Part shown: in pieces, positions 1 to 64,000 of the stretch
How the letters are laid out: each line of letters opens with the position of its first letter
How positions within the stretch are numbered: the stretch's first letter is position 1
Virus record (IMG/VR): IMGVR_UViG_3300048572_000043
Location: 37,857-101,856 of that record
Length of the DNA stretch: 64,000 nucleotides
Origin: a virus
Taxonomy: Duplodnaviria > Caudoviricetes
Direction: 5' to 3' (one strand)
Notes under the pieces: model-generated
What the model saw: the letters and a program-made list of their open reading frames with translations, nothing else
Databases searched by the model: none
What the model was told of the DNA's origin: nothing
Position numbers and translations under genes: made by a program

Positions 1-75
1 TTGAGCAAAGATTAATTAATGATGGTTGGAAGATAGAGTTCCCTTATTTGATGAAACCATAGTGTAATATATATT

Positions 76-1062
76 ATGTTTAAATATATACTTGGATTAT
101 CAGCTTTTCTACTAGCTTCTTGTGCTGCATTTTTTTCAGTCAAAGGAATAGCTCTTTTATTCGCAGCTAGTTTTTGGAGCGTTGCAATAATGGCTGGAAG
201 TTTAGAAGTAGCTAAATTAGTTAGCGCAAGCTATCTTTATAGATACTGGTCAGTAATACATGATTTGCTTAAAAAATACATGTTATCTGCTACTATATTA
301 CTTATGTGCATAACAAGTCTTGGTATCTTTGGTTTTCTTTCTGATGCTTTTCAACGTAATTTCTCTCAATATTCTTTAAACTTAAATAAAATTCAAAGTT
401 TAAAATCTCAACAAAACTTCTATATATCTCAAATAGATTTCAATAAAAATAAATTAAAAGATCTTATAGAATTGCAAAAGACATATCAAACATCTTTAGA
501 TAATGCTGTTAAACAAGATGTTACTACAACTAAAACCACTGGCGGAGGATTCTTTAGTTCAGCTAAAACCGAAAAAGTAACAGACATTAAATTAGTAGAA
601 AGCAAGAATAAGATCATTGAAGGATCTCAAAGCAATATTAATAATTTATTCTCTCAAATATCCACGGTAACTTCTGATCTTCAAAATCTAGAAAAACAAA
701 GTTTAGAGAATAGCCAAGAAATAATGAAGCTCGAAAGTGATAATACTAAAGGTGAAATTGGCACATTTAAATTTGTAGCAGATGCATTTGGATTAAAAAT
801 AGAAACTGCTGTTAGAATATTTATTATATTAATTGTTATTGTTTTTGATCCACTAGCAGTATGTTTGGTTATAGCCTATAATTCAATGATTAAGAAAATA
901 GAAAATCAAGAAGCGCCAAAACCAGAACAAAAGATTCAAAATATTATAGAAAAACCACTAGATACTTTTAAAGCTATATATGAGAACCTACATAAGAATT
1001 TTAAACGCGGAACAAAGACTGAACATAATCCAGACTTAGCGGATCCAAGTTTGACACAATAA
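76..1062 (+). CDS. Membrane protein with long coiled coil (3 N-terminal TM helices, 1 C-terminal TM helix), conserved phage hypothetical
   Basis: Hydrophobic N-terminal segments, central Q/N/K/E heptads, IFIILIVIVFDPLAV helix; GTGTA motif 9 nt upstream. Confidence 0.7.
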   Translation: MFKYILGLSAFLLASCAAFFSVKGIALLFAASFWSVAIMAGSLEVAKLVSASYLYRYWSVIHDLLKKYMLSATILLMCITSLGIFGFLSDAFQRNFSQYSLNLNKIQSLKSQQNFYISQIDFNKNKLKDLIELQKTYQTSLDNAVKQDVTTTKTTGGGFFSSAKTEKVTDIKLVESKNKIIEGSQSNINNLFSQISTVTSDLQNLEKQSLENSQEIMKLESDNTKGEIGTFKFVADAFGLKIETAVRIFIILIVIVFDPLAVCLVIAYNSMIKKIENQEAPKPEQKIQNIIEKPLDTFKAIYENLHKNFKRGTKTEHNPDLADPSLTQ

Positions 1063-1081
1063 GTATTGTGTATATAATATT

Positions 1082-2329
1082 ATGAGCTGCAATTGTTTAG
1101 AGCCTGTTATATTTTCATTAAGCGCTACGACATCTCAAGCGAAAGTTGGCTTTTCATGTTTGAATGGTCAAGGTAGTCAAAAATATCTTAATTTTAGCGC
1201 AAATGGCAGTAGTTACAGATCGGGTTATTCAACAAACAATCCAGGCACATGGACAGATGACTGGACGTACAATACGATAAAACAATCTAGATATATTTAT
1301 ATGGTACAGGAATATGGTATAATTACAGTTTATGAAGATAAGAATTTTATATATCAAGGTACATATGATATATATGATGGCGATTCTTTCAACCTCTATA
1401 CAGATGCTACATTAACTACTAATCCTCCAGGGATCCAATGTGAAATTGTTGATGAAGAAGATCCTGTTTTAGTACCAGTTGTAATTGAAGCAGAAGATGT
1501 TCTAACTGGACCTACTGAAGCAGGTTTACTTGAGGCTGAATTTTGTACTTCTCAGATAATAAATTGTCAGTTTGTTGGTCGACCAGCCTCATGTAGCTCT
1601 AATAATTGTTACAATATAGACGAATGCTTTGAAGGGAGTTGTGATGGACCTGAAATATCATGTCAAGCTGGGACTGCTACCCCGACTTGTGGGGATCCTT
1701 GTGATCGATCTATACAATGCACTAGTGGACGAACTAAGTATAATAATGATTATGTTTATTATGATTGTAGGTTTTCCGCCTCAAATGGATACGAAGAAAC
1801 CAAAAACACGCTTAGGAATTTAAGTAATCGAGCCTTAGCAAATGAAGTGACAGATGATTTTGTATATCAAATATGCAAAGAATCTACTACTAAAAAAATA
1901 CAAAAATTAAAAACTAACATAATTGGTACTTGTGAACCATTAACGAACCCTGATGAGAATTGGAGTTCATTTAGTAACGGTATTGTAGTTTCAGCTAAAG
2001 TTGTTAATAATATACCAACAGCTCAACAAGCAATTTTTAGAGTTTGTGTGCCTAAAGAAAATGTGGATAAAAGCATTGAAGTAAAAGGAAAGTTTTATCT
2101 TTATATAGGTGCAACTTGTGCGTCTTGTTGTGTGGATGAAGATAACTTTGGTGGAACCATAGTAGCCACAGAGCCTGTAACAATCTTTCCTAATAATAGT
2201 CCAATTATGATAAAAGGAGGCATTGAATATTTTTATAAAGATGTGCAAATCACTTACCATAATGGTACATATTCTCAATACGCTGGACAAACAATAGACG
2301 CTTGTTTTACTTTAATTTCTTTGAAATAA
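1082..2329 (+). CDS. Cys-rich hypothetical protein, possibly virion-associated
   Basis: 415-aa ORF with about 22 Cys, starts MSCNC, no signal peptide; GTGTA motif upstream. Confidence 0.6.
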   Translation: MSCNCLEPVIFSLSATTSQAKVGFSCLNGQGSQKYLNFSANGSSYRSGYSTNNPGTWTDDWTYNTIKQSRYIYMVQEYGIITVYEDKNFIYQGTYDIYDGDSFNLYTDATLTTNPPGIQCEIVDEEDPVLVPVVIEAEDVLTGPTEAGLLEAEFCTSQIINCQFVGRPASCSSNNCYNIDECFEGSCDGPEISCQAGTATPTCGDPCDRSIQCTSGRTKYNNDYVYYDCRFSASNGYEETKNTLRNLSNRALANEVTDDFVYQICKESTTKKIQKLKTNIIGTCEPLTNPDENWSSFSNGIVVSAKVVNNIPTAQQAIFRVCVPKENVDKSIEVKGKFYLYIGATCASCCVDEDNFGGTIVATEPVTIFPNNSPIMIKGGIEYFYKDVQITYHNGTYSQYAGQTIDACFTLISLK

Positions 2330-2357
2330 TATAATTACCGTTTTACGCACAAACATT

Positions 2358-2537
2358 TTAATATTTTTTAATTCTATAATTCTTATTAGAAGGATCTATT
2401 TTAAGAATATGAGCTTTAGCTTTTAATAAACCTTCTTTAGATGGAGGAAATACTCCATGAAGAAAGTTATCACTTTTGCTGTAAACAGCGTAGTATTTAG
2501 CTTGTTTCGTCTTTTTTAGTTTGTTCTTCTTTTTCAT
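2358..2537 (-). CDS. Small basic hypothetical protein (59 aa, not in ORF track)
   Basis: Manual translation MKKKNKLKKTKQAKYYAVYSKSDNFLHGVFPPSKEG...; overlaps the end of the SEC-C gene. Confidence 0.45.
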   Translation of the reverse strand: MKKKNKLKKTKQAKYYAVYSKSDNFLHGVFPPSKEGLLKAKAHILKIDPSNKNYRIKKY

Positions 2538-2748
2538 TTACCATTTTCATAAGATGCTCTTTTAGAGAGTCTTTAGCTTTTTCACAAAAATCTTGATTTA
2601 ACTTACCACAACAATGTTTGAACTTTTTACCAGTAGATGGACAAACCATATTTCTTGGTACTTTTGGATATATTCTTACTATTGGACTAAATTCAGTTGC
2701 TCTAGCATATTCAATTGAGGTTAGTTTATCTATATTGTCTTTGTTCAT
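2497..2748 (-). CDS. SEC-C motif zinc-binding protein
   Basis: VPRNMVCPSTGKKFKHCCG resembles the SEC-C motif (RNxxCPCGSGKKYKxCC). Confidence 0.7.
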   Translation of the reverse strand: MNKDNIDKLTSIEYARATEFSPIVRIYPKVPRNMVCPSTGKKFKHCCGKLNQDFCEKAKDSLKEHLMKMVNEKEEQTKKDETS

Positions 2749-2785
2749 ATTATATTGTACTGAATTAAGTGTAAATTTCTAATAT

Positions 2786-3493
2786 ATGCCATGCGCTTTA
2801 ACAGAACCAGGAAATTATCCAGATTATCTTAAACGTATTCTTAAAACGATAGCTGTTGGAAATGATACCGATTTAAAAACTTGTGCATGCTCTTTAAGAT
2901 CTCCGCTAACGACTGAGGGTTGCCCAGCAATAGGTGGAGATGGAAAGATTGGAGCTTTCCCATTTTGCACACAAGAAAGCGCAGACAGTAAATATGCAAT
3001 ATGGCCTTTGGAAAAGGCCATGGAAACCTATTGGCGCGTAAGGGCTTGGGACTTTAGCGCAGCAGTAACAGTAAAACCTTTTGAAGATGACGAATTTTTG
3101 GTTACAACCTCCATAAAAAACATTAGAAGCGCAGCTAATAAAGAGTCAGACCTAGTGTGTTTTAATGAGTTTGTAGACCCAGAAGAGGCCTATAAATCCG
3201 CAGATATATTTTTCGGCCCCCTTTCTTTCGGAAACCAATTTTTACAAAAAGTAGATAATTTATATTACTCTGGTTTAGGGGGATATTTTTCTAATGATTT
3301 ATTCAATCCTTTAGTTGAACTAGAGTTTTCTTTTGGGGCAGATGTCAATATATATGGAAATGATTTTCCTTTTTCTGTTCTAGGGGCTAATTTAAAAATC
3401 AGCGTCAACGCTTATATGGAAGATCAGCCAGATTTTTACAACCCCGCTATCGGTTGTACGGCAAGTCTTACTCCGAGTTCATATTGGCCTTAA
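2786..3493 (+). CDS. MPCA-family protein, copy A (conserved Cys-rich N-terminus, variable body)
   Basis: MPCA...CACS...EGC...GKIGAFPFC N-terminus shared with ORFs at 12070, 13146 and 14037; ends YWP. Confidence 0.8.
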   Translation: MPCALTEPGNYPDYLKRILKTIAVGNDTDLKTCACSLRSPLTTEGCPAIGGDGKIGAFPFCTQESADSKYAIWPLEKAMETYWRVRAWDFSAAVTVKPFEDDEFLVTTSIKNIRSAANKESDLVCFNEFVDPEEAYKSADIFFGPLSFGNQFLQKVDNLYYSGLGGYFSNDLFNPLVELEFSFGADVNIYGNDFPFSVLGANLKISVNAYMEDQPDFYNPAIGCTASLTPSSYWP

Positions 3494-3533
3494 CCACGCA
3501 TAACACTGAATCTGAAATAAATTAAATAAAATC

Positions 3534-4643
3534 TCATTTTCCATGAGCGAATCCCTCATACATGCTATTTGGACTATTTCTAACTGCTTGTATAGTATTA
3601 TTCCATAGGCCACCGCGCATATCTTGTAAACTCCTAAATCCAAGATAACTCATAGAACTTCTTAAACCATTGGTAAAATCATATACAATATCTTCAATAG
3701 TTTTGTTTTCAATAATTGGAATCAAGGTATTATCACCCTCAACAAACAGATTCTTTTTAGTTCCATCGTACAAATCATAATCTTCAACAACATCTTGACT
3801 AGCCATTCCTCTATATTTAGCAAATCTTTTGCCATCTATTTCAATGATATTCTCGTCATCAACAACATCAGATAAGCCAGCAAAAATTCTCCCACAAATA
3901 ACAGCATCACATCCACTAGCAATAGCTTTAACTAAATCTTTCGGATATCTAATACCACCATCAGCAAGAATACTTGGCCTATGAGCTGGATTAGGTTTAT
4001 CTTGTTTAAATAAATCAATTTGAGAAAGCTCCCAATTTCTTACGGCTTTCCAAGCGTAATAATTTCCAGTTAAACTAGGGCATCCGATTCCAGTTTTAAC
4101 TTGAGTTAAACACATAGATCCTGGACCGATCAAATGTCTAAATCCATCTGCTTTTAAATTAGCAAGTCTATAAACACTCTCTTTAGTCAAAGTATTACCC
4201 ACGATAACATCTTGAGAAAATCCAGCCGTCTTATACCATCTTAAGAAATCTTCTACATTTTTAGCTAAACCATTAGCTGTGTCCAAGAAATAAAGATTAG
4301 TAAATGTATTTGTAGCTCTAATTCTTTCTTCTGCATCTTTTAGTCCAATCGCAGTAACGCAAAAATCGCTAGCATCTTTAATAAGTTTAGCTTTAGCTCT
4401 TTGATCATCAACAGACATAAATCTATGTAAAACTCCAGCCGCTCCAAGTTTATTCATTTTAATACACGACTTAACAGAAGATACTGTATCCATTGGCGAA
4501 AGCAATATTGGAATTTTTATATTGCAGTTTCTTGATATCTTAGTAGTGGTATCTACTTCTTTTCTGGAAGTGATGTCTGAAAAATTTGGAAGTAACGAAA
4601 TATCATCGTAACTTAAGGCTTCTTTAAATTCTTGTTTTTGCAT
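3534..4643 (-). CDS. guaB: IMP dehydrogenase / GMP reductase family oxidoreductase without CBS domains
   Basis: LSYDDISLLP, SPMDTV, IGPGSMCLT catalytic-Cys loop, ADGGIR, YRGMAS, VEG and GLRSSMSY motifs; IMPDH versus GMPR not resolved. Confidence 0.85.
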   Translation of the reverse strand: MQKQEFKEALSYDDISLLPNFSDITSRKEVDTTTKISRNCNIKIPILLSPMDTVSSVKSCIKMNKLGAAGVLHRFMSVDDQRAKAKLIKDASDFCVTAIGLKDAEERIRATNTFTNLYFLDTANGLAKNVEDFLRWYKTAGFSQDVIVGNTLTKESVYRLANLKADGFRHLIGPGSMCLTQVKTGIGCPSLTGNYYAWKAVRNWELSQIDLFKQDKPNPAHRPSILADGGIRYPKDLVKAIASGCDAVICGRIFAGLSDVVDDENIIEIDGKRFAKYRGMASQDVVEDYDLYDGTKKNLFVEGDNTLIPIIENKTIEDIVYDFTNGLRSSMSYLGFRSLQDMRGGLWNNTIQAVRNSPNSMYEGFAHGK

Positions 4644-4790
4644 TTATTTATATTAGACTATTCTTTATAAACAATCAAGAAAATAATTGACTTAAAAATA
4701 AAAAACATTTAATATATAATCTTATGGTTCAAACAATTATATGCATAGCGATAGGAATTGGAATAGCTATAAAATGGCATTTCTTTCAAA

Positions 4791-5204
4791 ATGAATAATA
4801 GAATATCATTTATAGAAGCTGCGATTGAAACCGCCAAAATCTGGTCAAGTAGATCAGAAGATCCACATAAAAAAGTTGGAGTATGCATCTTAAATAAAGA
4901 TGGTAGAGTATTATCTGTAGGATATAATGGTTTATTACCTAAGTTTAATATTAATGAAGACTTCTTTAGCGATAGAGATAACAGAAGGAAATATATGATC
5001 CATGCTGAAATTAACGCTTTATCTTTAGTTAAAAGAGGAGATCAACCACATTTACTAGCTTCAACTTTATTGCCTTGCTCGAATTGTGCTACGAATATTG
5101 TTGCATATGGAGTTAAAAGTGTGGTATACTCAGAAGACTATGACAAAGACACCACTGCAAAAGAGATATTTAAATTTTACAATATAGAGTTAATTAAAAT
5201 ATGA
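4791..5204 (+). CDS. dCMP deaminase
   Basis: RSEDP..VG, GYNG, HAEINAL and PCSNC zinc motifs. Confidence 0.9.
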   Translation: MNNRISFIEAAIETAKIWSSRSEDPHKKVGVCILNKDGRVLSVGYNGLLPKFNINEDFFSDRDNRRKYMIHAEINALSLVKRGDQPHLLASTLLPCSNCATNIVAYGVKSVVYSEDYDKDTTAKEIFKFYNIELIKI

Positions 5205-5686
5205 AATATATAATACTATTATCATTTATAGCTAATTTCGCAGCCGCTCAATCTGGAGCCGTATACGAAACATACAAGACTACAGGAGGTGGAACAAATC
5301 AATCTGATGGTACAATTTTTAATAAACCATTCCAAGAATATAATTATGTTAAAACCGCTAGAGGAATAGAAGTATATCAAACGTACAAAACTAAGAGTGG
5401 AAACGGAACTAATCAATCCAATGGAACTATATTTTCAAAACCATTTCCAGAGTATTATATAGTTAACAATAAAATTTATAGAACATACAAGACCCATTAT
5501 AAATCTACTAATCAATCTAGTGGCACAATATTTGCCCAACCATTTGAGGCAAAAAATATCGATCCAAGTGTTAATACTAAAGCTTTAAAAGAAAATATAC
5601 AAACCCAAGTTCGAACTCAACAAATTCGTACTGGGCAAGATTATCCAAGATACGATGGAACTGGAGATATATCTTATGGAGAATAA
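5201..5686 (+). CDS. Secreted protein with three internal repeats
   Basis: Signal peptide MKYIILLSFIANFAAA; three repeats of [VI]YxTYKT...TNQSxGTIFxxPF. Confidence 0.7.
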   Translation: MKYIILLSFIANFAAAQSGAVYETYKTTGGGTNQSDGTIFNKPFQEYNYVKTARGIEVYQTYKTKSGNGTNQSNGTIFSKPFPEYYIVNNKIYRTYKTHYKSTNQSSGTIFAQPFEAKNIDPSVNTKALKENIQTQVRTQQIRTGQDYPRYDGTGDISYGE

Positions 5687-5689
5687 CAA

Positions 5690-6277
5690 ATGATTGGATT
5701 AACTGGAGTAGCTCGATCTGGAAAAGATACTTTTTATTCTATCTTAAAAAGATATCTAGAAGAAAAAGGAATCAAATCCCAAAGACTAGCTTTTGCTGAT
5801 GCATTAAAAAATGAACTATACGAATTTACTAAAGATAAATTTAAAATAGATTTACTAAATTGCAGTCCAGAAAACAAGGAAATAGTAAGACCACTTATGG
5901 TTGCTTATGGAAAATGCAGAAGAATACAAACAGAAGGAAAATACTGGACTTCTACTATTCAACCAGAAGTAAACAAATTAATTGCTAAGAACATTGTTCC
6001 AATCGTCACGGACGTAAGATATATAGAGTATAAAGATGATGAATATTCTTGGATAAAATCTCATAATGGTATTCTAATACATATTTCAAGAAAACTAGAT
6101 GATGGTTCTTTGGTCCCTCCAGCAAATATAGAAGAAAAATCTAATGATAATAAGCTTAAAGCTGTATCTGATATAAGTATAGCTTGGGAGACTTGCCAAG
6201 ACGTTAATTTTTTACATGAATTAATGCAAAAACAATTAAAAAATGTTTACGAAAAATACTTACAAAATAAAAAATAA
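5690..6277 (+). CDS. Deoxynucleoside monophosphate kinase
   Basis: IGLTGVARSGKDT P-loop, AFADALK and VTDVRY motifs. Confidence 0.85.
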   Translation: MIGLTGVARSGKDTFYSILKRYLEEKGIKSQRLAFADALKNELYEFTKDKFKIDLLNCSPENKEIVRPLMVAYGKCRRIQTEGKYWTSTIQPEVNKLIAKNIVPIVTDVRYIEYKDDEYSWIKSHNGILIHISRKLDDGSLVPPANIEEKSNDNKLKAVSDISIAWETCQDVNFLHELMQKQLKNVYEKYLQNKK

Positions 6278-6278
6278 T

Positions 6279-6872
6279 ATGAACAAACAAATAGACGACA
6301 TTACTTTAGTCAAGAGTATAAAAGAAAAGAATGATGAAGAAGCATTGAAAACTTTAATTCAAAAACATTCTGCTCTTTGCAATTCTTTATATAAAAAATA
6401 CTCAACTCCAATGGTTGCATCTGGAGTTCATCTTCAAGACGTAATAGATCAAAAAGATTATATGGTCTACAAATCGGCATTAAGTTTTGATGAAAATAAA
6501 AACTCTAAATTCTCGACTTGGTTATATAATCAAGTAAGATATCAATGCCTTAACTGTATGAATGAAAATAGTCATTATTTAACCCTTGAAACTGATAAAC
6601 TAAACTATTTAATAGAAAAGAATACTCCAGTTCAAAAAGAGTATAAAAATATTAATGAATATATTATGAATATTATTGATTCTTGCTCAGATGAAAGAAT
6701 ACAAAAGATATTCAAAATGAGATATTTAAATGATTCTAATAAAAAAATGCCTTGGAATAAAATAGCTAAAAAATTAAAGATAAGCACTCAAACTGCTATC
6801 AATATACATAATAAAGCCATTAAACTATTAAAAACTAAAGTTGAGAGTAAAAATTGTTTTGACAAAATATAA
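6279..6872 (+). CDS. Sigma-70-family RNA polymerase sigma factor (phage-encoded)
   Basis: Region-2-like FDENKNSKFSTWLY..VR and region-4-like HTH (WNKIAKKLKISTQT...HNKAIKLLK); start taken at ATG 6279. Confidence 0.8.
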   Translation: MNKQIDDITLVKSIKEKNDEEALKTLIQKHSALCNSLYKKYSTPMVASGVHLQDVIDQKDYMVYKSALSFDENKNSKFSTWLYNQVRYQCLNCMNENSHYLTLETDKLNYLIEKNTPVQKEYKNINEYIMNIIDSCSDERIQKIFKMRYLNDSNKKMPWNKIAKKLKISTQTAINIHNKAIKLLKTKVESKNCFDKI

Positions 6873-6893
6873 AAAAAGAGATACAATATAAAA

Positions 6894-7205
6894 ATGAATA
6901 ATACAAATCAAAACACAAATACAAACAAGAACCAAAGCGAGCTGGGCGCACTTTGGAAAAAGAAGAGCAAAGCAGGAATGTCATTCCTATCTGGTTATAT
7001 TAATGATCACGATGGTCAAAGAATTGACGTTGTAGTTTTTGCTAACAGCAAAAAGACAAATGAAAAAGCTCCAGATTATAGACTATATGTATCTAAGCCT
7101 TTAGATAATCAAAATAAGACTACCGCTTCTGCACCAGCAGCTAAAACTGCCACAGTCAAGAAGGTTCAACCAGTTGTTGAAGAGGATGAAGATGACATCC
7201 TATGA
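6894..7205 (+). CDS. DUF736-like protein with acidic C-terminal tail (possible ssDNA-binding protein)
   Basis: GALWKK..K.G..FLSG and KAPDYR motifs; EEDEDDIL tail. Confidence 0.6.
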   Translation: MNNTNQNTNTNKNQSELGALWKKKSKAGMSFLSGYINDHDGQRIDVVVFANSKKTNEKAPDYRLYVSKPLDNQNKTTASAPAAKTATVKKVQPVVEEDEDDIL

Positions 7206-8287
7206 GTTTAGCGTTTAACTTACCAATAAATTCAGTAAGTTTTGGTCAGATATCTACATTAATTCTTAGAGAGTTATATAATTCTAAGGTTAATGTAGGT
7301 ATTTTACCTATTGGTAACGTTGATCTATCTACTCAATCAGATTTAAGTCAAGAATTTGGAAATTGGCTACAGCAGTCAATCAATTCGTCCTTAGAAACAT
7401 TTAATCGAAAAAATAAAATATTTAAACTATGGCATCTTAACGGCTCATTTGAGAGTTATTCCAACGAGCAAGTTTTACTTAGCTTTTACGAACTTGATCA
7501 ACCTACAAAAGTAGAGTTAAATACTGTAAAAAATAACCATAAAGTACTTTTTTCTTCAAAAGAAACAGTAGAAATATTTAAGAATCTTGGATGCAAGAAC
7601 GTAGAATATATTCCATTAGCATTTGATAAGTATAATTTTAATAGAATAGATAAGTCTTATTTTGTTGACGATAGAATTGTTTTTAACTTGGTTGGTAAAT
7701 TAGAAAAAAGAAAACATCATTTAAAGCTGATTAAACTTTGGGCTCAAAAATTTGGTAATAATAAAAAATACGCATTACAATGTTGCATATTTAATCCATT
7801 TATGAAGCCAGAAGATCAAAACGCTCTTGTTTCTCAAGCCTTAGAAGGTAAAACATATTTTAATATTAACTTCTTGCCATTTATGGGACAAAATAAAATT
7901 TATAATGATTTCTTAAATAGTGGTAATATCGTATTGGGCATGAGTGGAGCAGAAGGATGGGGATTACCAGAATTTCATTCTGTAGCGATGGGAAAGCATG
8001 CAGTAATAATGAATGCTCATGCATATAAATCTTGGGCCAATAAAGACAACAGTGTCTTGGTAGAGCCTAGTTGTAAAATTGAAGCATACGATGGAATGTT
8101 CTTTAATAAAGGAGCGCCATATAACCAAGGCAATATCTATGACTTTAGTGAAGAAGAATTTATTAATGGTTGTGAATCAGCAATCAAAAAAGTGGAAAGC
8201 GACAAAGTAAATAAAGAAGGACTAAAACTTCAAGAAGAATTTACTTCTGAAAAATTTATTGAAAATGTACTAAGTCATTTAAAATAA
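7202..8287 (+). CDS. Glycosyltransferase (GT-B fold, GT4-like)
   Basis: RK motif and SGAEGWGLPEFHSVAMGK (EGxGLPxxEA-like). Confidence 0.8.
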   Translation: MSLAFNLPINSVSFGQISTLILRELYNSKVNVGILPIGNVDLSTQSDLSQEFGNWLQQSINSSLETFNRKNKIFKLWHLNGSFESYSNEQVLLSFYELDQPTKVELNTVKNNHKVLFSSKETVEIFKNLGCKNVEYIPLAFDKYNFNRIDKSYFVDDRIVFNLVGKLEKRKHHLKLIKLWAQKFGNNKKYALQCCIFNPFMKPEDQNALVSQALEGKTYFNINFLPFMGQNKIYNDFLNSGNIVLGMSGAEGWGLPEFHSVAMGKHAVIMNAHAYKSWANKDNSVLVEPSCKIEAYDGMFFNKGAPYNQGNIYDFSEEEFINGCESAIKKVESDKVNKEGLKLQEEFTSEKFIENVLSHLK

Positions 8288-8634
8288 TGCCACTATATAC
8301 ATACATTAATCCTAAAACAAAACAAACAATAGATATTGTACAATCAGTACATGACGAACATATTTATATAGATAAAAATGGATTACAATGGAGTAGAGTA
8401 TTTACTGCTCCAGAAGTTAATACTCATGGAACATTAAAAGCAGAAACCTCAGAAAAGCAATTTTCGGAATTTACAAAAAATCGTAAAGGCACACTTGGAG
8501 ATCTTTGGGACCAAAGCGCAGAGCTTTCAGAGAAAAGAAAAAAAGTTTATAGTGGACAAGACCCAGTAAAAAAGAAATATAAGAGTGATTGGAGCAAAAA
8601 AAGAAAAGGTCGCGTACACCCTAAAGACGACTAA
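8287..8634 (+). CDS. FmdB-like small protein lacking the canonical Cys residues
   Basis: MPLYTY N-terminus typical of FmdB-family proteins. Confidence 0.45.
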   Translation: MPLYTYINPKTKQTIDIVQSVHDEHIYIDKNGLQWSRVFTAPEVNTHGTLKAETSEKQFSEFTKNRKGTLGDLWDQSAELSEKRKKVYSGQDPVKKKYKSDWSKKRKGRVHPKDD

Positions 8635-8716
8635 AAGCAAATTGTTTATAACTTATTAAAATTTTCTTTCTTTAATTTAAAAAAAGATGTAATATAGTTT
8701 TTGTACTAGTTACATT

Positions 8717-10978
8717 ATGAATAAGAACACAAACGTTAAAAAAAGAAATGGCTCTACTGAAAAGTTTAATATAGAAAAAATAAACAAAGTAATCAACTGG
8801 GCAATTGATGGTTATAGCGGGGTTAGTTTAACAGATATTGAAATTAATGCTAAAATTAATATTCACGATGGAATCAACACGAAGGAGATTCATAACCTAT
8901 TAATTGAAAGTGCAGCAAATTTGATTTCAATTGAAAAACCAAACTATCAATACGTTGCAGCTAGATTATTAAATTATCAACTCAGAAAAGATGTTTGGAA
9001 AGGTAAACATGCCCCTAGACTATCAGAGTTTTTAAATCAAAATATTAAAAATAAAGTTTATGACTCAAGTATTTTAAATGACTATTCGGAGGATGAGATA
9101 AATAAGATTGGAGAATTCATTGACCATGATAGAGACTTTATTTTTACTTACGCTGGAATCAAACAGCTTTGCGATAAATATTTAATTAAGAATAGAACTA
9201 CTGGAGAAATTCATGAAACTCCACAATTTGCTTATATATTAATTGCAGCTTATGCTTTTGCAAAATACCCAGTAGAGACAAGACTTTCATATGTTAGAAA
9301 ATTTTACGATGCTATTAGTAAACACAAGATCAATCTCCCAACACCAGTAATGGCAGGAGTTAGAACATCTAGTAGAAATTATGCTAGTTGTTGTTTAATT
9401 GGAGTAGATGATACAAAAGATAGTATTACAGCTAGTGCTACTGCGGTAAGCATGGCTACTGCTAATAGATGTGGAATTGGAATTGATATAAGTAAAATTA
9501 GAGCTATTGGATCTTCTATTAAGAATGGAGAAGTTGTACATACTGGTTTAATTCCATTTTTAAAAATATATGAAAGTAGCGTAAAAGCATGGCAACAGAA
9601 TGGATTGAGAGGTGGTAGCGCGACTTGCAATATTCAATGGTGGCATTATGAAATCGAAGATATCGTTGTATTAAAAAATAACGCAGGAACAGATGATAAT
9701 AGAGTTCGTAAACTTGACTATACAGTTGGCATGAGTAAACTATTCTATGATAGAGTATTAAAAGATGAAGATATCACTCTATTTAACAACGCAGAGGTTC
9801 CTGAGCTTTACGAAGCATGGGGAACAAAAGATTTTGATAAAGTATATAAAGAATGTGAATCTAAAAAATTAAAATTAAAAAAGAAAATGTCTGCTCGTAA
9901 ACTATTTTCCCTTATTATCAAAGAGAGAGTTGAAACTGGTAGGATTTATATTTTAAATGTAGATCATGCAAATAATCATGGAGCATGGTTAGATAAAGTT
10001 ACAATGAGCAATCTTTGTACAGAAGTTATTCATCCTACGATTCCATTAAATGATTATCACGATAAAGAAGGCGAAATTGGGATGTGTATTCTTTCAGCAG
10101 TAAACATGCTAGAAATAAAAAACTGGCAGGATCTTGAAAAGACTTGCGATCTTATCGTAAGATTTTTAGACGAAATCATTGAGCTTCAAGATTATTTTAA
10201 TATTGCTGCTGAAAATTTTGCTAAAAAACGTAGAAGCCTTGGAGTTGGAATTACCAATCTTGCAGCTTTTCTTGCTAAAAATGAATTGAAATATAGTTCC
10301 GATAAGTCATTGTCAGTTGTCGATGAATGGATGGAGCATTTTCAATATTATTTATTAAAGAGTAGCGTCGAATTAGCTAAAGAAAAGGGCAAATGCGATA
10401 AGTTTCATAGAACCAAATATTCAAAAGGTATACTTCCTATTGATACTTACAAAGATAAAGTAGATGAACTAGTCAAAAGAAAATTATCACTTGATTGGGA
10501 TAAATTAAGAAAAGATATTAAAGAATTTGGTTTGAGACATTCAACCTTATCTTCTTGTATGCCTTGTGAGAGCAGTTCTGTAATTCAATGCTCAACAAAC
10601 GGAGTAGAACCTATTCGTAGTCTTATAACATATAAAACTAGCAAAATGGGCAAACTTCCAGTTATGGTTCCAGGAATTGGAAAGTATGACGAGAATTATG
10701 AATTAGCATATGATTTAAAAGATAACTCTGGAGTACTTAAAATTAATGCAGTAATCCAAAAATATATTGACATGGCTATATCAACTAATGTATACTACAA
10801 CTATAGTCATTATGAAAACAATATTCTTCCAGATGCTAAAGTTATGAAAGAGCTTATTTACGCTTATAGCCTTGGATTGATTAGTTTGTATTACAATAAC
10901 ACAGATGACGGAGATAAAGAACAATCGCTCAATCAAAAAGAAAATGGAGATTGTTCTAGTGGAGCGTGTAAACTATAG
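8717..10978 (+). CDS. nrdA: Ribonucleotide reductase class Ia alpha subunit
   Basis: N-terminal ATP cone (VKKRNGSTE), PTPVMAG, ASCC, SNLCTE, PCESSS, TNGVEP, C-terminal CSSGACKL. Confidence 0.97.
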   Translation: MNKNTNVKKRNGSTEKFNIEKINKVINWAIDGYSGVSLTDIEINAKINIHDGINTKEIHNLLIESAANLISIEKPNYQYVAARLLNYQLRKDVWKGKHAPRLSEFLNQNIKNKVYDSSILNDYSEDEINKIGEFIDHDRDFIFTYAGIKQLCDKYLIKNRTTGEIHETPQFAYILIAAYAFAKYPVETRLSYVRKFYDAISKHKINLPTPVMAGVRTSSRNYASCCLIGVDDTKDSITASATAVSMATANRCGIGIDISKIRAIGSSIKNGEVVHTGLIPFLKIYESSVKAWQQNGLRGGSATCNIQWWHYEIEDIVVLKNNAGTDDNRVRKLDYTVGMSKLFYDRVLKDEDITLFNNAEVPELYEAWGTKDFDKVYKECESKKLKLKKKMSARKLFSLIIKERVETGRIYILNVDHANNHGAWLDKVTMSNLCTEVIHPTIPLNDYHDKEGEIGMCILSAVNMLEIKNWQDLEKTCDLIVRFLDEIIELQDYFNIAAENFAKKRRSLGVGITNLAAFLAKNELKYSSDKSLSVVDEWMEHFQYYLLKSSVELAKEKGKCDKFHRTKYSKGILPIDTYKDKVDELVKRKLSLDWDKLRKDIKEFGLRHSTLSSCMPCESSSVIQCSTNGVEPIRSLITYKTSKMGKLPVMVPGIGKYDENYELAYDLKDNSGVLKINAVIQKYIDMAISTNVYYNYSHYENNILPDAKVMKELIYAYSLGLISLYYNNTDDGDKEQSLNQKENGDCSSGACKL

Positions 10979-10981
10979 TCC

Positions 10982-12046
10982 ATGAAAACAGTATTAAATT
11001 TTAAAAACATAGATACCACAAAGCAGCCTCTTTTCCTCGGAGAAGATCTTAATCTTCAAAGATATGATCGATTTAAATATCCAATATTTTTTGAATTATT
11101 TAAAAAGCAAAATGAAAATTTTTGGTGGCCTCACGAAATAGCACTAGGAAAAGACAGAAGTGATTATAAAAATTTAACTGATACAGAAAGATTTGTATTT
11201 GATAGTAATTTGAGATTTCAAACACTTGGAGATAGCATGCTGTCTAGAAGCATACATTCCCTCAAAGACTACGTCAGTAATCCAGAACTAGAAATATGTA
11301 TGAATACTTGGGCGCAATTTGAAGGTATTCATAGTTATTCTTACTCTTATCTCTTAAATAATGTATATCCAGATCCAACCAAATTCTTTGATAGTATTAT
11401 GGAAGATAAAGAAATAACAAGTCGCGCTCAATTGATTAGAGATAATTTTGATAAAATTCTTGGTGATGATGAAAAGAAAGATCCTAAACAAAAGATTTTT
11501 GATGCTATTCTTTCTATTAACGTAATGGAAGGGCTTGTATTTTATGTTTCATTCGCTTGTTCTTTTTACTTTGGATATAGAGGAAAGATGGAAGGCAACT
11601 CTAAGATTATTAAATTCATTCAAAGAGATGAAGCTCTGCATTTTGCGGTTAGTCAAAACTTACTTAAAATATTAAGAGACGAAGATAAAGAGGGCTTTAC
11701 AAGTATAGTAAAGAAAAGCGAAGATAAGATTTATGCTTTTTATGAACAAGCTGCTAAAAATGAAAGCGAGTGGTCCAAATATCTATTTAGTAAAGGTAGT
11801 TTGCTTGGTTTAAATGCGGAAGTGTTAGATGGTTATTCTAAATGGTTATGCGATTCTAGATTAAGAAGCCTTGGCTATAAGAAGATATTTAATCAAAAGG
11901 ACAATCCTATCGGTGGATGGCATGATAGCTATTTAGATAGTAGCAAAGTACAAGTTGCACCTCAAGAAACAGAAATTTCAAGTTACAAAGTTGGAGCAAG
12001 AAAAACAGATATATCAGATGATGATTTTGGTGATTTGAAACTATAA
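10982..12046 (+). CDS. nrdB: Ribonucleotide reductase class Ia beta subunit
   Basis: FWWPHE, EGIHSYSY, EGLVFYVSF, RDEALH, VAPQETEISSY. Confidence 0.97.
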   Translation: MKTVLNFKNIDTTKQPLFLGEDLNLQRYDRFKYPIFFELFKKQNENFWWPHEIALGKDRSDYKNLTDTERFVFDSNLRFQTLGDSMLSRSIHSLKDYVSNPELEICMNTWAQFEGIHSYSYSYLLNNVYPDPTKFFDSIMEDKEITSRAQLIRDNFDKILGDDEKKDPKQKIFDAILSINVMEGLVFYVSFACSFYFGYRGKMEGNSKIIKFIQRDEALHFAVSQNLLKILRDEDKEGFTSIVKKSEDKIYAFYEQAAKNESEWSKYLFSKGSLLGLNAEVLDGYSKWLCDSRLRSLGYKKIFNQKDNPIGGWHDSYLDSSKVQVAPQETEISSYKVGARKTDISDDDFGDLKL

Positions 12047-12069
12047 TTTTGGCGTATTTAATTCTTATA

Positions 12070-12819
12070 TTAAGACCAATACTCGCTAGCAGTAAAATTT
12101 ATACTAAAATTACCGCTCGGCGTAGGCTCTGGGTCTAATGGATTACAACCAATCGGCCCAGAAAAAGTAGCTCCAAATAAACTTAAAGACCAAGAACCAA
12201 CACTAAAAGAAGGGGGATCGCTGAAGGATCCTCCACCTAAAGCCAAAGTAGTACCATCATCAGATAAAATCCATTTTCCTAGCATTCTATAGCTTGATTC
12301 GCTCAACTTAGAAAACACGGGGTAAAATTGTAGATCCATTAAATAATCGGCTCGTAAATTTGGGTTGGTAAAATTTAATATCCCACTTTTGTAATGTTGA
12401 CGCTCTCCATACGGACTACACACTAATTTTTCCTGGTTAGTAACGTAAGTAACATCACCATCATGGTCGTAGTATTTAGTTTCTAGTTCTCCTCCCCCAA
12501 AAAGAATTGTTGGTTCCCCATTAATAATACCATTACCAGAGGCGGTTACCTTAAATTTTTTAACTCTCCAATATAGGTTCATAATATCCTCAAGTGAGCC
12601 TTGAAATATTTTCAAATAAGGTGACGGCGGCTGAGTACAACTTGGAAAAGCGCCAATCTTTCCATTACCATCGATTATTGGACACCCTTCATCATTAACT
12701 GGAGATCTTAAAGAACATGCACAAGCTTTTAAAGTAGTATCGTTCCTAACAGCTATGTTTTTAAGAATAGATTTAATATAATCTGGATAATCTGCTCCTG
12801 ATATTATTGCACATGGCAT
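12070..12819 (-). CDS. MPCA-family protein, copy B
   Basis: Shared N-terminal domain; YWRVK and EKLVC motifs; ends EYWS. Confidence 0.8.
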   Translation of the reverse strand: MPCAIISGADYPDYIKSILKNIAVRNDTTLKACACSLRSPVNDEGCPIIDGNGKIGAFPSCTQPPSPYLKIFQGSLEDIMNLYWRVKKFKVTASGNGIINGEPTILFGGGELETKYYDHDGDVTYVTNQEKLVCSPYGERQHYKSGILNFTNPNLRADYLMDLQFYPVFSKLSESSYRMLGKWILSDDGTTLALGGGSFSDPPSFSVGSWSLSLFGATFSGPIGCNPLDPEPTPSGNFSINFTASEYWS

Positions 12820-12886
12820 ATATTATATATACACTATTTAATAGTGTAAACTATTAGTGAGCAATTTAAGTGAATCACTAGCAATA
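12785..12886. repeat. Direct repeat copy 1 (about 100 bp; second copy at about 13879-13980)
   Basis: ggataatctgctcctgat...gtgaatcactagcaata is identical to copy 2 apart from one base. Confidence 0.9.
12830..12848. promoter_or_regulatory. Back-to-back GTGTA motifs (TACACTATTTAATAGTGTA), candidate divergent late promoter
   Basis: Palindrome places GTGTA 10 nt upstream of the MPCA ATG on the minus strand and 8 nt upstream of GTG 12857 on the plus strand. Confidence 0.65.
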
Positions 12887-13072
12887 TGTTCTGAGTTTGC
12901 AGATGAATACGGCATAGACTCTAAAGATAATAATAAAATTATAGTATACATGAAAAGCGAATATATTAATGAATTAAAGAATATGCTTGAAAATAAAAAT
13001 TATAAATTAAAATCTTTTCAAGTATATGGTGATGAAGCAATAGTATATTTTATTCCTAAAAAAAGAAAATAA
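12857..13072 (+). CDS. Hypothetical protein (71 aa)
   Basis: ORF track; GTGTA upstream; truncated duplicate at 13951-14010. Confidence 0.6.
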   Translation: MSNLSESLAICSEFADEYGIDSKDNNKIIVYMKSEYINELKNMLENKNYKLKSFQVYGDEAIVYFIPKKRK

Positions 13073-13073
13073 G

Positions 13074-13145
13074 AGCCAGAAATTGGATTCGAACCGATGA
13101 CCTTCTCGTTACAAGTGAGATGCACTACCACTGTGCTATTCTGGC
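13074..13145 (-). tRNA. tRNA-Thr(UGU)
   Basis: Reverse complement GCCAGAA...TTCTGGC acceptor stem, anticodon loop CTTGTAA, GGTTCGAAT T-loop; no encoded CCA. Confidence 0.92.
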
Positions 13146-13913
13146 TTACTTTAATCCATTTCTTGTTATAGTACAATTTGATATCTGATTATCACCACCA
13201 ATCATATCTACACTAAGTGAAACAAATCTAAATTTACCTACTACTATCCCTGGAGGGCCAACGAAAGTACGTGGAACACCGCCCGCAATACCATCTAAAT
13301 AATATAATATTATATAAAAATTCCCTTGATAAAAATAAACAGGATATTCTGAATCAATATATAAACCAACTTCTGGTGTCCATGGGTCAATTACTGGGAC
13401 ATCACAATTGTCATTATTAGCATCTTGTCCTTCAAACGTATAAATTACTTCATAGTAAGCTGGACTATCACAGGTCTGTTTTAAAAAATTTTCTATACTA
13501 ACATTATCTCTGGAACTAGGACCCCTAGCAGTAAGTGAATGCGTTACTATTCTAACATCTTCGATTGGGGCACCACAATTTATTGGACCAAAACTCCAGA
13601 ATCCAGATGCGTTTATACTATAATTATACGGTGCCCACCATAATTCCATAAGCTGTTTAAGAGTAAATCTAGTATATGCAGGATAGCCATTACTTATAAG
13701 TAATAGTGGATCACTATCTGTGTTAATAACACAAAATGGGAAAGCTCCAATTTTGCCATCTTCATCTAAAATTGTACATCCATCATTATCAACTGGCGAC
13801 TTCAAAGAACAAACGCAAGTTTTTGCATAGGTATCGTTTCCAGCATTTATTCTTTTGATAGCATTCTTAAGATAATTTGGATAATCTGCTCCTGATGTTA
13901 TTGCACATGGCAT
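13146..13913 (-). CDS. MPCA-family protein, copy C (most divergent, lacks terminal YW[PS])
   Basis: Shared N-terminal domain; stop codon abuts the 5' end of tRNA-Thr. Confidence 0.8.
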   Translation of the reverse strand: MPCAITSGADYPNYLKNAIKRINAGNDTYAKTCVCSLKSPVDNDGCTILDEDGKIGAFPFCVINTDSDPLLLISNGYPAYTRFTLKQLMELWWAPYNYSINASGFWSFGPINCGAPIEDVRIVTHSLTARGPSSRDNVSIENFLKQTCDSPAYYEVIYTFEGQDANNDNCDVPVIDPWTPEVGLYIDSEYPVYFYQGNFYIILYYLDGIAGGVPRTFVGPPGIVVGKFRFVSLSVDMIGGDNQISNCTITRNGLK

Positions 13914-13950
13914 ATATTATATATACACTATTTAATAGTGTAAACTATTA

Positions 13951-14010
13951 GTGAGCAATTTAAGTGAATCACTAGCAATAGTATATTTTATTCCTAAAAA
14001 AAGAAAATAA
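13951..14010 (+). pseudogene. Internally deleted duplicate of the 12857-13072 gene (MSNLSESLAIVYFIPKKRK)
   Basis: Both ends identical to the intact gene; 156 bp missing between two AGCAATA microhomologies. Confidence 0.85.
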
Positions 14011-14036
14011 AATTTTATGTTTTTAAAAATTGCTAC

Positions 14037-14807
14037 TTAAGGCCAGTATTCTTTTGCCCTAACACTCATAGATACACTGCCCTTAATCTTATTACCCCCA
14101 AAAGTACAAGAGACATATATTGGAAAACTTCCTTTATAACCTTCAAATGAAAGATCGCACTGTCCAGCGTAATCATCATTAATATTCGAAGTGGATAAAT
14201 AAGCACTTCCCATATCAATAACCACATAAATATTACTATTTGAACCAATTACTGCTCCTATCTCTGAATTAAAGTAATAAGTTAAATAAGTATTTTCAGC
14301 AGTTTGTGGTGCTTGATCACCATATTTAACCGTTTGATTTGCAACAAATCCACGGAAGTCCGATGTCTCAAAAGGACAAACTAGTTTTTCCTGCGTAAAA
14401 TTTGGCGGAAAATAAGGATCATAAAGATTACGAAATTCTGTATAACCAGTACTTATGTAAGTATTAGTCGAATCATCAAAATTAGGACCTCCATTACAAG
14501 TTATACTTCCACTTAATGTAACTTCCCATGTTTTTACTTTCCAAAATAAAGTCATAGCTTGTTTAAGAGTAAGCTCTAAATATTGTAAACCTTCCCCTGG
14601 GGTTGGCGTTCCTATTGGTAAGCAAAATGGAAAAGCTCCAACCTTACCATCTTGATCTGTTATTAGACATCCTTCATCTGTAAGTGGGGATTTAAGATCA
14701 GAGCAAGCACAAGCTTTTAAATCATCATCATTTCCAACAGCTATCTTTTTAAGAATAGATTTAAGGTAATCTGGATAATTATCTGGTTCTGTTAAAGCGC
14801 ATGGCAT
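14037..14807 (-). CDS. MPCA-family protein, copy D
   Basis: Shared N-terminal domain; FWKVKTW and EKLVC motifs; ends EYWP. Confidence 0.8.
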   Translation of the reverse strand: MPCALTEPDNYPDYLKSILKKIAVGNDDDLKACACSDLKSPLTDEGCLITDQDGKVGAFPFCLPIGTPTPGEGLQYLELTLKQAMTLFWKVKTWEVTLSGSITCNGGPNFDDSTNTYISTGYTEFRNLYDPYFPPNFTQEKLVCPFETSDFRGFVANQTVKYGDQAPQTAENTYLTYYFNSEIGAVIGSNSNIYVVIDMGSAYLSTSNINDDYAGQCDLSFEGYKGSFPIYVSCTFGGNKIKGSVSMSVRAKEYWP

Positions 14808-14873
14808 ACTTTAAATTTACACATTAAAGGCAATTATCTTGACTTTCTTATAAAATTTATATAATATATTAAT

Positions 14874-15080
14874 ATGAGACTAGTATTATCATATATTTTA
14901 TATATTATAGGCGATATTATTAGTAGAACCATAATGTTTTGGGGAGATGGATACGGATTTAAAATCTACAACAAAGTAATGCTATGGAGTGTTGATTTAG
15001 ATACTAAAGGTAAAATTTGGAAATACGTTAAACCCAAAAGGAAAAAGAAAAATGTTAAAAAAAATTCTAGACTTTATTGA
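14874..15080 (+). CDS. Small hypothetical protein
   Basis: ORF directly behind a TTGACT...TATAAT-type promoter. Confidence 0.55.
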   Translation: MRLVLSYILYIIGDIISRTIMFWGDGYGFKIYNKVMLWSVDLDTKGKIWKYVKPKRKKKNVKKNSRLY

Positions 15081-15342
15081 TGGAGTATTTGAAGAAGAAA
15101 AAGAGCAACCAGTATTAGGCTCTCTTTATAAGATCAAAGGCGAAGTTTTACCTTTTAGATATATTAGATTTACTAACGAAGTTTATTCAAATAAACCAGT
15201 ATATCATTTCAAACATCACCAATTAAAAGAATATAAATTCAATAATCTATCTAAAGTAGAAAGAAAAGCTAATAAAGAAGAAGTAAGAATATATAATTTA
15301 ATTAAAAATCATGTAAATGAAGTAGCAGAAAGTAATATTTAA
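15052..15342 (+). CDS. Hypothetical protein
   Basis: ORF track; co-oriented with the following tRNA. Confidence 0.55.
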   Translation: MLKKILDFIDGVFEEEKEQPVLGSLYKIKGEVLPFRYIRFTNEVYSNKPVYHFKHHQLKEYKFNNLSKVERKANKEEVRIYNLIKNHVNEVAESNI

Positions 15343-15429
15343 GGAACGATGGCTGAGTGGTCTAAAGCAGAAGTTTACTAAACTTCCGATGGTTAACTCC
15401 ATCCGTAGGTTCGAATCCTACTCGTTCCG
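15343..15429 (+). tRNA. tRNA-Ser with unusual ACU anticodon (type II, long variable arm)
   Basis: GGAACGA/TCGTTCC acceptor, G discriminator, GAAGT-TTACTAA-ACTTC anticodon arm, GATGG/CCATC variable stem, GTAGG-TTCGAAT-CCTAC T-arm. Confidence 0.88.
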
Positions 15430-15439
15430 ATAGATTTAC

Positions 15440-16729
15440 TTAACTCAAAGTACTAATTGTTGACATTAATATATTTATCCTAGATTTTAATAAAGATAAG
15501 TTTAAATTTTCGCCAAGTGAATAAAAAGTAAACCTTACGTTGGCATGAGCAATCGCACTAAAATTAAAAGCACAACCAGCTCTATAATTTGTAGCGTATA
15601 TAAATATATTATTATTTTTTGGAGATAAACCCCCTCTTAGTCTAGTTGTTTCAGAAGAGTTATCTCTAATAATAGCTGTTGAATTATTATCTGATGATAA
15701 CCCAATAAATCCATTAGGAGAAAATAAAGATATAGCTGCGCCACTAATCGCTCTAACAAAAACTGACCATGCACTACCATTCCAAACTAAAGCTTCGCCG
15801 TCAGATGGACTACATCCATCTAATGCACCATAAATATAACCATTGCTATTAATTGATGTAGACGTAGTGTAAAACGCTCGATGAATGCTATTCTCTGGAT
15901 CAGCATTGCAAGCTCTATTAGAATTTAAATATTTATTAGAGGCGTTTCCTTGTAAACCTGTTGCTCTATTATAATCGGAAGAAATAAAATTAAAATTTGT
16001 TGGGGCGATTCCTTTTAATGGAACTAATGCTCCATTTAATGTTCTAGCGCCAGCTAAAATACAAGAACTTTTGATAGCATCCCAAATTCCATCAGACTTA
16101 CACCCTACAACAAAAGCATTGATAGCATTTGTAGTTGCATCTTCTAAAAGCTGACCATCCGCAGCTTCAACATTATTAATATATATAGCAGCATCAGGGT
16201 CATAAGCAGAAAGAGATCTTCTTTTATTAGTAGTTAATTTTCCACTTGCACCACTTTTTATCACATTGTCACTTATAAGAACTACTGGTATTCCATTTAA
16301 AGTTGAACTCCATCCAGTAACAAAATTTTTCTTACGATAAAATTTTAAATCTTCGCTACCGTTTGCAAAAGCATTTCCATTTATATTTGTTGGAACATTT
16401 CCTAAGAAATTAACTCTAATTAAATTGTATGAACTTTCAAAAGCATTAATTGCAATATTTATCGCGCTATTAAAAATAGTGACACTAGTTAAACCATCAC
16501 AAGATTCAAATGCAAAAGAGTTTATACTCGTAACATTACTTGGTATAACAATGTTTTTTATTTGAGTGCAATTAGAGAATGCCTGAAATGCAATACTCGT
16601 AACTGTATCTCCTATATTAACGCTAATTAAAGTTGCGCTTGTACCAGATTGCCTACTCGTATTTGTAATTATTGTATCAGCACTTGTACTTGGCGCGCGA
16701 TCACTATAATAGAATGTTGTTAAAGCCAT
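15440..16729 (-). CDS. BspA-type leucine-rich-repeat protein fused to a conserved phage beta-rich domain (putative virion adhesin)
   Basis: VTSIAFQAFSNCTQIKNIVIPSNVTSINSFAFESCDGLTSVTI LRR_5-like repeats; DPDAAIYI..VEAADGQ.LE domain; GTGTA upstream. Confidence 0.75.
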   Translation of the reverse strand: MALTTFYYSDRAPSTSADTIITNTSRQSGTSATLISVNIGDTVTSIAFQAFSNCTQIKNIVIPSNVTSINSFAFESCDGLTSVTIFNSAINIAINAFESSYNLIRVNFLGNVPTNINGNAFANGSEDLKFYRKKNFVTGWSSTLNGIPVVLISDNVIKSGASGKLTTNKRRSLSAYDPDAAIYINNVEAADGQLLEDATTNAINAFVVGCKSDGIWDAIKSSCILAGARTLNGALVPLKGIAPTNFNFISSDYNRATGLQGNASNKYLNSNRACNADPENSIHRAFYTTSTSINSNGYIYGALDGCSPSDGEALVWNGSAWSVFVRAISGAAISLFSPNGFIGLSSDNNSTAIIRDNSSETTRLRGGLSPKNNNIFIYATNYRAGCAFNFSAIAHANVRFTFYSLGENLNLSLLKSRINILMSTISTLS

Positions 16730-16816
16730 ATATCTTTAATTTACACCCTTATTTGCTAATAAGAAAAGGTCAAATATATTTGACAAAATCTCAATATAAA
16801 CATATAATATATTAAT

Positions 16817-17110
16817 ATGAATAAAATTAAAACACTAGCATTAATAGCACTATTTTCTGCCTCTTTAGGCTTGTCTGATACTGGCACTCAAAGTGAGTCT
16901 ACTCCAGTAGCGGACGGTTTTTTAGCCGCAGGAGATTTTGTATTTGTTAGACCAATATCCTCTGCAGCGACTATTGGCGCATTTGGAATTTTTGCAGTAG
17001 TAGCACCATTTACAGAGATGGCTGGATGCACAGAAGAAACTTACGAAGGTTTAGTTGAGAGTGTCGGAAAGTTTAGTTTTGATCGCGATCTTGGCGATTT
17101 CAAAAAGTAA
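16817..17110 (+). CDS. Exported or membrane protein
   Basis: Signal peptide and hydrophobic segment; DFVFVRP...R.LGDF motif. Confidence 0.6.
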   Translation: MNKIKTLALIALFSASLGLSDTGTQSESTPVADGFLAAGDFVFVRPISSAATIGAFGIFAVVAPFTEMAGCTEETYEGLVESVGKFSFDRDLGDFKK

Positions 17111-17173
17111 TATTTGCTAACGAGATTTAGCCAAATATATACTTATATTTGCTAATGCGATATTTCCAAATAA

Positions 17174-17659
17174 GTGACTACTTTTCTTAATCCAATAAGT
17201 AATTCTAAGATTGATGTAATAGATTATTTAGATTCAAATGTTTGGGTTCGATTAAGTAATACTAAATATGGAGTAGGAGTTATCGCTTTAAGACATATAC
17301 CAAAAAATACAAAAATAACAGATTATGATGATTATGAACTTAAAAGTTTATCAATAAAAATTTTTCTAGTAAATCATCAAGACTTTACAAGAGATATAAC
17401 TAAACTACATCCAAACATTCAAAACTTAATAAAAGATAGATATATATTTCACGACTTAGGTGAAGGACATATTCTGTCACCAAATTCACATCAAATATAC
17501 AGATTATATATAAATCATAGCGATGATCCTAATGTAGACAATAACTTAGTATCTATTAAAGATATAAACGAAGGAGAAGAAATAACATTCTCTTATAAAG
17601 ATATTGTTTTAAATGATGCTCATATTGTATCAAAAAAACATTATAATTATGTAGCTTAA
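17174..17659 (+). CDS. SET-domain protein (putative lysine methyltransferase)
   Basis: GVGVIALRHIPKNT, YINHSDDPN and DINEGEEITFSY SET signatures. Confidence 0.8.
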   Translation: MTTFLNPISNSKIDVIDYLDSNVWVRLSNTKYGVGVIALRHIPKNTKITDYDDYELKSLSIKIFLVNHQDFTRDITKLHPNIQNLIKDRYIFHDLGEGHILSPNSHQIYRLYINHSDDPNVDNNLVSIKDINEGEEITFSYKDIVLNDAHIVSKKHYNYVA

Positions 17660-17890
17660 ATATTTATAAATTTATGAATGAAAATTGTCCAAATACGAAC
17701 ACAAAAAAGCCAAATATATGAACGAAAAAAGTGCAAATAATAGTGCTGGAAAAGGCGATAAAGCAAGAAATTGTTTCTCTAATAGGTTTAAGGAAAACTT
17801 TGATAGTATAAATTGGTCGGACGAAAGAGATAAGTCGTTGATTAAAAAAGAATTAAAAAACCATAATGGTTCATCCACATATATTTACAG

Positions 17891-18268
17891 ATGACAGACC
17901 CAAAAAGAGTTTTGGAAAATCGTGCGAGTTCTTCATACATAGCAGAATACTCTGCTCCAAAAATTGAGCTTGCTGATCTTAGTAAGCTACAACAAGTTAG
18001 ACATTTAAATCTAAATAAAAAAATAGAAACTCGTTTAGAAGAAATTAAGACAGAATATGATGCGTTAGTTTCTTTGCACGAATGGAATACTTTTGTTGAT
18101 AGTTTTGAGTGCAGAATAGAATGTATCATAGGTCAAGATTATTATTTGTATGAAACAGAAGAAGGTAAGAAATTCTTATCTATTATTGAGCCAGAAAGTT
18201 TTACCATCAAGTATAAGTTCCACGGCACAACAAGGTTAAATAGCTTTGGATTCTTTGAAAAAGTATAA
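17891..18268 (+). CDS. DUF2452-like protein
   Basis: IGQDYYLYE...FLSIIEP motif following a coiled coil. Confidence 0.55.
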   Translation: MTDPKRVLENRASSSYIAEYSAPKIELADLSKLQQVRHLNLNKKIETRLEEIKTEYDALVSLHEWNTFVDSFECRIECIIGQDYYLYETEEGKKFLSIIEPESFTIKYKFHGTTRLNSFGFFEKV

Positions 18269-18303
18269 TTGACAAATTTGACAACTTATATTATATTTGA
18301 ATA

Positions 18304-19203
18304 ATGCGAAAAGGAGTTTGTTGTATTGTATTAAGTCTAGCTGAACAAGATAATCCTATCAAGTTCAATACTATGACTTATGCTCGTTTCTCGGCTATGG
18401 ATAGGAAGGAAGCTCTTTCTACCCTTTCCTCTAGAATATTAAACAATATGACTACTACATATCAATACATAAAGTATTGTGCAGACCATAATCATACTTA
18501 TAGAATTTCTTCTGATCTATTTCCTCTTATTACTTATGATAAAGCTAATGTAAAGCTAGAAGATTTACCAGACTATCATAAAATATTAGTATCATTTGAT
18601 AGTATCAAACATCTTATTCAATCTAGGAATGTAAGAGTATCTTGCCATCCTAGTGAATTTAATGTTCTTGCAAGCGATAACGAAAGTGCAATAACTAAAA
18701 CAATCAAAGAATTAAATCATTATGGTTGGTTTATGACTCAAATTGGTTGTCTACTAAACTATGATGCTCCTATGAATATGCACATACATAATTCCAAGGG
18801 TAATCTAAATGATATAGTTAAAAAGTTTATGAGTAACTTTGAAAAACTATCAGACGATGTTAAGTCTAGATTAGTTATTGAGAATGATGATAAAGATACT
18901 TGCTGGTCAGTTAAGAAACTTATGAAGCATTTCCATTCTGTTTCTAATATTCCTATTACTTTTGATTATCTTCATCACAAGTGCCATCCAGATAATCTAT
19001 CAGAGGAACAAGCATTTCATCTTGCACGAATTACTTGGGGCAATCATACTCCACTATTTCATTATTCCGAAAGTATTGATGGTCACAAGAATCCACGCAA
19101 ACACGCAGATTACGCAAAAAATTTGCCAAACACTTATGGTTATGATAATATAGATGTTGATTTTGAATTAAAAATGAAAGAACAATCTTTTGCTAAATTA
19201 TGA
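18304..19203 (+). CDS. uvsE: UV DNA damage endonuclease
   Basis: YRISSDLFP, HPSEF, RLVIENDD, FDYLHH, PLFHYS, RKHADY and ELKMKE motifs. Confidence 0.92.
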   Translation: MRKGVCCIVLSLAEQDNPIKFNTMTYARFSAMDRKEALSTLSSRILNNMTTTYQYIKYCADHNHTYRISSDLFPLITYDKANVKLEDLPDYHKILVSFDSIKHLIQSRNVRVSCHPSEFNVLASDNESAITKTIKELNHYGWFMTQIGCLLNYDAPMNMHIHNSKGNLNDIVKKFMSNFEKLSDDVKSRLVIENDDKDTCWSVKKLMKHFHSVSNIPITFDYLHHKCHPDNLSEEQAFHLARITWGNHTPLFHYSESIDGHKNPRKHADYAKNLPNTYGYDNIDVDFELKMKEQSFAKL

Positions 19204-20039
19204 ATAATCAAGATGTATTAAAAACAATTTTTCCTAATCCAGAGGATGTATTTAAAGTGTTTCATATTGACTTTAAGACTGGGAAAATATATAGAAAAGA
19301 TTTTTGGGACAGAGGTATTCCTAAAGAAGTTGGTAGACCAACATCAAATAAAGATTATAGAAGGGTAAATGTAAATTGCCCTCACCTAGCTCATATCTAC
19401 AAAAGAGGTTATGTGGATGTTTCGGTTCATAGATTAATATATTATGCTCATACTGGCGAATTACCAGAAAAGGTAGACCACAAGCAAAAAGGCATTGAAT
19501 ATCCAGACGCAATTTCTAATTTAACCGCATCCGATTCAGTCCATAATAGATGGAATACAAAAAAAACAAATAGAAAAAGATTGCCACCAGAACAAAGAGT
19601 ATATAACAAGCCTTCTGCTTTCAGAGAAAGAACCTTAAAACAACATAGAGGTGTTTATTTTGCTTATAAATATTATTGGGCTTTATTTGGTAAGAAAATG
19701 ATAAATGAAAATGGATTCGTTCACCCAATACTTGCTGTGAATTGCAGAAATGAATATTTAAAAAAAGAATTTATTAAAATGTATGGTTCTTTAGATAATT
19801 TTCCAGAAAACGCCTTAGACATTATAGACGAACAAGAATTATTTCTAGAGCAAATGACTCAAGAGGCAGTAGAAAAAACTGAAGATTATAAATTAAAACA
19901 AGAAAAAATAAAACAACAAAAGCAAAAAAAATCAGATATGGCATCTGAAAGAAAATTAAAAAAACAAAAACTACAAAATAAAATATCAATTAAAGTTGTA
20001 GATGACCCATTTGATTGCATAGGTAAATATGACTCATAA
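19200..20039 (+). CDS. HNH homing-endonuclease-like protein
   Basis: VHRLIY..HTGELPEKVDH...ISNL...N..N motif; ATGA overlap with uvsE. Confidence 0.7.
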   Translation: MNNQDVLKTIFPNPEDVFKVFHIDFKTGKIYRKDFWDRGIPKEVGRPTSNKDYRRVNVNCPHLAHIYKRGYVDVSVHRLIYYAHTGELPEKVDHKQKGIEYPDAISNLTASDSVHNRWNTKKTNRKRLPPEQRVYNKPSAFRERTLKQHRGVYFAYKYYWALFGKKMINENGFVHPILAVNCRNEYLKKEFIKMYGSLDNFPENALDIIDEQELFLEQMTQEAVEKTEDYKLKQEKIKQQKQKKSDMASERKLKKQKLQNKISIKVVDDPFDCIGKYDS

Positions 20040-20156
20040 GTTATATGAAATGTTTATTGTTATATTAGGTGTGATAGCTAATATCGTTCTTATTATAAAT
20101 GCAATTCATCATTGGTAATATTTGACAATACTCTAAATAAGGATATAATATAGTAT

Positions 20157-20804
20157 ATGGGAATGTTTAATTATATTAAAGTCGAGCAAGATTTACCTCT
20201 TAATGATGAGTTAAAAGCTCTTAACATTGATTTTAAGAAAGAAGAATTTCAGACCAAAGAGATAGAAGATAACATATTAGCCACATACATTATCCGTGAT
20301 TATAGGCTATTTGAATTAAAAGAGAATGGTCATTGGGAAGATAATCCAGACTATGTAAAAGATGGCACTAGATTTGGTGAATTTTTTAATAAGAACAAAT
20401 GGGTGAAAGATAACAAAGAAGAAGTATTTAGAGATGATTATACTGGAACATTTACTTTTGGAACTTATATTCTTGGTCAAGATAAAGAAAGCTATGATTG
20501 GTTTCCAGATTGGAAATGTGTTGTAGTCCAAGGTTTATTAACAGAAATATCTCTTGTTAAACCAGTTGATCGTAATTCATCTAAAGCTAGAATAGAATTA
20601 GATGAACAATTTAAAAAACAATTAGACGATCACGAAAGAAAAATGAAGTGTCCAGTTTATAGTTTTTATTTTAAATATTATGTTAAGACTATGAATCTAG
20701 TTGAATGGAAACTTTCTATTGGTATAAATCATATCATAAGATTCTTGAATTGGTTACAATGGAATGGCATTAGAAAAGTTATAAGGATTTTAACACCAAG
20801 ATGA
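20157..20804 (+). CDS. Conserved phage hypothetical protein (MGMF..I...FQTK family)
   Basis: ORF track; TTGACA-N16-TATAAT promoter directly upstream. Confidence 0.6.
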   Translation: MGMFNYIKVEQDLPLNDELKALNIDFKKEEFQTKEIEDNILATYIIRDYRLFELKENGHWEDNPDYVKDGTRFGEFFNKNKWVKDNKEEVFRDDYTGTFTFGTYILGQDKESYDWFPDWKCVVVQGLLTEISLVKPVDRNSSKARIELDEQFKKQLDDHERKMKCPVYSFYFKYYVKTMNLVEWKLSIGINHIIRFLNWLQWNGIRKVIRILTPR

Positions 20805-21463
20805 AAAAGAGCAAAAGAAATAAAAATACCTTTAAAAAGCTCTTTCCCACAAAAGAGATATTGCAAAAACATCTTTTTATTGACATAGAGAAACAAGAAA
20901 TTACAAGACTTTCTACTGGAAATAGATTAACTTTGTTTTTAACTGGTAAAAAGGACAAGCAGTATTATACCATTAATTTTTGTTTAAAAGGAAAAACATA
21001 TAGATTTTTAGTGCATCGTTTATTTTTTTATTGGCATTATGGATATTTGCCAGATCAAATAGATCACATAGACGGAAATGCTCTTAACAATAAAATTGAT
21101 AACTTAAGAGAAACAAATGATTCTAATAATCAAAGGAACAAAGAAAAAAGTAAGATTAGACTTGGTAAAAAGACATCTTCTAAACATAAAAATGTAAGTT
21201 GGCACAAAGAATCAAACAAATGGAGAGCAAGACCTAGTCTCAATAAGAAATTTTTTTCGTTAGGGCTATTCGACAATGAGGATGATGCTGGTGAAGCCGT
21301 GAATCAATTTTATATTAAAAATAATTTGATAGATTATACGCATTTTAATGACACTCCTCAACAAAGAGCAAGAAAAAATATTCAATTTGACAATTTGCCA
21401 TCAGAAATGAATCATATTAAACATTTATTTTTAAATATTGAACCTTTGGTAGATTTTGAATGA
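20801..21463 (+). CDS. HNH endonuclease with AP2-like C-terminal domain
   Basis: HRLFF...IDHIDGNALNNKIDNLR...N..N, then SKHKNVSW...KWRAR...LGLF...DA. Confidence 0.85.
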   Translation: MKKSKRNKNTFKKLFPTKEILQKHLFIDIEKQEITRLSTGNRLTLFLTGKKDKQYYTINFCLKGKTYRFLVHRLFFYWHYGYLPDQIDHIDGNALNNKIDNLRETNDSNNQRNKEKSKIRLGKKTSSKHKNVSWHKESNKWRARPSLNKKFFSLGLFDNEDDAGEAVNQFYIKNNLIDYTHFNDTPQQRARKNIQFDNLPSEMNHIKHLFLNIEPLVDFE

Positions 21464-21651
21464 AGAAAAAACCTCATATTCTACAAGTCAAAGAGCAAGA
21501 TGGATACCAATATATTGAGATACCAGATTCGTTAATGAAGAAAATGGGATGGAAAATCGGTGATACGATTGATTGGCAAGATAACAAAGATGGTAGTTGG
21601 AGTTTATTGAAAGTTGCAAGTCCTTCTAAATCAAAAAAAAACAAAAATTGA
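21460..21651 (+). CDS. AbrB/MazE/SpoVT-like DNA-binding protein
   Basis: IEIPDSLMKKMGWKIGDTIDW motif. Confidence 0.7.
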   Translation: MKKKPHILQVKEQDGYQYIEIPDSLMKKMGWKIGDTIDWQDNKDGSWSLLKVASPSKSKKNKN

Positions 21652-21682
21652 CGAATTGGTTAGTCCAGTATATACTAGAAGT

Positions 21683-22795
21683 ATGAAGCTACCTACAATT
21701 TATAAAAAGACTAAAACTGGCAAAGTCCAAGAATGGACTATTGAAGTTAAAGGAAACCAATACCGCACAATTTCTGGTCAAACAGATGGCGAAAAGATTA
21801 CTAATAATTGGAGCGATTGTGATATTAAAAATGCTGGCAGATCAAACGCCACAACTCCAGAAGAACAAGCAATCAAAGAAGCAGAAGCAAAACGCAAAAA
21901 GAAATTAGAATCTGGTTACTTTGAATCTATCAAAGATATTAATAAAACTCAATACTTTGAGCCAATGCTTGCACAAAAGTATGAAGATCACGAAATCGCT
22001 TATCCAGTTTATAGCCAACCCAAACTTGATGGTATTCGTTGTATCGTAACTAAAGATGGAATGTTTAGCAGAAATGGTAAGAAGATTATTTCTGCACCAC
22101 ACATTCGCCAGAATCTAGATTTATTCTTTAAAGATTATCCTAATGCAATTCTTGATGGTGAGTTATATTGTGATAAGTTTGCAAATGATTTTAATAAGAT
22201 TTGTTCTCTTGTAAAAAGAACTAAACCTACTGATGAAGAACTAGAAGAAAGTGCAGATAGTATTCAGTATTGGGTTTATGATGCACCTAGAATTGGTTTA
22301 TTAAATGAAAAAGATTTATTTTATGAGAGATATGAATTGGTTTCTAATGCTCTTACTAAAAGAAAATATAATAGCATTGTTGTTGTAACTACTCTTAAAG
22401 TAAATAATGAAAAAGAACTTACTGAATCCTACGAAATGTATGTGGAGAATGGTTATGAAGGTCAAATGGTTAGACTAAATAGACCTTATGAAAACAAGCG
22501 TAGCAAGTTTCTTCTTAAAAGAAAAGAGTTTATGGATGCCGAGTTTATTATCAAAGGAGTGAAAGAAGGCGAAGGCAACCGCAAGGGAACTGCTGGTTAT
22601 ATGGAATTTGCAAATGCTCAAGGTAGATATTTCAAGAGTAATATCAAAGGCGATTTTGGTTATCTGAAAGAACTTTACAAACAAAGAAATCAATTAGTCG
22701 GCAAGAAAGCTACAATAAAATTCTTTAATTATACACCAGATGAAGTGCCAAGATTTCCCTATGTGATTGCTATTGACAGAGATAGCTACGAATAA
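21683..22795 (+). CDS. lig: ATP-dependent DNA ligase
   Basis: PMLA, QPKLDGIRC, LDGELY, YEGQMVR, LLKRK and PRFP motifs; start taken at MKLPTIY. Confidence 0.93.
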   Translation: MKLPTIYKKTKTGKVQEWTIEVKGNQYRTISGQTDGEKITNNWSDCDIKNAGRSNATTPEEQAIKEAEAKRKKKLESGYFESIKDINKTQYFEPMLAQKYEDHEIAYPVYSQPKLDGIRCIVTKDGMFSRNGKKIISAPHIRQNLDLFFKDYPNAILDGELYCDKFANDFNKICSLVKRTKPTDEELEESADSIQYWVYDAPRIGLLNEKDLFYERYELVSNALTKRKYNSIVVVTTLKVNNEKELTESYEMYVENGYEGQMVRLNRPYENKRSKFLLKRKEFMDAEFIIKGVKEGEGNRKGTAGYMEFANAQGRYFKSNIKGDFGYLKELYKQRNQLVGKKATIKFFNYTPDEVPRFPYVIAIDRDSYE

Positions 22796-22838
22796 AATAT
22801 TATTTGACATCATTTTAAATTTAATTTATATTCAATAT

Positions 22839-25037
22839 ATGAAATTACTAGAAAAACCAATCAATGTAGTCGAGTCCGATAGTTTTGAATCCGTAAGTTT
22901 CGGAATCAAGCAATCTGGACTTCCTTATATCTTTAACATCCTTCGCAATCAGTTGTATTCCAACAAACCTCTCGCAGTTTTGCGTGAGATTACTTGTAAT
23001 GCACAAGACGCTAATATCGAAGCTAAAAGCAAGCGTCCGATTGAGATTAAACTTCCTACAAAGCTAGAGCCTACCTTAACTATCAGAGATTTTGGTAATG
23101 GTCTTTCTGCTGATGATATTAAGAATCTTTATTGTTATTATGGTGAATCTACCAAACGCAATAACAATTCTGCTATTGGATATTACGGCATTGGTAAATT
23201 CGCACCCTTCAGTTATGGTGATAACTTTGTTTTGATTTCTTATCACGATGGCAAGAAAACTACTTACAATGCTTTTATTGATGAAACTAAAATTGGTAAG
23301 ATCGTTAAGCTCAAGGATGAAAAATCTTCCGAGCCTACTGGCGTTTTGATTTCTGTGCCAATCAAAGAAGAAGATACAGAAACCTTTTTGTCTACTGCTC
23401 AAGAATTATTTAAGTATTTCAAGAACAAGCCAATTATCAAAGGTGCAAGAAAAGAAGATTTGTCAGAAATCTATGATCGCACACCAGTATTTAAAGGTAA
23501 TGGTTGGGCTTATTATAATAACTCTAGCTATGGTAAAGAATCCGTTGCTATTATGGGAGTTGGTTATCCTATCGAAACTAGCGATGTGCAATTCAAAGAA
23601 GATTCTGATGAGCAAAGTATTTGCTCTCAAGGATTTGAAGTCGAGTTTGAACTTGGCGAACTGGATATTACTGCAAGCCGTGAGAATCTAGAATATACTG
23701 AAAAGACTAGAAAAGCTATTAGAGAAAAGTTTCGCAAGATTAAGAAGGAGATGGCAGAGTGCATCTCTCAACAATTCAAAGATTCTACAAACATCTATGA
23801 TGCTAAAGCTCTTTATAATGAAGTCTTTGGAACTTATGGCAGTTTGGGTTACATTGTTCGTAATGCTTTGAGTAACAAAGTAACTTGGAATAGCAAAACT
23901 ATTACTGATAATCATATTGATTTCAATGATAAGATTGCGAAGATGATTGAGAATGGCAAATTGACTTCAAAGTTTTATCAGAAGTCTCGCAGAAGCACAA
24001 AATTAAATTCAGAGAATGAAGCAAAAAGGATTCTTTGTGAAAAGACGCATAAAGTCCTAGTCAATGATACTGGTTCAGCTATGGGAGTAACTCATCGTCT
24101 TGCTACTCTTTGGAATGAATTAGGAGACAAGATTGATGGTGCTTATGTATTTACATTCGTAGATCAAGCAACGAAAGATTCCTTTAATAAGGAAGTTGGT
24201 CTTGTTGATGAGAATTATTTGAATCTCTCTGATTATGAGAAGATTACAATTCAGAAGATTAATTCTGGAACTAGCGTTGTAACCAGCAAGAATCCCAAAC
24301 ATTCCTCTCAAATCTTTAAGTTTAAGCGTAAAGATGCTACAAATTGGGGAACAAATTCTAATAATTGGGAGACTATGGCTATGGATTTAGCTAATGATAC
24401 CGCTATCTATGTAGAGATCAGCAACTTCCAAGCTCAAGGCAAAGAACACGAATTTAGAAATGGAACTCTAAAAGAAATTCTTGAGAAGTATGAAGAACTT
24501 ACTGGCGAGAAACTTCCAGAAGTTTATGGAATCAAATCTAAAACTTTTGAATCCAAGAAAAAGATTATTAATAAAAATAAAAATCTTACAAGCCTCTGGA
24601 AACATCTCGAAGATGGAATCCGAAATGAATATTCTAAACTATCACAGCAAATCACAGACAAGAATCATTGGGATAAGCACAATAAAGAAGATAATAACTT
24701 TGCTAATCTTGTTCAAGATGTGCAGAAGAAAGATTTGCACGAACTTATTGAAAAATCAAATTCAGAGTTTGCTCAATATTTGAGTGCGGTTATGTTCTAT
24801 GCAAAATCGAACTTCAAGAAGGTTGGCGAAGCTCTTGAGTTTTTAAAATTGGCTGAAATTGATATTAAATTCGATCAAGTCAATCCAACTTATAATTTGG
24901 ATACTCTATTAAAGAATGTTCAAAGTAGATATGAATTGCTAGATGTATTCGTCCCTCATACTTATGGGTGGCATTATAATGAAAAGAAAGAAATGACAAA
25001 AATTGTAAATTACATAAATCTTATTGACAAAAACTAA
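22839..25037 (+). CDS. rIIA: rIIA-like protein (GHKL ATPase N-terminus)
   Basis: LYSNKPLAVLREITCNAQDA, IRDFGNGL, YGESTK, IGYYGIGK, ASRENLEY; followed by rIIB. Confidence 0.9.
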   Translation: MKLLEKPINVVESDSFESVSFGIKQSGLPYIFNILRNQLYSNKPLAVLREITCNAQDANIEAKSKRPIEIKLPTKLEPTLTIRDFGNGLSADDIKNLYCYYGESTKRNNNSAIGYYGIGKFAPFSYGDNFVLISYHDGKKTTYNAFIDETKIGKIVKLKDEKSSEPTGVLISVPIKEEDTETFLSTAQELFKYFKNKPIIKGARKEDLSEIYDRTPVFKGNGWAYYNNSSYGKESVAIMGVGYPIETSDVQFKEDSDEQSICSQGFEVEFELGELDITASRENLEYTEKTRKAIREKFRKIKKEMAECISQQFKDSTNIYDAKALYNEVFGTYGSLGYIVRNALSNKVTWNSKTITDNHIDFNDKIAKMIENGKLTSKFYQKSRRSTKLNSENEAKRILCEKTHKVLVNDTGSAMGVTHRLATLWNELGDKIDGAYVFTFVDQATKDSFNKEVGLVDENYLNLSDYEKITIQKINSGTSVVTSKNPKHSSQIFKFKRKDATNWGTNSNNWETMAMDLANDTAIYVEISNFQAQGKEHEFRNGTLKEILEKYEELTGEKLPEVYGIKSKTFESKKKIINKNKNLTSLWKHLEDGIRNEYSKLSQQITDKNHWDKHNKEDNNFANLVQDVQKKDLHELIEKSNSEFAQYLSAVMFYAKSNFKKVGEALEFLKLAEIDIKFDQVNPTYNLDTLLKNVQSRYELLDVFVPHTYGWHYNEKKEMTKIVNYINLIDKN

Positions 25038-25059
25038 AAAAGGAGAGAAAATACAAAAA

Positions 25060-25968
25060 ATGAAAATACCATACATATTAACAGATCGTAGTCTTACCAT
25101 CGTTCTTAACGATGAACCCAAGACTATCACTAGCGAAAATCCAGTTTGGAATGACGCTATCACCGCAATTAGACAAGGAAGATTTAGCGATCTTCCAGAT
25201 ATTCTAGACAAGAGCAAAGCTATTGCACGATTCTCTCACGGCAAGATTGAAGTGCGTGATGGTCTTGTGACTTATGCTGGCGAAGAAATTCATAATATTG
25301 TTGTAGATAGAATCTTAAACTTTATTAAGAATGGTTTGCCTTATGAGCCTCTTGTCAAGTTTCTTGATAAGCTAATGGCAAATCCTTCTCGTAGAGCAGT
25401 TAATGAACTCTATAAATTCTTGGAGCATAAGAAAATGCCTCTCACACCAGATGGCGATTTCCTTGCATACAAGAGTGTTAGATCAGATTTTACTGATTGG
25501 TATAGTGGCAAACATAATTTTGCTATCGGCCAAGTCCGTGAGATGGCAAGGAATCAAGTTTGCGATAATGCAGATGTTGGTTGCTCTGCTGGTTATCACG
25601 CTGGGTCAGAAGAATATGCAAAGAGTTTCAATGGTGGTGGTAATCTTGTGATAGTTAAGATTAATCCTGCTGATGTTGTATCTGTTCCAACAGATTGTGA
25701 ATGTCAGAAACTTCGTGCATCTAAACTAGAAGTTGTTGCACTATATCGTAAATCTCTTGACAAAGAACTTTATGATATTGCTTATGGAAACTTTATTCAC
25801 CCATATCGTCCAGAAGCTATCGAAGCTATGCAAGAAATGTATGATGCAGACTCCGATGAGGATGAAGATGAGGATGATGATATTCCAGATTGGGGAACTG
25901 ATGGCACACTTAAAGCTAATTATCACAATAAGCGTGACCCTCATACTGGAAGATTTATTAAGGGATAA
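25060..25968 (+). CDS. rIIB: rIIB-like protein
   Basis: NPSRRAVNELYKFL, TPDGDFLAYKSV, CSAGYHAG and KINPADVVSVP motifs. Confidence 0.9.
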   Translation: MKIPYILTDRSLTIVLNDEPKTITSENPVWNDAITAIRQGRFSDLPDILDKSKAIARFSHGKIEVRDGLVTYAGEEIHNIVVDRILNFIKNGLPYEPLVKFLDKLMANPSRRAVNELYKFLEHKKMPLTPDGDFLAYKSVRSDFTDWYSGKHNFAIGQVREMARNQVCDNADVGCSAGYHAGSEEYAKSFNGGGNLVIVKINPADVVSVPTDCECQKLRASKLEVVALYRKSLDKELYDIAYGNFIHPYRPEAIEAMQEMYDADSDEDEDEDDDIPDWGTDGTLKANYHNKRDPHTGRFIKG

Positions 25969-28900
25969 TGAAGTTAGGCTTGCACATTGATTGGTGCATA
26001 GGGAGATGGTTTGGTAGGAATAATAATCTTGAAATTAGATTTACCCTACCGACCATCTCTCTCGGTTATAAAAATGAAGATGATAATAAATGGTTTGGAT
26101 TTAAATTCAATTTAAGAACAGATATATCATTTGAATCATACGAATACGGAAAAATATTTACCTTGATTTTATTTGGATTTGGAATTAAACTAAGCAAGTT
26201 TTATATATGAACGAAGAAGATAATTTTAATTGTAAAGCTGGAAATCAGTTAAGAGATACTTTATATAAAGATATATTAAGATATGCTCAAGAAAGCGATA
26301 TGACAGCTTATCAAGTCATTGGCGTTTTAGAATCATTAAAGTTTGATTTATTAAATGTTATGGCAAATGCAACAAAGGAGCAAGATGAAGATGAAATCTA
26401 ATCGTGGTCGTAAAAAAGGTTCGTTTTGTTTTTCAATGGTAACATTGAGTGAACTTAATAAAGTATTGAAACAAGATGCAGTAGTTATCGTATCAAAGAA
26501 ATTCCTCGACAATTTAAGTATAAAAGGAATTGAAAAAGAAGTCAATACTAAAACATATAATAGTTTAGAGCAAAGCATTGATTTTCAAGTAGTTTAAACA
26601 AACTTCTTGATTACAAAACAAAATCCTTGTATAAAAAGATATATGACAAAAGATAACTTATCAGAGATTGTTGGACAAGAAAAGACAAAGAGCAAGATAA
26701 ATTTCCTCCTAGAAGCATTTGAGCAGACAAGAATTATGCCTCATCTTCTTTTCGTTGCTCCAAGAGGATGCGGTAAAACTCTTATCGCTCAAAAAACCGC
26801 TAATCTAATGAATAGGCAAAAAACTTTAATTGTTAATTGTTCTACAATCAAAAATGTTAAGAGTTTCTTTAATCAGATTATGCTTCCTTTTGTCGCAGAT
26901 AAAGATATTACTATTATTTTTGATGAAGCTAGTGAATTGCCAAGAGATGTTACTATGGCACTTCTTACTATTTTAAATCCTAATTCCACCAATCAAAATG
27001 ATTTCTCTTTTGAAGATGGAACATATACTTTTAGATTTAATCAAAATTCTTTTATCTTTTGCACAACAGAAGCTCAAAAGATTTTTCACGCACTTCTTGA
27101 TCGGCTTTATAGAATTGATCTTCAAGATTATTCTTTCATTGAATTGGGAAAGATCATCTCTGGAAATTTGTCTACGAAAAAACAGAAGATTAATGATTCA
27201 ATCATTGATGAAGTGGCTAGTGTTTGCCGTGGTAATGCTCGACAAGCTCAATCTATGGCAAATCAAATCTCTGGTTATTTGGCTGGCAAAAAATCTAATG
27301 AATTGACTAAAGAAGGATGGAGCGAGATTAAAAGTAAATTATCCATCTATCCCCTTGGTCTTTCAGAAATTGAACTTAATGTAATTAAAATTCTCAAAGA
27401 ACACGGCGAAGTTAGATTGACTAATCTTTCAGCTAAAACTAATCTTACCAAAGATATGTTGCAAAAGAATGTTGAACTTTATCTTATGAGAAATAGTTTA
27501 ATTGAAATTCGACCTACTGGCAGAGCATTAACTAAAAAAGGTTCTGATTATCATAAAGAATATTTATCTGTATGAAAAGCGTAAAAGTAAAAACTAAAAA
27601 ATACAATACACCTTTAGAGGTTCAAAGCTATGACAGCATCTCCAAGATGTTTCATTGTTTCGTGCCTCATTTGGGGATGGTATTAACAATTCATCCTTCT
27701 GCTCTTGACTTAAATGAGAAAGAGTTAGATAATCTAAAAATGGAGACTCAAGATAAATGAAAAAGAAAATAATTGATAAAATTGATTTAGTAATTGAGGA
27801 TATTATAAATATCCAAGAGCTAATTGATTTCGATACAACTGATTCTAGTGAATATGATCTGGATTCAGTAGTAAATCTACTGGCTGAAATTCGTGGCAAA
27901 GTTTCAAATCAAGAGGAGGAAGTAGAAAAAATTGATTTAAAAGAACTATGAAATTACATTCCAAAATTAAAATGATCGCAGAGGAGTTTGGCGAATCCTA
28001 TGAATGGATTGCTGGCGATGAGAGTTTATTTATTAAAGTTAGTAATCATTTCATAGATATTGTAAAGGAAAGATTAAAAACTTGCAATCTAGAATTTGTA
28101 GAAGCTCAACAAAAAAACGATCATACTTATCTTTGGTTTCGTTCTCCAGAAGAAAATGAAGCAGTTTATGATTTTGATGATGACGATGAGGACGAAGAAT
28201 GAATATCTATGTTACTGGACATAATTGGCTTGCAAAAGTAGATATTGATTCACAAAAAATAGATAAATCTAATTGGTATAACGAGGCTTGCACAAGAGCC
28301 GTAGAAAGTGTTCTAGATCAAGAAGAAAAAGAAGGGGTTGATTTAAAAATTCAAGATTATGAAAATTTTGGCCTTGGAGTTATTCTCTTGACTTGGGACG
28401 AAAAGAATAGTAAAAATGAAGATCAACATAGAGTTCTTTTAACGAGTAATGTTCTTGCTAATGCTGGTCGTTGGGAAGAATATAAATTTGTAAAAGACTA
28501 TGAAGAAAAAGCAAAGGAAGAAGGCTTATGAAACATAAAATATTTTGGGAAAAGAATAGCAGAGTTAAGGGCGTTGTCCCATCTGCACAAATTATCAATA
28601 AAACATCTACGGATAAATTTCCTTGTGATGCAGTAACTATTCGTATGTATAATCTTAATAGTAAAAACCCAACGGCAACTGCATATTTTTATGGAAAAGA
28701 AGCTCAAGGAAGCTCTTGGAATGGAAGCAATTATACTTATGCTGAAACTAAATTAATGATTACTTTTGACAAAGATAAAGAGGGTTATAGTTTTAATGGT
28801 GGAGTTAAATCATTCTCTTTACAAGACATTAAAGAAGTGTTAGATTCAGTAAAGGAAACTTTAAATAAAGTATGAGCCAAAGACAAACATTTGAAGAATT

Positions 28901-31292
28901 GATGCGATCTTTTAGGTTTCACAAGAATCCTATTATAAATTGGTTTCTAGGTGAGGTCAATTATTACTCTCACACTTATCTTAATGTTAAGTGGGGATTA
29001 AAGAATAAACTTCAAAAATTAATTCGTGGCTATTCTGATAGTGATTGCTGGAATCTTCCACAATCTACTGCAAAGTTTATTCTCCCAAGAATCAAACATC
29101 TTCGTCAAAATTATCATAGTCTTGCCAATCGTCACCATTTAATTATTGATGATAAGATTATGCCCTATGTGGGAAAAGAAAATGATTTTGAATTTAATGC
29201 AACGCTTGGATGCCACATTGATAAAATAACTGGCTTGGAAATTTCTTTAGATAAAAAAGAATATGAATATGTATTAGATGAAATTATTTTTGCACTTCAA
29301 ATGATTGTTAATGAGGAAGATTCTGAAGTTGGCCTAGAAGAACTTTATGAGGTTTATCCGAAAGGATTTGACCCAATTAAAGATAGACAAATGTTCTTGA
29401 CTCATCAAGAAGATGGCACAAGTTTGGTAGAATTTGAAACAAAGGATAATATTCAACCAGATTATTCAAAATTAAATAAAGCCTACGAGCGTCAAAGGAA
29501 TGGACTGATTCTTCTTGGGCTTTACTTTAGAGACTTATGGGATTAAATTATGAACAACGATAGAATACTATTAGACATTAAAAGAAGTTTGGTTGATATA
29601 TCTCAATCACTCTATAATTTATCACTTGATATTAACAAAATTACAAGGAAAATAATTGAAGAAGATGAAAAAGAAGAAAAAAAGAATGACAAGCGAAGAA
29701 TTTGAGAAAGCTATGAAAGCTCAAGGTCGTTTAGTGAGCAAAGTTTATTATCGTATCACATTTAAAGGTATGGGGCTTTATATTTTAAATTCATTTCAAT
29801 TTAAATTATTGCCTAAATTTTTTTATATGAATGGTAAATACTTTACTGAATGTGGATTTAATTGGTTAGGGTGGATTTTTGAATTTCAATGGAATAGATA
29901 AAATGAAACAAAAGTTACAAGATAAACTATACAAAGATTTTCCAAAACTTTTTACACAAAAAGATTGGGATAAGACTAAAACTTGTATGTGTTGGGGTAT
30001 TGAAACTCCAGACGAATGGTATAATATAATATATAATTTATGTCAAACAATACAAAATCATATTGATTGGAATAAATCGCCACAAATTCAATTCACGCAA
30101 GTTAAAGAAAAATTTGGCTCATTAAGAGTTTATTATAATGATAATCTTGAGTATGTGAATGGAGCAATAGCTTTAGCAGATACTTTTGTAAGAAAGGAAT
30201 TTAGATGAACGAGTTATATGATATTTGGTTCACAAAAGATGAGTTATTAAAAATCGACAAAGCATTACATCATCTTAAAGACAAAGACCCATTTAATTTT
30301 GATTTTGAAGGCATTATGCTTAAATTAGATCATTTGATAGAAAGATCAAAATGAAGCCTAGATACGACCTTACTAAAGGAAAATTAATTTCATACGATGG
30401 CGAAATTATTGAGTTTGCTGGTTCAGCAGTAGTAGACAAGTATCCAGATCAAGTGCAAGAAATAATGGATTTATTTGATTTTAAAAAAGGCGAATACCTT
30501 GTGACTGATGAAAGCTCTGTTGGAGATTTTGAAAAACAAAATATGAATCCTAAAAAATTACAAAAATTTAAGAAAAAATATGGATTCAGTTTGACAAATA
30601 GCTCAAACATAAGTAAGATAGCTGAAAGGATGTATAACTTTAGACCATTTTAATTTATGAAATACACAATAACATCACAAGACAAAGAAGCACTAACTGA
30701 ATTTGAACAGATTAAAGAAGGAGAAGTTTTTTCTTTCTTTGACCCCGAATCTGTTCAACGAGGCAATCACGCAATCTATATGAAGATTAAAGTTCCTAAT
30801 ACCACAAGCGTAAATATTTTAGATTTAGGAGATGGTAAGGCTTACGACTTTGGTAATAAAAAGCGTAACACATTAAATGACCCCGATGGGCAACAAGGTA
30901 ATGCAGTTTATAAACTAAACGCAAAGATTAACATTGTAATTCTATGAGCAGTATTAAATATACATACTATATAGAGCAAGACAAGAATAAAGATGGAAAT
31001 TATATCCAATCTTTTTCAATTTACAAAACTCCAGTAGTTAAAACTATCAGACTTAAAACATTTAAGAAATTAAGTGACGCAAATATTTTTCTAGAAAAAT
31101 ATGAGAGTAATTAGATATATCAAAGAGCTTGAAGATGAGTTTGGCAAGGCTCTTGAGAAGTGGGCAGTTTATGAAGAAATACAGAAACCTAATTACCCTC
31201 ACGCAAATTTTATTGACGCTAAAATCTTAAAAACTTTTCCAAGTCCTTATCACGCAAGGAATTGGATGGAAAATGATGGTAAGAACAATTAA
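25968..31292 (+). other. Run of about 15 small co-oriented hypothetical ORFs around the RuvB-like gene
   Basis: Tightly packed, often ATGA-overlapping ORFs of 60-224 aa; 29879 ORF carries the common phage QVKEKFGSLRVY motif. Confidence 0.6.
26643..27575 (+). CDS. ruvB: RuvB-like AAA+ ATPase
   Basis: IVGQE, Walker A APRGCGKT, Walker B IFDEA, LLDRL, RGNAR, and a C-terminal winged helix with E.YL...LI...PTGR. Confidence 0.75.
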   Translation: MTKDNLSEIVGQEKTKSKINFLLEAFEQTRIMPHLLFVAPRGCGKTLIAQKTANLMNRQKTLIVNCSTIKNVKSFFNQIMLPFVADKDITIIFDEASELPRDVTMALLTILNPNSTNQNDFSFEDGTYTFRFNQNSFIFCTTEAQKIFHALLDRLYRIDLQDYSFIELGKIISGNLSTKKQKINDSIIDEVASVCRGNARQAQSMANQISGYLAGKKSNELTKEGWSEIKSKLSIYPLGLSEIELNVIKILKEHGEVRLTNLSAKTNLTKDMLQKNVELYLMRNSLIEIRPTGRALTKKGSDYHKEYLSV

Positions 31293-31330
31293 TTCTTTGA
31301 CTTAAAATAAATTTAAATTATATTTGAGTT

Positions 31331-32005
31331 ATGGATACAACTAAACCAGATCAGTTTTTTGCCAGCTTTAAAGAGCTTCATAGCCACAAAGTAGAAGCCT
31401 ACAAGCAGTATTGGGAAACCCTTAAACCTTTAACCAATGAAGATATTTTTAGGCGTTATCTTTTCGCCTTCTGCTCGGTTCATACCACTTGGGAAGGCAA
31501 TATCAAAGGTTATCTTGCTATTCGTGACTTTATTTATTGGAGATATAATCGTAAGGAATTGTTAAAGCGTCTTACTCGTTCTGGCGTTGGCTGTCAGAAT
31601 GAACGCACAGATTATATTTGGGACTTTGCAAAAGATTTCTGGCAGAATCCAAAAGACTTTGTTTGCTACAACAAGAAACATTATATCAAGGTTCGTGATG
31701 GTCTTGTTGAGCGTATTCGTGGATTGAGCTATGCTAAAGTTAGTTTTGCTCTTGAAATGATTAATCCTAATCACACCAAGGTTGTGTGCGGTGATGTTCA
31801 CCATCTTCGCTTTTATGGTATGGAGAATTTAAAATATACCAAGTCAAAAGTTGGTGCTATGAAGTATAAAGCGATGGAGAAACATTGGATTGATAATTGC
31901 GATAAGCTAGGTGTTCCATCCTATATTGTTCGTTGTCTTATGTGGGATGATATTCAAAAGCAAGCTGACAGCGATTATTGGGGATATGTTCTAAAGCGTT
32001 TTTAA
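31331..32005 (+). CDS. HhH-type DNA glycosylase-like protein (Ogg/endonuclease III-like fold)
   Basis: IRGLSYAKVSFAL HhH-like segment with Lys, followed by CGDVHHLR (Asp-x-His). Confidence 0.5.
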   Translation: MDTTKPDQFFASFKELHSHKVEAYKQYWETLKPLTNEDIFRRYLFAFCSVHTTWEGNIKGYLAIRDFIYWRYNRKELLKRLTRSGVGCQNERTDYIWDFAKDFWQNPKDFVCYNKKHYIKVRDGLVERIRGLSYAKVSFALEMINPNHTKVVCGDVHHLRFYGMENLKYTKSKVGAMKYKAMEKHWIDNCDKLGVPSYIVRCLMWDDIQKQADSDYWGYVLKRF

Positions 32006-33602
32006 TAATGAAAGCATCATCTTATTTTACTGATGGAGAGATCGAATTAGCTATGGGAATCCTTGGAGATTTATTATCCAATAAAGATTTCCTAGATGAA
32101 ATTTCAGTATCTCACGATGCTACTGATAAGTATTATAAGCTAGTAGACAAGATAGATGTTTATTTTAATGATTTAGATTTTAGAAATGAGACTCCACAAG
32201 AATGAAATTAAAAGATTTAATTGACCGCAAGATTCTTTATCTTAACTTTCCTATTAATAGACATTCAATTCAAGAGGGAAAGGTGTCAGAAATTTCTCCA
32301 GCAGAAAAATGTATTAAAATTAATAATGATTGGTATTTGATTAGCAATATTCGTATTATAGAATTGTTTAGTGAAAAAGAAAGACCAGCATTAGGTTTTA
32401 ATTGACATTAAATTAAAATGAAGCATAATCAAGAAATGGAAAAAGCAATTAAACTTCTAGAGGAGCTTGTTAATCAAGCTGACGAGGATTGTCCTCAAGA
32501 TTGTAGAACAATGCACTTTGTTAATGCTCTTGAGGAAGCTAGTGAATTTATAATGGAGTATAAAAACGCAAAATGAAACTAGGACGAATTTGTGTGGATT
32601 TAAATTATATTGTAGATATAGATAATGATGAGATGGTAAGACACGCTACCGAAGCTCTGTATGAAGATTTAATGCAAGGAATTAAATATGGTGATCTAGG
32701 AAATTGGATTCGTGTTAGCGAAGATAAAAACGCAACAGAAGATATGATACCAGAGTTTTTATTGGAGAAAGAAAATGATTAATCCAAGATCAAAAATCCT
32801 ATCAGACCTTAAAAGATCATATCTAAAAGAATATCAAGTATCTCTTGTAGATAGGATTCTTGGCTATCTAAATAATTTAACAGATTTTCAACTTTGTCAA
32901 TTATACTCTGAAAAGTATGAAACCAACCCAAAATATATGGCAGAGCAGTTTGAATTTAAATTCTAATGTGTAATTAGAATTATGGGCAAAAAAAAAGCAG
33001 ACAAATCACGAATAGAAAAAGGTTTAGAAAAAGAAGAAAAGACCTTTGCTTTAATGGCTAAAAAGATAGTTGATGCTATTAAAGACGAAAAAGAATTAAG
33101 AGCTTTTGCAAAGACTTCATTAGAAATACTTTATAAAGACAATCCAAACTTATTTTCAGATCACGCAAAAATTAAATTGATTAAAAAATAAATTCAAGTT
33201 AATATATAGAATATGCAAGAAGAAGTAAAGACATTACGCACAATGAAACAATTTGTAGCTTGGTATGAAACAAATGTAGACAATACTTCGCTTCCAGCAA
33301 GCATAGCTTTGGACTTGAATGACTTTTATATTAAGTTTAAATATCTTATAAAGCAAGAAGATGAAGCGAATGAATACCTTAAAAATTTCTTGGGATAATT
33401 ATGGAGAATCAAAAAACATTAGTAAGCAGAGTAAATAAAGAACTTGAAGAACTAGAAAATGATATTACAGCTTTAGTTGAATGGCACGATCAAAATGATA
33501 AAGATATTTCTGGAATCAAATGGCAAGAACTATCTAAAGTAGAAGCACTTGTAAAGAAAATCAAAAAATATATTAAAAAATAACTTGCGTGTAAGTTAAA
33601 AT

Positions 33603-33944
33603 GTGAGTATAAGTAAGGTTAAGAGGACAGCATATATATTAGCAATTATGAAATTAAGCAAACATAACAAAAAGATTATAGACTTTATTGAAATGGGTTA
33701 TTCAGATTACTCTGACAAGATTCTTCTTGCAGATGGTTTTGATGATGCTTTTATTGGCGTTGGTCAAAATACAGAGGGAAATCCAGTAGCAGTTTATTCT
33801 ATTGAAAAATGCTTGGATATTCTTGCAGAACAATTTAAAGATGAAGAAGATGCTATGGGAGATGCTATTGATTATTTTGAATTTAATGTAAGAGGTTCTT
33901 ATGTTGGAGAATTTACTCCAATGTTTATAAATACTTTATCATAA
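33603..33944 (+). CDS. Conserved phage hypothetical protein
   Basis: ADGFDDAFIG...AVYS..KC...YFEFN..GSYVGE.TP motif. Confidence 0.6.
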   Translation: MSISKVKRTAYILAIMKLSKHNKKIIDFIEMGYSDYSDKILLADGFDDAFIGVGQNTEGNPVAVYSIEKCLDILAEQFKDEEDAMGDAIDYFEFNVRGSYVGEFTPMFINTLS

Positions 33945-34277
33945 TGAAATTACCAAAACTTGATTTACTTGATCTTGCTACTACTTATATTTTCTTTGGT
34001 TTGATCTATGGCACGATTATAACTTTAACTTGGAATTATCTTTTCGAGTCGATTACTCTTGTTCATCTATCTATTCTTCAAGGATTTGGTATCCATTTGA
34101 TCGCTAGGATTCTTTTTGGTAATACTAATACAAATTATATTAGTAATTTTTATAGCCCAAAAACTCCAGACCTAGATAAGATTGATAGTTATTTAAAAGA
34201 AATACAAGCAGATTTAGACAAAGAAGCAGAAGAAGTTGAAAGACAATACGAAGATTTAGATAAAAAAGACTGATAAT

Positions 34278-34691
34278 ATGAATTTTGATAAGATCGTTGA
34301 GGTTACTTATGCCTTAATTAATAAGCATAATGCAGATTTAAGATGCCGACATTTTAGTTTTATTCTTGACCGCAATCGTATTATAAGTATTGGAATGAAC
34401 TCCACCAAGACTCATCCAATGAACTTAAAATATAATTATATCAATAAAAATAAAGAAAAGATTAGTGATATTGTTGGAACTCATAGTGAATTAAATGCTG
34501 TTATTAAGTTGGGTATAGAAGATTGTTCTAAATTAACTCTTGTTAATACTAGAATCAATAGAAATAATCTGCTAGATCATTCTGCTCCTTGCAACGGATG
34601 TTCGGATATGATTAAACAATTAAATTTTAAAAATGTTTATCATACAGATAGTCAAGCAGATTTTATTCAATACAACATAAATAAAAACTAG
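34278..34691 (+). CDS. Cytidine/deoxycytidylate deaminase-fold zinc protein
   Basis: H..FI...IISIGMN, HSELNAV and SAPCNGC motifs. Confidence 0.75.
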   Translation: MNFDKIVEVTYALINKHNADLRCRHFSFILDRNRIISIGMNSTKTHPMNLKYNYINKNKEKISDIVGTHSELNAVIKLGIEDCSKLTLVNTRINRNNLLDHSAPCNGCSDMIKQLNFKNVYHTDSQADFIQYNINKN

Positions 34692-35308
34692 ACAATATTA
34701 TTTATGTAGCATAAAATGTATTTGACAACTCTCAATATATATAGTAACCTTATTAATAGGTAAAAATGAAAAAGTCTTTTGGTCTTAAAAATAATTTCAC
34801 TTGGGAAGAAGTGCGGTCAGACGCAACAATGAACGACTATATACTTGTTTTTGATTTTGACAATTTCTGTATATTTTGTGAAAATACTAATAAAAAGTAT
34901 CTTGAAATAAAAGAAGATTCAAAAAATATTTGACATTTATTAATAAATATATTAATATTAATTATTATGGCAAACAGACCCAAAACATACTTCGTTAAGA
35001 TGACAGACAACACTAACGGAACATTTACCATTAGTGAAGCGAAGGTTCTTGATAAGGTTAATCAACATACTCGTCATTGGCGTTCCTTTGACAAGCGTAA
35101 ATTGACCAGCAAGCTCCGAGCCTCTGATCTTCTTACCAAGTAATACTATTATAGGATACATTCATAGGGCATAAAAAACCCTATGAGTGTAATCTATATT
35201 GTTATGAAGTCTATTAATCATAAGGAATTATCTAGTCGCTAGAAGAAGTTAATCTAGCTTGACATTTTAATCAATTTAAATTAGTCTTAAATAAGTCGAG
35301 GACAAGTT

Positions 35309-35767
35309 ATGAAAATACTATGTAAAATATCCGTTTTGTTATTAGCCTCTTGGATTTTATTCAAGAGCGAAATCGCTTCTGGCACTAAATCAGTTGTATT
35401 TTATAAACCAGATGATACCTTACTTAAAGGAACTTTACCCAAAAAAGAAATTAAGGTTCGCCTAACTGCTTATTGGGCAAGAGGTTCTGATACAGATTCT
35501 TGGAGTGCCAAGAGGCAAAGCTCGACTGGTGCTACCCTTAAACCTAATAGGAGTGTTGCAGTAGACCCCAAGATTATACCTTACTTCTCAAAGCTCTATA
35601 TTCCTAATCTTGGATTTAGATTTGCTCACGATACTGGTACAGATGTTATTAGAAAGAAGGCTAGTCACGGCAAGTATCCAGTTGTTGATATTTTCTTTAT
35701 GACAGAAAAAGAAGCTATGAGATTTGTTAATAACAATCCTAAAGTAGTTAAAGTTGCTGTATATTAA
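35309..35767 (+). CDS. 3D-domain protein (peptidoglycan lytic transglycosylase-like)
   Basis: N-terminal signal/TM segment; LTAYW, VAVDPKIIP, AHDTG and VVDIFF (three Asp) motifs. Confidence 0.8.
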   Translation: MKILCKISVLLLASWILFKSEIASGTKSVVFYKPDDTLLKGTLPKKEIKVRLTAYWARGSDTDSWSAKRQSSTGATLKPNRSVAVDPKIIPYFSKLYIPNLGFRFAHDTGTDVIRKKASHGKYPVVDIFFMTEKEAMRFVNNNPKVVKVAVY

Positions 35768-38700
35768 AATGATTATTGATAATACCATTGGTTTTTTTGG
35801 AATTTATCATCATAATTGTATTATTAATTTAGGATTGCCGAAACAATTCTCTGATCTTTATTCCTCTGATAAGTATAAAAGCGTTATTCTTTGTCAAAAA
35901 GATGAAAATAATGGTTATTTATTGACTCAAAGCATTTTAAGCAAAGACAATATGACCAAGCCTTATATGAGAAGCTATTATTTTGTTGATAAACAAAATC
36001 TTAAAGAGGGATACTTGAATGTTGTAAATAAGATTGACTCTAGTGAGAAAATCTTTTATCTTTTAAGAAGCAATAATAATTCTGATTATACTGATTCGGA
36101 AAAAATTATTGAAAAATGGAAGTTAGAGATAAAAAATGCCACCCAAGAATCAAAAGATTGAATTTTTAACAGATCATCTTGCTAGTTTAAATCATTGGCG
36201 AGATCAATTACTTGCTCTTGAGAAATCCTATCATAGTAAAGACCCCGAAAAAGAAAGAACTTGTCGCAATATGTTAAATAAGTATTTAGATGATGTTTTA
36301 GCGTATAATAAAAATATTAAGGAAAAGCCTAAAAACAAGGTGTAAAGATAAATAGAACAATATTATGGAAATCGCAATTTTATCAGCTTGTTTTATTTTA
36401 GGTGGAATTTTTGGGGTTCGTATATGAACTGGCTAATCAATCTTTATTGGGATGTTCGTTTTAAAATTGAAGATGCAATTTCTGATTGGAAATGGAATCG
36501 TGAATTAAATAAAAAAGATGCTACTTTTGCTGATGAATATAATGATGAAGTTGTAGCTTCTTGGGAAGATGAAGAAACAGAAGTTAAACCAAAGAAAAAG
36601 AAAGCCAAAAAGAAAAGTGTTAAAAAAGCTAAAAAAAGCGTTTAAGTGGTTGCTAAATTTAAAGTTGGGTTGTGGTTGTTCTGGTTGTAGTTGCAAAAAA
36701 TAATTCTTGATCTAAAAAATAAATTCGGTTAGTATATACTAACTATGGCATTAACAAAACAAGACTTAAAAGAAATCAGAATGTTTCAAAATAACTTGAA
36801 AAACTCTGGTATGAATCCTTGGGGAAATCTCAAGCGTGGTAAAGATATGAAGATTCCAACTATGGGTAGACCCAAGAAAGCAATATACAATAAAGAGGAT
36901 GCTGTTGAGCAACCTCAAGAGGAAAAGTTTAAAAATAAAAAATAATATATATTGACATTAATACATATATATACTATTATTAACTTATGAATACAACTAA
37001 CACGCAATATACTTGGCAAGTCAAAGCTACGACTGGTCAGCTTGTTGTTGCTCCCAAGAGTTACCCAACTCTCCGTGGTGCAAAGATCGCTAGTAAGCGA
37101 TTTGCCAACAAGACTGGTGGTGCAGTAGTTTCTGTTTCAGCCAAGTAATGTAATGGTAGGATAGATGGTTCAAGCCCACTATCCTATCATATAATTTTAT
37201 GTGGACTCCAATAGAAATTTTTTGCTTAACTTTCCTTTTCAATCATTCGCCAATGGCAAGTGAAAGATTATCAGTTAAAGAAATAATTGAAAATCGTGAA
37301 GCTCAATTAGTTATAGAAAGCGTAACATTAAGAAAATGATTCCCAAACCAATTAGAGTTATAGGCTTTATATTATATTGTTTATTTTGGATAGCTGTGGC
37401 GTTTTTGTTTATTGGTTGTGCGAGTGTTTCTCAAGTTGGTAAAGATGAGGGTTGGTTTCCTAATGGAATGAGCGAAGATGCTCAAGATTATCCTACAAAA
37501 TATAATATGATGGATAGTCCAGATGGTCGCAGAAATCCTAATGCTCAAGTAAATATTTTTGGCGTGACCTATTGACGATTTTTAAATTTGCAGTATATTA
37601 AATATATGAGCAAAAAAGTAAAGAAGTTTAAGAACGCACTAAAGTTTTACAATAGTCTTTCGGGAGACGAAAGAGAAGTTGTTACTCGTAATTATGTTGA
37701 GATGAGCAAGATGGATTTGATTGAACTTATCTTTAAAATTAAAACTAATTATAATGATCTTGAGAAGATTGTAAATGCTCACAGAAAAGATTTAGCTTAT
37801 TTTGAGAAAGAAGAAAAGAAAAGCGAAAAAGAACAGCAAAAGAAGTTAGCCGAATTTAAAAGTGGCGTAAGATATAAAGTAACTATCTATACTATCACAG
37901 ATGATATTAGCAACAAACACGGCTCAAGCTCCGAGCATATTCTTGAATCTTATGCAGACGAAGCAGAGAACGATGCTCACGGATGCGTTACCAGAGAAGA
38001 AGATGAAGATTATCTGACAGATGCAGAATTAGACGATTGGGCTGAATTTAATGGAGCAAAAGAAGAATTAGCAGAGTGGAGAAAAGAAAGAGATTTAGAG
38101 CAATTTGATATGAAAGGTGAGGAAGTTGTAAAGAGAAAGTCTAGAAAGTGTTCCTAGAATGAAGAAAATTAAAAAAGATAAATATACATTTCAGTATGAA
38201 TATGCTGATGAAATTGGCAGAGAAACAAATCATAAGATTACTTTTAATGCAACAACTATTGATGAAATTTGTTGTAAGTTAAGAGATTTCCTCAAAGGAT
38301 GTGGATATATATTTGATGAAATAGGAGTGATAGACTATGACAAAGAAGATGAAGATGAAAAAGTTTAAGAATATTAAAGATTTCCTCAAGACTTGCTCTG
38401 AGGATGAAAGAGAGTATATCTATGATTTGTATAATAATGCTTCAGTAGCAGATTTAATTGATTTACTTTTTGAACATTTGCCAGCAGATGATACTATACA
38501 AGAAATTCAAGAATACAGAGAAGAAATGGAATGGGACGATAATGAAGCTGAAAAATCAAATAAAGCCAAGAGAAAGTGTGATTGTGATTTTGTTGGATGC
38601 CAAGGTTGTTAAATGAAAAAACAGATTCCACAGATTAAATACAGCAATCTTAAATCTATTACATCTTATGTTGCAGATTTACAAGGAGACGAGAAAGCAT

Positions 38701-39069
38701 TTAAAATATTAAAGAATGTTGGTAAGAAGGTTATCACAGAAGAAGAATATATTATGATTGGTTTTAGGTATATATTCTCAAAATCAAAGAATAATAAATT
38801 TGAATTGACTTCTATCAATAAAAAGTTAAAATCTAAAAAGAGATGAAAAATAAAACAATATCTAAAAACGACCCTTACCATCTTAAAGTAGGTAAATTCA
38901 AGAAAAAGAATGTATTTGATACTCAAGTAGATATGGGAGATCGTATGAGAGATTTTTTCCTTGGCTTGGGCAGAAGGGTAATTACAGAAGATGAGTTTAT
39001 TAATATTGGTTTTAACTATGCACTAATTAAAGGCTTGGGCGAAGCGAAAAAGGTTAAAAGTAAAAAGAA

Positions 39070-39405
39070 ATGACATTTAATAATTTTCAGACTAATGCTA
39101 GTAGAACTGCTTTTTATCCAAGAGATTTAGCGGGTGATGGGTTATACTATACTACTTTAGGGCTTGTTGGTGAAGCTGGTGAGATTGCTAATAAAGTTAA
39201 GAAGGTAATGAGAGATAACAATGGAAATCTCTCAAAAGACGCTAAAGCTAGTATTGCTGATGAACTTGGTGATGTGCTTTGGTATTGTGCGAGTTTAGCA
39301 GATGAACTTGGCGTGAATCTTGAAGATATTGCAGGAAATAATGTAATTAAACTTGCAGATAGATTAAAAAGAGGTAAAATAAAAGGAAGTGGAGATAAAA
39401 GATGA
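39070..39405 (+). CDS. mazG: MazG-like nucleotide pyrophosphohydrolase
   Basis: LGLVGEAGEIANKVKK, ELGDVLWY, N..KL..R..RG.I.GSGD.R. Confidence 0.9.
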   Translation: MTFNNFQTNASRTAFYPRDLAGDGLYYTTLGLVGEAGEIANKVKKVMRDNNGNLSKDAKASIADELGDVLWYCASLADELGVNLEDIAGNNVIKLADRLKRGKIKGSGDKR

Positions 39406-40831
39406 ATAAATTAATATCAACTATTATATATGAAATCGGCTTTTTTGTTGGAGTCATTCAAGGGTTATTCTTGGCGTTTTGTATTATGATTGAAAGAAAC
39501 ACAAGGCAATAACAATGAGTAATTTTGTTAATGCAAATCCATTGAATTATGATGCCAAGTATCCTCAAGTAGCCGAATCTACTAACGATGATGCCAAGAT
39601 TTTCGTTATGGAACGAAATGAAGGTAGGGAAGTAATGTTTCAGATTGAGGATGGAACTCAATACTATGGTAGGATTGGTTATGTGCCAAATAGTGAACAT
39701 TATTGCGTTGTAGTTGATAGAAACGGAACTCCTTGGGAATGGTATGTGAGAGAAGAAGCACTTCGCTTTGTAGAGGATATTGGCACTAAAATAGGATGAA
39801 TTGGAGTTTCTTGAGCTTAATTGTTCCATTATTTGCAGTATGTCTTGTGGGATGGTTTATTTATCTAATAAGTTATAAATAATATGTTTTTTATAGTTAA
39901 TGATACTTTGACCTATGCTGATCTAAACCTTACTATTAGCCTAGACCTTACAATATTCTTGTGCAGTTTCTTGGCACTATTCTTATTGAACTGCTTTATT
40001 TTACTTGAAATAAAGAATATACGAAGGTATATTAAAAAGAGAGGTGAAAAGTAAGATTATGTCTTTATTAGGTATGTATTTTGATATAGAAGGGTATATA
40101 TTTAAACCATTTTACCTGCTACTAGGGGTGTTATACTTTATAGTGTTATTAAGTTTATTAGGAGCTTTGTATATTATGCTTTATATAAGAAATACTCTAG
40201 AGAAGATACTAAAAGACATAGAGAAGAATAGAAAGAAGTATAGTAGAATGAAATAAGTTTGGTGGTATAGAATATATATAATATTACAATAGTCAAGATC
40301 AAAATACTTAAATAATATTCTTTTTTTATACTTTATCTATGTATAATAAGCTAATAGCTAATGAAATTCAAATCACTAGAAGAAAAACTAGAGTTATACT
40401 ATGATAAGCTAAAACATCCAGCAAAAATAATAAATAATTGGGCTATTATTGATATTGATGCTTTTAATAAACTTAAAAAAATAACACTAAATAACATAAA
40501 TAATGTAAGTCAAAGTGATATAGATAGAATAATAACAACAGAAAACAAAAATAACTACATAGTAATTAAATATAACCCCAATTTTATTGCTACTAAAGTA
40601 ATAGATAAAGAATATGATTACTTATTAAAGGATTGGGACTTGATAGCGGTAGATAGAGAAACTATGTATAAAGGAGAGCCAGATAAGCTAATGACAAATA
40701 AGGAAATAATCAAATTACTTGGTTTTAAGTTAAGTAAAAGAGCAAAGGATAATTTAGAATATTTTAATTAATTTTAGTGTTATTTGTGATTTTTTCTTGA
40801 CGAAATAACATATTTAGTTTATTATAATATA

Positions 40832-40894
40832 CTTGGAAGCCGTGACCCAAGGAAGCATAGGTTCGTGGTGATCCTAGCATATAGCGAAAACCAC
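40832..40894 (+). ncRNA. Small structured leader RNA candidate (hairpin plus H-type pseudoknot)
   Basis: Follows TTGACG...TATAAT; CTTGG/CCAAG hairpin, TAGG/CCTA stem whose loop GTGGT pairs with downstream ACCAC. Confidence 0.35.
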
Positions 40895-42222
40895 ATTTAC
40901 TAAAGATTATGCCTGAAATAACTATAACTACTTTAATGATGTTAAGTGGATTGGCATTACTCCATTTTACTAATCATATTAAGTAAAATAATGATCTCAA
41001 ATAATCAAATAACAACTTTGTCCGAGGACGAGCTAACCTATCTTTTTTATTGTTGTAAAACTGAATGGGATAGTTTAAATATGGGGTATGAATTTGATTG
41101 GTATATACTTAAATCATTTAGAAATAAAGCTATTCATCCAATGTTAAATAAATATAGTGGCAACTTGACAGATGAAAATAAAGGTCTTATAATACAAATA
41201 CTAAATAAACTAGAACAAAATATCTAATTCATAATATGAAATATCTTTATCTAATACTATCAATCACTTGTTCAGCTTATGCTGGAGAATTACGCCCAAT
41301 GGATAGTCCTCACTTTATAGTGATAGTAAGGGAATTTACATTAAACCTTGATGAAGAAGATAATAAAAATGTAACACAAAATGTAAAAAATAAAGATAAT
41401 GGAGATCATTTTAGTTTTATACAAAAGAAAAGTGGAGATGATTTTGAAACAAAGGTAAATAAATATATGAATAATAAATATGACACAAATCAAGTTACTC
41501 CAGAATTCTCATTCAAAAAGGCAAATAAATGAACCATTTAACAGCTTGGGCAATTACTATCACAGCTTTCAGTTCGGGGCTATATGGAATTTATAAATAC
41601 ATTCTTGCGAAATACTATTTTACTTATGATTTAAAGCCTATTCACTATTGGTCAAATAGAAAACAAAAAATAAAGAAAAGATATAAGACTCTTAGAAAAT
41701 ATAAAGCTAAAAAGCGAAATAGCTATAAAGCAGTAATCAACAAATACAAACTAATATCTCATAAATAATGAAAACATTTTGTTTTAGCAGAGAACAGCTT
41801 AGTATTTTGATTTATGCTCTTGTTGCAACAAGGGAACAAATAGACCAATCTCAACACGCAGAAATAGATAATCTTATATCAATATTAAATAAGTAATTGA
41901 CTCTATTTAAATAAAGGTTATACTAAATATATGAGTCAATATACAGATGAAAATTTTAAAAGAGAAGATTGGGAATTAATTCAAGATGCTATTGTTGATC
42001 AGATCTCGTACCTTAAGCATAGGCAACAATATGGGTACGAGGAGCAGGTTGAGCGTCTAGAAGCTTTGCTAGAAAAAGCTAGAATTAGTAGATTAGTTGC
42101 AAATAAGGGGTAATCAAATAATGAATTACTATTATATTTTTGGTGTTATTTTTGTAGTATATCTTTTAAATATTTTCTTAAACAGAGATTGACAAAGTTT
42201 AAGTTTAGATTATATTGGATGT

Positions 42223-42741
42223 ATGAGCAAAACATCTAAATCTAAAAAAATCAAAATGCCAAAGATGGATGACATCATGGCACAAATTAAAGCAGACCAA
42301 CTAAAGAAAGCAGATAGAGTAAAGTATCATGCTAATCTGTTATTCGATACCCTAGCACAAACAAAAGTCTCTTCTATTGAAGTGTCTTTTGAAGGTTGCG
42401 GAGACTCTGGGCAAATCGAATCAGTAGATTATACAGACTCCAAAGGCAAAGGTATAGATGAAGCATATCTTAATAAGACTATTGTTAAGGGTTCAGAGAA
42501 AACATCCTATCACCAATGGGACGAAAAGAAAAAAATGCTGGTCAAGACAGAACCAAGAGAAGGAAATGTCAGAGAGATCGTTGAAGAGATATGCTATGAT
42601 AAGTTAGGTGCAAGCCACGGCGGTTGGGAAATCAACGAAGGTAGTTACGGAACATTTCACTTTGATGTTGCTGGTCGCAAGGTGACTCTCGAATACAATG
42701 AGAGGATAGAGGAAGTTCGGACTAGTGAGGAGAGTTTCTAA
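42223..42741 (+). CDS. DUF6878-like protein
   Basis: FEGCGDSGQIE and GGWEINEGSYGTF motifs; paired with a DUF6915-like gene. Confidence 0.7.
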   Translation: MSKTSKSKKIKMPKMDDIMAQIKADQLKKADRVKYHANLLFDTLAQTKVSSIEVSFEGCGDSGQIESVDYTDSKGKGIDEAYLNKTIVKGSEKTSYHQWDEKKKMLVKTEPREGNVREIVEEICYDKLGASHGGWEINEGSYGTFHFDVAGRKVTLEYNERIEEVRTSEESF

Positions 42742-43091
42742 TGGCTAATCCATATCACCATTCATTATCGTCAGCAAAGAAATGGGGTGGTTCAGCAGAA
42801 GATTACCAGAAGATTCACGATTGGTTTGATGAGAGTAAGATGATGATGGCAGACTTTCGCCATCGTGCCTTACGACATCACGCCGAAGGTATCTTTATGT
42901 GTGAGAGAATATTCGGTAATACCATCACACTATCTAATGGTAAAAAGATTCCTACTCGTTGGGTTGGTGAACAGCACATAGCAGAGGACTTGGGATTCAT
43001 TCCATCTATGCAAGATTGGCTTAAACACATTATGCCAGAACCTTGGATGGGTAAAACAAAAAAACTTGATGTCGAATTAAATCCAGTATAA
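42741..43091 (+). CDS. DUF6915-like protein
   Basis: MANPYHHSLSSAKKWGG...HDWFDESK...RHRALRHHAEG...GEQH..EDLG.IPS..DWL. Confidence 0.75.
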   Translation: MANPYHHSLSSAKKWGGSAEDYQKIHDWFDESKMMMADFRHRALRHHAEGIFMCERIFGNTITLSNGKKIPTRWVGEQHIAEDLGFIPSMQDWLKHIMPEPWMGKTKKLDVELNPV

Positions 43092-43661
43092 TATAAAAAT
43101 ATGAACATAGAACAATACTTACCTTGGCTTCCTTATTTTGGCATATGCACTTCAGCTCTGGCTATTTTGTTTTTTCAATTAAAAGAATCAATAGAATATA
43201 GCTCATTTAAAAGAATAGCCAAACAAGCAGGAATAAGTGAGTCTGGTTATATTATATCTAGAAAAAAAGAACAATCTGAAGAAGAGAAAGAATACTTGTC
43301 TAGAATTAATCTTATCTTTTTAAAGAATGGACTTGGAGTATCTTTTTGTTTTAATATTACTTTGTTATGCGTAATTTGGGCAATATACAATAATTTGGTG
43401 AGGTGATGATGGTCATCGGTGGTTGCTTCCGTTAAAGCAAATCGTTTGCAAGTACCGAAAAACTTGCGCTGTTTTAAAAATTTTGTTCTACAATCTGTTG
43501 TATTTGATGTATAATAGAGCGTATGAGTAAAAAACAAATGGAGAAAAACTTATCTTATGGTGATTGTTTCAATTTCATTGGGGGTTTGTTTAGCAATTTG
43601 GTGGGAGATGTCGAAGTAAAAGAAGTTGACAAAGAAGAGAATTCAAACTAATATAGTAATA

Positions 43662-43845
43662 GTAGAAGGCACACTCTTATTGCTAGAGAGTGCAAAGGAA
43701 GAGAGCGAGGCGCCCTATATCTCTTTCGTTCCTTCTACGAAACTTTCGCACCTAGATCAAGGATTGGATGTAGTAGATATTGCGAAATAATTCTACTACC
43801 ATATATCCCTTGAGCGTTTGTTGGTATCGCAGAAACCAACTTTCT
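43662..43845 (+). ncRNA. Multi-stem structured ncRNA candidate
   Basis: ORF-free; GTAGAAGG/CCTTCTAC junction, TCAAGG..GTAGTAGA/TCTACTAC..CCTTGA long stem, GTTGGT/ACCAAC hairpin followed by a T-rich tract. Confidence 0.6.
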
Positions 43846-45613
43846 TTTCTTTACTTATTTTTAATTTAGGTTATATTTATTAGATGACCACATATAAATA
43901 CATAGCAGACTATATAAATAAACCTACTATATTTTGTTATATTGTAGATTGTGTAGTAAATAACAATCCTTATTTGTTTACTGGCGAGTATAATAAAAAG
44001 TTACTAAATAAGAAAGTATGGATGGCTAAACAAGTGTTTCCTCATTGTGAACCAACGCAATATACTTATTTCAAGACATTCAAAGAAGCAAAAGACACAT
44101 TAAATAGATGGGGCGCGAAGTGGGAAAGGGTTTAATACTATGACATATAAAGAACTACTAAACAATCTAAATAATATGAATGAGTCTCAATTAAATAGTG
44201 ACTTAACTATACTAGAAGGTAATAATGAGTTCTATCAAGCTAAATTACTATTTGCTAATAGAGAAACCAATGATATTTTAGATAGCGAACATCCATTTAT
44301 TTGCAGAGTATAGTTGACAAAATAATAATTTAGATTATATTCTATTTATGACTAAAACATTCAAAATAGGCGAGACAGCACTTGGTGGAACTATCAAGGT
44401 AGTTATTCCTAAAACATTAACTACTATTAAGATAGATGTTATTTCTACTAACCATATTACCAGAGGTTCGTGTGATGCACCATACTTAATTAATCAGTAT
44501 ATCTATTATAGCTTTGATAGGATTCGAATCGAAAGAGATTTGTTTCAAATAGTAAGTGGTTACTGGTCAGATCAAATACTAGCATGGATTAATAAAAGCT
44601 GGCAAAGTCAATTAGCTAAAATATAATTTGACAATAATTCAATTTATCTTATATTGAATATATGAAATACACCATCATACTACAACAAGAAAGAATCTAT
44701 CAAGCAGAAGTTGAAGTCGAAGCAGACTCTCCAGAGGACGCAGAGGATATTGGATTGGAGAAAGTTAATGACGATGACTTTGAGGAAATTGATTGGACAT
44801 GTTCAGAAGCTATCAAAGTTATCCAACATAAATAATAATTGACAATAAATATAAAAGGAGTATATTAAAACTATGAACAACACCGAAAAACCCCTAAAGA
44901 AATTCACGATTCGTATGCAACGCAACCAAATCGCAGAAGTGGACATTGAGGTGGAGGCCACATCAGATGAGGAAGCGGTTGATAAGGCAACAGAGATGGC
45001 TGAGAATTGTACAGACGCAAATGGCTTTGCCCTTGAGTGGGATGAGGTTGATTATAACTTTGAAGCTATTGATGTCGAGGAAGAAGAGGAGGACGAAGAT
45101 GAAGTCTAGTGAGGAAATTGTAAAAGAAATCAATGATAGGATTGCAGAATATAAAGTTCTAGCGATGGATCACGATAATAACCAAGATGCTGTGGATGAA
45201 CTAGAAAGTGCAGTTCACGAACTAGCTCATCTATTGGAATGGATTAATGAGTAATGCACCTTTAATTTTTGCTATTATATTAAGTGTTGTTTTTGCTATT
45301 TATATATACTTTAGCTATAATGAATAAGATAATTAATTATATTATATGGATAGCTTTTGGCCTTGTTATATTTGGCTTATTAAGGTTATTTCTATGAACT
45401 TTGCACTAGATATACTAACAAATAAACCTGTAATATGCTTTGATGAATTGCTATATATTAAAAGCCAAATAGCAAATAGTGTAATAAGTAATAATGAAGA
45501 TACTAAAGAGTCTAGTTAATATAGTTTTATTTTTCTTATTATTTCCTCTGATATTATTAAGTGATATGATAAATGATGATTGACATAATTTTAATTTACT
45601 ATATTATGGGTAG

Positions 45614-46066
45614 ATGAAGTTAATCAATAGCACCTCTTATTGTTCTGAAAAGTTAAAAGAAATTATTAAATGGTGTATGCCAGATGGCGTGTTCCTTAAA
45701 GACATTAGAAAAATAGATTTTGGTAATACTAAATTAAATTGGCATGGCAGGGCTTGGGGAAGCATGAGGGTACATATTGGAGTGCCACGATATGGCAAGT
45801 ATCTTAGACCTTATAATACTGGTGGCAGAAGAGGCTATTTGAATGTAGAAACATATAGCTGGGAAGAAGGTTTAATTGAATTAATTGCTCATGAATTAAG
45901 ACACTTATATCAATATAAAAAGAATAAGTTCTTTCATGGTATTAAAAAGATAAGAAAATATAACATGGGTACTAGAGCTAAATTATGTGAAGTTGATGCT
46001 AGTTTATATGCAAAGAGGAAAGTAAGAGAGTATAGAAAGAGTAATTTTAAATTAAATTTAGTTTGA
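45614..46066 (+). CDS. Putative zincin-like metallopeptidase
   Basis: LIAHELRHLYQ (HExxH) with downstream EVDA. Confidence 0.6.
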   Translation: MKLINSTSYCSEKLKEIIKWCMPDGVFLKDIRKIDFGNTKLNWHGRAWGSMRVHIGVPRYGKYLRPYNTGGRRGYLNVETYSWEEGLIELIAHELRHLYQYKKNKFFHGIKKIRKYNMGTRAKLCEVDASLYAKRKVREYRKSNFKLNLV

Positions 46067-46067
46067 C

Positions 46068-46142
46068 TTAAGTAGTTGATTATTATATATTTATAGGGGC
46101 GGGGGCCCTGCGCGCGTAACTCGTTGATGGATAAGCACTTAC
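46068..46142. repeat. 75-bp double-palindrome element, copy 1
   Basis: 27-bp palindrome, 21-bp GC-rich spacer (GGGCCCTGC), 27-bp palindrome. Confidence 0.85.
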
Positions 46143-46248
46143 AACTATATCAAAAAACTTTAACAGGATTGGCAAGTAGCTGATTATTAGAATCTTATGA
46201 CACGAAAAAAGTTCTTGTCAGAGTTTAAAAGTGTGGTATGATTAACAT

Positions 46249-47106
46249 ATGGCTAGAACAACAAAACCCGCTCAAAGTGTATACGATTTCGATGTACACC
46301 AAGAGCCACTCCTCACAACAGACGGCAAGAGGACAGGATACTTCGGGATGGTACGCCGTGATACCCCCGAACCCATGACACTCGGAGTTTGCACCGAGCA
46401 GTATGGTGTGGTGAAAAATGCAGACCTCGTGACGATGGTCGAAGAGTCGCTATCGCAGAACAGTATGCTCGCTAATCACACTTCTAAGAAGTTCGTGGTT
46501 CGTGATGGATCCCGTTTCTACGCTAGCTACGACTTCACTGACTTCAAGACTGAGTTGAAGCCAGTTGGCAAGCGTGCGAAGGGAGACATTCTTGGTTTGC
46601 GATTGACTGTGAACAACAGTTATGATCGCTCCAGTCGTGTCTCGTTAACCCTCGGTTTCCTCCGTTTGGTTTGCACCAACGGCATGAAATCGTTGACCAA
46701 GGAATTCAGCATGACGAAGCGTCACACGCTCGCCGTGAATCTGGATTTCATTGGTGATGCATTGGCGAATGCAGTCTCCAGCGTTGACAACTCTGTGGCA
46801 ATCTTCAACAGGTTGGCGCAGAAGGCAATCAGCAATGAGCAGGGTTTAAACTTGCTCACCAAGCTGGAAGAGAAGGATGTGATCTCTGCCAAGGTGCGTG
46901 AAGGCATCGAAGCAGTGTGGCGCAACCCTTCTTACGAGGAAGATACTGATCGGAACCTGTACAATTTGTACAATGCTTCGACTCAGTTCCTGACTCGCAA
47001 CGTTGCAGATGAACGCTATGAGTATAGCGAGCGCATCAGTACTGACCTGCTCAAGGTCTTCTCAGGAAAAACTCGTGACGAAGAGCTCCTGAAGCTGGTC
47101 GCCTAA
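46249..47106 (+). CDS. DUF932/DUF945-family protein
   Basis: Y..V.N, NSYDRS, RLVCTNGM, H, NLYNLYNA.T motifs; noticeably higher GC than the rest of the window. Confidence 0.85.
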   Translation: MARTTKPAQSVYDFDVHQEPLLTTDGKRTGYFGMVRRDTPEPMTLGVCTEQYGVVKNADLVTMVEESLSQNSMLANHTSKKFVVRDGSRFYASYDFTDFKTELKPVGKRAKGDILGLRLTVNNSYDRSSRVSLTLGFLRLVCTNGMKSLTKEFSMTKRHTLAVNLDFIGDALANAVSSVDNSVAIFNRLAQKAISNEQGLNLLTKLEEKDVISAKVREGIEAVWRNPSYEEDTDRNLYNLYNASTQFLTRNVADERYEYSERISTDLLKVFSGKTRDEELLKLVA

Positions 47107-47125
47107 ACTAAAACGAAACTTTAAC

Positions 47126-47158
47126 AGAGGCGGAGGGCAGAACCCTCCGCTTCTTTTT
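47126..47158 (+). terminator. Rho-independent terminator
   Basis: AGAGGCGGAGGG/CCCTCCGCTTCT hairpin followed by a T-run. Confidence 0.85.
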
Positions 47159-47176
47159 GCTCAAATTGTATCATGC

Positions 47177-47251
47177 ATAAGTCGTTGAGTATCAAGCACT
47201 TACAGCGCGCGGGACCCTGCGTTTGTAACTCGTTATCTATTAAAGGTTTAC
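47177..47251. repeat. 75-bp double-palindrome element, copy 2
   Basis: ATAAGTCGTTGA-GTA-TCAAGCACTTAC, 21-bp spacer, GTAACTCGTTAT-CTA-TTAAAGGTTTAC. Confidence 0.9.
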
Positions 47252-47290
47252 AACCCTTGACATTTATATTATTTATGTTATAGTTATGAG

Positions 47291-47632
47291 ATGAAAGCAA
47301 AGCATAAAGTATATTATAATTTACATAAGAAGTGTTTATCTATTATGCTTCGTGGAAAAGTATTAGAGCATAGCACAGAATTCTTTTTGCGTGATGTTGA
47401 GTTTAGAGTTAGTCAAGCAGGGCGTTCCAGGGTTCTAAAGGAACAAAGAAAGAATGTTCATGCTTTTGTGTGTGGCACTCCAGATGATGGTTGGCCTATT
47501 GATCAAAATGAAAGAAAGGTAACCTATAATCCTTATAAGTTTAATAGTTTTGTTTATGCTGATACCCTTGAGCCAGTATATAAAGCTAAATGGGTTGGTG
47601 TTATTAATCGTGATATATTTGTCTTGAATTAA
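47291..47632 (+). CDS. Conserved phage hypothetical protein
   Basis: VYYNLHK, FRVSQAGR.RVL.E.RKNVHAFV.G and YNPYK motifs. Confidence 0.7.
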   Translation: MKAKHKVYYNLHKKCLSIMLRGKVLEHSTEFFLRDVEFRVSQAGRSRVLKEQRKNVHAFVCGTPDDGWPIDQNERKVTYNPYKFNSFVYADTLEPVYKAKWVGVINRDIFVLN

Positions 47633-47799
47633 AGTAAAAGTATAGTAGAATTATCTAATGGAAATTACCAAAGCCAAGAAACTAAAGGAGGGTGGTTATG
47701 CACTATACGCAACTGACCCTAAAACTAAAACTGAAACCCAAGTCGGATATATTGGAGAAGGTCTGACTTTGGAAGCGTGGCTTCCTAAAGGAGTAAAAA

Positions 47800-48186
47800 T
47801 TGAAAATTCTTGAAGAAACATTTACTAGCAGAGGATTTAAATTCACGATGGTTGGTCGTGATGGAGATGTTGCAATCTATAAAAAGAAACTCGATGAAGT
47901 AGACAGCGAAGCATATAACTATGAAGTGATTGCTATTAAGCGTCACAATGGATATGAGATTGCAGGTGTAAAGATGCCTCCAGCAGAAATGTATCCTAGC
48001 GATAGTCAATGGGGTGATTGGGCTTATACTTGTATTGATCGTGAAGATGCAGACAAGCGATTCGTTCAACTAAAAGAGAAACTATCAGCTTATGTTGCGA
48101 CATCAACTTTAGCTAATGGTGAAAAGCGTGGTCGTGGTCGGCCTCGTAAAATTGATTTGACAAAAACTGAACTTGTGGTATCATAA
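47800..48186 (+). CDS. Hypothetical protein with C-terminal AT-hook
   Basis: E.YPS..QWG motif; KRGRGRPRK AT-hook. Confidence 0.6.
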   Translation: MKILEETFTSRGFKFTMVGRDGDVAIYKKKLDEVDSEAYNYEVIAIKRHNGYEIAGVKMPPAEMYPSDSQWGDWAYTCIDREDADKRFVQLKEKLSAYVATSTLANGEKRGRGRPRKIDLTKTELVVS

Positions 48187-48614
48187 CACAATGACATATA
48201 AATGTGCAGTAAGCGGTGAAGCAATTTCACCAGAGAGAGTTGAGGCTCTGCAAGTCCTCGGCGTTCCAGAGAGTCAATGGACAAAGAAAGAACATAGTCA
48301 AACAAGAAAACTACGAGCTGTATATGCTGGTGATGATGGCAGTAATGACATCGTTATTTGTGATGCAGTAGATGGTGGCTCGATGTTTGATAATGCAGTA
48401 GCATTGGAGGTAGAAAATGAATCTTAAGTATATCGTTTTGAGAGATGGAATTCGTGTGAGTGAAGATATGCACTCGAAGATTGAAGATGCTGAACACGAA
48501 GCGGAGTTTTGGCGTAAAGTCATTCGCTCGTGGCCTGATGGAACGAAAGTTACCATCAAGAAAATCGGCGGATAACTTCGGAGGCCGACATTGAGCTACG
48601 GCTTGATGTTAGTT

Positions 48615-48705
48615 GCTAGGGTCGTCTAACTGGTTAAGACCCCACACTTATAATGTGGTCGCTCTAGATTTGGGCAAAATGTAGGTTCGAATCCTACCCC
48701 TAGTA
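48615..48705 (+). tRNA. tRNA with Ile(UAU) anticodon and a long (22-nt) variable region
   Basis: GCTAGGG/CCCTAGT acceptor, A discriminator, CCACA-CTTATAA-TGTGG anticodon arm, GCTC/GGGC variable stem, GTAGG-TTCGAAT-CCTAC. Confidence 0.85.
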
Positions 48706-48978
48706 TGATTATTATATGTAAGTCGTTGAGAATCATCTAATTATTTTTATTGACATTTTTTCAAAGTATTGTATATTTAACCTATGACAAACAAACAATC
48801 AGTTCCATTCTATGTGGTGAATGTGTTCGGTAAAGATCGAGCCATCATCCTAAACACCTCAATCCGTATGTGTACGCCAAAAGAAACTTGCTCTATCAGA
48901 GACTTGGAGAATATCGCCAAGGCTTTTGCAGTAGAGTTCTTTCAAGTACCAAAACCTTCTAGCTTTCCTGCCAAAGTG

Positions 48979-49050
48979 GGGCAAGTAGTTTAAAGGTGAA
49001 ACAGAGCACTCATAATGCTCCTAGTGCTGGTTCGAGTCCAGCCTTGCCCA
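48979..49050 (+). tRNA. tRNA with CAU anticodon (elongator Met or Ile2)
   Basis: GGGCAAG/CTTGCCC acceptor, GAGCA-CTCATAA-TGCTC anticodon arm, GCTGG-TTCGAGT-CCAGC; lacks initiator features. Confidence 0.88.
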
Positions 49051-49178
49051 CTTCTCCTTGTGCGGATTGGATGCTGAATTCTTATAGTAAGCATACTGAA
49101 ACAACTCAAGAAGATATAGAATGGTATTTTAACAACAAAAGCATTGACAACAAACAACAATAGGATAAACTACAAACT

Positions 49179-49565
49179 ATGAAACTAATCAAACAAAACC
49201 TCGGAGCACATTGGGTCATTGGAATCAAAGGCGAACCACAAAAAATCAGACAATATCACAACCGCATATATAATTGGGGTGGCACAAGTGGTAATCTAAA
49301 ATGGATGAGTAGTAACTTTGCTTATTTTTGGATTACTATGGAAAAGTTAGAGAGAGCTATGTTCAAGTATGTTATGAGTGGCGTAAGCGATAAACTTGGA
49401 AAAAAGTTTCGTGGTGCTAAAGGTGGATTAAAAGAAGTTGTTATGAATCGAGTAAAGAATACAATTAACAACATTCCAGTTGAGCATTTTCACAAAACAG
49501 CAGAGTCTCAAGACTTCTATTCTCTTGGCGTAATTTCTGCTGAAAAGTTAGATACTGACAGCTAA
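49179..49565 (+). CDS. Hypothetical protein, paralog of 56205-56660
   Basis: Shared IYNW.GT.G.L, KGGL and YSLG.ISAEK motifs. Confidence 0.7.
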   Translation: MKLIKQNLGAHWVIGIKGEPQKIRQYHNRIYNWGGTSGNLKWMSSNFAYFWITMEKLERAMFKYVMSGVSDKLGKKFRGAKGGLKEVVMNRVKNTINNIPVEHFHKTAESQDFYSLGVISAEKLDTDS

Positions 49566-49571
49566 AAAATC

Positions 49572-49644
49572 CGCCTAGTAGCCCAATGGCAGAGGCAAAC
49601 GACTTAAAATCGTTCAAGTGTCAGTTCGAGTCTGACCTAGGCGA
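49572..49644 (+). tRNA. tRNA-Leu(UAA) with a short variable loop
   Basis: CGCCTAG/CTAGGCG acceptor, AACGA-CTTAAAA-TCGTT anticodon arm, 5-nt variable loop, GTCAG-TTCGAGT-CTGAC. Confidence 0.88.
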
Positions 49645-49653
49645 AAACTTGTC

Positions 49654-49727
49654 GCTTCTATAACTCAACTGGACAGAGTAACAGATTTCTAATCTGTAAG
49701 TTGCAGGTTCGATTCCTGCTAGAAGCG
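49654..49727 (+). tRNA. tRNA-Arg(UCU)
   Basis: GCTTCTA/TAGAAGC acceptor, ACAGA-TTTCTAA-TCTGT anticodon arm, GCAGG-TTCGATT-CCTGC. Confidence 0.92.
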
Positions 49728-50130
49728 AAATATTTTCTCTAAATAAAAAATAATATGTAAAGTCTCTATGTGAGAAATGTTTTTGAGAAATTTGGTTTAG
49801 AGTTTTTCGTTTTGAGTTTAATGTTAATAATCTCTTGGGGTGGAATCGAAAAGATACTGAAAATTATAATTACACATCTAAAATAAGATTTGCCAAATAT
49901 CTAATAGGATATAATAAATAGTTGAAATATTTCTTAAATACTTGTAATATATATTGATATGAAAAGCGAAAACAGATTAAGCAAAATACTTGAGAAAAGA
50001 ATCTTAAGAGATGAAGATCCTAAGACCATAGCTCAAATAGATAAGTTCTTAAATAATTTAGAAGTTGTTTTCGTGAAGTGGGCTAAAGCTCATCCCAATT
50101 GGAAAGAATCAGAAGAATAATTAAACTGTT

Positions 50131-50208
50131 ATAAGTTACTGATACTCAAAGAGTTACAAAAGACGGATCCCTGCGCACGTAAGTCGTTGACCATCAACGA
50201 GATTTAAC
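50131..50208. repeat. 75-bp double-palindrome element, copy 3
   Basis: 21-bp spacer with GGATCCCTGC; right arm TCAACGAGATTTAAC faces the next promoter. Confidence 0.9.
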
Positions 50209-50565
50209 TAAAGATTTTTCTTGTGAAAAAACAAAGGTATGGTATATTTAACCTATGAACAAAATCAAAAACGCAGTTATATACTTAACCTCATATCTGA
50301 AACACTTCGTCCTTTTCCTTTTTGGGCAAAGGTATTTAATCGAATACAAACCTTACGGCAAGGATGATGTTTATACTTACATCATCAGCAAGCCTTCTTC
50401 TCATACCATCAGCAAGGCAGGGAATAAGCTATTCACTAGCTTCTGCTTTTCTGGTCGTATGGATTCTGGCGTGAAGCAATTCCGCTATGATAGAATTACT
50501 GGCGGTCTCTCACCAGTATAACAACAGAGAGAAAAGGGGCGTTTCTTTTTCTCCCCTCATATAGA

Positions 50566-50596
50566 AAGGGCGAGGAGTAAAATCCTCGCCTTTTTT
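50566..50596 (+). terminator. Rho-independent terminator
   Basis: AAGGGCGAGGA/TCCTCGCCTTT hairpin followed by a T-run. Confidence 0.85.
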
Positions 50597-50629
50597 ATTG
50601 CACATAAACAAAAGTATGTTAAGATAGTT

Positions 50630-50847
50630 TTAGTTCTTCGATATCAGAGAAGGTTGACCGCAAGGTTGCAGTTCTGGAAAGTTTCTAATGGAAACATTAG
50701 TTATATATAACGGAATGCCAATACTTCTCGAGCGAGCCTGACTAACTCCATAAGAGGATGAACCTGCCAACGCCCAGAGTCTGAGGCAAATTAAAAGAGC
50801 AGGGTATTTCCTTTACGAATCTAGAGCGTAAAGGGTCGAAGAACTAA
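50630..50847 (+). ncRNA. About 218-nt structured ncRNA candidate
   Basis: 12-bp terminal stem TTAGTTCTTCGA/TCGAAGAACTAA, internal GNRA hairpins, promoter TTGCAC-N16-TAAGAT upstream. Confidence 0.7.
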
Positions 50848-51023
50848 TTTTTATTACGCCATTTTTCTCTGTGATTGAAAACCCAACTTAACAGAGCTTT
50901 TTCAAAACCAATATCTTTGCCAGCTTTTTCGCTTTCGAGCCATTTGTGTTTTAAGATTTCATCTCGTTCTTCAATAAACTTTTTATACAACGCAGAAGTT
51001 TCAAGTAAACCAGATACCTTCAT
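50844..51023 (-). CDS. Short DUF4032-like protein (59 aa, not in ORF track)
   Basis: Manual translation ...SALYKKFIEERDEILKHKWLESEKAGKDIGFEKALLSW...HREKWR; GTGTA 9 nt upstream. Confidence 0.7.
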   Translation of the reverse strand: MKVSGLLETSALYKKFIEERDEILKHKWLESEKAGKDIGFEKALLSWVFNHREKWRNKN

Positions 51024-51061
51024 AACTTATATTACACTATATTGCTTTTAAATCAAGATTT

Positions 51062-51140
51062 TTATCTCTCTTATAGTCAAGGACTTACAACGCGAGGGTC
51101 CCTACAGTTCTAAGTCGTTGATATTCAATGAAATTTAAAT
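51062..51140. repeat. 75-bp double-palindrome element, copy 4
   Basis: TCAAGGACTTAC, 21-bp spacer (GGGTCCC), CTAAGTCGTTGA-TAT-TCAATGAAATTTAAAT. Confidence 0.85.
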
Positions 51141-51175
51141 GTAGACAAAAAACAAAATTCTGATATATTTAAGCT

Positions 51176-52012
51176 ATGAAAGTAAACGAAATTATCACCG
51201 AAAAGTTCATCGAAGCCCTCAACAAAGGAGTCATCCCTTGGCAGAAACCTTGGAAAGTTTTTGACCTATGCAACGGAGTTTCCAAAAAAGGTTATAGAGG
51301 CATCAATCAATTTTTACTTCGCATGGTCGCCTCTGATGATTTCTTTTTTACTTTTAATCAGATTAAAGAACTTGGCGGAAGAATCAAAAAAGGTGCAAAG
51401 TCCCATATGGTAGTTTATTACAAACTATTAAAGAAGAAAGATGATGAGTCAGGTGGCTTTCCTCTTATGAGATTCTATAAAGTTTTTGGTTTGAGTGATA
51501 TTGAGGGCATGAAGTGGAAACAGCCCGAAGTAAAGAAGTTGGATTTCTCACCAGTAGAAGAAGCAGAAAAGTTAATCAACAAGTGCGTGATTCAGATTAA
51601 GTATGGTGGCAGTCGTGCCTGTTACTATCCAGAAGATCACAAGATTGATTTGCCCCCAAAAGAAAATTTCAACAGCGTTGAGGAGTATTACTCGACAGCG
51701 TTCCATGAGATTGGCCACGCTATGCATAAAAGCACAGGTGATAATGTTAAGAATGGTTTTGGTTCTCAGAATTATAGCAAAGAGGAATTGACCGCAGAGA
51801 TTTTTGCGAGTCTTTGTCTTAACTTCTGTGGGATTGATTCTCAAAAATGTTTTAACAATTCTGCCAGCTATCTTTCCAGTTGGTTAGAAGTATTAAAAAA
51901 AGATACAAACTTTATCATCTCAGCTTCTAGTAAAGCACAAAAAAGATTTGACGCTTTCGTTGAGAGAAAAGAAAGCGAAGAGATTCAAGAAGAAGAAGTT
52001 GTAACTGCTTAA
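51176..52012 (+). CDS. ardC: ArdC-like antirestriction protein (ssDNA-binding domain plus zincin-like domain)
   Basis: PWQKPW, YRGIN, TFNQ...GG.IKKG.K, A.Y.P..H.I.LP...F, HEIGH, YSKEELTAE, SASYL.SW. Confidence 0.88.
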   Translation: MKVNEIITEKFIEALNKGVIPWQKPWKVFDLCNGVSKKGYRGINQFLLRMVASDDFFFTFNQIKELGGRIKKGAKSHMVVYYKLLKKKDDESGGFPLMRFYKVFGLSDIEGMKWKQPEVKKLDFSPVEEAEKLINKCVIQIKYGGSRACYYPEDHKIDLPPKENFNSVEEYYSTAFHEIGHAMHKSTGDNVKNGFGSQNYSKEELTAEIFASLCLNFCGIDSQKCFNNSASYLSSWLEVLKKDTNFIISASSKAQKRFDAFVERKESEEIQEEEVVTA

Positions 52013-52078
52013 GTATTAACTACTTACGCAAGCGGGGTCCCTGCCCTCGTAAGTCATTGATAGTCAATGAGATTTAAC
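52001..52078. repeat. 75-bp double-palindrome element, copy 5 (overlaps the ardC stop)
   Basis: GTAACTGCTTAA-GTA-TTAACTACTTAC, 21-bp spacer (GGGTCCCTGC), GTAAGTCATTGA-TAG-TCAATGAGATTTAAC. Confidence 0.9.
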
Positions 52079-52124
52079 TGTAAAAAAAACTTGTCACAAG
52101 AAAAAAAAGTGTTAATCTAATTCT

Positions 52125-52760
52125 ATGTTCAAAAACAAAAAACAAGCCGAAGAGATTGTTGGCACACTCTCAAAACCCTCGAAGATGCCTGGATATGCTT
52201 ATTCAACTCCTGCCAAGCGTTGTCTTATCGGGCAGAAAATGCGGAATGTTGTAGGAAGTATGTGTGCTTTTTGCTACGCTCTTAAAGGGCGTTATGTTTT
52301 CCCCAATGTTCAAAAAGCTATGGAAAAGCGTTTTGCTTCACTCACTCACGATCTTTGGGTGGAAGCTATGACATATCTTATCGGAAAGGTTAAGAATCCT
52401 TATTTTAGGTGGCACGATTCAGGAGACTTGCAAGGTGTGTGGCATATTGAAAAGATTGTGAAGATTGCAAAGAATCTTCCTAACATTTCTTTTTGGCTTC
52501 CAACTCGTGAATATGCTTTTGTCTCAACCTATATCGAACAAGGCGGTGAAGTACCTAGCAATCTCACCATTCGCCTTTCTGCTCTGATGATGGATGGCCC
52601 TGCACCCGTTGGAATTGCTCAAAGACTAGGCTTATGTGTTAGCGGTGCGAGCAAGTTAGGTAATTTTAATTGTCCTAGCTCTAAGCAAGGGAACAAGTGC
52701 GGAGATTGTCGCAAGTGTTGGGATAAGAATGAGTTTGCAATTAACTACAAAAAGCATTAA
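52125..52760 (+). CDS. Gp88-like Cys-rich phage protein (radical-SAM-like Cys motifs)
   Basis: LSKPSKMPG, C...C..CYA, FRWHDSGD, WLPTRE, P.NL.IR.S, CP...C..CR.CW. Confidence 0.7.
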   Translation: MFKNKKQAEEIVGTLSKPSKMPGYAYSTPAKRCLIGQKMRNVVGSMCAFCYALKGRYVFPNVQKAMEKRFASLTHDLWVEAMTYLIGKVKNPYFRWHDSGDLQGVWHIEKIVKIAKNLPNISFWLPTREYAFVSTYIEQGGEVPSNLTIRLSALMMDGPAPVGIAQRLGLCVSGASKLGNFNCPSSKQGNKCGDCRKCWDKNEFAINYKKH

Positions 52761-52993
52761 GATGTCTAGATGACATTAATCTTTTTAATTATAATTGGCA
52801 TAATCTTATCACTATTCATAACATACTAAAATGAAAATTGAAAAACTCTTAAACGAAAATCTAGAATCTTTTTATCCTTGGAGCGATTCTGATAATCCTC
52901 CACTCGATACAAACAAAAGTTTTGTAGAAAAGCAGAGAGAGATTGACGAAGTGTTCGAAGGTTGGCGAGCTAATATGTAAAAAACTTGCTGTT

Positions 52994-53068
52994 GTAAGTC
53001 GTTGACCATTAACGATTTACAGCCGCAGGGAGGTTGCCGCCGTAAGTCGTTGACTATCAGCGACTTAG
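52994..53068. repeat. 75-bp double-palindrome element, copy 6
   Basis: GTAAGTCGTTGA-CCA-TTAACGATTTAC, 21-bp spacer, GTAAGTCGTTGA-CTA-TCAGCGACTTAG. Confidence 0.92.
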
Positions 53069-53162
53069 CGATGATCTATAATTGATCTAATTAAAGCGTA
53101 AACTAATTGCACAAAAACCAAACTAAAGTATGCCCAAATGCATGTTAAAAAAATTTCCATAA

Positions 53163-53426
53163 TTATTCTCCACAGATTTCTGAATCACCAGCCCAACCAA
53201 AGTCTTCCATCTGGAAGCACCCGCCATTGTAATCCTCATCAGTGCCGTGGCCAGCAGAAGCCATAGCAGAGTCGAAGTCGCCATCCATAGAATCGTTTGG
53301 CTCGTCTGATGTTTCGGATTTGATAGCGCGATCATCTTCGCGCATCTCGTTAAGGATGTCGCGCACATCCTGCGAACCCAACATATGTTGAGCCATCCAC
53401 TCCTTCAGAGAAGCTTTGTAGTCCAT
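53163..53426 (-). CDS. Small acidic protein
   Basis: MDYKASL... with DGDFDSAMASAGHGTDEDY motif; start taken at 53426. Confidence 0.6.
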   Translation of the reverse strand: MDYKASLKEWMAQHMLGSQDVRDILNEMREDDRAIKSETSDEPNDSMDGDFDSAMASAGHGTDEDYNGGCFQMEDFGWAGDSEICGE

Positions 53427-53427
53427 A

Positions 53428-53592
53428 TTATTTGACCTCCACAATAGTTTCGCTGGAGTCGTAGACTCCAGACAACGCATCAAGCATCGAGTTAACTACA
53501 TCATTGGAATTGATGTAGTCAAAGAACGCATTAGCGTCCACATAGGCTTCCTCGCAGGTTTCCGTCGCTAGGGATGTGATTTGATTTGTCAT
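53428..53592 (-). CDS. Small acidic protein (54 aa, not in ORF track)
   Basis: Manual translation MTNQITSLATETCEEAYVDANAFFDYINSNDVV...; promoter-like sequence directly upstream. Confidence 0.55.
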   Translation of the reverse strand: MTNQITSLATETCEEAYVDANAFFDYINSNDVVNSMLDALSGVYDSSETIVEVK

Positions 53593-53644
53593 AAATTAAA
53601 TGTATCACAGATTATTTTTACCACAAGTTTTATTTTGCAAAAAA

Positions 53645-53905
53645 GGAAATAGAAGAATAGCTAATAGCAAATAGGAAATAGCCTAATACAAAATAGCCAA
53701 GATCTTTTCTTTTCATTCAGTTTTGTGCTGAAGATCGAGTTTGCGTAAGTCGTTGGTTATCAAGGGTTTGCGCGCGCGGGGGAGTGGCTCTTGTAAGTAA
53801 TTGATAATCAAGAGTTTAGATTTTAAGCGTTCATTCAGTTTTTGTCGTAAGATCAGTTTCGATCTTTTGCTTTCGTTCAGGTTTTGTCGTAAGATCAGAT
53901 TTTGT
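53645..53905. repeat. ORF-free tandem-repeat tract: AATAG heptad-period repeats and three TCRTTCAG..TTTGT....AAGATC repeats
   Basis: Six AATAG plus one AATAC at 53648-53696; three imperfect repeats at about 53713, 53831 and 53873; five GATC. Confidence 0.75.
53745..53819. repeat. 75-bp double-palindrome element, copy 7
   Basis: GTAAGTCGTTGG-TTA-TCAAGGGTTTGC, 21-bp spacer, GTAAGTAATTGA-TAA-TCAAGAGTTTAG. Confidence 0.88.
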
Positions 53906-53978
53906 AAGTTGTTGTTTATTAAGGGTTTATAGAATCAGCCTCCCTGCGCTCGTAAGTCGTTGATACTGAGTATCTTAC
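53904..53978. repeat. 75-bp double-palindrome element, copy 8
   Basis: 21-bp spacer ending TCCCTGCGCTC, then GTAAGTCGTTGA-TAC-TGAGTATCTTAC. Confidence 0.85.
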
Positions 53979-54111
53979 AAGAGGTCTCGAAGATTCAAAC
54001 ACACGGCTGAAACATAGTAAAAAAATCTCTCTCGCAAAAAGTTTTTCTGCTCACCATTTTTTATAGCGAGTCTATAAGTTTTTTTATTTAGTTTGAAAAG
54101 TATTTTTTTCA

Positions 54112-54513
54112 TTAGTCTCCTTTGTAACTTCCAGCTTCGTTATAGCTTTGAAAGATTCGGTTTGAAACTTTCATCGCTTCTTCAACTTCTTGTAGAAGTG
54201 CGATGCTTCCTTTTACTTTTTTAACTTCCACAACATCGAGGAGAGAAGTCATCCCAACGATGCCAGCACCATTCATTCCCCTGAACGAGAGGAAAAGAAT
54301 GTTTTTGAGGAAAGGCAAGGTGTCGTAAGTATTCGCAGAATCTTCCACGAACAAAACTTCACTACCTTTCGAGGTTGTTATTTCGATGAAGTCACCAATC
54401 TGAATGTTGAGACTTTTGAAAAGTTCAGCCTTTTCTGCTGTGAGTTTAGCTTTTTGAGCCAAGTGAGCTTTTTGAGCTTCGATTTCTTTTTGTTTTCTTT
54501 TTTCGTATGTCAT
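54112..54513 (-). CDS. Hypothetical protein
   Basis: ORF track; own TTTGACA-type promoter upstream on the minus strand. Confidence 0.6.
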   Translation of the reverse strand: MTYEKRKQKEIEAQKAHLAQKAKLTAEKAELFKSLNIQIGDFIEITTSKGSEVLFVEDSANTYDTLPFLKNILFLSFRGMNGAGIVGMTSLLDVVEVKKVKGSIALLQEVEEAMKVSNRIFQSYNEAGSYKGD

Positions 54514-54877
54514 ATCTTTAATCTATCATACTTTCTTATTTTGTCAAACTTTTTTTTTCTTTGATTATCAACGATTTAGCGATACCAGACAAGAGAATCT
54601 GTATCGACATTATACAATCCGCTACGAAGGTAAATGGTTGTCCACTTACCTTTATCCTCACCTTCGAGGATTTCAGCAGTTGCAGTCATAGTTTTCCAAC
54701 CTATTGTGGAAGGAAAAATCTTTACGAGTAGTCTTTCGTGACCATATCGAAAAGTATTTTCATCTGTAGTTAGTTCTTTATTTATTGTTATCATTTTATT
54801 TTTTCTTTCTTTGTTATTTCTTATCTTGTTATAAGTATAGTTTAGCATATTTTAGAGAAAACGCAACAAAAATCTTT

Positions 54878-54956
54878 ATTTAAATTTCATTGACCATCAA
54901 CGATTTGCAACGCAAGGGTCCCTGCCGTCGTAAGTCATTGGTATCCAACAACTTAC
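54878..54956. repeat. 75-bp double-palindrome element, copy 9
   Basis: ATTTAAATTTCATTGA-CCA-TCAACGATTTGC, 21-bp spacer (GGGTCCCTGC), GTAAGTCATTGG-TAT-CCAACAACTTAC. Confidence 0.9.
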
Positions 54957-55747
54957 ATCAACTAATTTTGTCAAACTCCAAACTTGTTACGATATTGATT
55001 ATATAGGTTTTGATATTCTTCGCCCCATTCTGATTCACCAGCTTGGGCGATAGCTTCTTCAATTTCTTTAAGTTGTTTTTGACCTCTGCGATAGTAGTAT
55101 GAGTCTTCACTCATTTGGTAAGTCCAATCGTGATTCTTTAAGAGTTCTTCAAATTGTTGAATGTTCATTTATTTATTTTCCTTTACTAGTTTAGCATTGT
55201 TAAGGTTGATAGTTCCAACCTTATCTTTATCTTTACCTTCAAGGAAGGTTACAACTGCAGTATTAGCAGAAGTTTTATAAGAAACTTTTACTAAAGTTCC
55301 TTCGTATAGGTAAATTTCACCAAAGTAAGTTGGTGTATTGTTAGAGTTAGTTATGATGGATTCAGTAGTATCCATATTTTTTCGCATATTTTCACGCATT
55401 TGTTTTCGTTGAAAATTCCAGTTTATCATTCTATGAGTCATTTTATTTTTTCTTTCTTTGTTATTTGTTATCTTTTATCTTATGTATATAGTTTACCACA
55501 ATTCCTGCAAAAGTCAAATTATTTTCTTCATTTATTTTTCGTTGATTATCATAGAGTTATGATGAGCAACTTCAACTTTGTGTTCGTATTTCGAGAAACT
55601 TTCATCGAGTCTCTTTTGGGATTCTTCAACGGCTTTTTTGAGGTCAGCCGAGGCTTTGTCTAAATTTCCGAGGAGGATTTCTAATTTTGTTTTTCTTTTC
55701 ATACCTATAATTTATCACATTTTAGAAATTTTGCAAGATATTTTTTC

Positions 55748-55826
55748 ATTTAAATCTCGTTGATCATCAAGGAGTTACAACGCAAGGGAGCCCGCCTCCG
55801 TAAGTCGTTGGTATTCAGCTACTTAC
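55748..55826. repeat. 75-bp double-palindrome element, copy 10
   Basis: ATTTAAATCTCGTTGA-TCA-TCAAGGAGTTAC, 21-bp spacer, GTAAGTCGTTGG-TAT-TCAGCTACTTAC. Confidence 0.9.
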
Positions 55827-56200
55827 AACTTATAAAACTTGTGGTTGCGTATTGTAGCCACTAGCTTTGCGTCTCTAGCCCACTTAGGAGCGACGCTGAT
55901 GGCGTGGTAATGGTTTGCACCCTTCACAATGCTCTGAAGCTGTTTATGCACCACTAGGTCAGCAAGGTATAGAGCGTTCTTACCTTGTGCTGTAGCTAAT
56001 AGCTTTCTCTTAGTTGCTTCACTTACTCCACCATTCCAGAAGCTGAATTGCTTAGGTGATAAGCACACTTGGCTAGCTGATTGCTTACGCTCTATCATCC
56101 TTGTTTGGATAACGCTAGCAACACCAGCCATACCTTCTATACCTTCGCCCCTAGCTTCACCTAGTATCGTAAGTGCTACAATGAATAGTTCTGCTGTCAT
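55823..56200 (-). CDS. Cell wall hydrolase (SleB/CwlJ, Hydrolase_2 family)
   Basis: TILGEARGEG..GM..VA.VI..R, QFSFWN, GANHYH, PKWA and I.NH.FY motifs. Confidence 0.88.
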   Translation of the reverse strand: MTAELFIVALTILGEARGEGIEGMAGVASVIQTRMIERKQSASQVCLSPKQFSFWNGGVSEATKRKLLATAQGKNALYLADLVVHKQLQSIVKGANHYHAISVAPKWARDAKLVATIRNHKFYKL

Positions 56201-56204
56201 ACTA

Positions 56205-56660
56205 TTAGTCCCTTCCGTTGCTTACTGCACCGCAGTAGTCGCTAGGTTTCTCTGCACTGATAGTGCCAAGGCTATATCCTTCGGAGCTAGTCGCACCCCA
56301 AAGGAAGCAAGTCTGTGCCATCTCATCGATGACACTCTGTGCCTTTGCTTTTGCAAGGTCGAGCAGTCCACCTTTGCGTCCCTTAGCGTTGATCTTATTG
56401 ACCAAGCTATGCAACGCAACTTTAGTAAGAGCTTTCATCACATCATCTGGATGAGCGTAGAAGTAAAACGCTTTGCCGTTGCCCATATCGTGCAACTTGC
56501 CGTTAGTTCCTTCCCAATTATAAATTGAATTGAAGAAGTGATTGATTTGTTTGATGCTTCCTTCGAGAAGGTAAGCATTGTTTTCGCCGAAGGTTTGGTA
56601 ACTGATTTTGAGGTTTTGTTTCATAGGTTGTATATTGCCTTTCTGTTTATGTTTCGTCAA
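56205..56660 (-). CDS. Hypothetical protein, paralog of 49179-49565
   Basis: Shared IYNWEGTNGKL, GRKGGLL and YSLGTISAEK motifs. Confidence 0.7.
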   Translation of the reverse strand: MTKHKQKGNIQPMKQNLKISYQTFGENNAYLLEGSIKQINHFFNSIYNWEGTNGKLHDMGNGKAFYFYAHPDDVMKALTKVALHSLVNKINAKGRKGGLLDLAKAKAQSVIDEMAQTCFLWGATSSEGYSLGTISAEKPSDYCGAVSNGRD

Positions 56661-57287
56661 CTATTATTTTTTAGATGTTACCATAGCATATATTCCGATA
56701 AGAATAGTTACAATGGTAAGAACAAAGATGATTTCTATTTGATTCATTTAGTCATCGCTTCCTGATGGATAGCTTCCACCTTGTTAGCGTGAGCGTCAAG
56801 AGTAGCGATGGCCTTGGTAGAGGCATCCTTAAGCTCTTGGCTAGCCTTGTTGAGGTTGGCGATGAGTTGTTCATACTTACTTAGTTTTTTCTTCATAGAG
56901 TTAATCTATCACAGAATAGGAATATCACAAGATATTTCTTCAGTTAAATTTCATTGATTGATAACGACTTAGAGATGGTCGTATACCCCTACCCCTTTTT
57001 ATTTCTCAAGAGGATACCCTATTTTTGAAAAAGTTGGAGAGTCCTCATTTGCAATTCACTCGCGGGGGTACTATCTTCAATCTCCACATTATTTTAATAT
57101 GTTATCTATTTATCCTTTTATTTAAATAAATATAAACTATATCTCTTATCTATATATACCCCTACCCCTTTTCTTAAAATCTATAAAAAATCAATAAAAA
57201 AGAATATCTCTAGAGGTCAAAATTTCCGCTGGGCTATTTTTGTTATAGAGTGTTTTTTATATACTCTATTTGTGTGTAATAAATCAT

Positions 57288-58076
57288 ATGGATTTAAGAC
57301 GAGGATACTGCTGTTTAAATTGCACAGCCCCAGGAAATTGCTGTGGAGAATGTGAAGAGTGTCCATCTTGTTGTGATGGTTGTAGGGATATGGATGACTG
57401 CACCCATGCCGAAATCGAAATAGCGCGTTCGGTTTTTAAGGGGAGTGCATATTTTAAAGATGATAAGTTTTATCTAAATTTTACTAGCAGTTCTCTTTCT
57501 ACCCTGGCATATGACTGGAGCGATGACTATGCTGGGCACATATCTTATAGTAATACTAACTCTATTTATGACAGCAAAACAGATGAATGTTTGTCTTCTG
57601 GATTAAGCCGTGGAGTTAATTATAACTATGAGTTAGAGTACGCTGTTAGTAATATTAATTGTAGTAAAGGCATATGTGTCGATTGTAGTTGTACTAATGA
57701 CGATCCATGTTGGGCATGTGAGCCTTCACCAGGCGCTCGAGCGTCACTAGGCTGCTGTGGTTCAGGTTGTTGTGGTGGGTCTTACCCTAGTACCTGTAGT
57801 GCCTTCTGTGTTGATGATACATGTGAAAATTTTAATCATGGATGCCGTGGAGTAGTACCATGTGCTTGTGAGGATGAATATGACCAATGCGAGGGTGATT
57901 ATGAGGCAGTAAACACAGGAACCGTTACTTTTTATGATGAAGTAAGACTTTATAATCGTCTAGGAGAAGAGGTTGGAAATATTATAGGTGCTAGTTATGA
58001 TCCATGTGATCCATGCGCAACATGGAGCGCTCCAGGTTGTCACTTCTTTGCACCACCACAACAACCACCACCATAA
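57288..58076 (+). CDS. Cys-rich protein, YCCLNCT...GCHFFAP family, copy 1
   Basis: About 32 Cys in 262 aa; ATG 57288 lies 9 nt after GTGTA; both ends shared with the next gene. Confidence 0.75.
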   Translation: MDLRRGYCCLNCTAPGNCCGECEECPSCCDGCRDMDDCTHAEIEIARSVFKGSAYFKDDKFYLNFTSSSLSTLAYDWSDDYAGHISYSNTNSIYDSKTDECLSSGLSRGVNYNYELEYAVSNINCSKGICVDCSCTNDDPCWACEPSPGARASLGCCGSGCCGGSYPSTCSAFCVDDTCENFNHGCRGVVPCACEDEYDQCEGDYEAVNTGTVTFYDEVRLYNRLGEEVGNIIGASYDPCDPCATWSAPGCHFFAPPQQPPP

Positions 58077-58097
58077 ACTTTTCGTGTAATAATTTTT

Positions 58098-58838
58098 ATG
58101 ACCCCCAAAGAAGCGTACTGCTGTTTGAACTGCACTAATTTACCACCCTGTAATGCAGCCGCTGGTAATTGCGTGCCTTGTTGTGCCGATTGTGGAGATA
58201 CTAGCGGATGTTTATCATCAGCATATTTTGGTAAAGATGATCAAATCTATAAAGGATATGTTGCTACTTATTTTGCTTGGGGCACACAATACAATTGGCT
58301 TGTAGATCAAGAGTTTGAAAGCGCGTCTTGGAATGGCACATATAACTCTTTAACAAATGAAAAACTTGTATTTGGATTTAGCACTTTTAATTCATGGAAT
58401 GGACAAGATGAATGTGGTGGGGGTCCAGAAGAATTTTACAACAAGAGAACAGATACATATAGTGGAAAAACTGCTACGGGGACAACATCAGTCAGAGGTG
58501 CTTGTAGTGATTGTTTTGATTGTGAAGATCCAGATCTCTGTTCATATCCTAACTCTAAATATTTATTTCAATGCGGTTGCACTTGTGAACAAGTATTCAA
58601 CGATACATTCCCACTTGACCTTCCATTTTTGCCAATAGTAGATGCATCTGCTCCGTCTTGTAATATGTTTAAAGATGCCACGCATGATAGCGGTGGAACT
58701 GTTACATTTATAATTCCATTAAAAACTTATAATGATCGAGGAGAAATTGTTGCAGATCCTACTCCTGGCACAGCATATAACCCATGTAACCCAATAAGAA
58801 CAGCAACTGCTGCTGGCTGTCATTTCTTTGCACCATAA
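58098..58838 (+). CDS. Cys-rich protein, YCCLNCT...GCHFFAP family, copy 2
   Basis: About 20 Cys in 246 aa; own GTGTA motif. Confidence 0.75.
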   Translation: MTPKEAYCCLNCTNLPPCNAAAGNCVPCCADCGDTSGCLSSAYFGKDDQIYKGYVATYFAWGTQYNWLVDQEFESASWNGTYNSLTNEKLVFGFSTFNSWNGQDECGGGPEEFYNKRTDTYSGKTATGTTSVRGACSDCFDCEDPDLCSYPNSKYLFQCGCTCEQVFNDTFPLDLPFLPIVDASAPSCNMFKDATHDSGGTVTFIIPLKTYNDRGEIVADPTPGTAYNPCNPIRTATAAGCHFFAP

Positions 58839-59074
58839 ATAATAACAACTATGAAAATAAACTTAAAAACAATATCATTAATAGCTATCCTTGGTAGCTT
58901 ATTCTACTTCTTAAGTCACAAGAATAAAACTATCAAATCAACAGCGCCAGTCATTATAGAAGAAATAGTACTTGATAAAAAAACAAATAGCGAAAAACCA
59001 ATAGCGCCAAAGGTTTGTATTTCTGCTCCTCAAACTCAAAACGGTTTAGAATTAGGAAACAATTGGAAAAGTAG

Positions 59075-59545
59075 ATGATAATATCTATAAAAGAAATAGC
59101 AGAACCTTTTAAAAATAATTTGCTACCAAAGAATTTTGTAGTATCAGATAAAGACTATTTTTGTCCGACAATAGATATTTTAAAAGACGAGTTATTTCCG
59201 AAGTACTGGACATGGCTTCAATCATTAAAACTAACAAAATGGGTTCATAAATGGGACTGTGATAACTTTGCAGATGCTTTTAAACTTTTTTCTTGCGGAT
59301 ATTACCAACAAGTTATTGAAAGTACTGCAAATGGAATAGCAGTAGGAGTTATTAACTATAGAGCTAATAGTAAAGCAGAAGATGGATTAAAAGGTGGCCA
59401 TGCAATTAATATAGTATATATCGATAATGGAAAAAATGAAGATGGGACTAATAATTTTTATCCAGTTTTTATAGAGCCTCAAAATGGTAAAATCTATAAT
59501 TTAACTGAGGAAGAGTTCAATAGCATCTGGACAGTTTACATATAA
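59075..59545 (+). CDS. Putative papain/transglutaminase-like cysteine protease domain protein
   Basis: WDCDNFA, GHAIN and FIEPQN motifs suggest a Cys-His-Glu triad. Confidence 0.55.
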   Translation: MIISIKEIAEPFKNNLLPKNFVVSDKDYFCPTIDILKDELFPKYWTWLQSLKLTKWVHKWDCDNFADAFKLFSCGYYQQVIESTANGIAVGVINYRANSKAEDGLKGGHAINIVYIDNGKNEDGTNNFYPVFIEPQNGKIYNLTEEEFNSIWTVYI

Positions 59546-59564
59546 TATGGTGTAATTCTAAGCG

Positions 59565-60209
59565 ATGGCCTACCTTAACGCAAACGTTCCTCCAATCGAA
59601 TGTTATGTTCGAGGAAACTATTTGAGAAATCAAGAGGATAGTTTCGATAAAAAATATAAATGTTTAATTTTTGGTGTTACAAGTCTTCCTAGTCAAGTTC
59701 CTCTTTTTAATTTTCTTATGGAAGATGGTGGAATTTGGTGGCATGCTCCTATAAGCGCTTTTTGCTCTAAAGAAGATGCTCCAGATATGCAATTAGATGA
59801 ATTAGAACTTTGGGATAGTTTTAGTTATCATATATCTGTAACAACTTTTTACTTGTTAGAAAATAAAATAGTTAAGTATACTGGAAGAAGTGGAAAAGAA
59901 TACATGGGTCGTTATTTGTTTACCTTTGATTGGGCTCATAGCGATTATAATGAATTGAATTTTGGATTTAGTCAAAGACCAGATCAACACAAAGCTGGCC
60001 ATGTTTTAAAACTTGATAATGGTAATTTTGCTATTCAACCAAACAATAGAATAAAAGTTTTTGATCCAAGTTTCGCAACAAAGCCAAATGAATTGGTTTT
60101 GCAAAGAAAAATAAACAGTCATATTTATACTTCTGAAAATAGCCCCAAATGGGTTACTGAAGATAGTGATAATTATGATTACAAAATAGAGGAAAGAAAA
60201 AGTGAATAA
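59565..60209 (+). CDS. Conserved phage hypothetical protein
   Basis: MAYLNANVPPI, LELWDSFSY, YLFTFDW, HK..H...LDNGNFA.QPNNR. Confidence 0.7.
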   Translation: MAYLNANVPPIECYVRGNYLRNQEDSFDKKYKCLIFGVTSLPSQVPLFNFLMEDGGIWWHAPISAFCSKEDAPDMQLDELELWDSFSYHISVTTFYLLENKIVKYTGRSGKEYMGRYLFTFDWAHSDYNELNFGFSQRPDQHKAGHVLKLDNGNFAIQPNNRIKVFDPSFATKPNELVLQRKINSHIYTSENSPKWVTEDSDNYDYKIEERKSE

Positions 60210-60554
60210 AACAATAAACATAACAGAAAGAAACATTTTTGAAGGAGAAAAAGCTAATCCTCAAAATTGTGCAATCGCCAGAGCAATCAAAAAGAATATG
60301 AAAGGTAAAGTTACTAGTATTTCAGTACTTCCTTCTCATGTTAATTTGAAAATCAAAAATAAACAATATACTGCAATTATGCCAAAAATTGGAGCAAGCT
60401 TTATTAAAAGATTTGATAAGGGCGAAGCGGTTAATTCATTTTCTTTAGATTTGAAATTTAAACAAGGTTATTCTTTAGTTTAATAAAATTTTAATTTTAT
60501 TTAAATTAATTAGAAATCAAGACAATAGGGGTGTAATTATTTACAGTAAGTAAC

Positions 60555-61280
60555 ATGTCTAAAAAAAATAGAAATAAACAAAAAGAGGACAAGTCTCCAG
60601 TAGTTCCTCAAAGAGATAAGATTCAAGAACCATTAAATATTAGAGATTTAAATTGGACAGAAAATCAAAAGAAGTTTATTCAAACTTTACAAGATAAATC
60701 TACAAAGATGGTATTTTGTAAAGGCCCAGCAGGAACAGCTAAAAGCTTATTAAGTGTTTATTGTGCTCTTCATGCAATTAACAATAAAAAAGTTGGAGAG
60801 ATATTTTATATTCGTAATCCTGTAGAAAGTAGCACTCATAATCTAGGGTTTTTAAAAGGTGATCTTCACGAAAAATTAGATCCATATTTACAACCATTAA
60901 TGGATAAACTTCATGAATTACTACCAAAGGGTCAAGCAGAATTATTATTAAAGCAAGAAAGAGTCAAAGGTCTTCCATTAGGTTTTTTAAGAGGACTCAG
61001 TATCAATGCTAGTTATATTATCTGTGACGAAGCTCAAAATTTAAGTATTCATGATCTTTTATTAGTTAGTACTAGAATGGGTAAGTTTAGTAAATTAATA
61101 TTTATTGGAGATATTCGTCAATCAGATATCAAGAATAGCGGTTTTGAAAGAATATATAAGCTATTTGATGACGAAAAAAGTAAAAACAAAGGCATAATTA
61201 CTTTTAAATTTGGAACAGAAGATATTATGAGAAATGATATATTAGCTTATATTATTGAGAAGTTTGAAGAAATAAAATAA
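60555..61280 (+). CDS. phoH: PhoH-family ATPase
   Basis: GPAGTAKS, LGFLKGD..EK..PY, FLRG, DEAQN, TRMG, GD..QSD, DIMR. Confidence 0.92.
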   Translation: MSKKNRNKQKEDKSPVVPQRDKIQEPLNIRDLNWTENQKKFIQTLQDKSTKMVFCKGPAGTAKSLLSVYCALHAINNKKVGEIFYIRNPVESSTHNLGFLKGDLHEKLDPYLQPLMDKLHELLPKGQAELLLKQERVKGLPLGFLRGLSINASYIICDEAQNLSIHDLLLVSTRMGKFSKLIFIGDIRQSDIKNSGFERIYKLFDDEKSKNKGIITFKFGTEDIMRNDILAYIIEKFEEIK

Positions 61281-61317
61281 GATATTATTTTATATTTAAT
61301 GTGTAATCATATTTAAT

Positions 61318-61659
61318 ATGTCTAACCTCACAACAACAGACTCTTCTGAAAAAAGAATAAATTTAGATTATGATGCCACCCCAGCAGACCCAATATCTAA
61401 TTTTACACCAAGCGCAACAAATGGAACAGTTTTACAAGCAAATGCTAATCGCGAAGAACTTTTTATTCAAAATTTACAAAGCGGTAATCTTTATGTGAAA
61501 TACGGAACTTCTGCTGCCTCTAATTCATTTAATTTTGTTCTAGCTTCAAGTACTGCTTCTGGAGGTGGTGATGGTGGAAGTTTAAGTGATCTTAATTACG
61601 CAGGAATAGTTAGTGTTAGTGGAGTGAGCCCAAATTATATTTGCTGGGAAAGAAGTTAG
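61318..61659 (+). CDS. Hypothetical beta-rich, probably virion-associated protein
   Basis: AN..R..L.IQN....LYV..G motif; GTGTA upstream. Confidence 0.55.
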   Translation: MSNLTTTDSSEKRINLDYDATPADPISNFTPSATNGTVLQANANREELFIQNLQSGNLYVKYGTSAASNSFNFVLASSTASGGGDGGSLSDLNYAGIVSVSGVSPNYICWERS

Positions 61660-61679
61660 TTTAACTTTATATTGACTAT

Positions 61680-62246
61680 ATGATAGTCAAGAAAACCAAA
61701 CAACTCGGAAACTTCAAAAGAGGAATAAATTTATATGTTCCTAAAAAAAGAATAGCCACTACTGCAGCAGACACGAATGGACTGTATGGTAAAAGATATG
61801 TTGGATACTTTAGTGATGATGTAAATTGGTTTAATACAGCTCCTCTTCATGGAGACGTTAATCAATTAACGGAAATTAACGCTTTTACTAGTAGCGCAGA
61901 TTTTTATAGCTGGCAATGGATTGGATATTTTAAAGCAAGTTCAACTGAAAATTATACTTTTTATACAAATTCAGATGATGCAAGCTATCTTTGGGTTGGA
62001 AATAACGCTACAACTGGTTTCACAACTGCAAATGCCACAGTAAATAATGGAGGACCTCACGGACCAGAGGAAGTTACATCATCTCCAGTGAGTTTAGTTG
62101 CTGGAACTTATTATCCAATTAGAGTACAATTTGGTGAGAGTGGTGGTGGAGATGTTATAACAGTTAGTTTTGAAACATCAACAATAGCAAAAAGAACAAA
62201 TGGCTTAGGGTATTATTACTATAACTCTAATACCAATGGTTTTTAA
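61680..62246 (+). CDS. PA14-domain (carbohydrate-binding) protein with MIVKKT leader
   Basis: YSWQWIGYF..., YTFYTNSDDASYLWV, NNGGPHG, L.AG.YYPIRVQFGE.GGG. Confidence 0.85.
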   Translation: MIVKKTKQLGNFKRGINLYVPKKRIATTAADTNGLYGKRYVGYFSDDVNWFNTAPLHGDVNQLTEINAFTSSADFYSWQWIGYFKASSTENYTFYTNSDDASYLWVGNNATTGFTTANATVNNGGPHGPEEVTSSPVSLVAGTYYPIRVQFGESGGGDVITVSFETSTIAKRTNGLGYYYYNSNTNGF

Positions 62247-62258
62247 ATATATCATTAT

Positions 62259-62780
62259 ATGATAGTCAAGAAAACAAACCAATTAGGAAATTTTAGAAGA
62301 GGAATAAAATTATATGTTCCTAAAAAAAGAACAACACCACCATCTGAACCAGAGTATGTTGATCCTTTACCAGAAGTGTCAAATGATGATGCTTACATTA
62401 GAATGAATGGATGGTGTTCTGACGGGTATGGCGTAGGTGGAAATTCAGAAAGAGTTCTAAGACCAAATCATCCAGACTTTCTTGGAGAAGGAGAAGTAAT
62501 AGTAAATGGGCGATTGGCTTATTATACGGAATTTGGCGGCGAAAAAATAATATACAATGATACGCTAAATAGATGGGAATTATTAGCAATGTGGTATGGT
62601 AACGGAGACCCAAATAATCCATTGTTAGGCATAGGCACAGGATCAAATATTCCATATCCTTTTTATGCAACATGGACAACATATATAGATCCAGTTTTTA
62701 ATGCAAGTATACGATCAATAGAAAAAGTTGCTGTTGGAACGAGTAAAGCAGCCGATCCTGGACCGCCTTGTACCGCTTGA
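62259..62780 (+). CDS. Hypothetical protein with the same MIVKKT leader and an unrelated body
   Basis: First 24 aa nearly identical to the preceding gene. Confidence 0.7.
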   Translation: MIVKKTNQLGNFRRGIKLYVPKKRTTPPSEPEYVDPLPEVSNDDAYIRMNGWCSDGYGVGGNSERVLRPNHPDFLGEGEVIVNGRLAYYTEFGGEKIIYNDTLNRWELLAMWYGNGDPNNPLLGIGTGSNIPYPFYATWTTYIDPVFNASIRSIEKVAVGTSKAADPGPPCTA

Positions 62781-62817
62781 TATAGTTTATATAAAATAGG
62801 TGTAATAGATATATAAT

Positions 62818-64000
62818 ATGGAAATCGATTTCTCAAAAGATATACTAGCAGCAAAAAAAGGCAAAGCGCCACTTAATAAACCATTTCGCCTTCCTTCTGG
62901 AAGCAAAAAGAAATTTGGTGTTTATGTCAAAAACGATAAAGGTAATATTGTAAAAGTTACTTTCGGCGATCCAAATATGTCTATCAAAAGAGATAATCCC
63001 GAAAGACGCAAAGCATATAGATCAAGACATGGTTGCGATAATCCTGGCCCAAAATATAAAGCTAATTATTGGAGTTGCAAAATGTGGAGCGCAAAACCAG
63101 TTAGTAAAATTACTGGAAGTGAAGAAGAGATTACTTTGGAGATTGATGTTCAAGCCAAGAGCAAAGGTCTTTGGTATAATATTCAGCAAAAGAAAAAGAG
63201 AATGGGTAAAAATTATAAACCAGCAAAACCTGGTTCAAAAGATCGCCCAACTCCAGAAGCACTTAAAAAAGCTCAAGCAGAAGATTACTCAAACGAACAA
63301 TACGAATGGGATGGCGAAACAGAATTTGATCAAATTGTATTTTTAGAAGACAAATCTTTAGCTCAAGTTGAAGAAGTTGAAGAAGTAGAAGATGATTTTG
63401 AAGATTACAAAGAAGATTTTTATGGTATGATAGTTGGTTCAATTAACTCTATATATCAACATTCGAAAAATGTAATTGAAAAATTAAATGATCCAATGGT
63501 TAAAGAAAATCTTACAGAACCATTCTTACAACAAATGGCAATTCTTGCAGAAGACTATATGATTACAATTCATAATTATGTAATGTTTAATAAAGAGAAT
63601 GAAGAATCAGAAGATATGGAAGAAAGCGAAGCTTCTATGATGTTCAAAGTTGGCGATAAAGTCAGAAATGTAAATGCAGAATGTAAGCATTACGGAAGCG
63701 AAGGAATCGTTAAAGAGATACGTGATTTACCAGAAAACATGGGATATGCAGTTATGTACGAATGTACAAATGATGGATCATCTTGGAAAAAAGGTGACAT
63801 GCTTGGTAAAACAGAAATTCAATTAGTAAAAGCTTCTTATAATGAAAAATATCAAATAGAAGCAGACGAAGAATACAAAAAAATGATGACCATTGAAGGT
63901 GAAAAATTTAATGAGTTCTTAAAAAAATGTATTCCTACAAAAAAAGGTGATGATAAATCTAAATTTAAATCTTGCCTTGAAGACTACAAAAAAAATAAGT
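62818..64000 (+). CDS. Multi-domain late protein, open to the window edge (not in ORF track)
   Basis: Open frame MEIDFSKDILAAKKGKAPLNKPFR...KKFGVYVKN..G...KV.FGDP...RSRHGCD..GPK..ANYWSC..W; GTGTA upstream. Confidence 0.8.
   Translation, partial: MEIDFSKDILAAKKGKAPLNKPFRLPSGSKKKFGVYVKNDKGNIVKVTFGDPNMSIKRDNPERRKAYRSRHGCDNPGPKYKANYWSCKMWSAKPVSKITGSEEEITLEIDVQAKSKGLWYNIQQKKKRMGKNYKPAKPGSKDRPTPEALKKAQAEDYSNEQYEWDGETEFDQIVFLEDKSLAQVEEVEEVEDDFEDYKEDFYGMIVGSINSIYQHSKNVIEKLNDPMVKENLTEPFLQQMAILAEDYMITIHNYVMFNKENEESEDMEESEASMMFKVGDKVRNVNAECKHYGSEGIVKEIRDLPENMGYAVMYECTNDGSSWKKGDMLGKTEIQLVKASYNEKYQIEADEEYKKMMTIEGEKFNEFLKKCIPTKKGDDKSKFKSCLEDYKKNK

Follow-up and report, generated by a model that had tools for sequence, protein, structure and literature searches.

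BIME, RIP and REPIN elements of bacterial chromosomes are extragenic palindromes arranged as inverted pairs at a fixed distance. One class of BIME includes an IHF site, which lies inside while the GC-rich palindromes lie outside, and the stems of REP sequences are held to fold. In T4-like phages, the short composite units known as PeSLs (promoter-early stem-loops) place a stem-loop or GC-rich dyad directly before an early, sigma-70-like promoter and end in a Shine-Dalgarno sequence; they are repeated between small non-essential genes of the hyperplastic region and are described as tied to insertions, deletions and replacements between close relatives (PMC4122927). IHF itself has specific sites on phage Mu, where it acts on the early promoter Pe (PMC3820752), and sites at -42 to -79 of sigma-54 promoters (PMC3897727). 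In the T4-like Stenotrophomonas phage DLP6, pairs of a half-site are printed as paired 'phage promoters', and a table predicts that the GC hairpin and T run following the motif pair form a terminator (PMC5349666). A preliminary description of the locus studied here proposed an undescribed system; given these DLP6 pairs and the known shuffling of promoter/stem-loop cassettes as PeSLs, that was an overstatement.

The locus lies in a 64-kb stretch (the window, to which all coordinates refer) of a 101,856-bp freshwater phage record. Using as criterion 27-mers with at most 9 mismatches in 24 arm positions, we found ten pairs of 27-bp palindromes and five single ones, all of which had been claimed, within 46068-56972. 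The palindrome consensus is YGTAASTCGTTGA-N3-TCAACGASTTACR (27-29 bp). The start-to-start distance was exactly 48 bp in all ten pairs, each of which encloses a 21-bp GC-rich spacer (27-21-27, or 75 bp per element); the GGGWCCC core reported for the spacers was seen again. Pairs start at 46068/46116, 47177/47225, 50131/50179, 51062/51110, 52001/52049, 52994/53042, 53745/53793, 53904/53952, 54882/54930 and 55752/55800, and single palindromes at 46172, 48718, 54553, 55534 and 56946. In the earlier description two pairs (54878 and 55748) had been placed 4 bp out of register, and three singles were off by 3 to 7 bp.

With at most three mismatches, the full palindrome had 4 matches, against 0 in 100 shuffles. 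When the whole record was scanned for half-sites with at most two mismatches, 26 of 29 fell in 46068-56972. At the loose threshold (up to 9 of 24 arm mismatches) the cluster held 26 of 32 matches, and the six outside are at the level of shuffled windows (3 to 16 each). One of the 26, an intragenic match at 52323, is probably due to chance.

The preliminary description saw the elements as partitioning the region into promoter-gene cassettes, and this is borne out by twelve sigma-70-type promoters (TTGACA, 16-17 nt, TATAAT) that stand in register with a palindrome: the distance from the proximal palindrome centre to the start of the -35 box is 19 bp in five and 29/30 bp in seven. The centre of the proximal site falls near -54 or -64; that of the distal one is 48 bp farther upstream (-102/-112). 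In most cases the ATG comes about 6 nt after the -10 box, so that most first genes are leaderless, unlike those behind PeSLs with their Shine-Dalgarno sequence (PMC4122927).

On the plus strand, the double palindrome 46068-46142 (left outer arm degenerate, spacer aggggcgggggccctgcgcgc) is followed by a single degenerate palindrome, 46172-46198, centred 30 bp from the -35 box TTGTCA (46215) of a promoter with -10 box TATGAT and the ATG of a DUF932 gene at 46249; RNA-library contigs start at 46257-46259, and adapter precedes 46259 in two runs. The next plus-strand elements are 47177-47251 (proximal centre 19 bp from TTGACA at 47257; ATG 47291, L5 gp82-like gene), the single 48718-48744, immediately 3' of tRNA-Ile (19 bp from TTGACA at 48750; ATG 48784), 50131-50205 (29 bp from TTGTGA at 50221; ATG 50255) and 52001-52075 (29 bp from TTGTCA at 52091; ATG 52125, Gp88-like gene). 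The element 51062-51136 sits between divergent promoters, each 19 bp from the nearer centre: TAGACA (51142) rightward, with ATG 51176 of an ArdC-like gene, and TTGATT leftward, with ATG 51023 on the minus strand. Also on the minus strand are the single 54553-54579 (19 bp from TTGACA at 54547; ATG 54513), the double 54882-54956 (proximal centre 29 bp from the -35 box of a promoter read by eye as TTGCGT, 16 nt, TAAACT), the single 55534-55560 (30 bp from TTGACT at 55517; gene with a leader), the double 55752-55826 (29 bp from TTGCAA at 55736; ATG 55702) and the single 56946-56972, which tops the minus-strand block (30 bp from TTGTGA at 56929; ATG 56896). Three elements have no promoter in register: 52994-53068, the best preserved (2 mismatches per 27-mer), at the convergent junction of plus- and minus-strand gene blocks, and the tandem copies 53745-53819 and 53904-53978. 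The 500-bp intergenic region around these copies holds other direct repeats too.

Elsewhere in the record, some 40 promoter-ATG units of similar make had no palindrome upstream (best score 9-14 mismatches); the palindrome-bearing promoters are a distinct subset of the genome's similar promoters. Among loci of the 48-bp class, palindrome-promoter distances peaked at 19 (17 cases), 29-30 (12), 67 (8) and 77 (6), with minor peaks outside this two-phase pattern at 43 (6), 73 (3), 25 (2) and 52 (2).

At least two palindromes were present in at least 85 of 119 IMG/VR loci. The carriers belong to a clade of 130-172 kb phages, many of them uncultured, with a DnaE-like polymerase; gp23 was absent from all 14 array-bearing records searched, so that these phages, unlike PeSL carriers, are not T4-like. 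In all five relatives whose genomes were searched (four complete) the sites cluster, in a single stretch of 10-15 kb in four of them; the fifth, G006, has them in two regions. The spacing (34-60 bp) is fixed and particular to each lineage, with a GC-rich core between the palindromes, and spacers are alike within a lineage and differ in length and sequence between lineages. The statement that spacing never varies thus holds within the genome of the window only; the scan of genome and relatives that had been suggested yields clustering, with a spacing fixed per lineage and not universal.

Could the elements be nucleic-acid structures, either RNA folds of the PeSL terminator/promoter type, with roles in termination, 3' end protection or processing, or cruciforms in supercoiled DNA? 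Some observations speak for folding: the core of the 58-bp class reads CGACCCC-loop-GGGGTCG, then TTTTG on one strand, the GC hairpin and T run of DLP6 are a predicted terminator (PMC5349666), and element 52994 occupies a convergent junction. Across 47126-47251, RNA-library depth drops to 0-16, from 75-339 in three of four runs, although contig depth cannot place RNA ends. None of the seven terminator-like sites listed by the scan in 45000-58000 is in an element; one of them, a separate intrinsic terminator at 47126-47154, lies just upstream of 47177. The cores in the window, unlike PeSLs, lack a T run. Among 581 distinct palindromes, the number of Watson-Crick arm pairs was what independent arms would give at each of the 13 positions; position 5/23, for instance, had 270 such pairs where 263.6 were expected, and G.G (114) and C.C (88) were common there. 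For 265 palindrome pairs, the inner, outer and within-palindrome pairings gave observed/expected counts of 2493/2487, 2232/2248, 2353/2331 and 2374/2359. Spacers were no more complementary to themselves within one copy than they were between loci. Since no arm pairing showed compensatory change in the 581 copies and 265 pairs, we read the arms as protein sites rather than hairpins, and consider a structural role improbable. The elements thereby differ from REP stems, their pairing not being conserved, and from PeSLs, in that two conserved 27-29 bp palindromes with arms free of covariation flank the GC core.

Which protein might read these sites? The four arms quoted earlier as exact matches to the IHF consensus WATCAANNNNTTR are all exact, but altogether only 9 of 50 arms match it exactly. 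The arms thus supply 9 of 20 exact matches across the window, where about 2 would be expected for 11 of 64 kb; the window count of 20 compares with 11.4 expected (standard deviation 3.6) and was reached in 3 of 100 shuffles, a modest excess. Information is highest at TCAA and TTA, which are separated by 4 bp; the central base is W in 82% of sites, and TCAA is preceded by A in 53%. In our reading, promoter-proximal arms are replaced by the A/T tract AAATTT. The palindrome reads as a symmetric doubling of the IHF consensus, with WATCAANNNNTTR on opposite strands sharing the central W, a geometry that we take from the IHF-DNA structure; against this, consensus sites that overlap within a palindrome cannot both be occupied by heterodimeric IHF, and the sites in DLP6 are only 25 bp apart. 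Sites upstream of a promoter core that match WATCAANNNNTTR recall the IHF-dependent promoters (Mu Pe, sigma-54). Known IHF sites, however, are asymmetric and single, with four middle bases not conserved, whereas here the dyad is perfect and the sites are paired at a fixed distance round a GC core, 10-25 per genome. The arrangement also reverses that of BIMEs, with the IHF-like sequence outside and the GC core inside.

In 510 sites picked by the IHF-core positions alone, the 'N' bases were C in 60%, G in 72%, A in 86% and S in 88%, and the flanks were conserved. Such a pattern exceeds the specificity of the E. coli IHF consensus and would suit a dedicated reader just as well. The palindromes might then be operators of a sequence-specific regulator other than IHF/HU: a phage protein that silences or boosts this subset of promoters when the phage changes over to its own sigma-like factor, or another host transcription factor, in which case the GC core may be a second, co-evolving operator. 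A half-site informative at some 13 positions, four of which E. coli IHF ignores, and spacers that are lineage-specific are consistent with such a regulator, as is a conserved module of PhoH, a basic zinc-ribbon protein and a Sigma70_r2-like protein after the array in two relatives (G003 and G008; the families occur in 22, 19 and 18 of 60 array loci, respectively). Yet no DNA-binding domain was recognised in 20 ORFs of 45.6-56.7 kb, in seven downstream ORFs (57.3-62.8 kb) or in ten further conserved clade proteins.

Comparison with DLP6 and bacteria also bears on the regulator. In DLP6, TGTAAAATCAACGACTTA occurs at least 12 times, followed by a GC hairpin and a -10 box. Its half-site, TCAACGACTTA, is the same as that of the window, and likewise occurs in twos that head gene clusters. 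Those of DLP6, however, form direct repeats at a distance of 25 bp, with A-rich sequence on their 5' side; both lie to the same side of the hairpin instead of flanking it, and they are scattered over about 110 kb and not clustered. BLASTP of DLP6 against G003 gave only nine ORF matches (helicase, two RNR subunits, PhoH, terminase, dCMP deaminase, SleB, sulfotransferase and DUF6915) and no homologue of the zinc-ribbon or sigma-like proteins, although the half-site is shared. Eleven sites with at most three mismatches occur in one Akkermansia genome, against 0 in the reversed control, upstream of housekeeping genes that include dnaA and argS; one site lies 17 bp upstream of TGGCACggcgtTTGCA, in our reading a sigma-54 promoter. 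The motif is sporadic in other Verrucomicrobiota, where 6 of 60 further genomes have a single site each. There were 33 bacterial matches in all, two of which, in two other bacteria, lie in the interval from a tRNA gene to an integrase gene; many are perfect hairpins with T runs after tRNA genes. Perfect hairpins greatly outnumber the expectation for random sequence, so that these matches may be terminators that fit the motif by chance. On balance, we regard a dedicated regulator as possible but doubtful.

An HU/IHF domain (PF00216) was absent from this record, from the five relatives (four complete) and from the complete DLP6. Because phage HU/IHF was not found and the same motif occurs in DLP6 and in bacteria, the binder is most likely a host factor and not a phage protein. 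The proposal of IHF/HU-type architectural sites is thus supported indirectly, by the lack of covariation, the symmetric consensus, the promoter register and the bacterial sites at promoters and beside integrase genes. Orthologous elements are no better conserved than their flanks (arms 84-93%, spacer 80%, flanks 92-93%), which counts against this explanation, as do the conserved 'N' bases, the sporadic motif in other Verrucomicrobiota and the three elements that lack a promoter in register.

The preliminary description had also suggested recombination junctions at which gene content changes. In G003, a close relative (polymerase 94% identical), two copies stand where the window has one (51062), with a small minus-strand ORF, read by eye, between them; conversely, 53745/53904 is a tandem duplication in the window and a single copy in G003. 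Beside 55534, G003 has an extra 88 bp or so, and a 1.86-kb stretch that starts right of 56946, at 56983, is represented there by only 264 bp. About 4 of 9 junctions with G003 are at elements; about 5 lie elsewhere, one at a plain promoter, and the suggestion is partly supported. As for the split reads or circular junctions suggested as a check, one RNA-library contig joins 53776 to 53952. No recombinase had been visible in the window, and a search of five genomes (four complete) likewise gave neither a serine nor a tyrosine recombinase; a recombinase resembling UvsX is present.

Inverted-repeat doublets of fixed size in intergenic positions, with element-bounded indels and duplications, might suggest mobile units of the MITE or REPIN kind, or crossover sites of a dedicated recombinase. 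Such enzymes, serine or tyrosine recombinases, make even-numbered staggered cuts, to which a 3-bp centre is unsuited. No target-site duplications were seen when the junctions were read, and random insertion would not place elements in register with promoters. With the five genomes lacking a serine or tyrosine enzyme, mobility or site-specific recombination of this sort is very unlikely. The junctions at elements and the RNA contig, together with the missing site-specific recombinase, point to homologous exchange and not to a dedicated recombination system.

The best reading, to which we give a probability of about 50%, is that sites for a host bending protein of the IHF/HU type flank a GC-rich core as promoter-upstream architecture that also promotes cassette gain and loss. 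Each element would be a composite regulatory cassette acting as double-stranded DNA, its two palindromes being dyad-symmetric sites for the candidate host protein. We infer that two sharp bends round a stiff GC core would fold the upstream DNA, and this would set these promoters apart from similar ones without palindromes, whether by activation, by relief of silencing on DNA of 31% GC or by insulation from read-through. As the 75-bp units are dispersed repeats, homologous recombination of the phage between them may add, delete and duplicate gene cassettes, as with PeSLs.

Scanning the window with the 27-mer GTAAGTCGTTGA-N3-TCAACGACTTAC yielded ten palindrome pairs, whose starts are exactly 48 bp apart, and five single palindromes, all located between 46068 and 56972. 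The ten doubles and five singles of the preliminary description were all recovered, two doubles having been placed 4 bp and three singles 3 to 7 bp off-register. Palindromes with up to three mismatches were found 4 times, compared to 0 in 100 shuffles, and 26 of the 29 half-sites (at most two mismatches) of the whole record fall within the 11-kb array. A chance origin was rejected on the basis of the shuffle test and this clustering, and the observation of a paired-palindrome array is confirmed. The 21-bp spacer is GC-rich, with GGGWCCC at its exact centre; where measured, spacers had a GC content of 64 to 94% in genomes of 31 to 39%. The element at 51062 serves divergent promoters; the best copy, at 52994, is located at a convergent junction and has no promoter; and those at 53745 and 53904 form a tandem within an intergenic region of 500 bp. 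Within 53600-54110, each tandem element is preceded by a direct repeat (TTCATTCAGTTTTGT..AAGATC...). A single unit replaces the tandem in G003, a close relative with a 94% identical polymerase, and also in one RNA-library contig.

The window covers the final 64 kb of a linear, 101,856-bp IMG/VR virus record, with an estimated completeness of 64% and a GC content of 31%. The record encodes a DnaE-like polymerase, a DnaB-like helicase, a UvsX-like recombinase, ribonucleotide reductase, DNA ligase, rIIA and several glycosyltransferases; no structural gene was identified among the record ORFs scanned. In G000, at 34324-35316 (L010:14324-15316, minus strand) and 4513-7116, one gene matched phrog_1211 (E = 6.7e-65), labelled 2-aminooxy adenylosuccinate synthetase in PHROGs, and was read as PurZ-like. 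It accompanies the DnaE-like polymerase and many glycosyltransferases, a combination that hints at modified phage DNA, possibly with 2-aminoadenine. Genes of the array region are arranged in a plus-strand block up to 52980 and a minus-strand block from 56896 down to about 53123. The cassettes hold genes for a DUF932 protein, an L5 gp82-like protein, an ArdC-like anti-restriction protein, a Gp88-like protein and a SleB-type hydrolase, as well as four tRNAs and many small ORFans. The tRNA-Ile (anticodon TAT) is unusually long: 93 nt here (48614-48706), and 92 nt in the cultured T4-like Stenotrophomonas phage DLP6 (104738-104829). Two neighbouring small genes on the minus strand (54576-54848 and 55169-55441) have near-identical upstream sequences; RNA-library contigs of two runs skip from 54790 to 55165, that is, a variant without one cassette.

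Covariation was analyzed on 265 element pairs and on a set of 581 distinct palindromes, drawn from this genome and from loci related to it. At 13 of 13 arm positions, Watson-Crick pairs between the arms of the 581 palindromes were as frequent as expected under independence (the polymorphic position 5/23 gave 200 G.C, 114 G.G, 88 C.C and 70 C.G). In the 265 element pairs, pairing likewise equalled independence, whether between inner arms facing each other over the spacer, between outer arms or inside a palindrome. What is under selection is therefore the sequence of the arms and not their pairing, which points to a dyad-symmetric protein site on duplex DNA. The arms do not show the compensatory changes by which base pairing is kept in REP/REPIN and other structured repeats, observed pairs being equal to the independence expectation. 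The GC core has partial dyad symmetry in this genome, and takes the form of an intrinsic terminator in the 58-bp class, named after its pair spacing, and in DLP6. We consider a structural, hairpin-based role improbable: the core of this genome has no T run, and the central self-complementarity of the spacer, above that of shuffles, is no higher within a copy than between loci, so that there is no copy-specific pairing. Among the terminator-like sites listed by a scan, none is inside an element, and one (47126-47154) directly precedes the element at 47177. In 44000-59000, Rfam (E up to 0.1) gave convincing matches to the four tRNAs alone; a fifth match, Plastid-ycf2, had 38.3 bits for a gathering threshold of 65.7 and is located over the tRNA-Arg on the opposite strand.

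The orientation of the elements is that of the genes. Twelve promoters stand in register with a palindrome, the nearest palindrome centre being located 19 bp (n = 5) or 29/30 bp (n = 7) upstream of the first -35 base, two distances that are one helical turn apart. This bears out the proposal that the elements partition the region into cassettes. Most of these promoters consist of TTGACA-like and TATAAT-like boxes separated by 16 to 17 nt, often with TG before the -10 box, and an ATG follows the latter by about 6 nt, a position that would probably make the first gene of each cassette leaderless. Ribosome sites of the AGGAGG type are found on internal cassette genes, and leaders are present on two minus-strand genes. 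We infer that these sigma-70-like promoters are early. Elsewhere in the record, about 40 promoter-plus-ATG units of the same type have no palindrome (for example at window positions 6859, 16780, 18269, 22804, 31297, 42189, 44314 and 45580, with TTGACA, 16 to 17 nt, TATAAT, and an ATG about 6 nt further on). They suggest that leaderless first genes may be the rule in this phage. Given these palindrome-free units, the palindromes mark out one subset of promoters and do not belong to the promoter proper.

Four lake metatranscriptome libraries, used as contigs only, span most of the array region; contig ends and uncovered parts do not give firm transcript ends. Contig starts were found at 46257-46259, 8 to 10 nt downstream of the ATG at which the DUF932 gene is predicted to start without a leader, with an adapter directly before 46259 in two runs; considering the contig nature of the data and possible DNA in the libraries, these starts are only a hint. 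An abundant non-coding RNA is probable at 50630-50845 (plus strand): the fold z-score is -3.05, no Rfam match was obtained at E up to 0.1, and the bin 50642-51075 reached a summed contig depth of 2181 to 3192 in three of the four RNA libraries, with an adapter directly before 50648. The stretch is intergenic, has a promoter-like TTGCAC...TAAGAT upstream, and includes a 13-bp closing stem, then a T run.

The preliminary description had proposed that the elements serve as recombination junctions. Relative to G003, the region is collinear (86 to 94% identity), with about nine junctions in 45.5-59 kb. About four of these nine are located at elements, compared to about 16% expected (the fraction of the sequence that is no more than 30 bp away from an element): at 51062, where G003 has a small minus-strand ORF between two copies and the window has one hybrid copy; at 53745/53904, a tandem duplication in the window; at 55534, with an adjoining indel; and just right of 56946, where a 1.86-kb stretch is 264 bp long in G003. 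The remaining junctions are found at a plain promoter, after the tRNA cluster and inside cassettes. In addition, one RNA-library contig joins 53776 to 53952, giving a form with one element for two. These junctions speak for the proposal, but a dedicated recombinase was not found: serine and tyrosine recombinases (PF00239, PF00589) were detected in none of 5 genomes, compared to 12 and 14 of 14 positive controls. The best account of the exchanges is therefore homologous recombination among the elements as dispersed repeats, by which cassettes would be exchanged; a similar process is proposed in PMC4122927 for PeSLs (promoter-early stem-loops, the regulatory cassettes of T4-like phages). That the elements themselves are mobile, or are sites of site-specific recombination, is highly improbable, no cognate recombinase being found in the 5 genomes. 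Orthologous elements were not better conserved than their flanks, which fits redundant sites under weak selection or mutual copying.

As to the binding protein, the consensus half-site TWATCAACGASTTAC contains the IHF consensus WATCAANNNNTTR, given as WATCARxxxxTTR in PMC3897727. The reported IHF-consensus arms were found again, with nine exact matches compared to about 2 expected for the region, and most arms depart from the consensus only at the WA prefix. The most informative positions are TCAA and TTA, 4 bp apart; W stands at the centre of 82% of sites, and TCAA is preceded by A in 53%. The palindrome is thus equivalent to WATCAANNNNTTR on both strands, sharing the W. Since PF00216 (HU/IHF) is absent from this record, from five relatives and from DLP6, IHF/HU would need to be supplied by the host. 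BLASTP revealed no small candidate regulator common to DLP6 and to the clade of 130-172 kb phages with a DnaE-like polymerase and palindrome arrays, the only shared small ORF being DUF6915, and Pfam revealed no DNA-binding domain in 20 ORFs of the region, seven downstream ORFs and ten conserved clade proteins. With neither a phage HU/IHF nor a shared regulator, a host factor is the simpler reading, and we give an IHF/HU-type binder a probability of about 0.5. A 128-aa protein (47800-48186, plus strand) ending in RGRGRPRK has a weak AT-hook match (Pfam E = 0.036, below the cut-off), and may bind the minor groove of A/T-rich DNA.

Bacterial genomes gave results consistent with a host factor, the exact 10-3-10 palindrome being present in 33 bacterial stretches. 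At 11 of 30 bacterial loci scanned, a tRNA or tmRNA gene is located within about 35 nt of the palindrome, and at two such loci an integrase gene is found on the other side. An Akkermansia genome (L184-L193) has 11 intergenic sites with at most three mismatches, compared to 0 for the reversed control; they are located upstream of dnaA, argS and other promoters, and 17 bp downstream of one of them is a sequence that we read as a sigma-54 promoter. Akkermansia copies often adjoin a second palindrome (TGTTCCACATGGAACA or ACAGCATT..AATGCTGT). Origins, attachment sites and sigma-54 promoters are all settings in which IHF classically acts. IHF action at sigma-54 promoters is described in PMC3897727, and the phage Mu early promoter is a known IHF target (PMC3820752).

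Other observations fit IHF less well. The middle four consensus bases, free in the IHF consensus, are conserved in the arms (C 60%, G 72%, A 86%, S 88%). IHF sites are asymmetric with an A/T-rich 5' part, whereas the distal sites of the elements are symmetric; in the promoter-proximal palindromes, an A/T tract (AAATTT) does regularly take the place of the outer arm. The overlapping consensus sites of one palindrome cannot both hold a heterodimer. Outside one Akkermansia genome, the motif occurs only sporadically in the Verrucomicrobiota sample (6 of another 60 genomes, compared to 1 for the control). Several bacterial matches are perfect hairpins with T runs and may be ordinary terminators, perfect hairpins being far commoner than expected for random sequence. 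The conserved free bases, sporadic motif, terminator-like matches and exclusion of a double heterodimer make a dedicated sequence-specific regulator, distinct from IHF/HU, a serious rival, which we regard as possible although rather unlikely. Within the host-factor reading, it may be suggested with low confidence that a widespread bacterial DNA-bending or nucleoid protein, such as a homodimeric IHF-like one, has its high-affinity site in the 29-bp dyad, where it would read about 13 bp of each half-site. In several phyla, such a protein would serve housekeeping promoters, and possibly origins of replication and attachment sites as well. Unrelated phage lineages, namely the clade with the DnaE polymerase and the T4-like DLP6, would have recruited it independently and, with a GC core specific to the lineage, would build insulated plug-in expression cassettes for anti-defence and host-takeover genes.

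An IMG/VR search with a 16-base pattern returned at least 119 stretches; among the 119 listed, 85 had two or more palindromes, 27 had one and 7 had none at the threshold used. Pair spacing is constant within a lineage and differs between lineages: after duplicate removal, the main classes were 50 bp (113 pairs, 43 loci) and 48 bp (60 pairs, 13 loci), and further spacings were 58, 51, 53, 41/42 and 34 bp. The invariant spacing reported earlier holds within this genome, but relatives' lineages use other fixed spacings. In five relatives' genomes, with polymerases 43 to 94% identical to that of this phage, sites were clustered in one 10-15 kb region in four, and in two clusters in the fifth (G006). 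A module encoding PhoH, a basic zinc-ribbon protein, a Sigma70_r2-like protein (24.3 bits for a cut-off of 24) and an ERCC4-like protein is located between array and terminase (G003 140662-144674; relative G008 75793-79692; window 60555 onward); this conserved module suggests that the phage may have a sigma-like factor of its own. In G003 and G008, a palindrome cluster directly precedes this module and the terminase.

No gp23 was found in array-bearing relatives; kinship of array carriers to T4 was rejected, gp23 occurring only in three records, each with a single, probably chance, pattern match. In the phage collection searched, no cultured clade member or close cultured relative was found by megablast of the 11-kb region and blastn of the best element, and polymerase matches had at most 32% identity. 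The runs holding the sequence are labelled freshwater, lake-water or simply metagenome. Host assignment from the MAG labels of two array-bearing contigs (Cellvibrionales, Enterobacterales) was discarded, as binning of phage contigs is unreliable. DLP6 has at least 12 copies of the half-site TCAACGACTTA, in direct repeats spaced by 25 bp, after which come a GC hairpin with a T run and a -10 box. The DLP6 paper (PMC5349666) gives 25 'phage promoters' predicted by PHIRE, of which 22 are paired and precede gene clusters, and lists the hairpins as terminators; we infer that these 'promoters' are the same motif. Its terminator table was the only relevant match in a literature search by literal sequence.

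PeSLs resemble the elements in carrying a sigma-70-like promoter in the unit (here, 12 promoters in register) and in the indels seen between close relatives in a hyperplastic region (here, about four of nine G003 junctions at elements). As to the terminating stem-loop upstream of the PeSL promoter, the GC core here is partly dyad with no T run, and has a terminator form in the 58-bp class and in DLP6. PeSLs differ from the elements in two respects: PeSLs end with a Shine-Dalgarno sequence and start codon, whereas here the ATG comes about 6 nt after the -10 box; and their carriers are T4-like myoviruses, whereas array-bearing relatives have no gp23 and a DnaE-like polymerase. The elements are best read as promoter-upstream protein-binding cassettes, kin to PeSLs and to IHF-assisted promoters, with a distinctive and widely conserved double-dyad anatomy. 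If this reading is true, an abundant freshwater phage clade (130-172 kb) marks one set of its promoters with a conserved, recognisable DNA signal. The palindrome would be a sequence handle for early or anti-defence genes in metagenomic phage contigs (the array gene set of the window includes ArdC-like and DUF932 genes) and a concrete ligand to fish out the binding protein, and the paired 'phage promoters' of DLP6 would be open to a test for the same role. Should the protein be the widespread bacterial one suggested above, the elements would represent a modular type of promoter architecture that is so far undescribed. With the promoter-cassette reading, the idea behind PeSLs, that regulatory cassettes act as recombination modules, would extend past T4-like phages.

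Follow-up and report, generated by a model that had tools for sequence, protein, structure and literature searches.

A conserved structured RNA with a palindromic loop in the tRNA island of a T4-like freshwater phage

Introduction

The tRNA cluster of phage T4 encodes the small stable RNAs RNAC and RNAD, also called species 1 and 2, which have been without a known function for about fifty years. Two other viral RNAs are relevant to the locus described here. The pRNA of phi29 is a phage-encoded RNA of ~120–174 nt that oligomerises through loop–loop pairing between copies, and the HIV-1 dimerisation initiation site (DIS), part of the viral genome leader, has a 9-nt hairpin loop in which a 6-nt palindrome is flanked by purines; its palindromes are GC-rich. 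For RNAC and RNAD, passages in the T4 literature still call the roles unknown (PMC9697503, PMC3014915), and one of these papers classes both RNAs as late. ROOL and GOLLD are phage or prophage RNAs that were recently shown to self-assemble; they too lack a known function and, according to passages of the study concerned, lie ‘often near tRNA islands’ (PMC12286853). Passages of Fremin et al. (2023) report 8,495 unnamed candidate structured RNAs that were obtained from IMG/VR by intergenic covariation and include tRNA-like ones (PMC10690425).

The RNA described here lies in a window of 64,000 nucleotides (the whole stretch of DNA analysed; positions 37,857 to 101,856 of IMG/VR record IMGVR_UViG_3300048572_000043). 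The window belongs to a freshwater phage with a genome of about 170 kb, which is T4-like because rIIA, NrdAB and DNA ligase are present. No paper describing this RNA was found in open-access full text. We estimate with a probability of roughly 60% that a gene in the tRNA island of this phage produces it as a stable structured non-coding RNA that works in trans, and that it serves as a dimeric scaffold or decoy.

Fold and Conservation of the RNA

The RNA in the window has the following parts:

50630–50847, + strand: whole multi-branched RNA, 218 nt, long form
50630–50641, + strand: 5′ strand of P1 (terminal stem), TTAGTTCTTCGA, perfect 12 bp with 50836–50847
50642–50645, + strand: possible 5′ strand of P2, UAUC, pairing with GAUG at 50757–50760; weak in the long form
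50646–50730, + strand: long-form expansion domain, in which GAGAAG/CUUCUC closes a three-way junction with two GNRA-capped hairpins
50647–50652 and 50724–50729, + strand: expansion-domain stem, GAGAAG with CTTCTC, enclosing both GNRA hairpins
50657–50666, + strand: GNRA hairpin 1, ACC-GCAA-GGU, inside the GAGAAG/CUUCUC stem
50685–50700, + strand: GNRA hairpin 2 (distal), CUAAUG-GAAA-CAUUAG, inside the same stem
50734–50748, + strand: P3 hairpin, GAG/CUC, with loop motif UGACU at 50739–50743
50749–50762, + strand: junction CAUAAGAG, then the 3′ strand of P2 and GAA; conserved block in two alignments
50763–50803, + strand: P4, CCUGC (50763–50767) with GCAGG (50799–50803), enclosing P5
50769–50787, + strand: P5, the most conserved block, AAYGCCCAGAGUCNGAGGC, in which GCC(C)/(G)-A-GGC closes the apical AGAGUCN loop
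50810–50834, + strand: P6 hairpin, CCUUUACG/CGUAAAGG, with 9-nt loop AAUCUAGAG and palindrome UCUAGA at 50820–50825
50836–50847, + strand: 3′ strand of P1, TCGAAGAACTAA, followed by a T-run at 50848–50852

The core of the family is a 130-nt four-way junction (P1; P2–P3; P4–P5; P6). The copy in the window is a long form, which adds to this core a domain of ~85 nt with two GNRA hairpins that the 130-nt short forms lack. The 12-bp terminal stem and the internal helices proposed in the first-pass annotation are all present in the window sequence at 50630–50847, among them GCC-CAG/CTG-A-GGC at 50772–50787 within the CCTGC/GCAGG stem and the P6 pairing of CCTTTACG (50810–50817) with CGTAAAGG (50827–50834). 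Its description as a multi-branched structured RNA stands; what it had missed are the T4-like tRNA island, the 130-nt core that is expanded in this copy and the switching palindrome of P6.

Homologues were found in 37 of 39 IMG/VR stretches and, by blastn and model R1, in at least 19 metagenome stretches among the 118 matches listed. The metagenome and genome collections had been scanned with a 16-mer, which matched mostly by chance, and the matches were then filtered by blastn and R1. No real homologue was present among the 120 genome stretches listed (blastn), nor among 82 that were searched with R1. A pattern search with the 5′ side brought in L324 as a single additional variant, its 16 further new stretches proving not to be the RNA, and a gapped pattern of the 3′ side gave, among the matches listed, only chance matches in coding sequences. 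An exact pattern from the P3 region had 0 matches in viral contigs, blastn of 341 nt around the RNA against GenBank phages, a set from which records of this very genome may be missing, gave no match, and R1 did not match two fragmentary records of ArdC relatives (36% and 41% complete). Each genome carries one copy of the RNA, including a record of 171,916 bp that is rated 100% complete. The comparison of the family is based on 41 distinct sequences and the counts of genomic context on 42 loci.

Covariation across the gathered homologues, a check that the first-pass annotation had named, is strong. The helices are kept by compensatory changes: 21 of the 36 core pairs are altered on both sides, and the observed covariation value is reached by 0 of 500 shuffles. 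Moreover, 95.7% of cells are paired, compared to 38–52% in controls with slid partners. P1 covaries among relatives (e.g., L050, L037, L047 and L062), and all nine pairs of P6 are altered on both sides somewhere across the family. In the short forms P2 covaries as CAAGG/CCUUG, CAAUG/CAUUG, CAGUAC/GUACUG and CAAGCG/CGCUUG; the UAUC/GAUG pairing in the long forms, where the sequence is invariant, is possible by homology to this helix. The P3 stem occurs as GGAG/CUCC, GAGGA/UCCUC, GGGU/GCCC and GUGGU/ACCAC, and P4 of the short forms is GCCCC/GGUGGG instead of CCUGC/GCAGG. Three pairs of the distal GNRA hairpin are altered on both sides (CUAAUG/CAUUAG, CCAAUG/CAUUGG, UCAAUG/CAUUGA and CCAAUA/UAUUGG), and its tetraloops stay GNRA. 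The loop of P3 contains an invariant GACU and a nearly invariant preceding U in an alignment of 30 sequences. The columns of P5 are invariant and its closing pair covaries between U-A and C-G; the N position varies (U, A or C), which means that the inner A-U pair is not conserved. A covariation scan of all column pairs for tertiary or pseudoknot contacts gave 160 pairs, dominated by the split between long and short clades and too noisy to show tertiary pairs.

The helices listed above recur in the MFE fold (−64.0 kcal/mol, z = −3.39), which none of 200 shuffles equals. A similar value is obtained for the reverse strand (z = −3.65), and folding energy alone therefore neither proves an RNA nor picks its strand. 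Many of the covarying pairs have G-U intermediates, and the loops are kept as GAAA/GCAA/GAGA and GCAA/GAAA/GUAA, which read as GNRA on the + strand only. At the level of comparative sequence data, the covariation, the G-U intermediates and the strand-specific GNRA loops together show that the RNA is real and lies on the + strand.

Search Against Known RNA Families

The comparison with Rfam, also named as a check at the outset, matched the RNA to no Rfam 15 family. At gathering thresholds only six tRNAs match in the whole window, and at E up to 10 on 50400–51100 nothing matches within the RNA; the nearest matches are weak, have their centres in the flanking terminator or the convergent ORF and reach the RNA at its ends at most. 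At E up to 1 nothing was found over the RNA in the short-form loci, and L050 gave nothing.

Several known classes were considered and rejected. A 6S-like RNA had been offered initially as one possibility, and this likeness was not supported: the RNA folds into hairpin arms with kissing-type loops around a four-way junction, not into a rod with a central bubble, and no 6S match was obtained at E up to 10. A tRNA or tmRNA was rejected since ARAGORN makes no call of either at 50630–50847; the six tRNAs that it finds in the window and the Rfam tRNA matches lie elsewhere. Retron ncRNAs share the terminal stem, but no RT domain was found among the neighbours. Finally, rnaC and rnaD of T4 were tried as homologues, and R1 with filters off and E up to 10 on T4 68000–76000 matched nothing over 70908–71171.

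Genomic Context and Transcription

The RNA is flanked by the following elements:

50569–50596, + strand: intrinsic terminator of an upstream 88-aa ORF, GGCGAGGA-loop-TCCTCGCC followed by T6, read directly from the sequence
50598–50625, + strand: sigma-70-type promoter, −35 TTGCAC (50598–50603), 16-nt spacer and extended −10 TG-n-TAAGAT (50617–50625)
50844–51023, − strand: convergent 59-aa ORF with a weak DUF4032 match, outside the RNA, its stop overlapping the RNA 3′ end by 4 nt

With a hairpin and T6 upstream and the 59-aa ORF downstream, the RNA indeed sits between a terminator and a convergent gene, as first proposed. The terminator is conserved 5′ of the RNA in many relatives; in the window the terminator scan listed this hairpin on the − strand only. 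The generic promoter scan made no call here, since no more than three of the six −35 positions match. Still, the proposal that the RNA has its own promoter gains comparative support, as in 35 of the 42 contexts exactly 6 nt separate the end of the −10 from AGTTC and a spacer of 16–17 nt leads to a TTGnnn −35, the distance being the same for promoters of at least four unrelated sequences. Another six contexts have TTGACA with an off-consensus −10, and the relative L050 has no visible promoter. Transcription is predicted to start near A50632. At the other end, 33 of 42 contexts have a run of at least four T after P1. The downstream neighbour varies between a convergent ORF, a tRNA at 7–9 nt and another promoter, and this lack of a fixed downstream gene argues against a role in cis. 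In the window the neighbours are the 88-aa ORF, the 59-aa DUF4032-like ORF, ArdC and a GP88-like protein; across the loci compared, none of the genes nearby accompanies the RNA in every case.

A tRNA gene is present in 37 of the 42 loci and the nearest one is on the same strand as the RNA in all 37. In 29 of 42 loci a tRNA lies within 1 kb of the RNA; it is directly downstream in five, and in four more a tRNA precedes the RNA by 41–46 nt.

Metatranscriptome contigs cover the RNA in 4 of 4 runs compared (4 studies), for instance 50648–50861 with one other letter, these being assembled contigs that carry no start, end or strand and may derive from DNA in RNA libraries. In the stretch compared no contig covers, for example, 50000–50150 and 51071–51170. 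In run X3 the word depth is 794–4431 on the RNA and 132 over the upstream gene, a hint only, as contig depth cannot rank genes. Contigs of three runs from three studies begin at 50648 and not at the predicted start, in one case with adapter letters just before; this could reflect a processing site, a reverse-transcription stop or an effect of assembly.

These data bear on two readings that we consider improbable. Firstly, the locus might not be an RNA gene at all, and instead be a DNA-level element (an origin, recombination site or protein-binding site), a bidirectional terminator or insulator, or a small ORF. TCTAGA, TCATGA and TCCGGA are palindromes in DNA as well, convergent units flank the element in the window, and by energy its reverse strand folds as well as the + strand. 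However, the G-U pairs and GNRA loops are strand-asymmetric, the promoter is at a fixed distance, contigs from RNA libraries cover the element, the flanks vary and include tRNAs and promoters in the same direction, and the long and short forms differ by a block of ~85 nt. The one ORF of at least 30 aa wholly inside the RNA is on the − strand, with none on the + strand. This reading is disfavoured, and we hold it to be the least credible of those considered. Secondly, the RNA could act as a ribozyme or as a processing element, with a catalytic core made of its invariant junction and loop nucleotides that serves self-cleavage or helps to process the tRNA-island transcript. As in catalytic cores, the stems vary but a block of ~25 nt and the P3 loop do not, the contig starts shared by three runs weakly hint at a defined RNA end, and the close tRNAs mentioned above (7–9 nt downstream in 5/42 loci, or upstream in four) would suit such processing. 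Against this, no Rfam ribozyme matches even at E up to 10, one contig from an RNA library is unbroken over 50648–50861, and position 50648 is within the domain that only long forms have and cannot be a cleavage site of the whole family. We therefore judge a ribozyme very unlikely.

A third reading is that the RNA is a decoy for anti-defence or host takeover that sequesters a host protein, such as a defence sensor, nuclease, RNA chaperone or tRNA-targeting enzyme, with P3/P5 as the bait. Its promoter is of the early type and resembles those of the neighbouring small genes, and its location among tRNA genes would fit, as some phages use tRNA genes against tRNA-targeting defences. The RNA often adjoins an ArdC-like anti-restriction gene, but the loci were partly found via ArdC, so this adjacency partly reflects sampling. 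In the relatives L019–L021 the slot holds an unrelated multi-branched RNA, with identical terminator, promoter position and first ten nucleotides. This suggests a locus for exchangeable RNA cargo, and such turnover is typical of arms-race loci. The core has also passed into a higher-GC phage, where P1 and P6 are fully re-paired. On the other hand, no Rfam model, including that of 6S RNA, matched the RNA on 50400–51100 at E up to 10, and there is no host-derived homologue to mimic among the 120 genome stretches listed. Taken by itself we consider this decoy reading possible though on balance unlikely; it is compatible with the dimeric trans-acting RNA that we favour and would be its functional endpoint.

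The P6 Loop and a Possible Dimer

The hexamer in the P6 loop is palindromic in 38 of the 41 distinct sequences. It is UCUAGA/UUCUAGAA (32), UCAUGA (6), UCCGGA (L324) or GUCGAC (L037 and L062), and in L224 it reads UCUAGG, the ends being G-U. The RNA in the window and that of a near-identical relative (98.6%) differ at three positions, two of which make up a swap of UA to AU in the palindrome. Each switch from UCUAGA to UCAUGA, UCCGGA or GUCGAC gives a palindrome again, although the switching rests on few independent events and three of the nine possible double changes from UA stay self-complementary. The loop appears to be under selection to remain self-complementary, and the switching suggests a symmetric homodimer through a P6 kissing loop. 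The same logic was used by Kretsch et al., in whose study, according to passages of it, palindrome switches supported intermolecular kissing loops in OLE and GOLLD (PMC12286853). The energy model favours the P6-mediated dimer (−140.6 versus 2 × −64.0 kcal/mol), with the AU-rich hexamers themselves being weak at about −5 kcal/mol.

A second pair of complementary loops exists, as AGUC of P5 is complementary to GACU of the P3 loop. Both motifs are invariant, and UGACU of P3 may kiss AGUC of P5.

In our favoured reading, a trans-acting RNA that works as a dimer, the RNA would be made early, starting near A50632 and ending at or just after P1 and the U-run; where a tRNA follows directly, its 3′ end would come from tRNA 5′ processing. 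The kiss between the P3 loop and the P5 apex would set the fold, and two copies would be held together by the palindrome of P6, either in a symmetric kissing loop or as an extended duplex. Binding of a partner, a protein or an RNA of host or phage, would fall to the invariant P3/P4/P5 module as the working surface. The dimer would then act as a scaffold or decoy, and not by base-pairing regulation or in cis.

The same loops could also build larger assemblies. P6 palindromes together with P3/P5 contacts made hand in hand, in the manner of phi29 pRNA, might close rings or cages of RNA only, and the 130-nt core would then be the smallest natural self-assembling phage RNA, a small counterpart of ROOL and GOLLD. 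Such rings or cages might act on tRNAs or ribosomes, or hold tRNAs or a host factor during infection. The niche near tRNA islands is common to ROOL and GOLLD (passages of PMC12286853), the P6 loop switches between palindromes, P3 and P5 supply the second set of invariant complementary loops, and the long form has two GNRA tetraloops in addition, a motif that typically serves for docking. However, the family measures 130–218 nt, far below the >600 nt of ROOL or GOLLD with their many pseudoknots, no Rfam match to ROOL, GOLLD or pRNA was obtained, and P3–P5 pairing may equally be intramolecular. Both the rings or cages and the record for small size seem improbable to us.

Comparison With Known Systems

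RNAC and RNAD of T4 (119–139 nt) are encoded within the tRNA cluster of a T4-type phage, on the strand of the tRNAs, and the RNA in the window is likewise a small non-coding RNA with this location and strand. Yet rnaC carries a hairpin like the T-arm of a tRNA, which the family lacks. Also, RNAC and RNAD lie so close to tRNA-Arg that no promoter fits in between, whereas the RNA in the window has an early-type promoter of its own.

The likeness to phi29 pRNA is that two mutually complementary loops are present here too, UGACU and AGUC. That RNA is encoded by small phi29-like podoviruses, where it docks on the portal, in contrast to this T4-like phage of about 170 kb; the packaging motor of T4-like phages is not known to need an RNA, and the Rfam model of pRNA had no match on 50400–51100 at E up to 10. 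The P6 loop in the window, AA-UCUAGA-G, has the layout of the HIV-1 DIS, but it is part of a separate small RNA and its AU-rich hexamers are predicted to be weak.

The family is without a counterpart in Rfam and may be among the 8,495 candidates from IMG/VR (PMC10690425), which come from the same data source and the same kind of evidence; the passages of that paper mention neither an RNA like this one nor a tRNA-island context or a palindromic loop.

Finally, ROOL and GOLLD (and OLE) are natural RNA-only homo-oligomers, and of this behaviour the RNA in the window shows only the palindrome-switch pattern of P6, from which its oligomerisation is inferred. Within the theme of tRNA-island RNAs the family is a compact case, with a core of 130 nt that is within reach of in vitro transcription and with very clear covariation. 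It offers modular variants, namely the core, the core with the GNRA domain and the core in a different phage backbone, and it could show whether RNA–RNA assembly is a general property of phage tRNA-island RNAs.

Sequence and Fold of the RNA

The candidate RNA lies on the plus strand at window 50630-50847, and each feature that the first-pass annotation had listed for it could be read directly in the sequence:

50630-50641 with 50836-50847 (+): perfect terminal stem, 12 bp
within 50630-50847 (+): GAGAAG/CTTCTC stem around two GNRA-capped hairpins
within 50630-50847 (+): CCTGC/GCAGG stem around GCC-CAG/CTG-A-GGC
within 50630-50847 (+): helix CCTTTACG/CGTAAAGG

The minimum free energy fold recovers these helices (-64.0 kcal/mol, z = -3.39), but the reverse strand gives an equally good fold (z = -3.65), which makes folding energy indecisive. 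Considering ORFs of at least 30 aa, none lies on the plus strand of the element and only one on the minus strand. The proposed boundaries are also present: upstream a terminator-type hairpin followed by T6, and downstream a convergent 59-aa ORF (window 50844-51023 (-)) whose stop overlaps the last 4 nt of the RNA. This ORF matches the C-terminal part of DUF4032 at a borderline score (E = 2.7e-5, 24.5 bits versus a cut-off of 23.8); in many relatives it is kept downstream of the RNA, its stop overlapping the RNA 3' end.

Family Members and Architecture

The RNA is present as a single copy in the 101,856-bp IMG/VR virus record that includes the window, and exactly one copy occurs in a complete relative record (rated 100%, 171,916 bp). 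The phage is T4-like, to judge from its genes for rIIA, NrdA/B and DNA ligase. Blastn gave no match to the RNA among GenBank phages and a homologue in 20 of the 25 relative loci fetched through the neighbouring ArdC-like gene. Scanning IMG/VR with the most conserved 19-mer yielded 39 stretches (37 real, two GC-rich chance matches), and a 16-mer scan found at least 19 real homologues among the 118 metagenome stretches listed and none among the 120 listed from a genome collection. A further scan added one more variant, locus L324. Most of the family has a short form of about 130 nt:

P1: terminal stem
P2: stem enclosing hairpin P3
P3: hairpin whose loop is always UGACU; next comes a CAUAAGAG-type junction
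P4: stem enclosing P5
P5: stem within the nearly invariant block AAYGCCCAGAGUCNGAGGC
P6: hairpin with a 9-nt loop

The window RNA and eight other distinct sequences have a long form, in which the P2 5' strand and P3 are separated by an inserted three-way-junction domain of about 85 nt bearing two GNRA hairpins, and P2 has shrunk to a possible UAUC/GAUG. The insertions of locus L024 differ from these. At L050:119-249 (-) a nearly identical core sits between two same-direction genes of a higher-GC phage contig, which looks like horizontal transfer; there P1 is lengthened to about 18 bp, and P1 and P6 are both completely re-paired with other letters.

Covariation

The claim of a multi-branched structured RNA is borne out by covariation. 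The covariance model R1, made from 21 short forms, aligned 42 matches (41 distinct). In this alignment, which is fitted to the model structure and thereby favours it, 95.7% of 1,442 cells are standard pairs and 21 of 36 pairs show changes on both sides; with partners slid by 1-3 columns, only 37.8-52.5% of cells are paired. In 500 shuffles none of the observed values, whether for pairing, for both-side changes or for covariation score, was ever reached. All helices contribute except the P5 core, and an independent MAFFT/RNAalifold alignment of the short forms showed compensatory changes in 15/36 pairs. The distal hairpin of the long form also covaries (CUAAUG/CAUUAG, CCAAUG/CAUUGG, UCAAUG/CAUUGA, CCAAUA/UAUUGG), and both tetraloops of the long-form domain change letters while remaining GNRA. 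Because of the GNRA loops and many G-U pairs, the RNA strand is assigned to plus.

The P3 loop sequence GACU and the AGUC at the apex of P5 are complementary. Folding programs draw an A-U pair after AGUC (37 paired, 4 not, with L324 adding an A-C), but this position is variable (U, A or C) and the pair is thus not conserved; a short stem capped by a 7-nt loop describes P5 better. It is plausible that the P3 and P5 loops kiss, in a single molecule or between two; as both motifs are invariant, such a kiss lies beyond the reach of covariation, and a general scan for covariation gave no information on tertiary pairs.

Promoter and Genomic Context

The RNA has its own predicted promoter, as had been proposed, although a generic promoter scan missed it. 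A sigma-70-like promoter is found in 35 of 42 distinct contexts (in the window TTGCAC, 16 nt, TG-n-TAAGAT), with a 16-17 nt spacer and the -10 ending exactly 6 nt before AGUUC, a position held across at least four unrelated promoter sequences. Six further contexts have a perfect TTGACA together with a -10 that departs from consensus, and only L050 has no visible promoter. A run of at least four T follows P1 in 33/42 contexts. Neighbouring promoters at window 50221-50248, 50598-50625 and 51142-51169 (+) have a common A-rich spacer (AAAAACAAA..TATGnTAnnnT, extended -10) and look like a phage-specific early promoter class.

Downstream of the RNA comes a convergent ORF in some loci, and in others a further promoter or, 7-9 nt on, a tRNA gene; this variability makes a cis-regulatory role unlikely. 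tRNA genes occur in 37/42 loci, the nearest always on the same strand (37/37), within 1 kb in 29 of the 42 and within 100 nt in nine; in the window, four lie 0.9-2 kb upstream. ARAGORN called a 'tRNA-Ile (anticodon tat)' at window 48614-48706 (+), kept at the head of the island across relatives; its 91-94 nt, in the window and many relatives, are unusually long for tRNA-Ile and suggest an extended variable arm, an intron or a wrong call. A further call, an 87-nt tRNA-Ser at 15343-15429 (+), has the anticodon ACT, with an unusual A at the wobble position. In the ArdC-like protein (51176-52012 (+)), an N-terminal ArdC domain is joined to a zincin-like metallopeptidase domain; identity to the nearest annotated relatives in phages (those of Caulobacter, Brevundimonas and Pelagibacter) is only 30-36%.

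Transcript Evidence

Of 24 runs listed, 18 were recorded as RNA libraries (freshwater, lake or river), and four of these, from four studies, were compared. Contigs covered the RNA in all four, showing neither strand nor ends:

50648-50861: 1 other letter in 214
50648-51021
50656-50729: 0 other letters
50648-50821

Contigs from three runs and three studies start at 50648, one directly preceded by adapter letters. This point is 16 nt inside the predicted RNA, in the domain found only in the long form, and may reflect processing of the RNA, reverse transcription stopping at the P1/P2 stack, or the assembly. In one run word depth was far higher on the RNA contigs than on neighbours, though contig depth cannot rank genes.

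Loop Palindromes and Possible Dimerization

Of 41 distinct sequences, 38 have a P6 loop with a Watson-Crick palindrome of 6 nt or more (UCUAGA or UUCUAGAA in 32, UCAUGA in six). L224 has UCUAGG, self-complementary with G-U ends, L324 has UCCGGA, and L037 and L062 have a remodelled P6 with GUCGAC in the apical loop. Locus L007 shares 98.6% identity with the window RNA; of the three positions at which they differ, two are a UA-to-AU swap in the P6 hexamer. Since the loop cannot pair with itself inside one hairpin, selection for self-complementarity points to pairing of two copies; such switching between palindromes in OLE and GOLLD loops has served as an argument for symmetric kissing loops (Kretsch et al., PMC12286853). 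The energy model favours two copies joined by an extended P6 duplex (-140.6 versus 2 x -64.0 kcal/mol) and rates the hexamers themselves as weak (about -5 kcal/mol). Independent switches are few, and from UA three of nine double changes keep self-complementarity, so that the case for P6 pairing between two copies is suggestive, not conclusive.

Possible Role and Comparison with Known RNAs

We conclude that the element is a structured non-coding RNA belonging to the phage tRNA island, and probably a stable, trans-acting and homodimeric one, whose invariant P3/P4/P5 surface would bind a partner. Its neighbours include neither a reverse transcriptase gene nor another obvious partner. The decoy or anti-defence role suggested at first is possible, with hints from the early-type promoter, the frequent ArdC adjacency and, in relatives L019-L021, the occupation of the slot by another, unrelated multi-branched RNA. 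In these ArdC relatives, which lack the family, the slot holds a different RNA of about 180 nt (L019:2820-3000 (+), L021:3459-3639 (+)) with a GCC-GAAA-GGC hairpin and no Rfam match at E <0.1. The upstream ORF, terminator, promoter position, first ten nucleotides (AGTTCTTTTC) and convergent-ORF end are all the same, which suggests an exchangeable RNA-cargo locus.

The first-pass annotation had not recognised it as tmRNA, RNase P, SRP or an intron; no Rfam 15 covariance model matched and ARAGORN gave no tRNA or tmRNA. The parts of the literature searched did not describe an RNA of this kind, although the family may already be among the 8,495 unnamed candidate RNAs of an IMG/VR-wide survey (PMC10690425). 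It lends itself well to experiment, since its covariation is unusually clear and its loop switches between palindromes. By position and kind, the closest known RNAs include RNAC and RNAD, small RNAs of the T4 tRNA cluster that the literature still describes as having unknown roles (PMC3014915, PMC9697503); no homology to them was found, and they are rejected as homologues. Also among them are ROOL and GOLLD, phage RNAs near tRNA islands which have no known function and self-assemble through kissing loops (PMC12286853).
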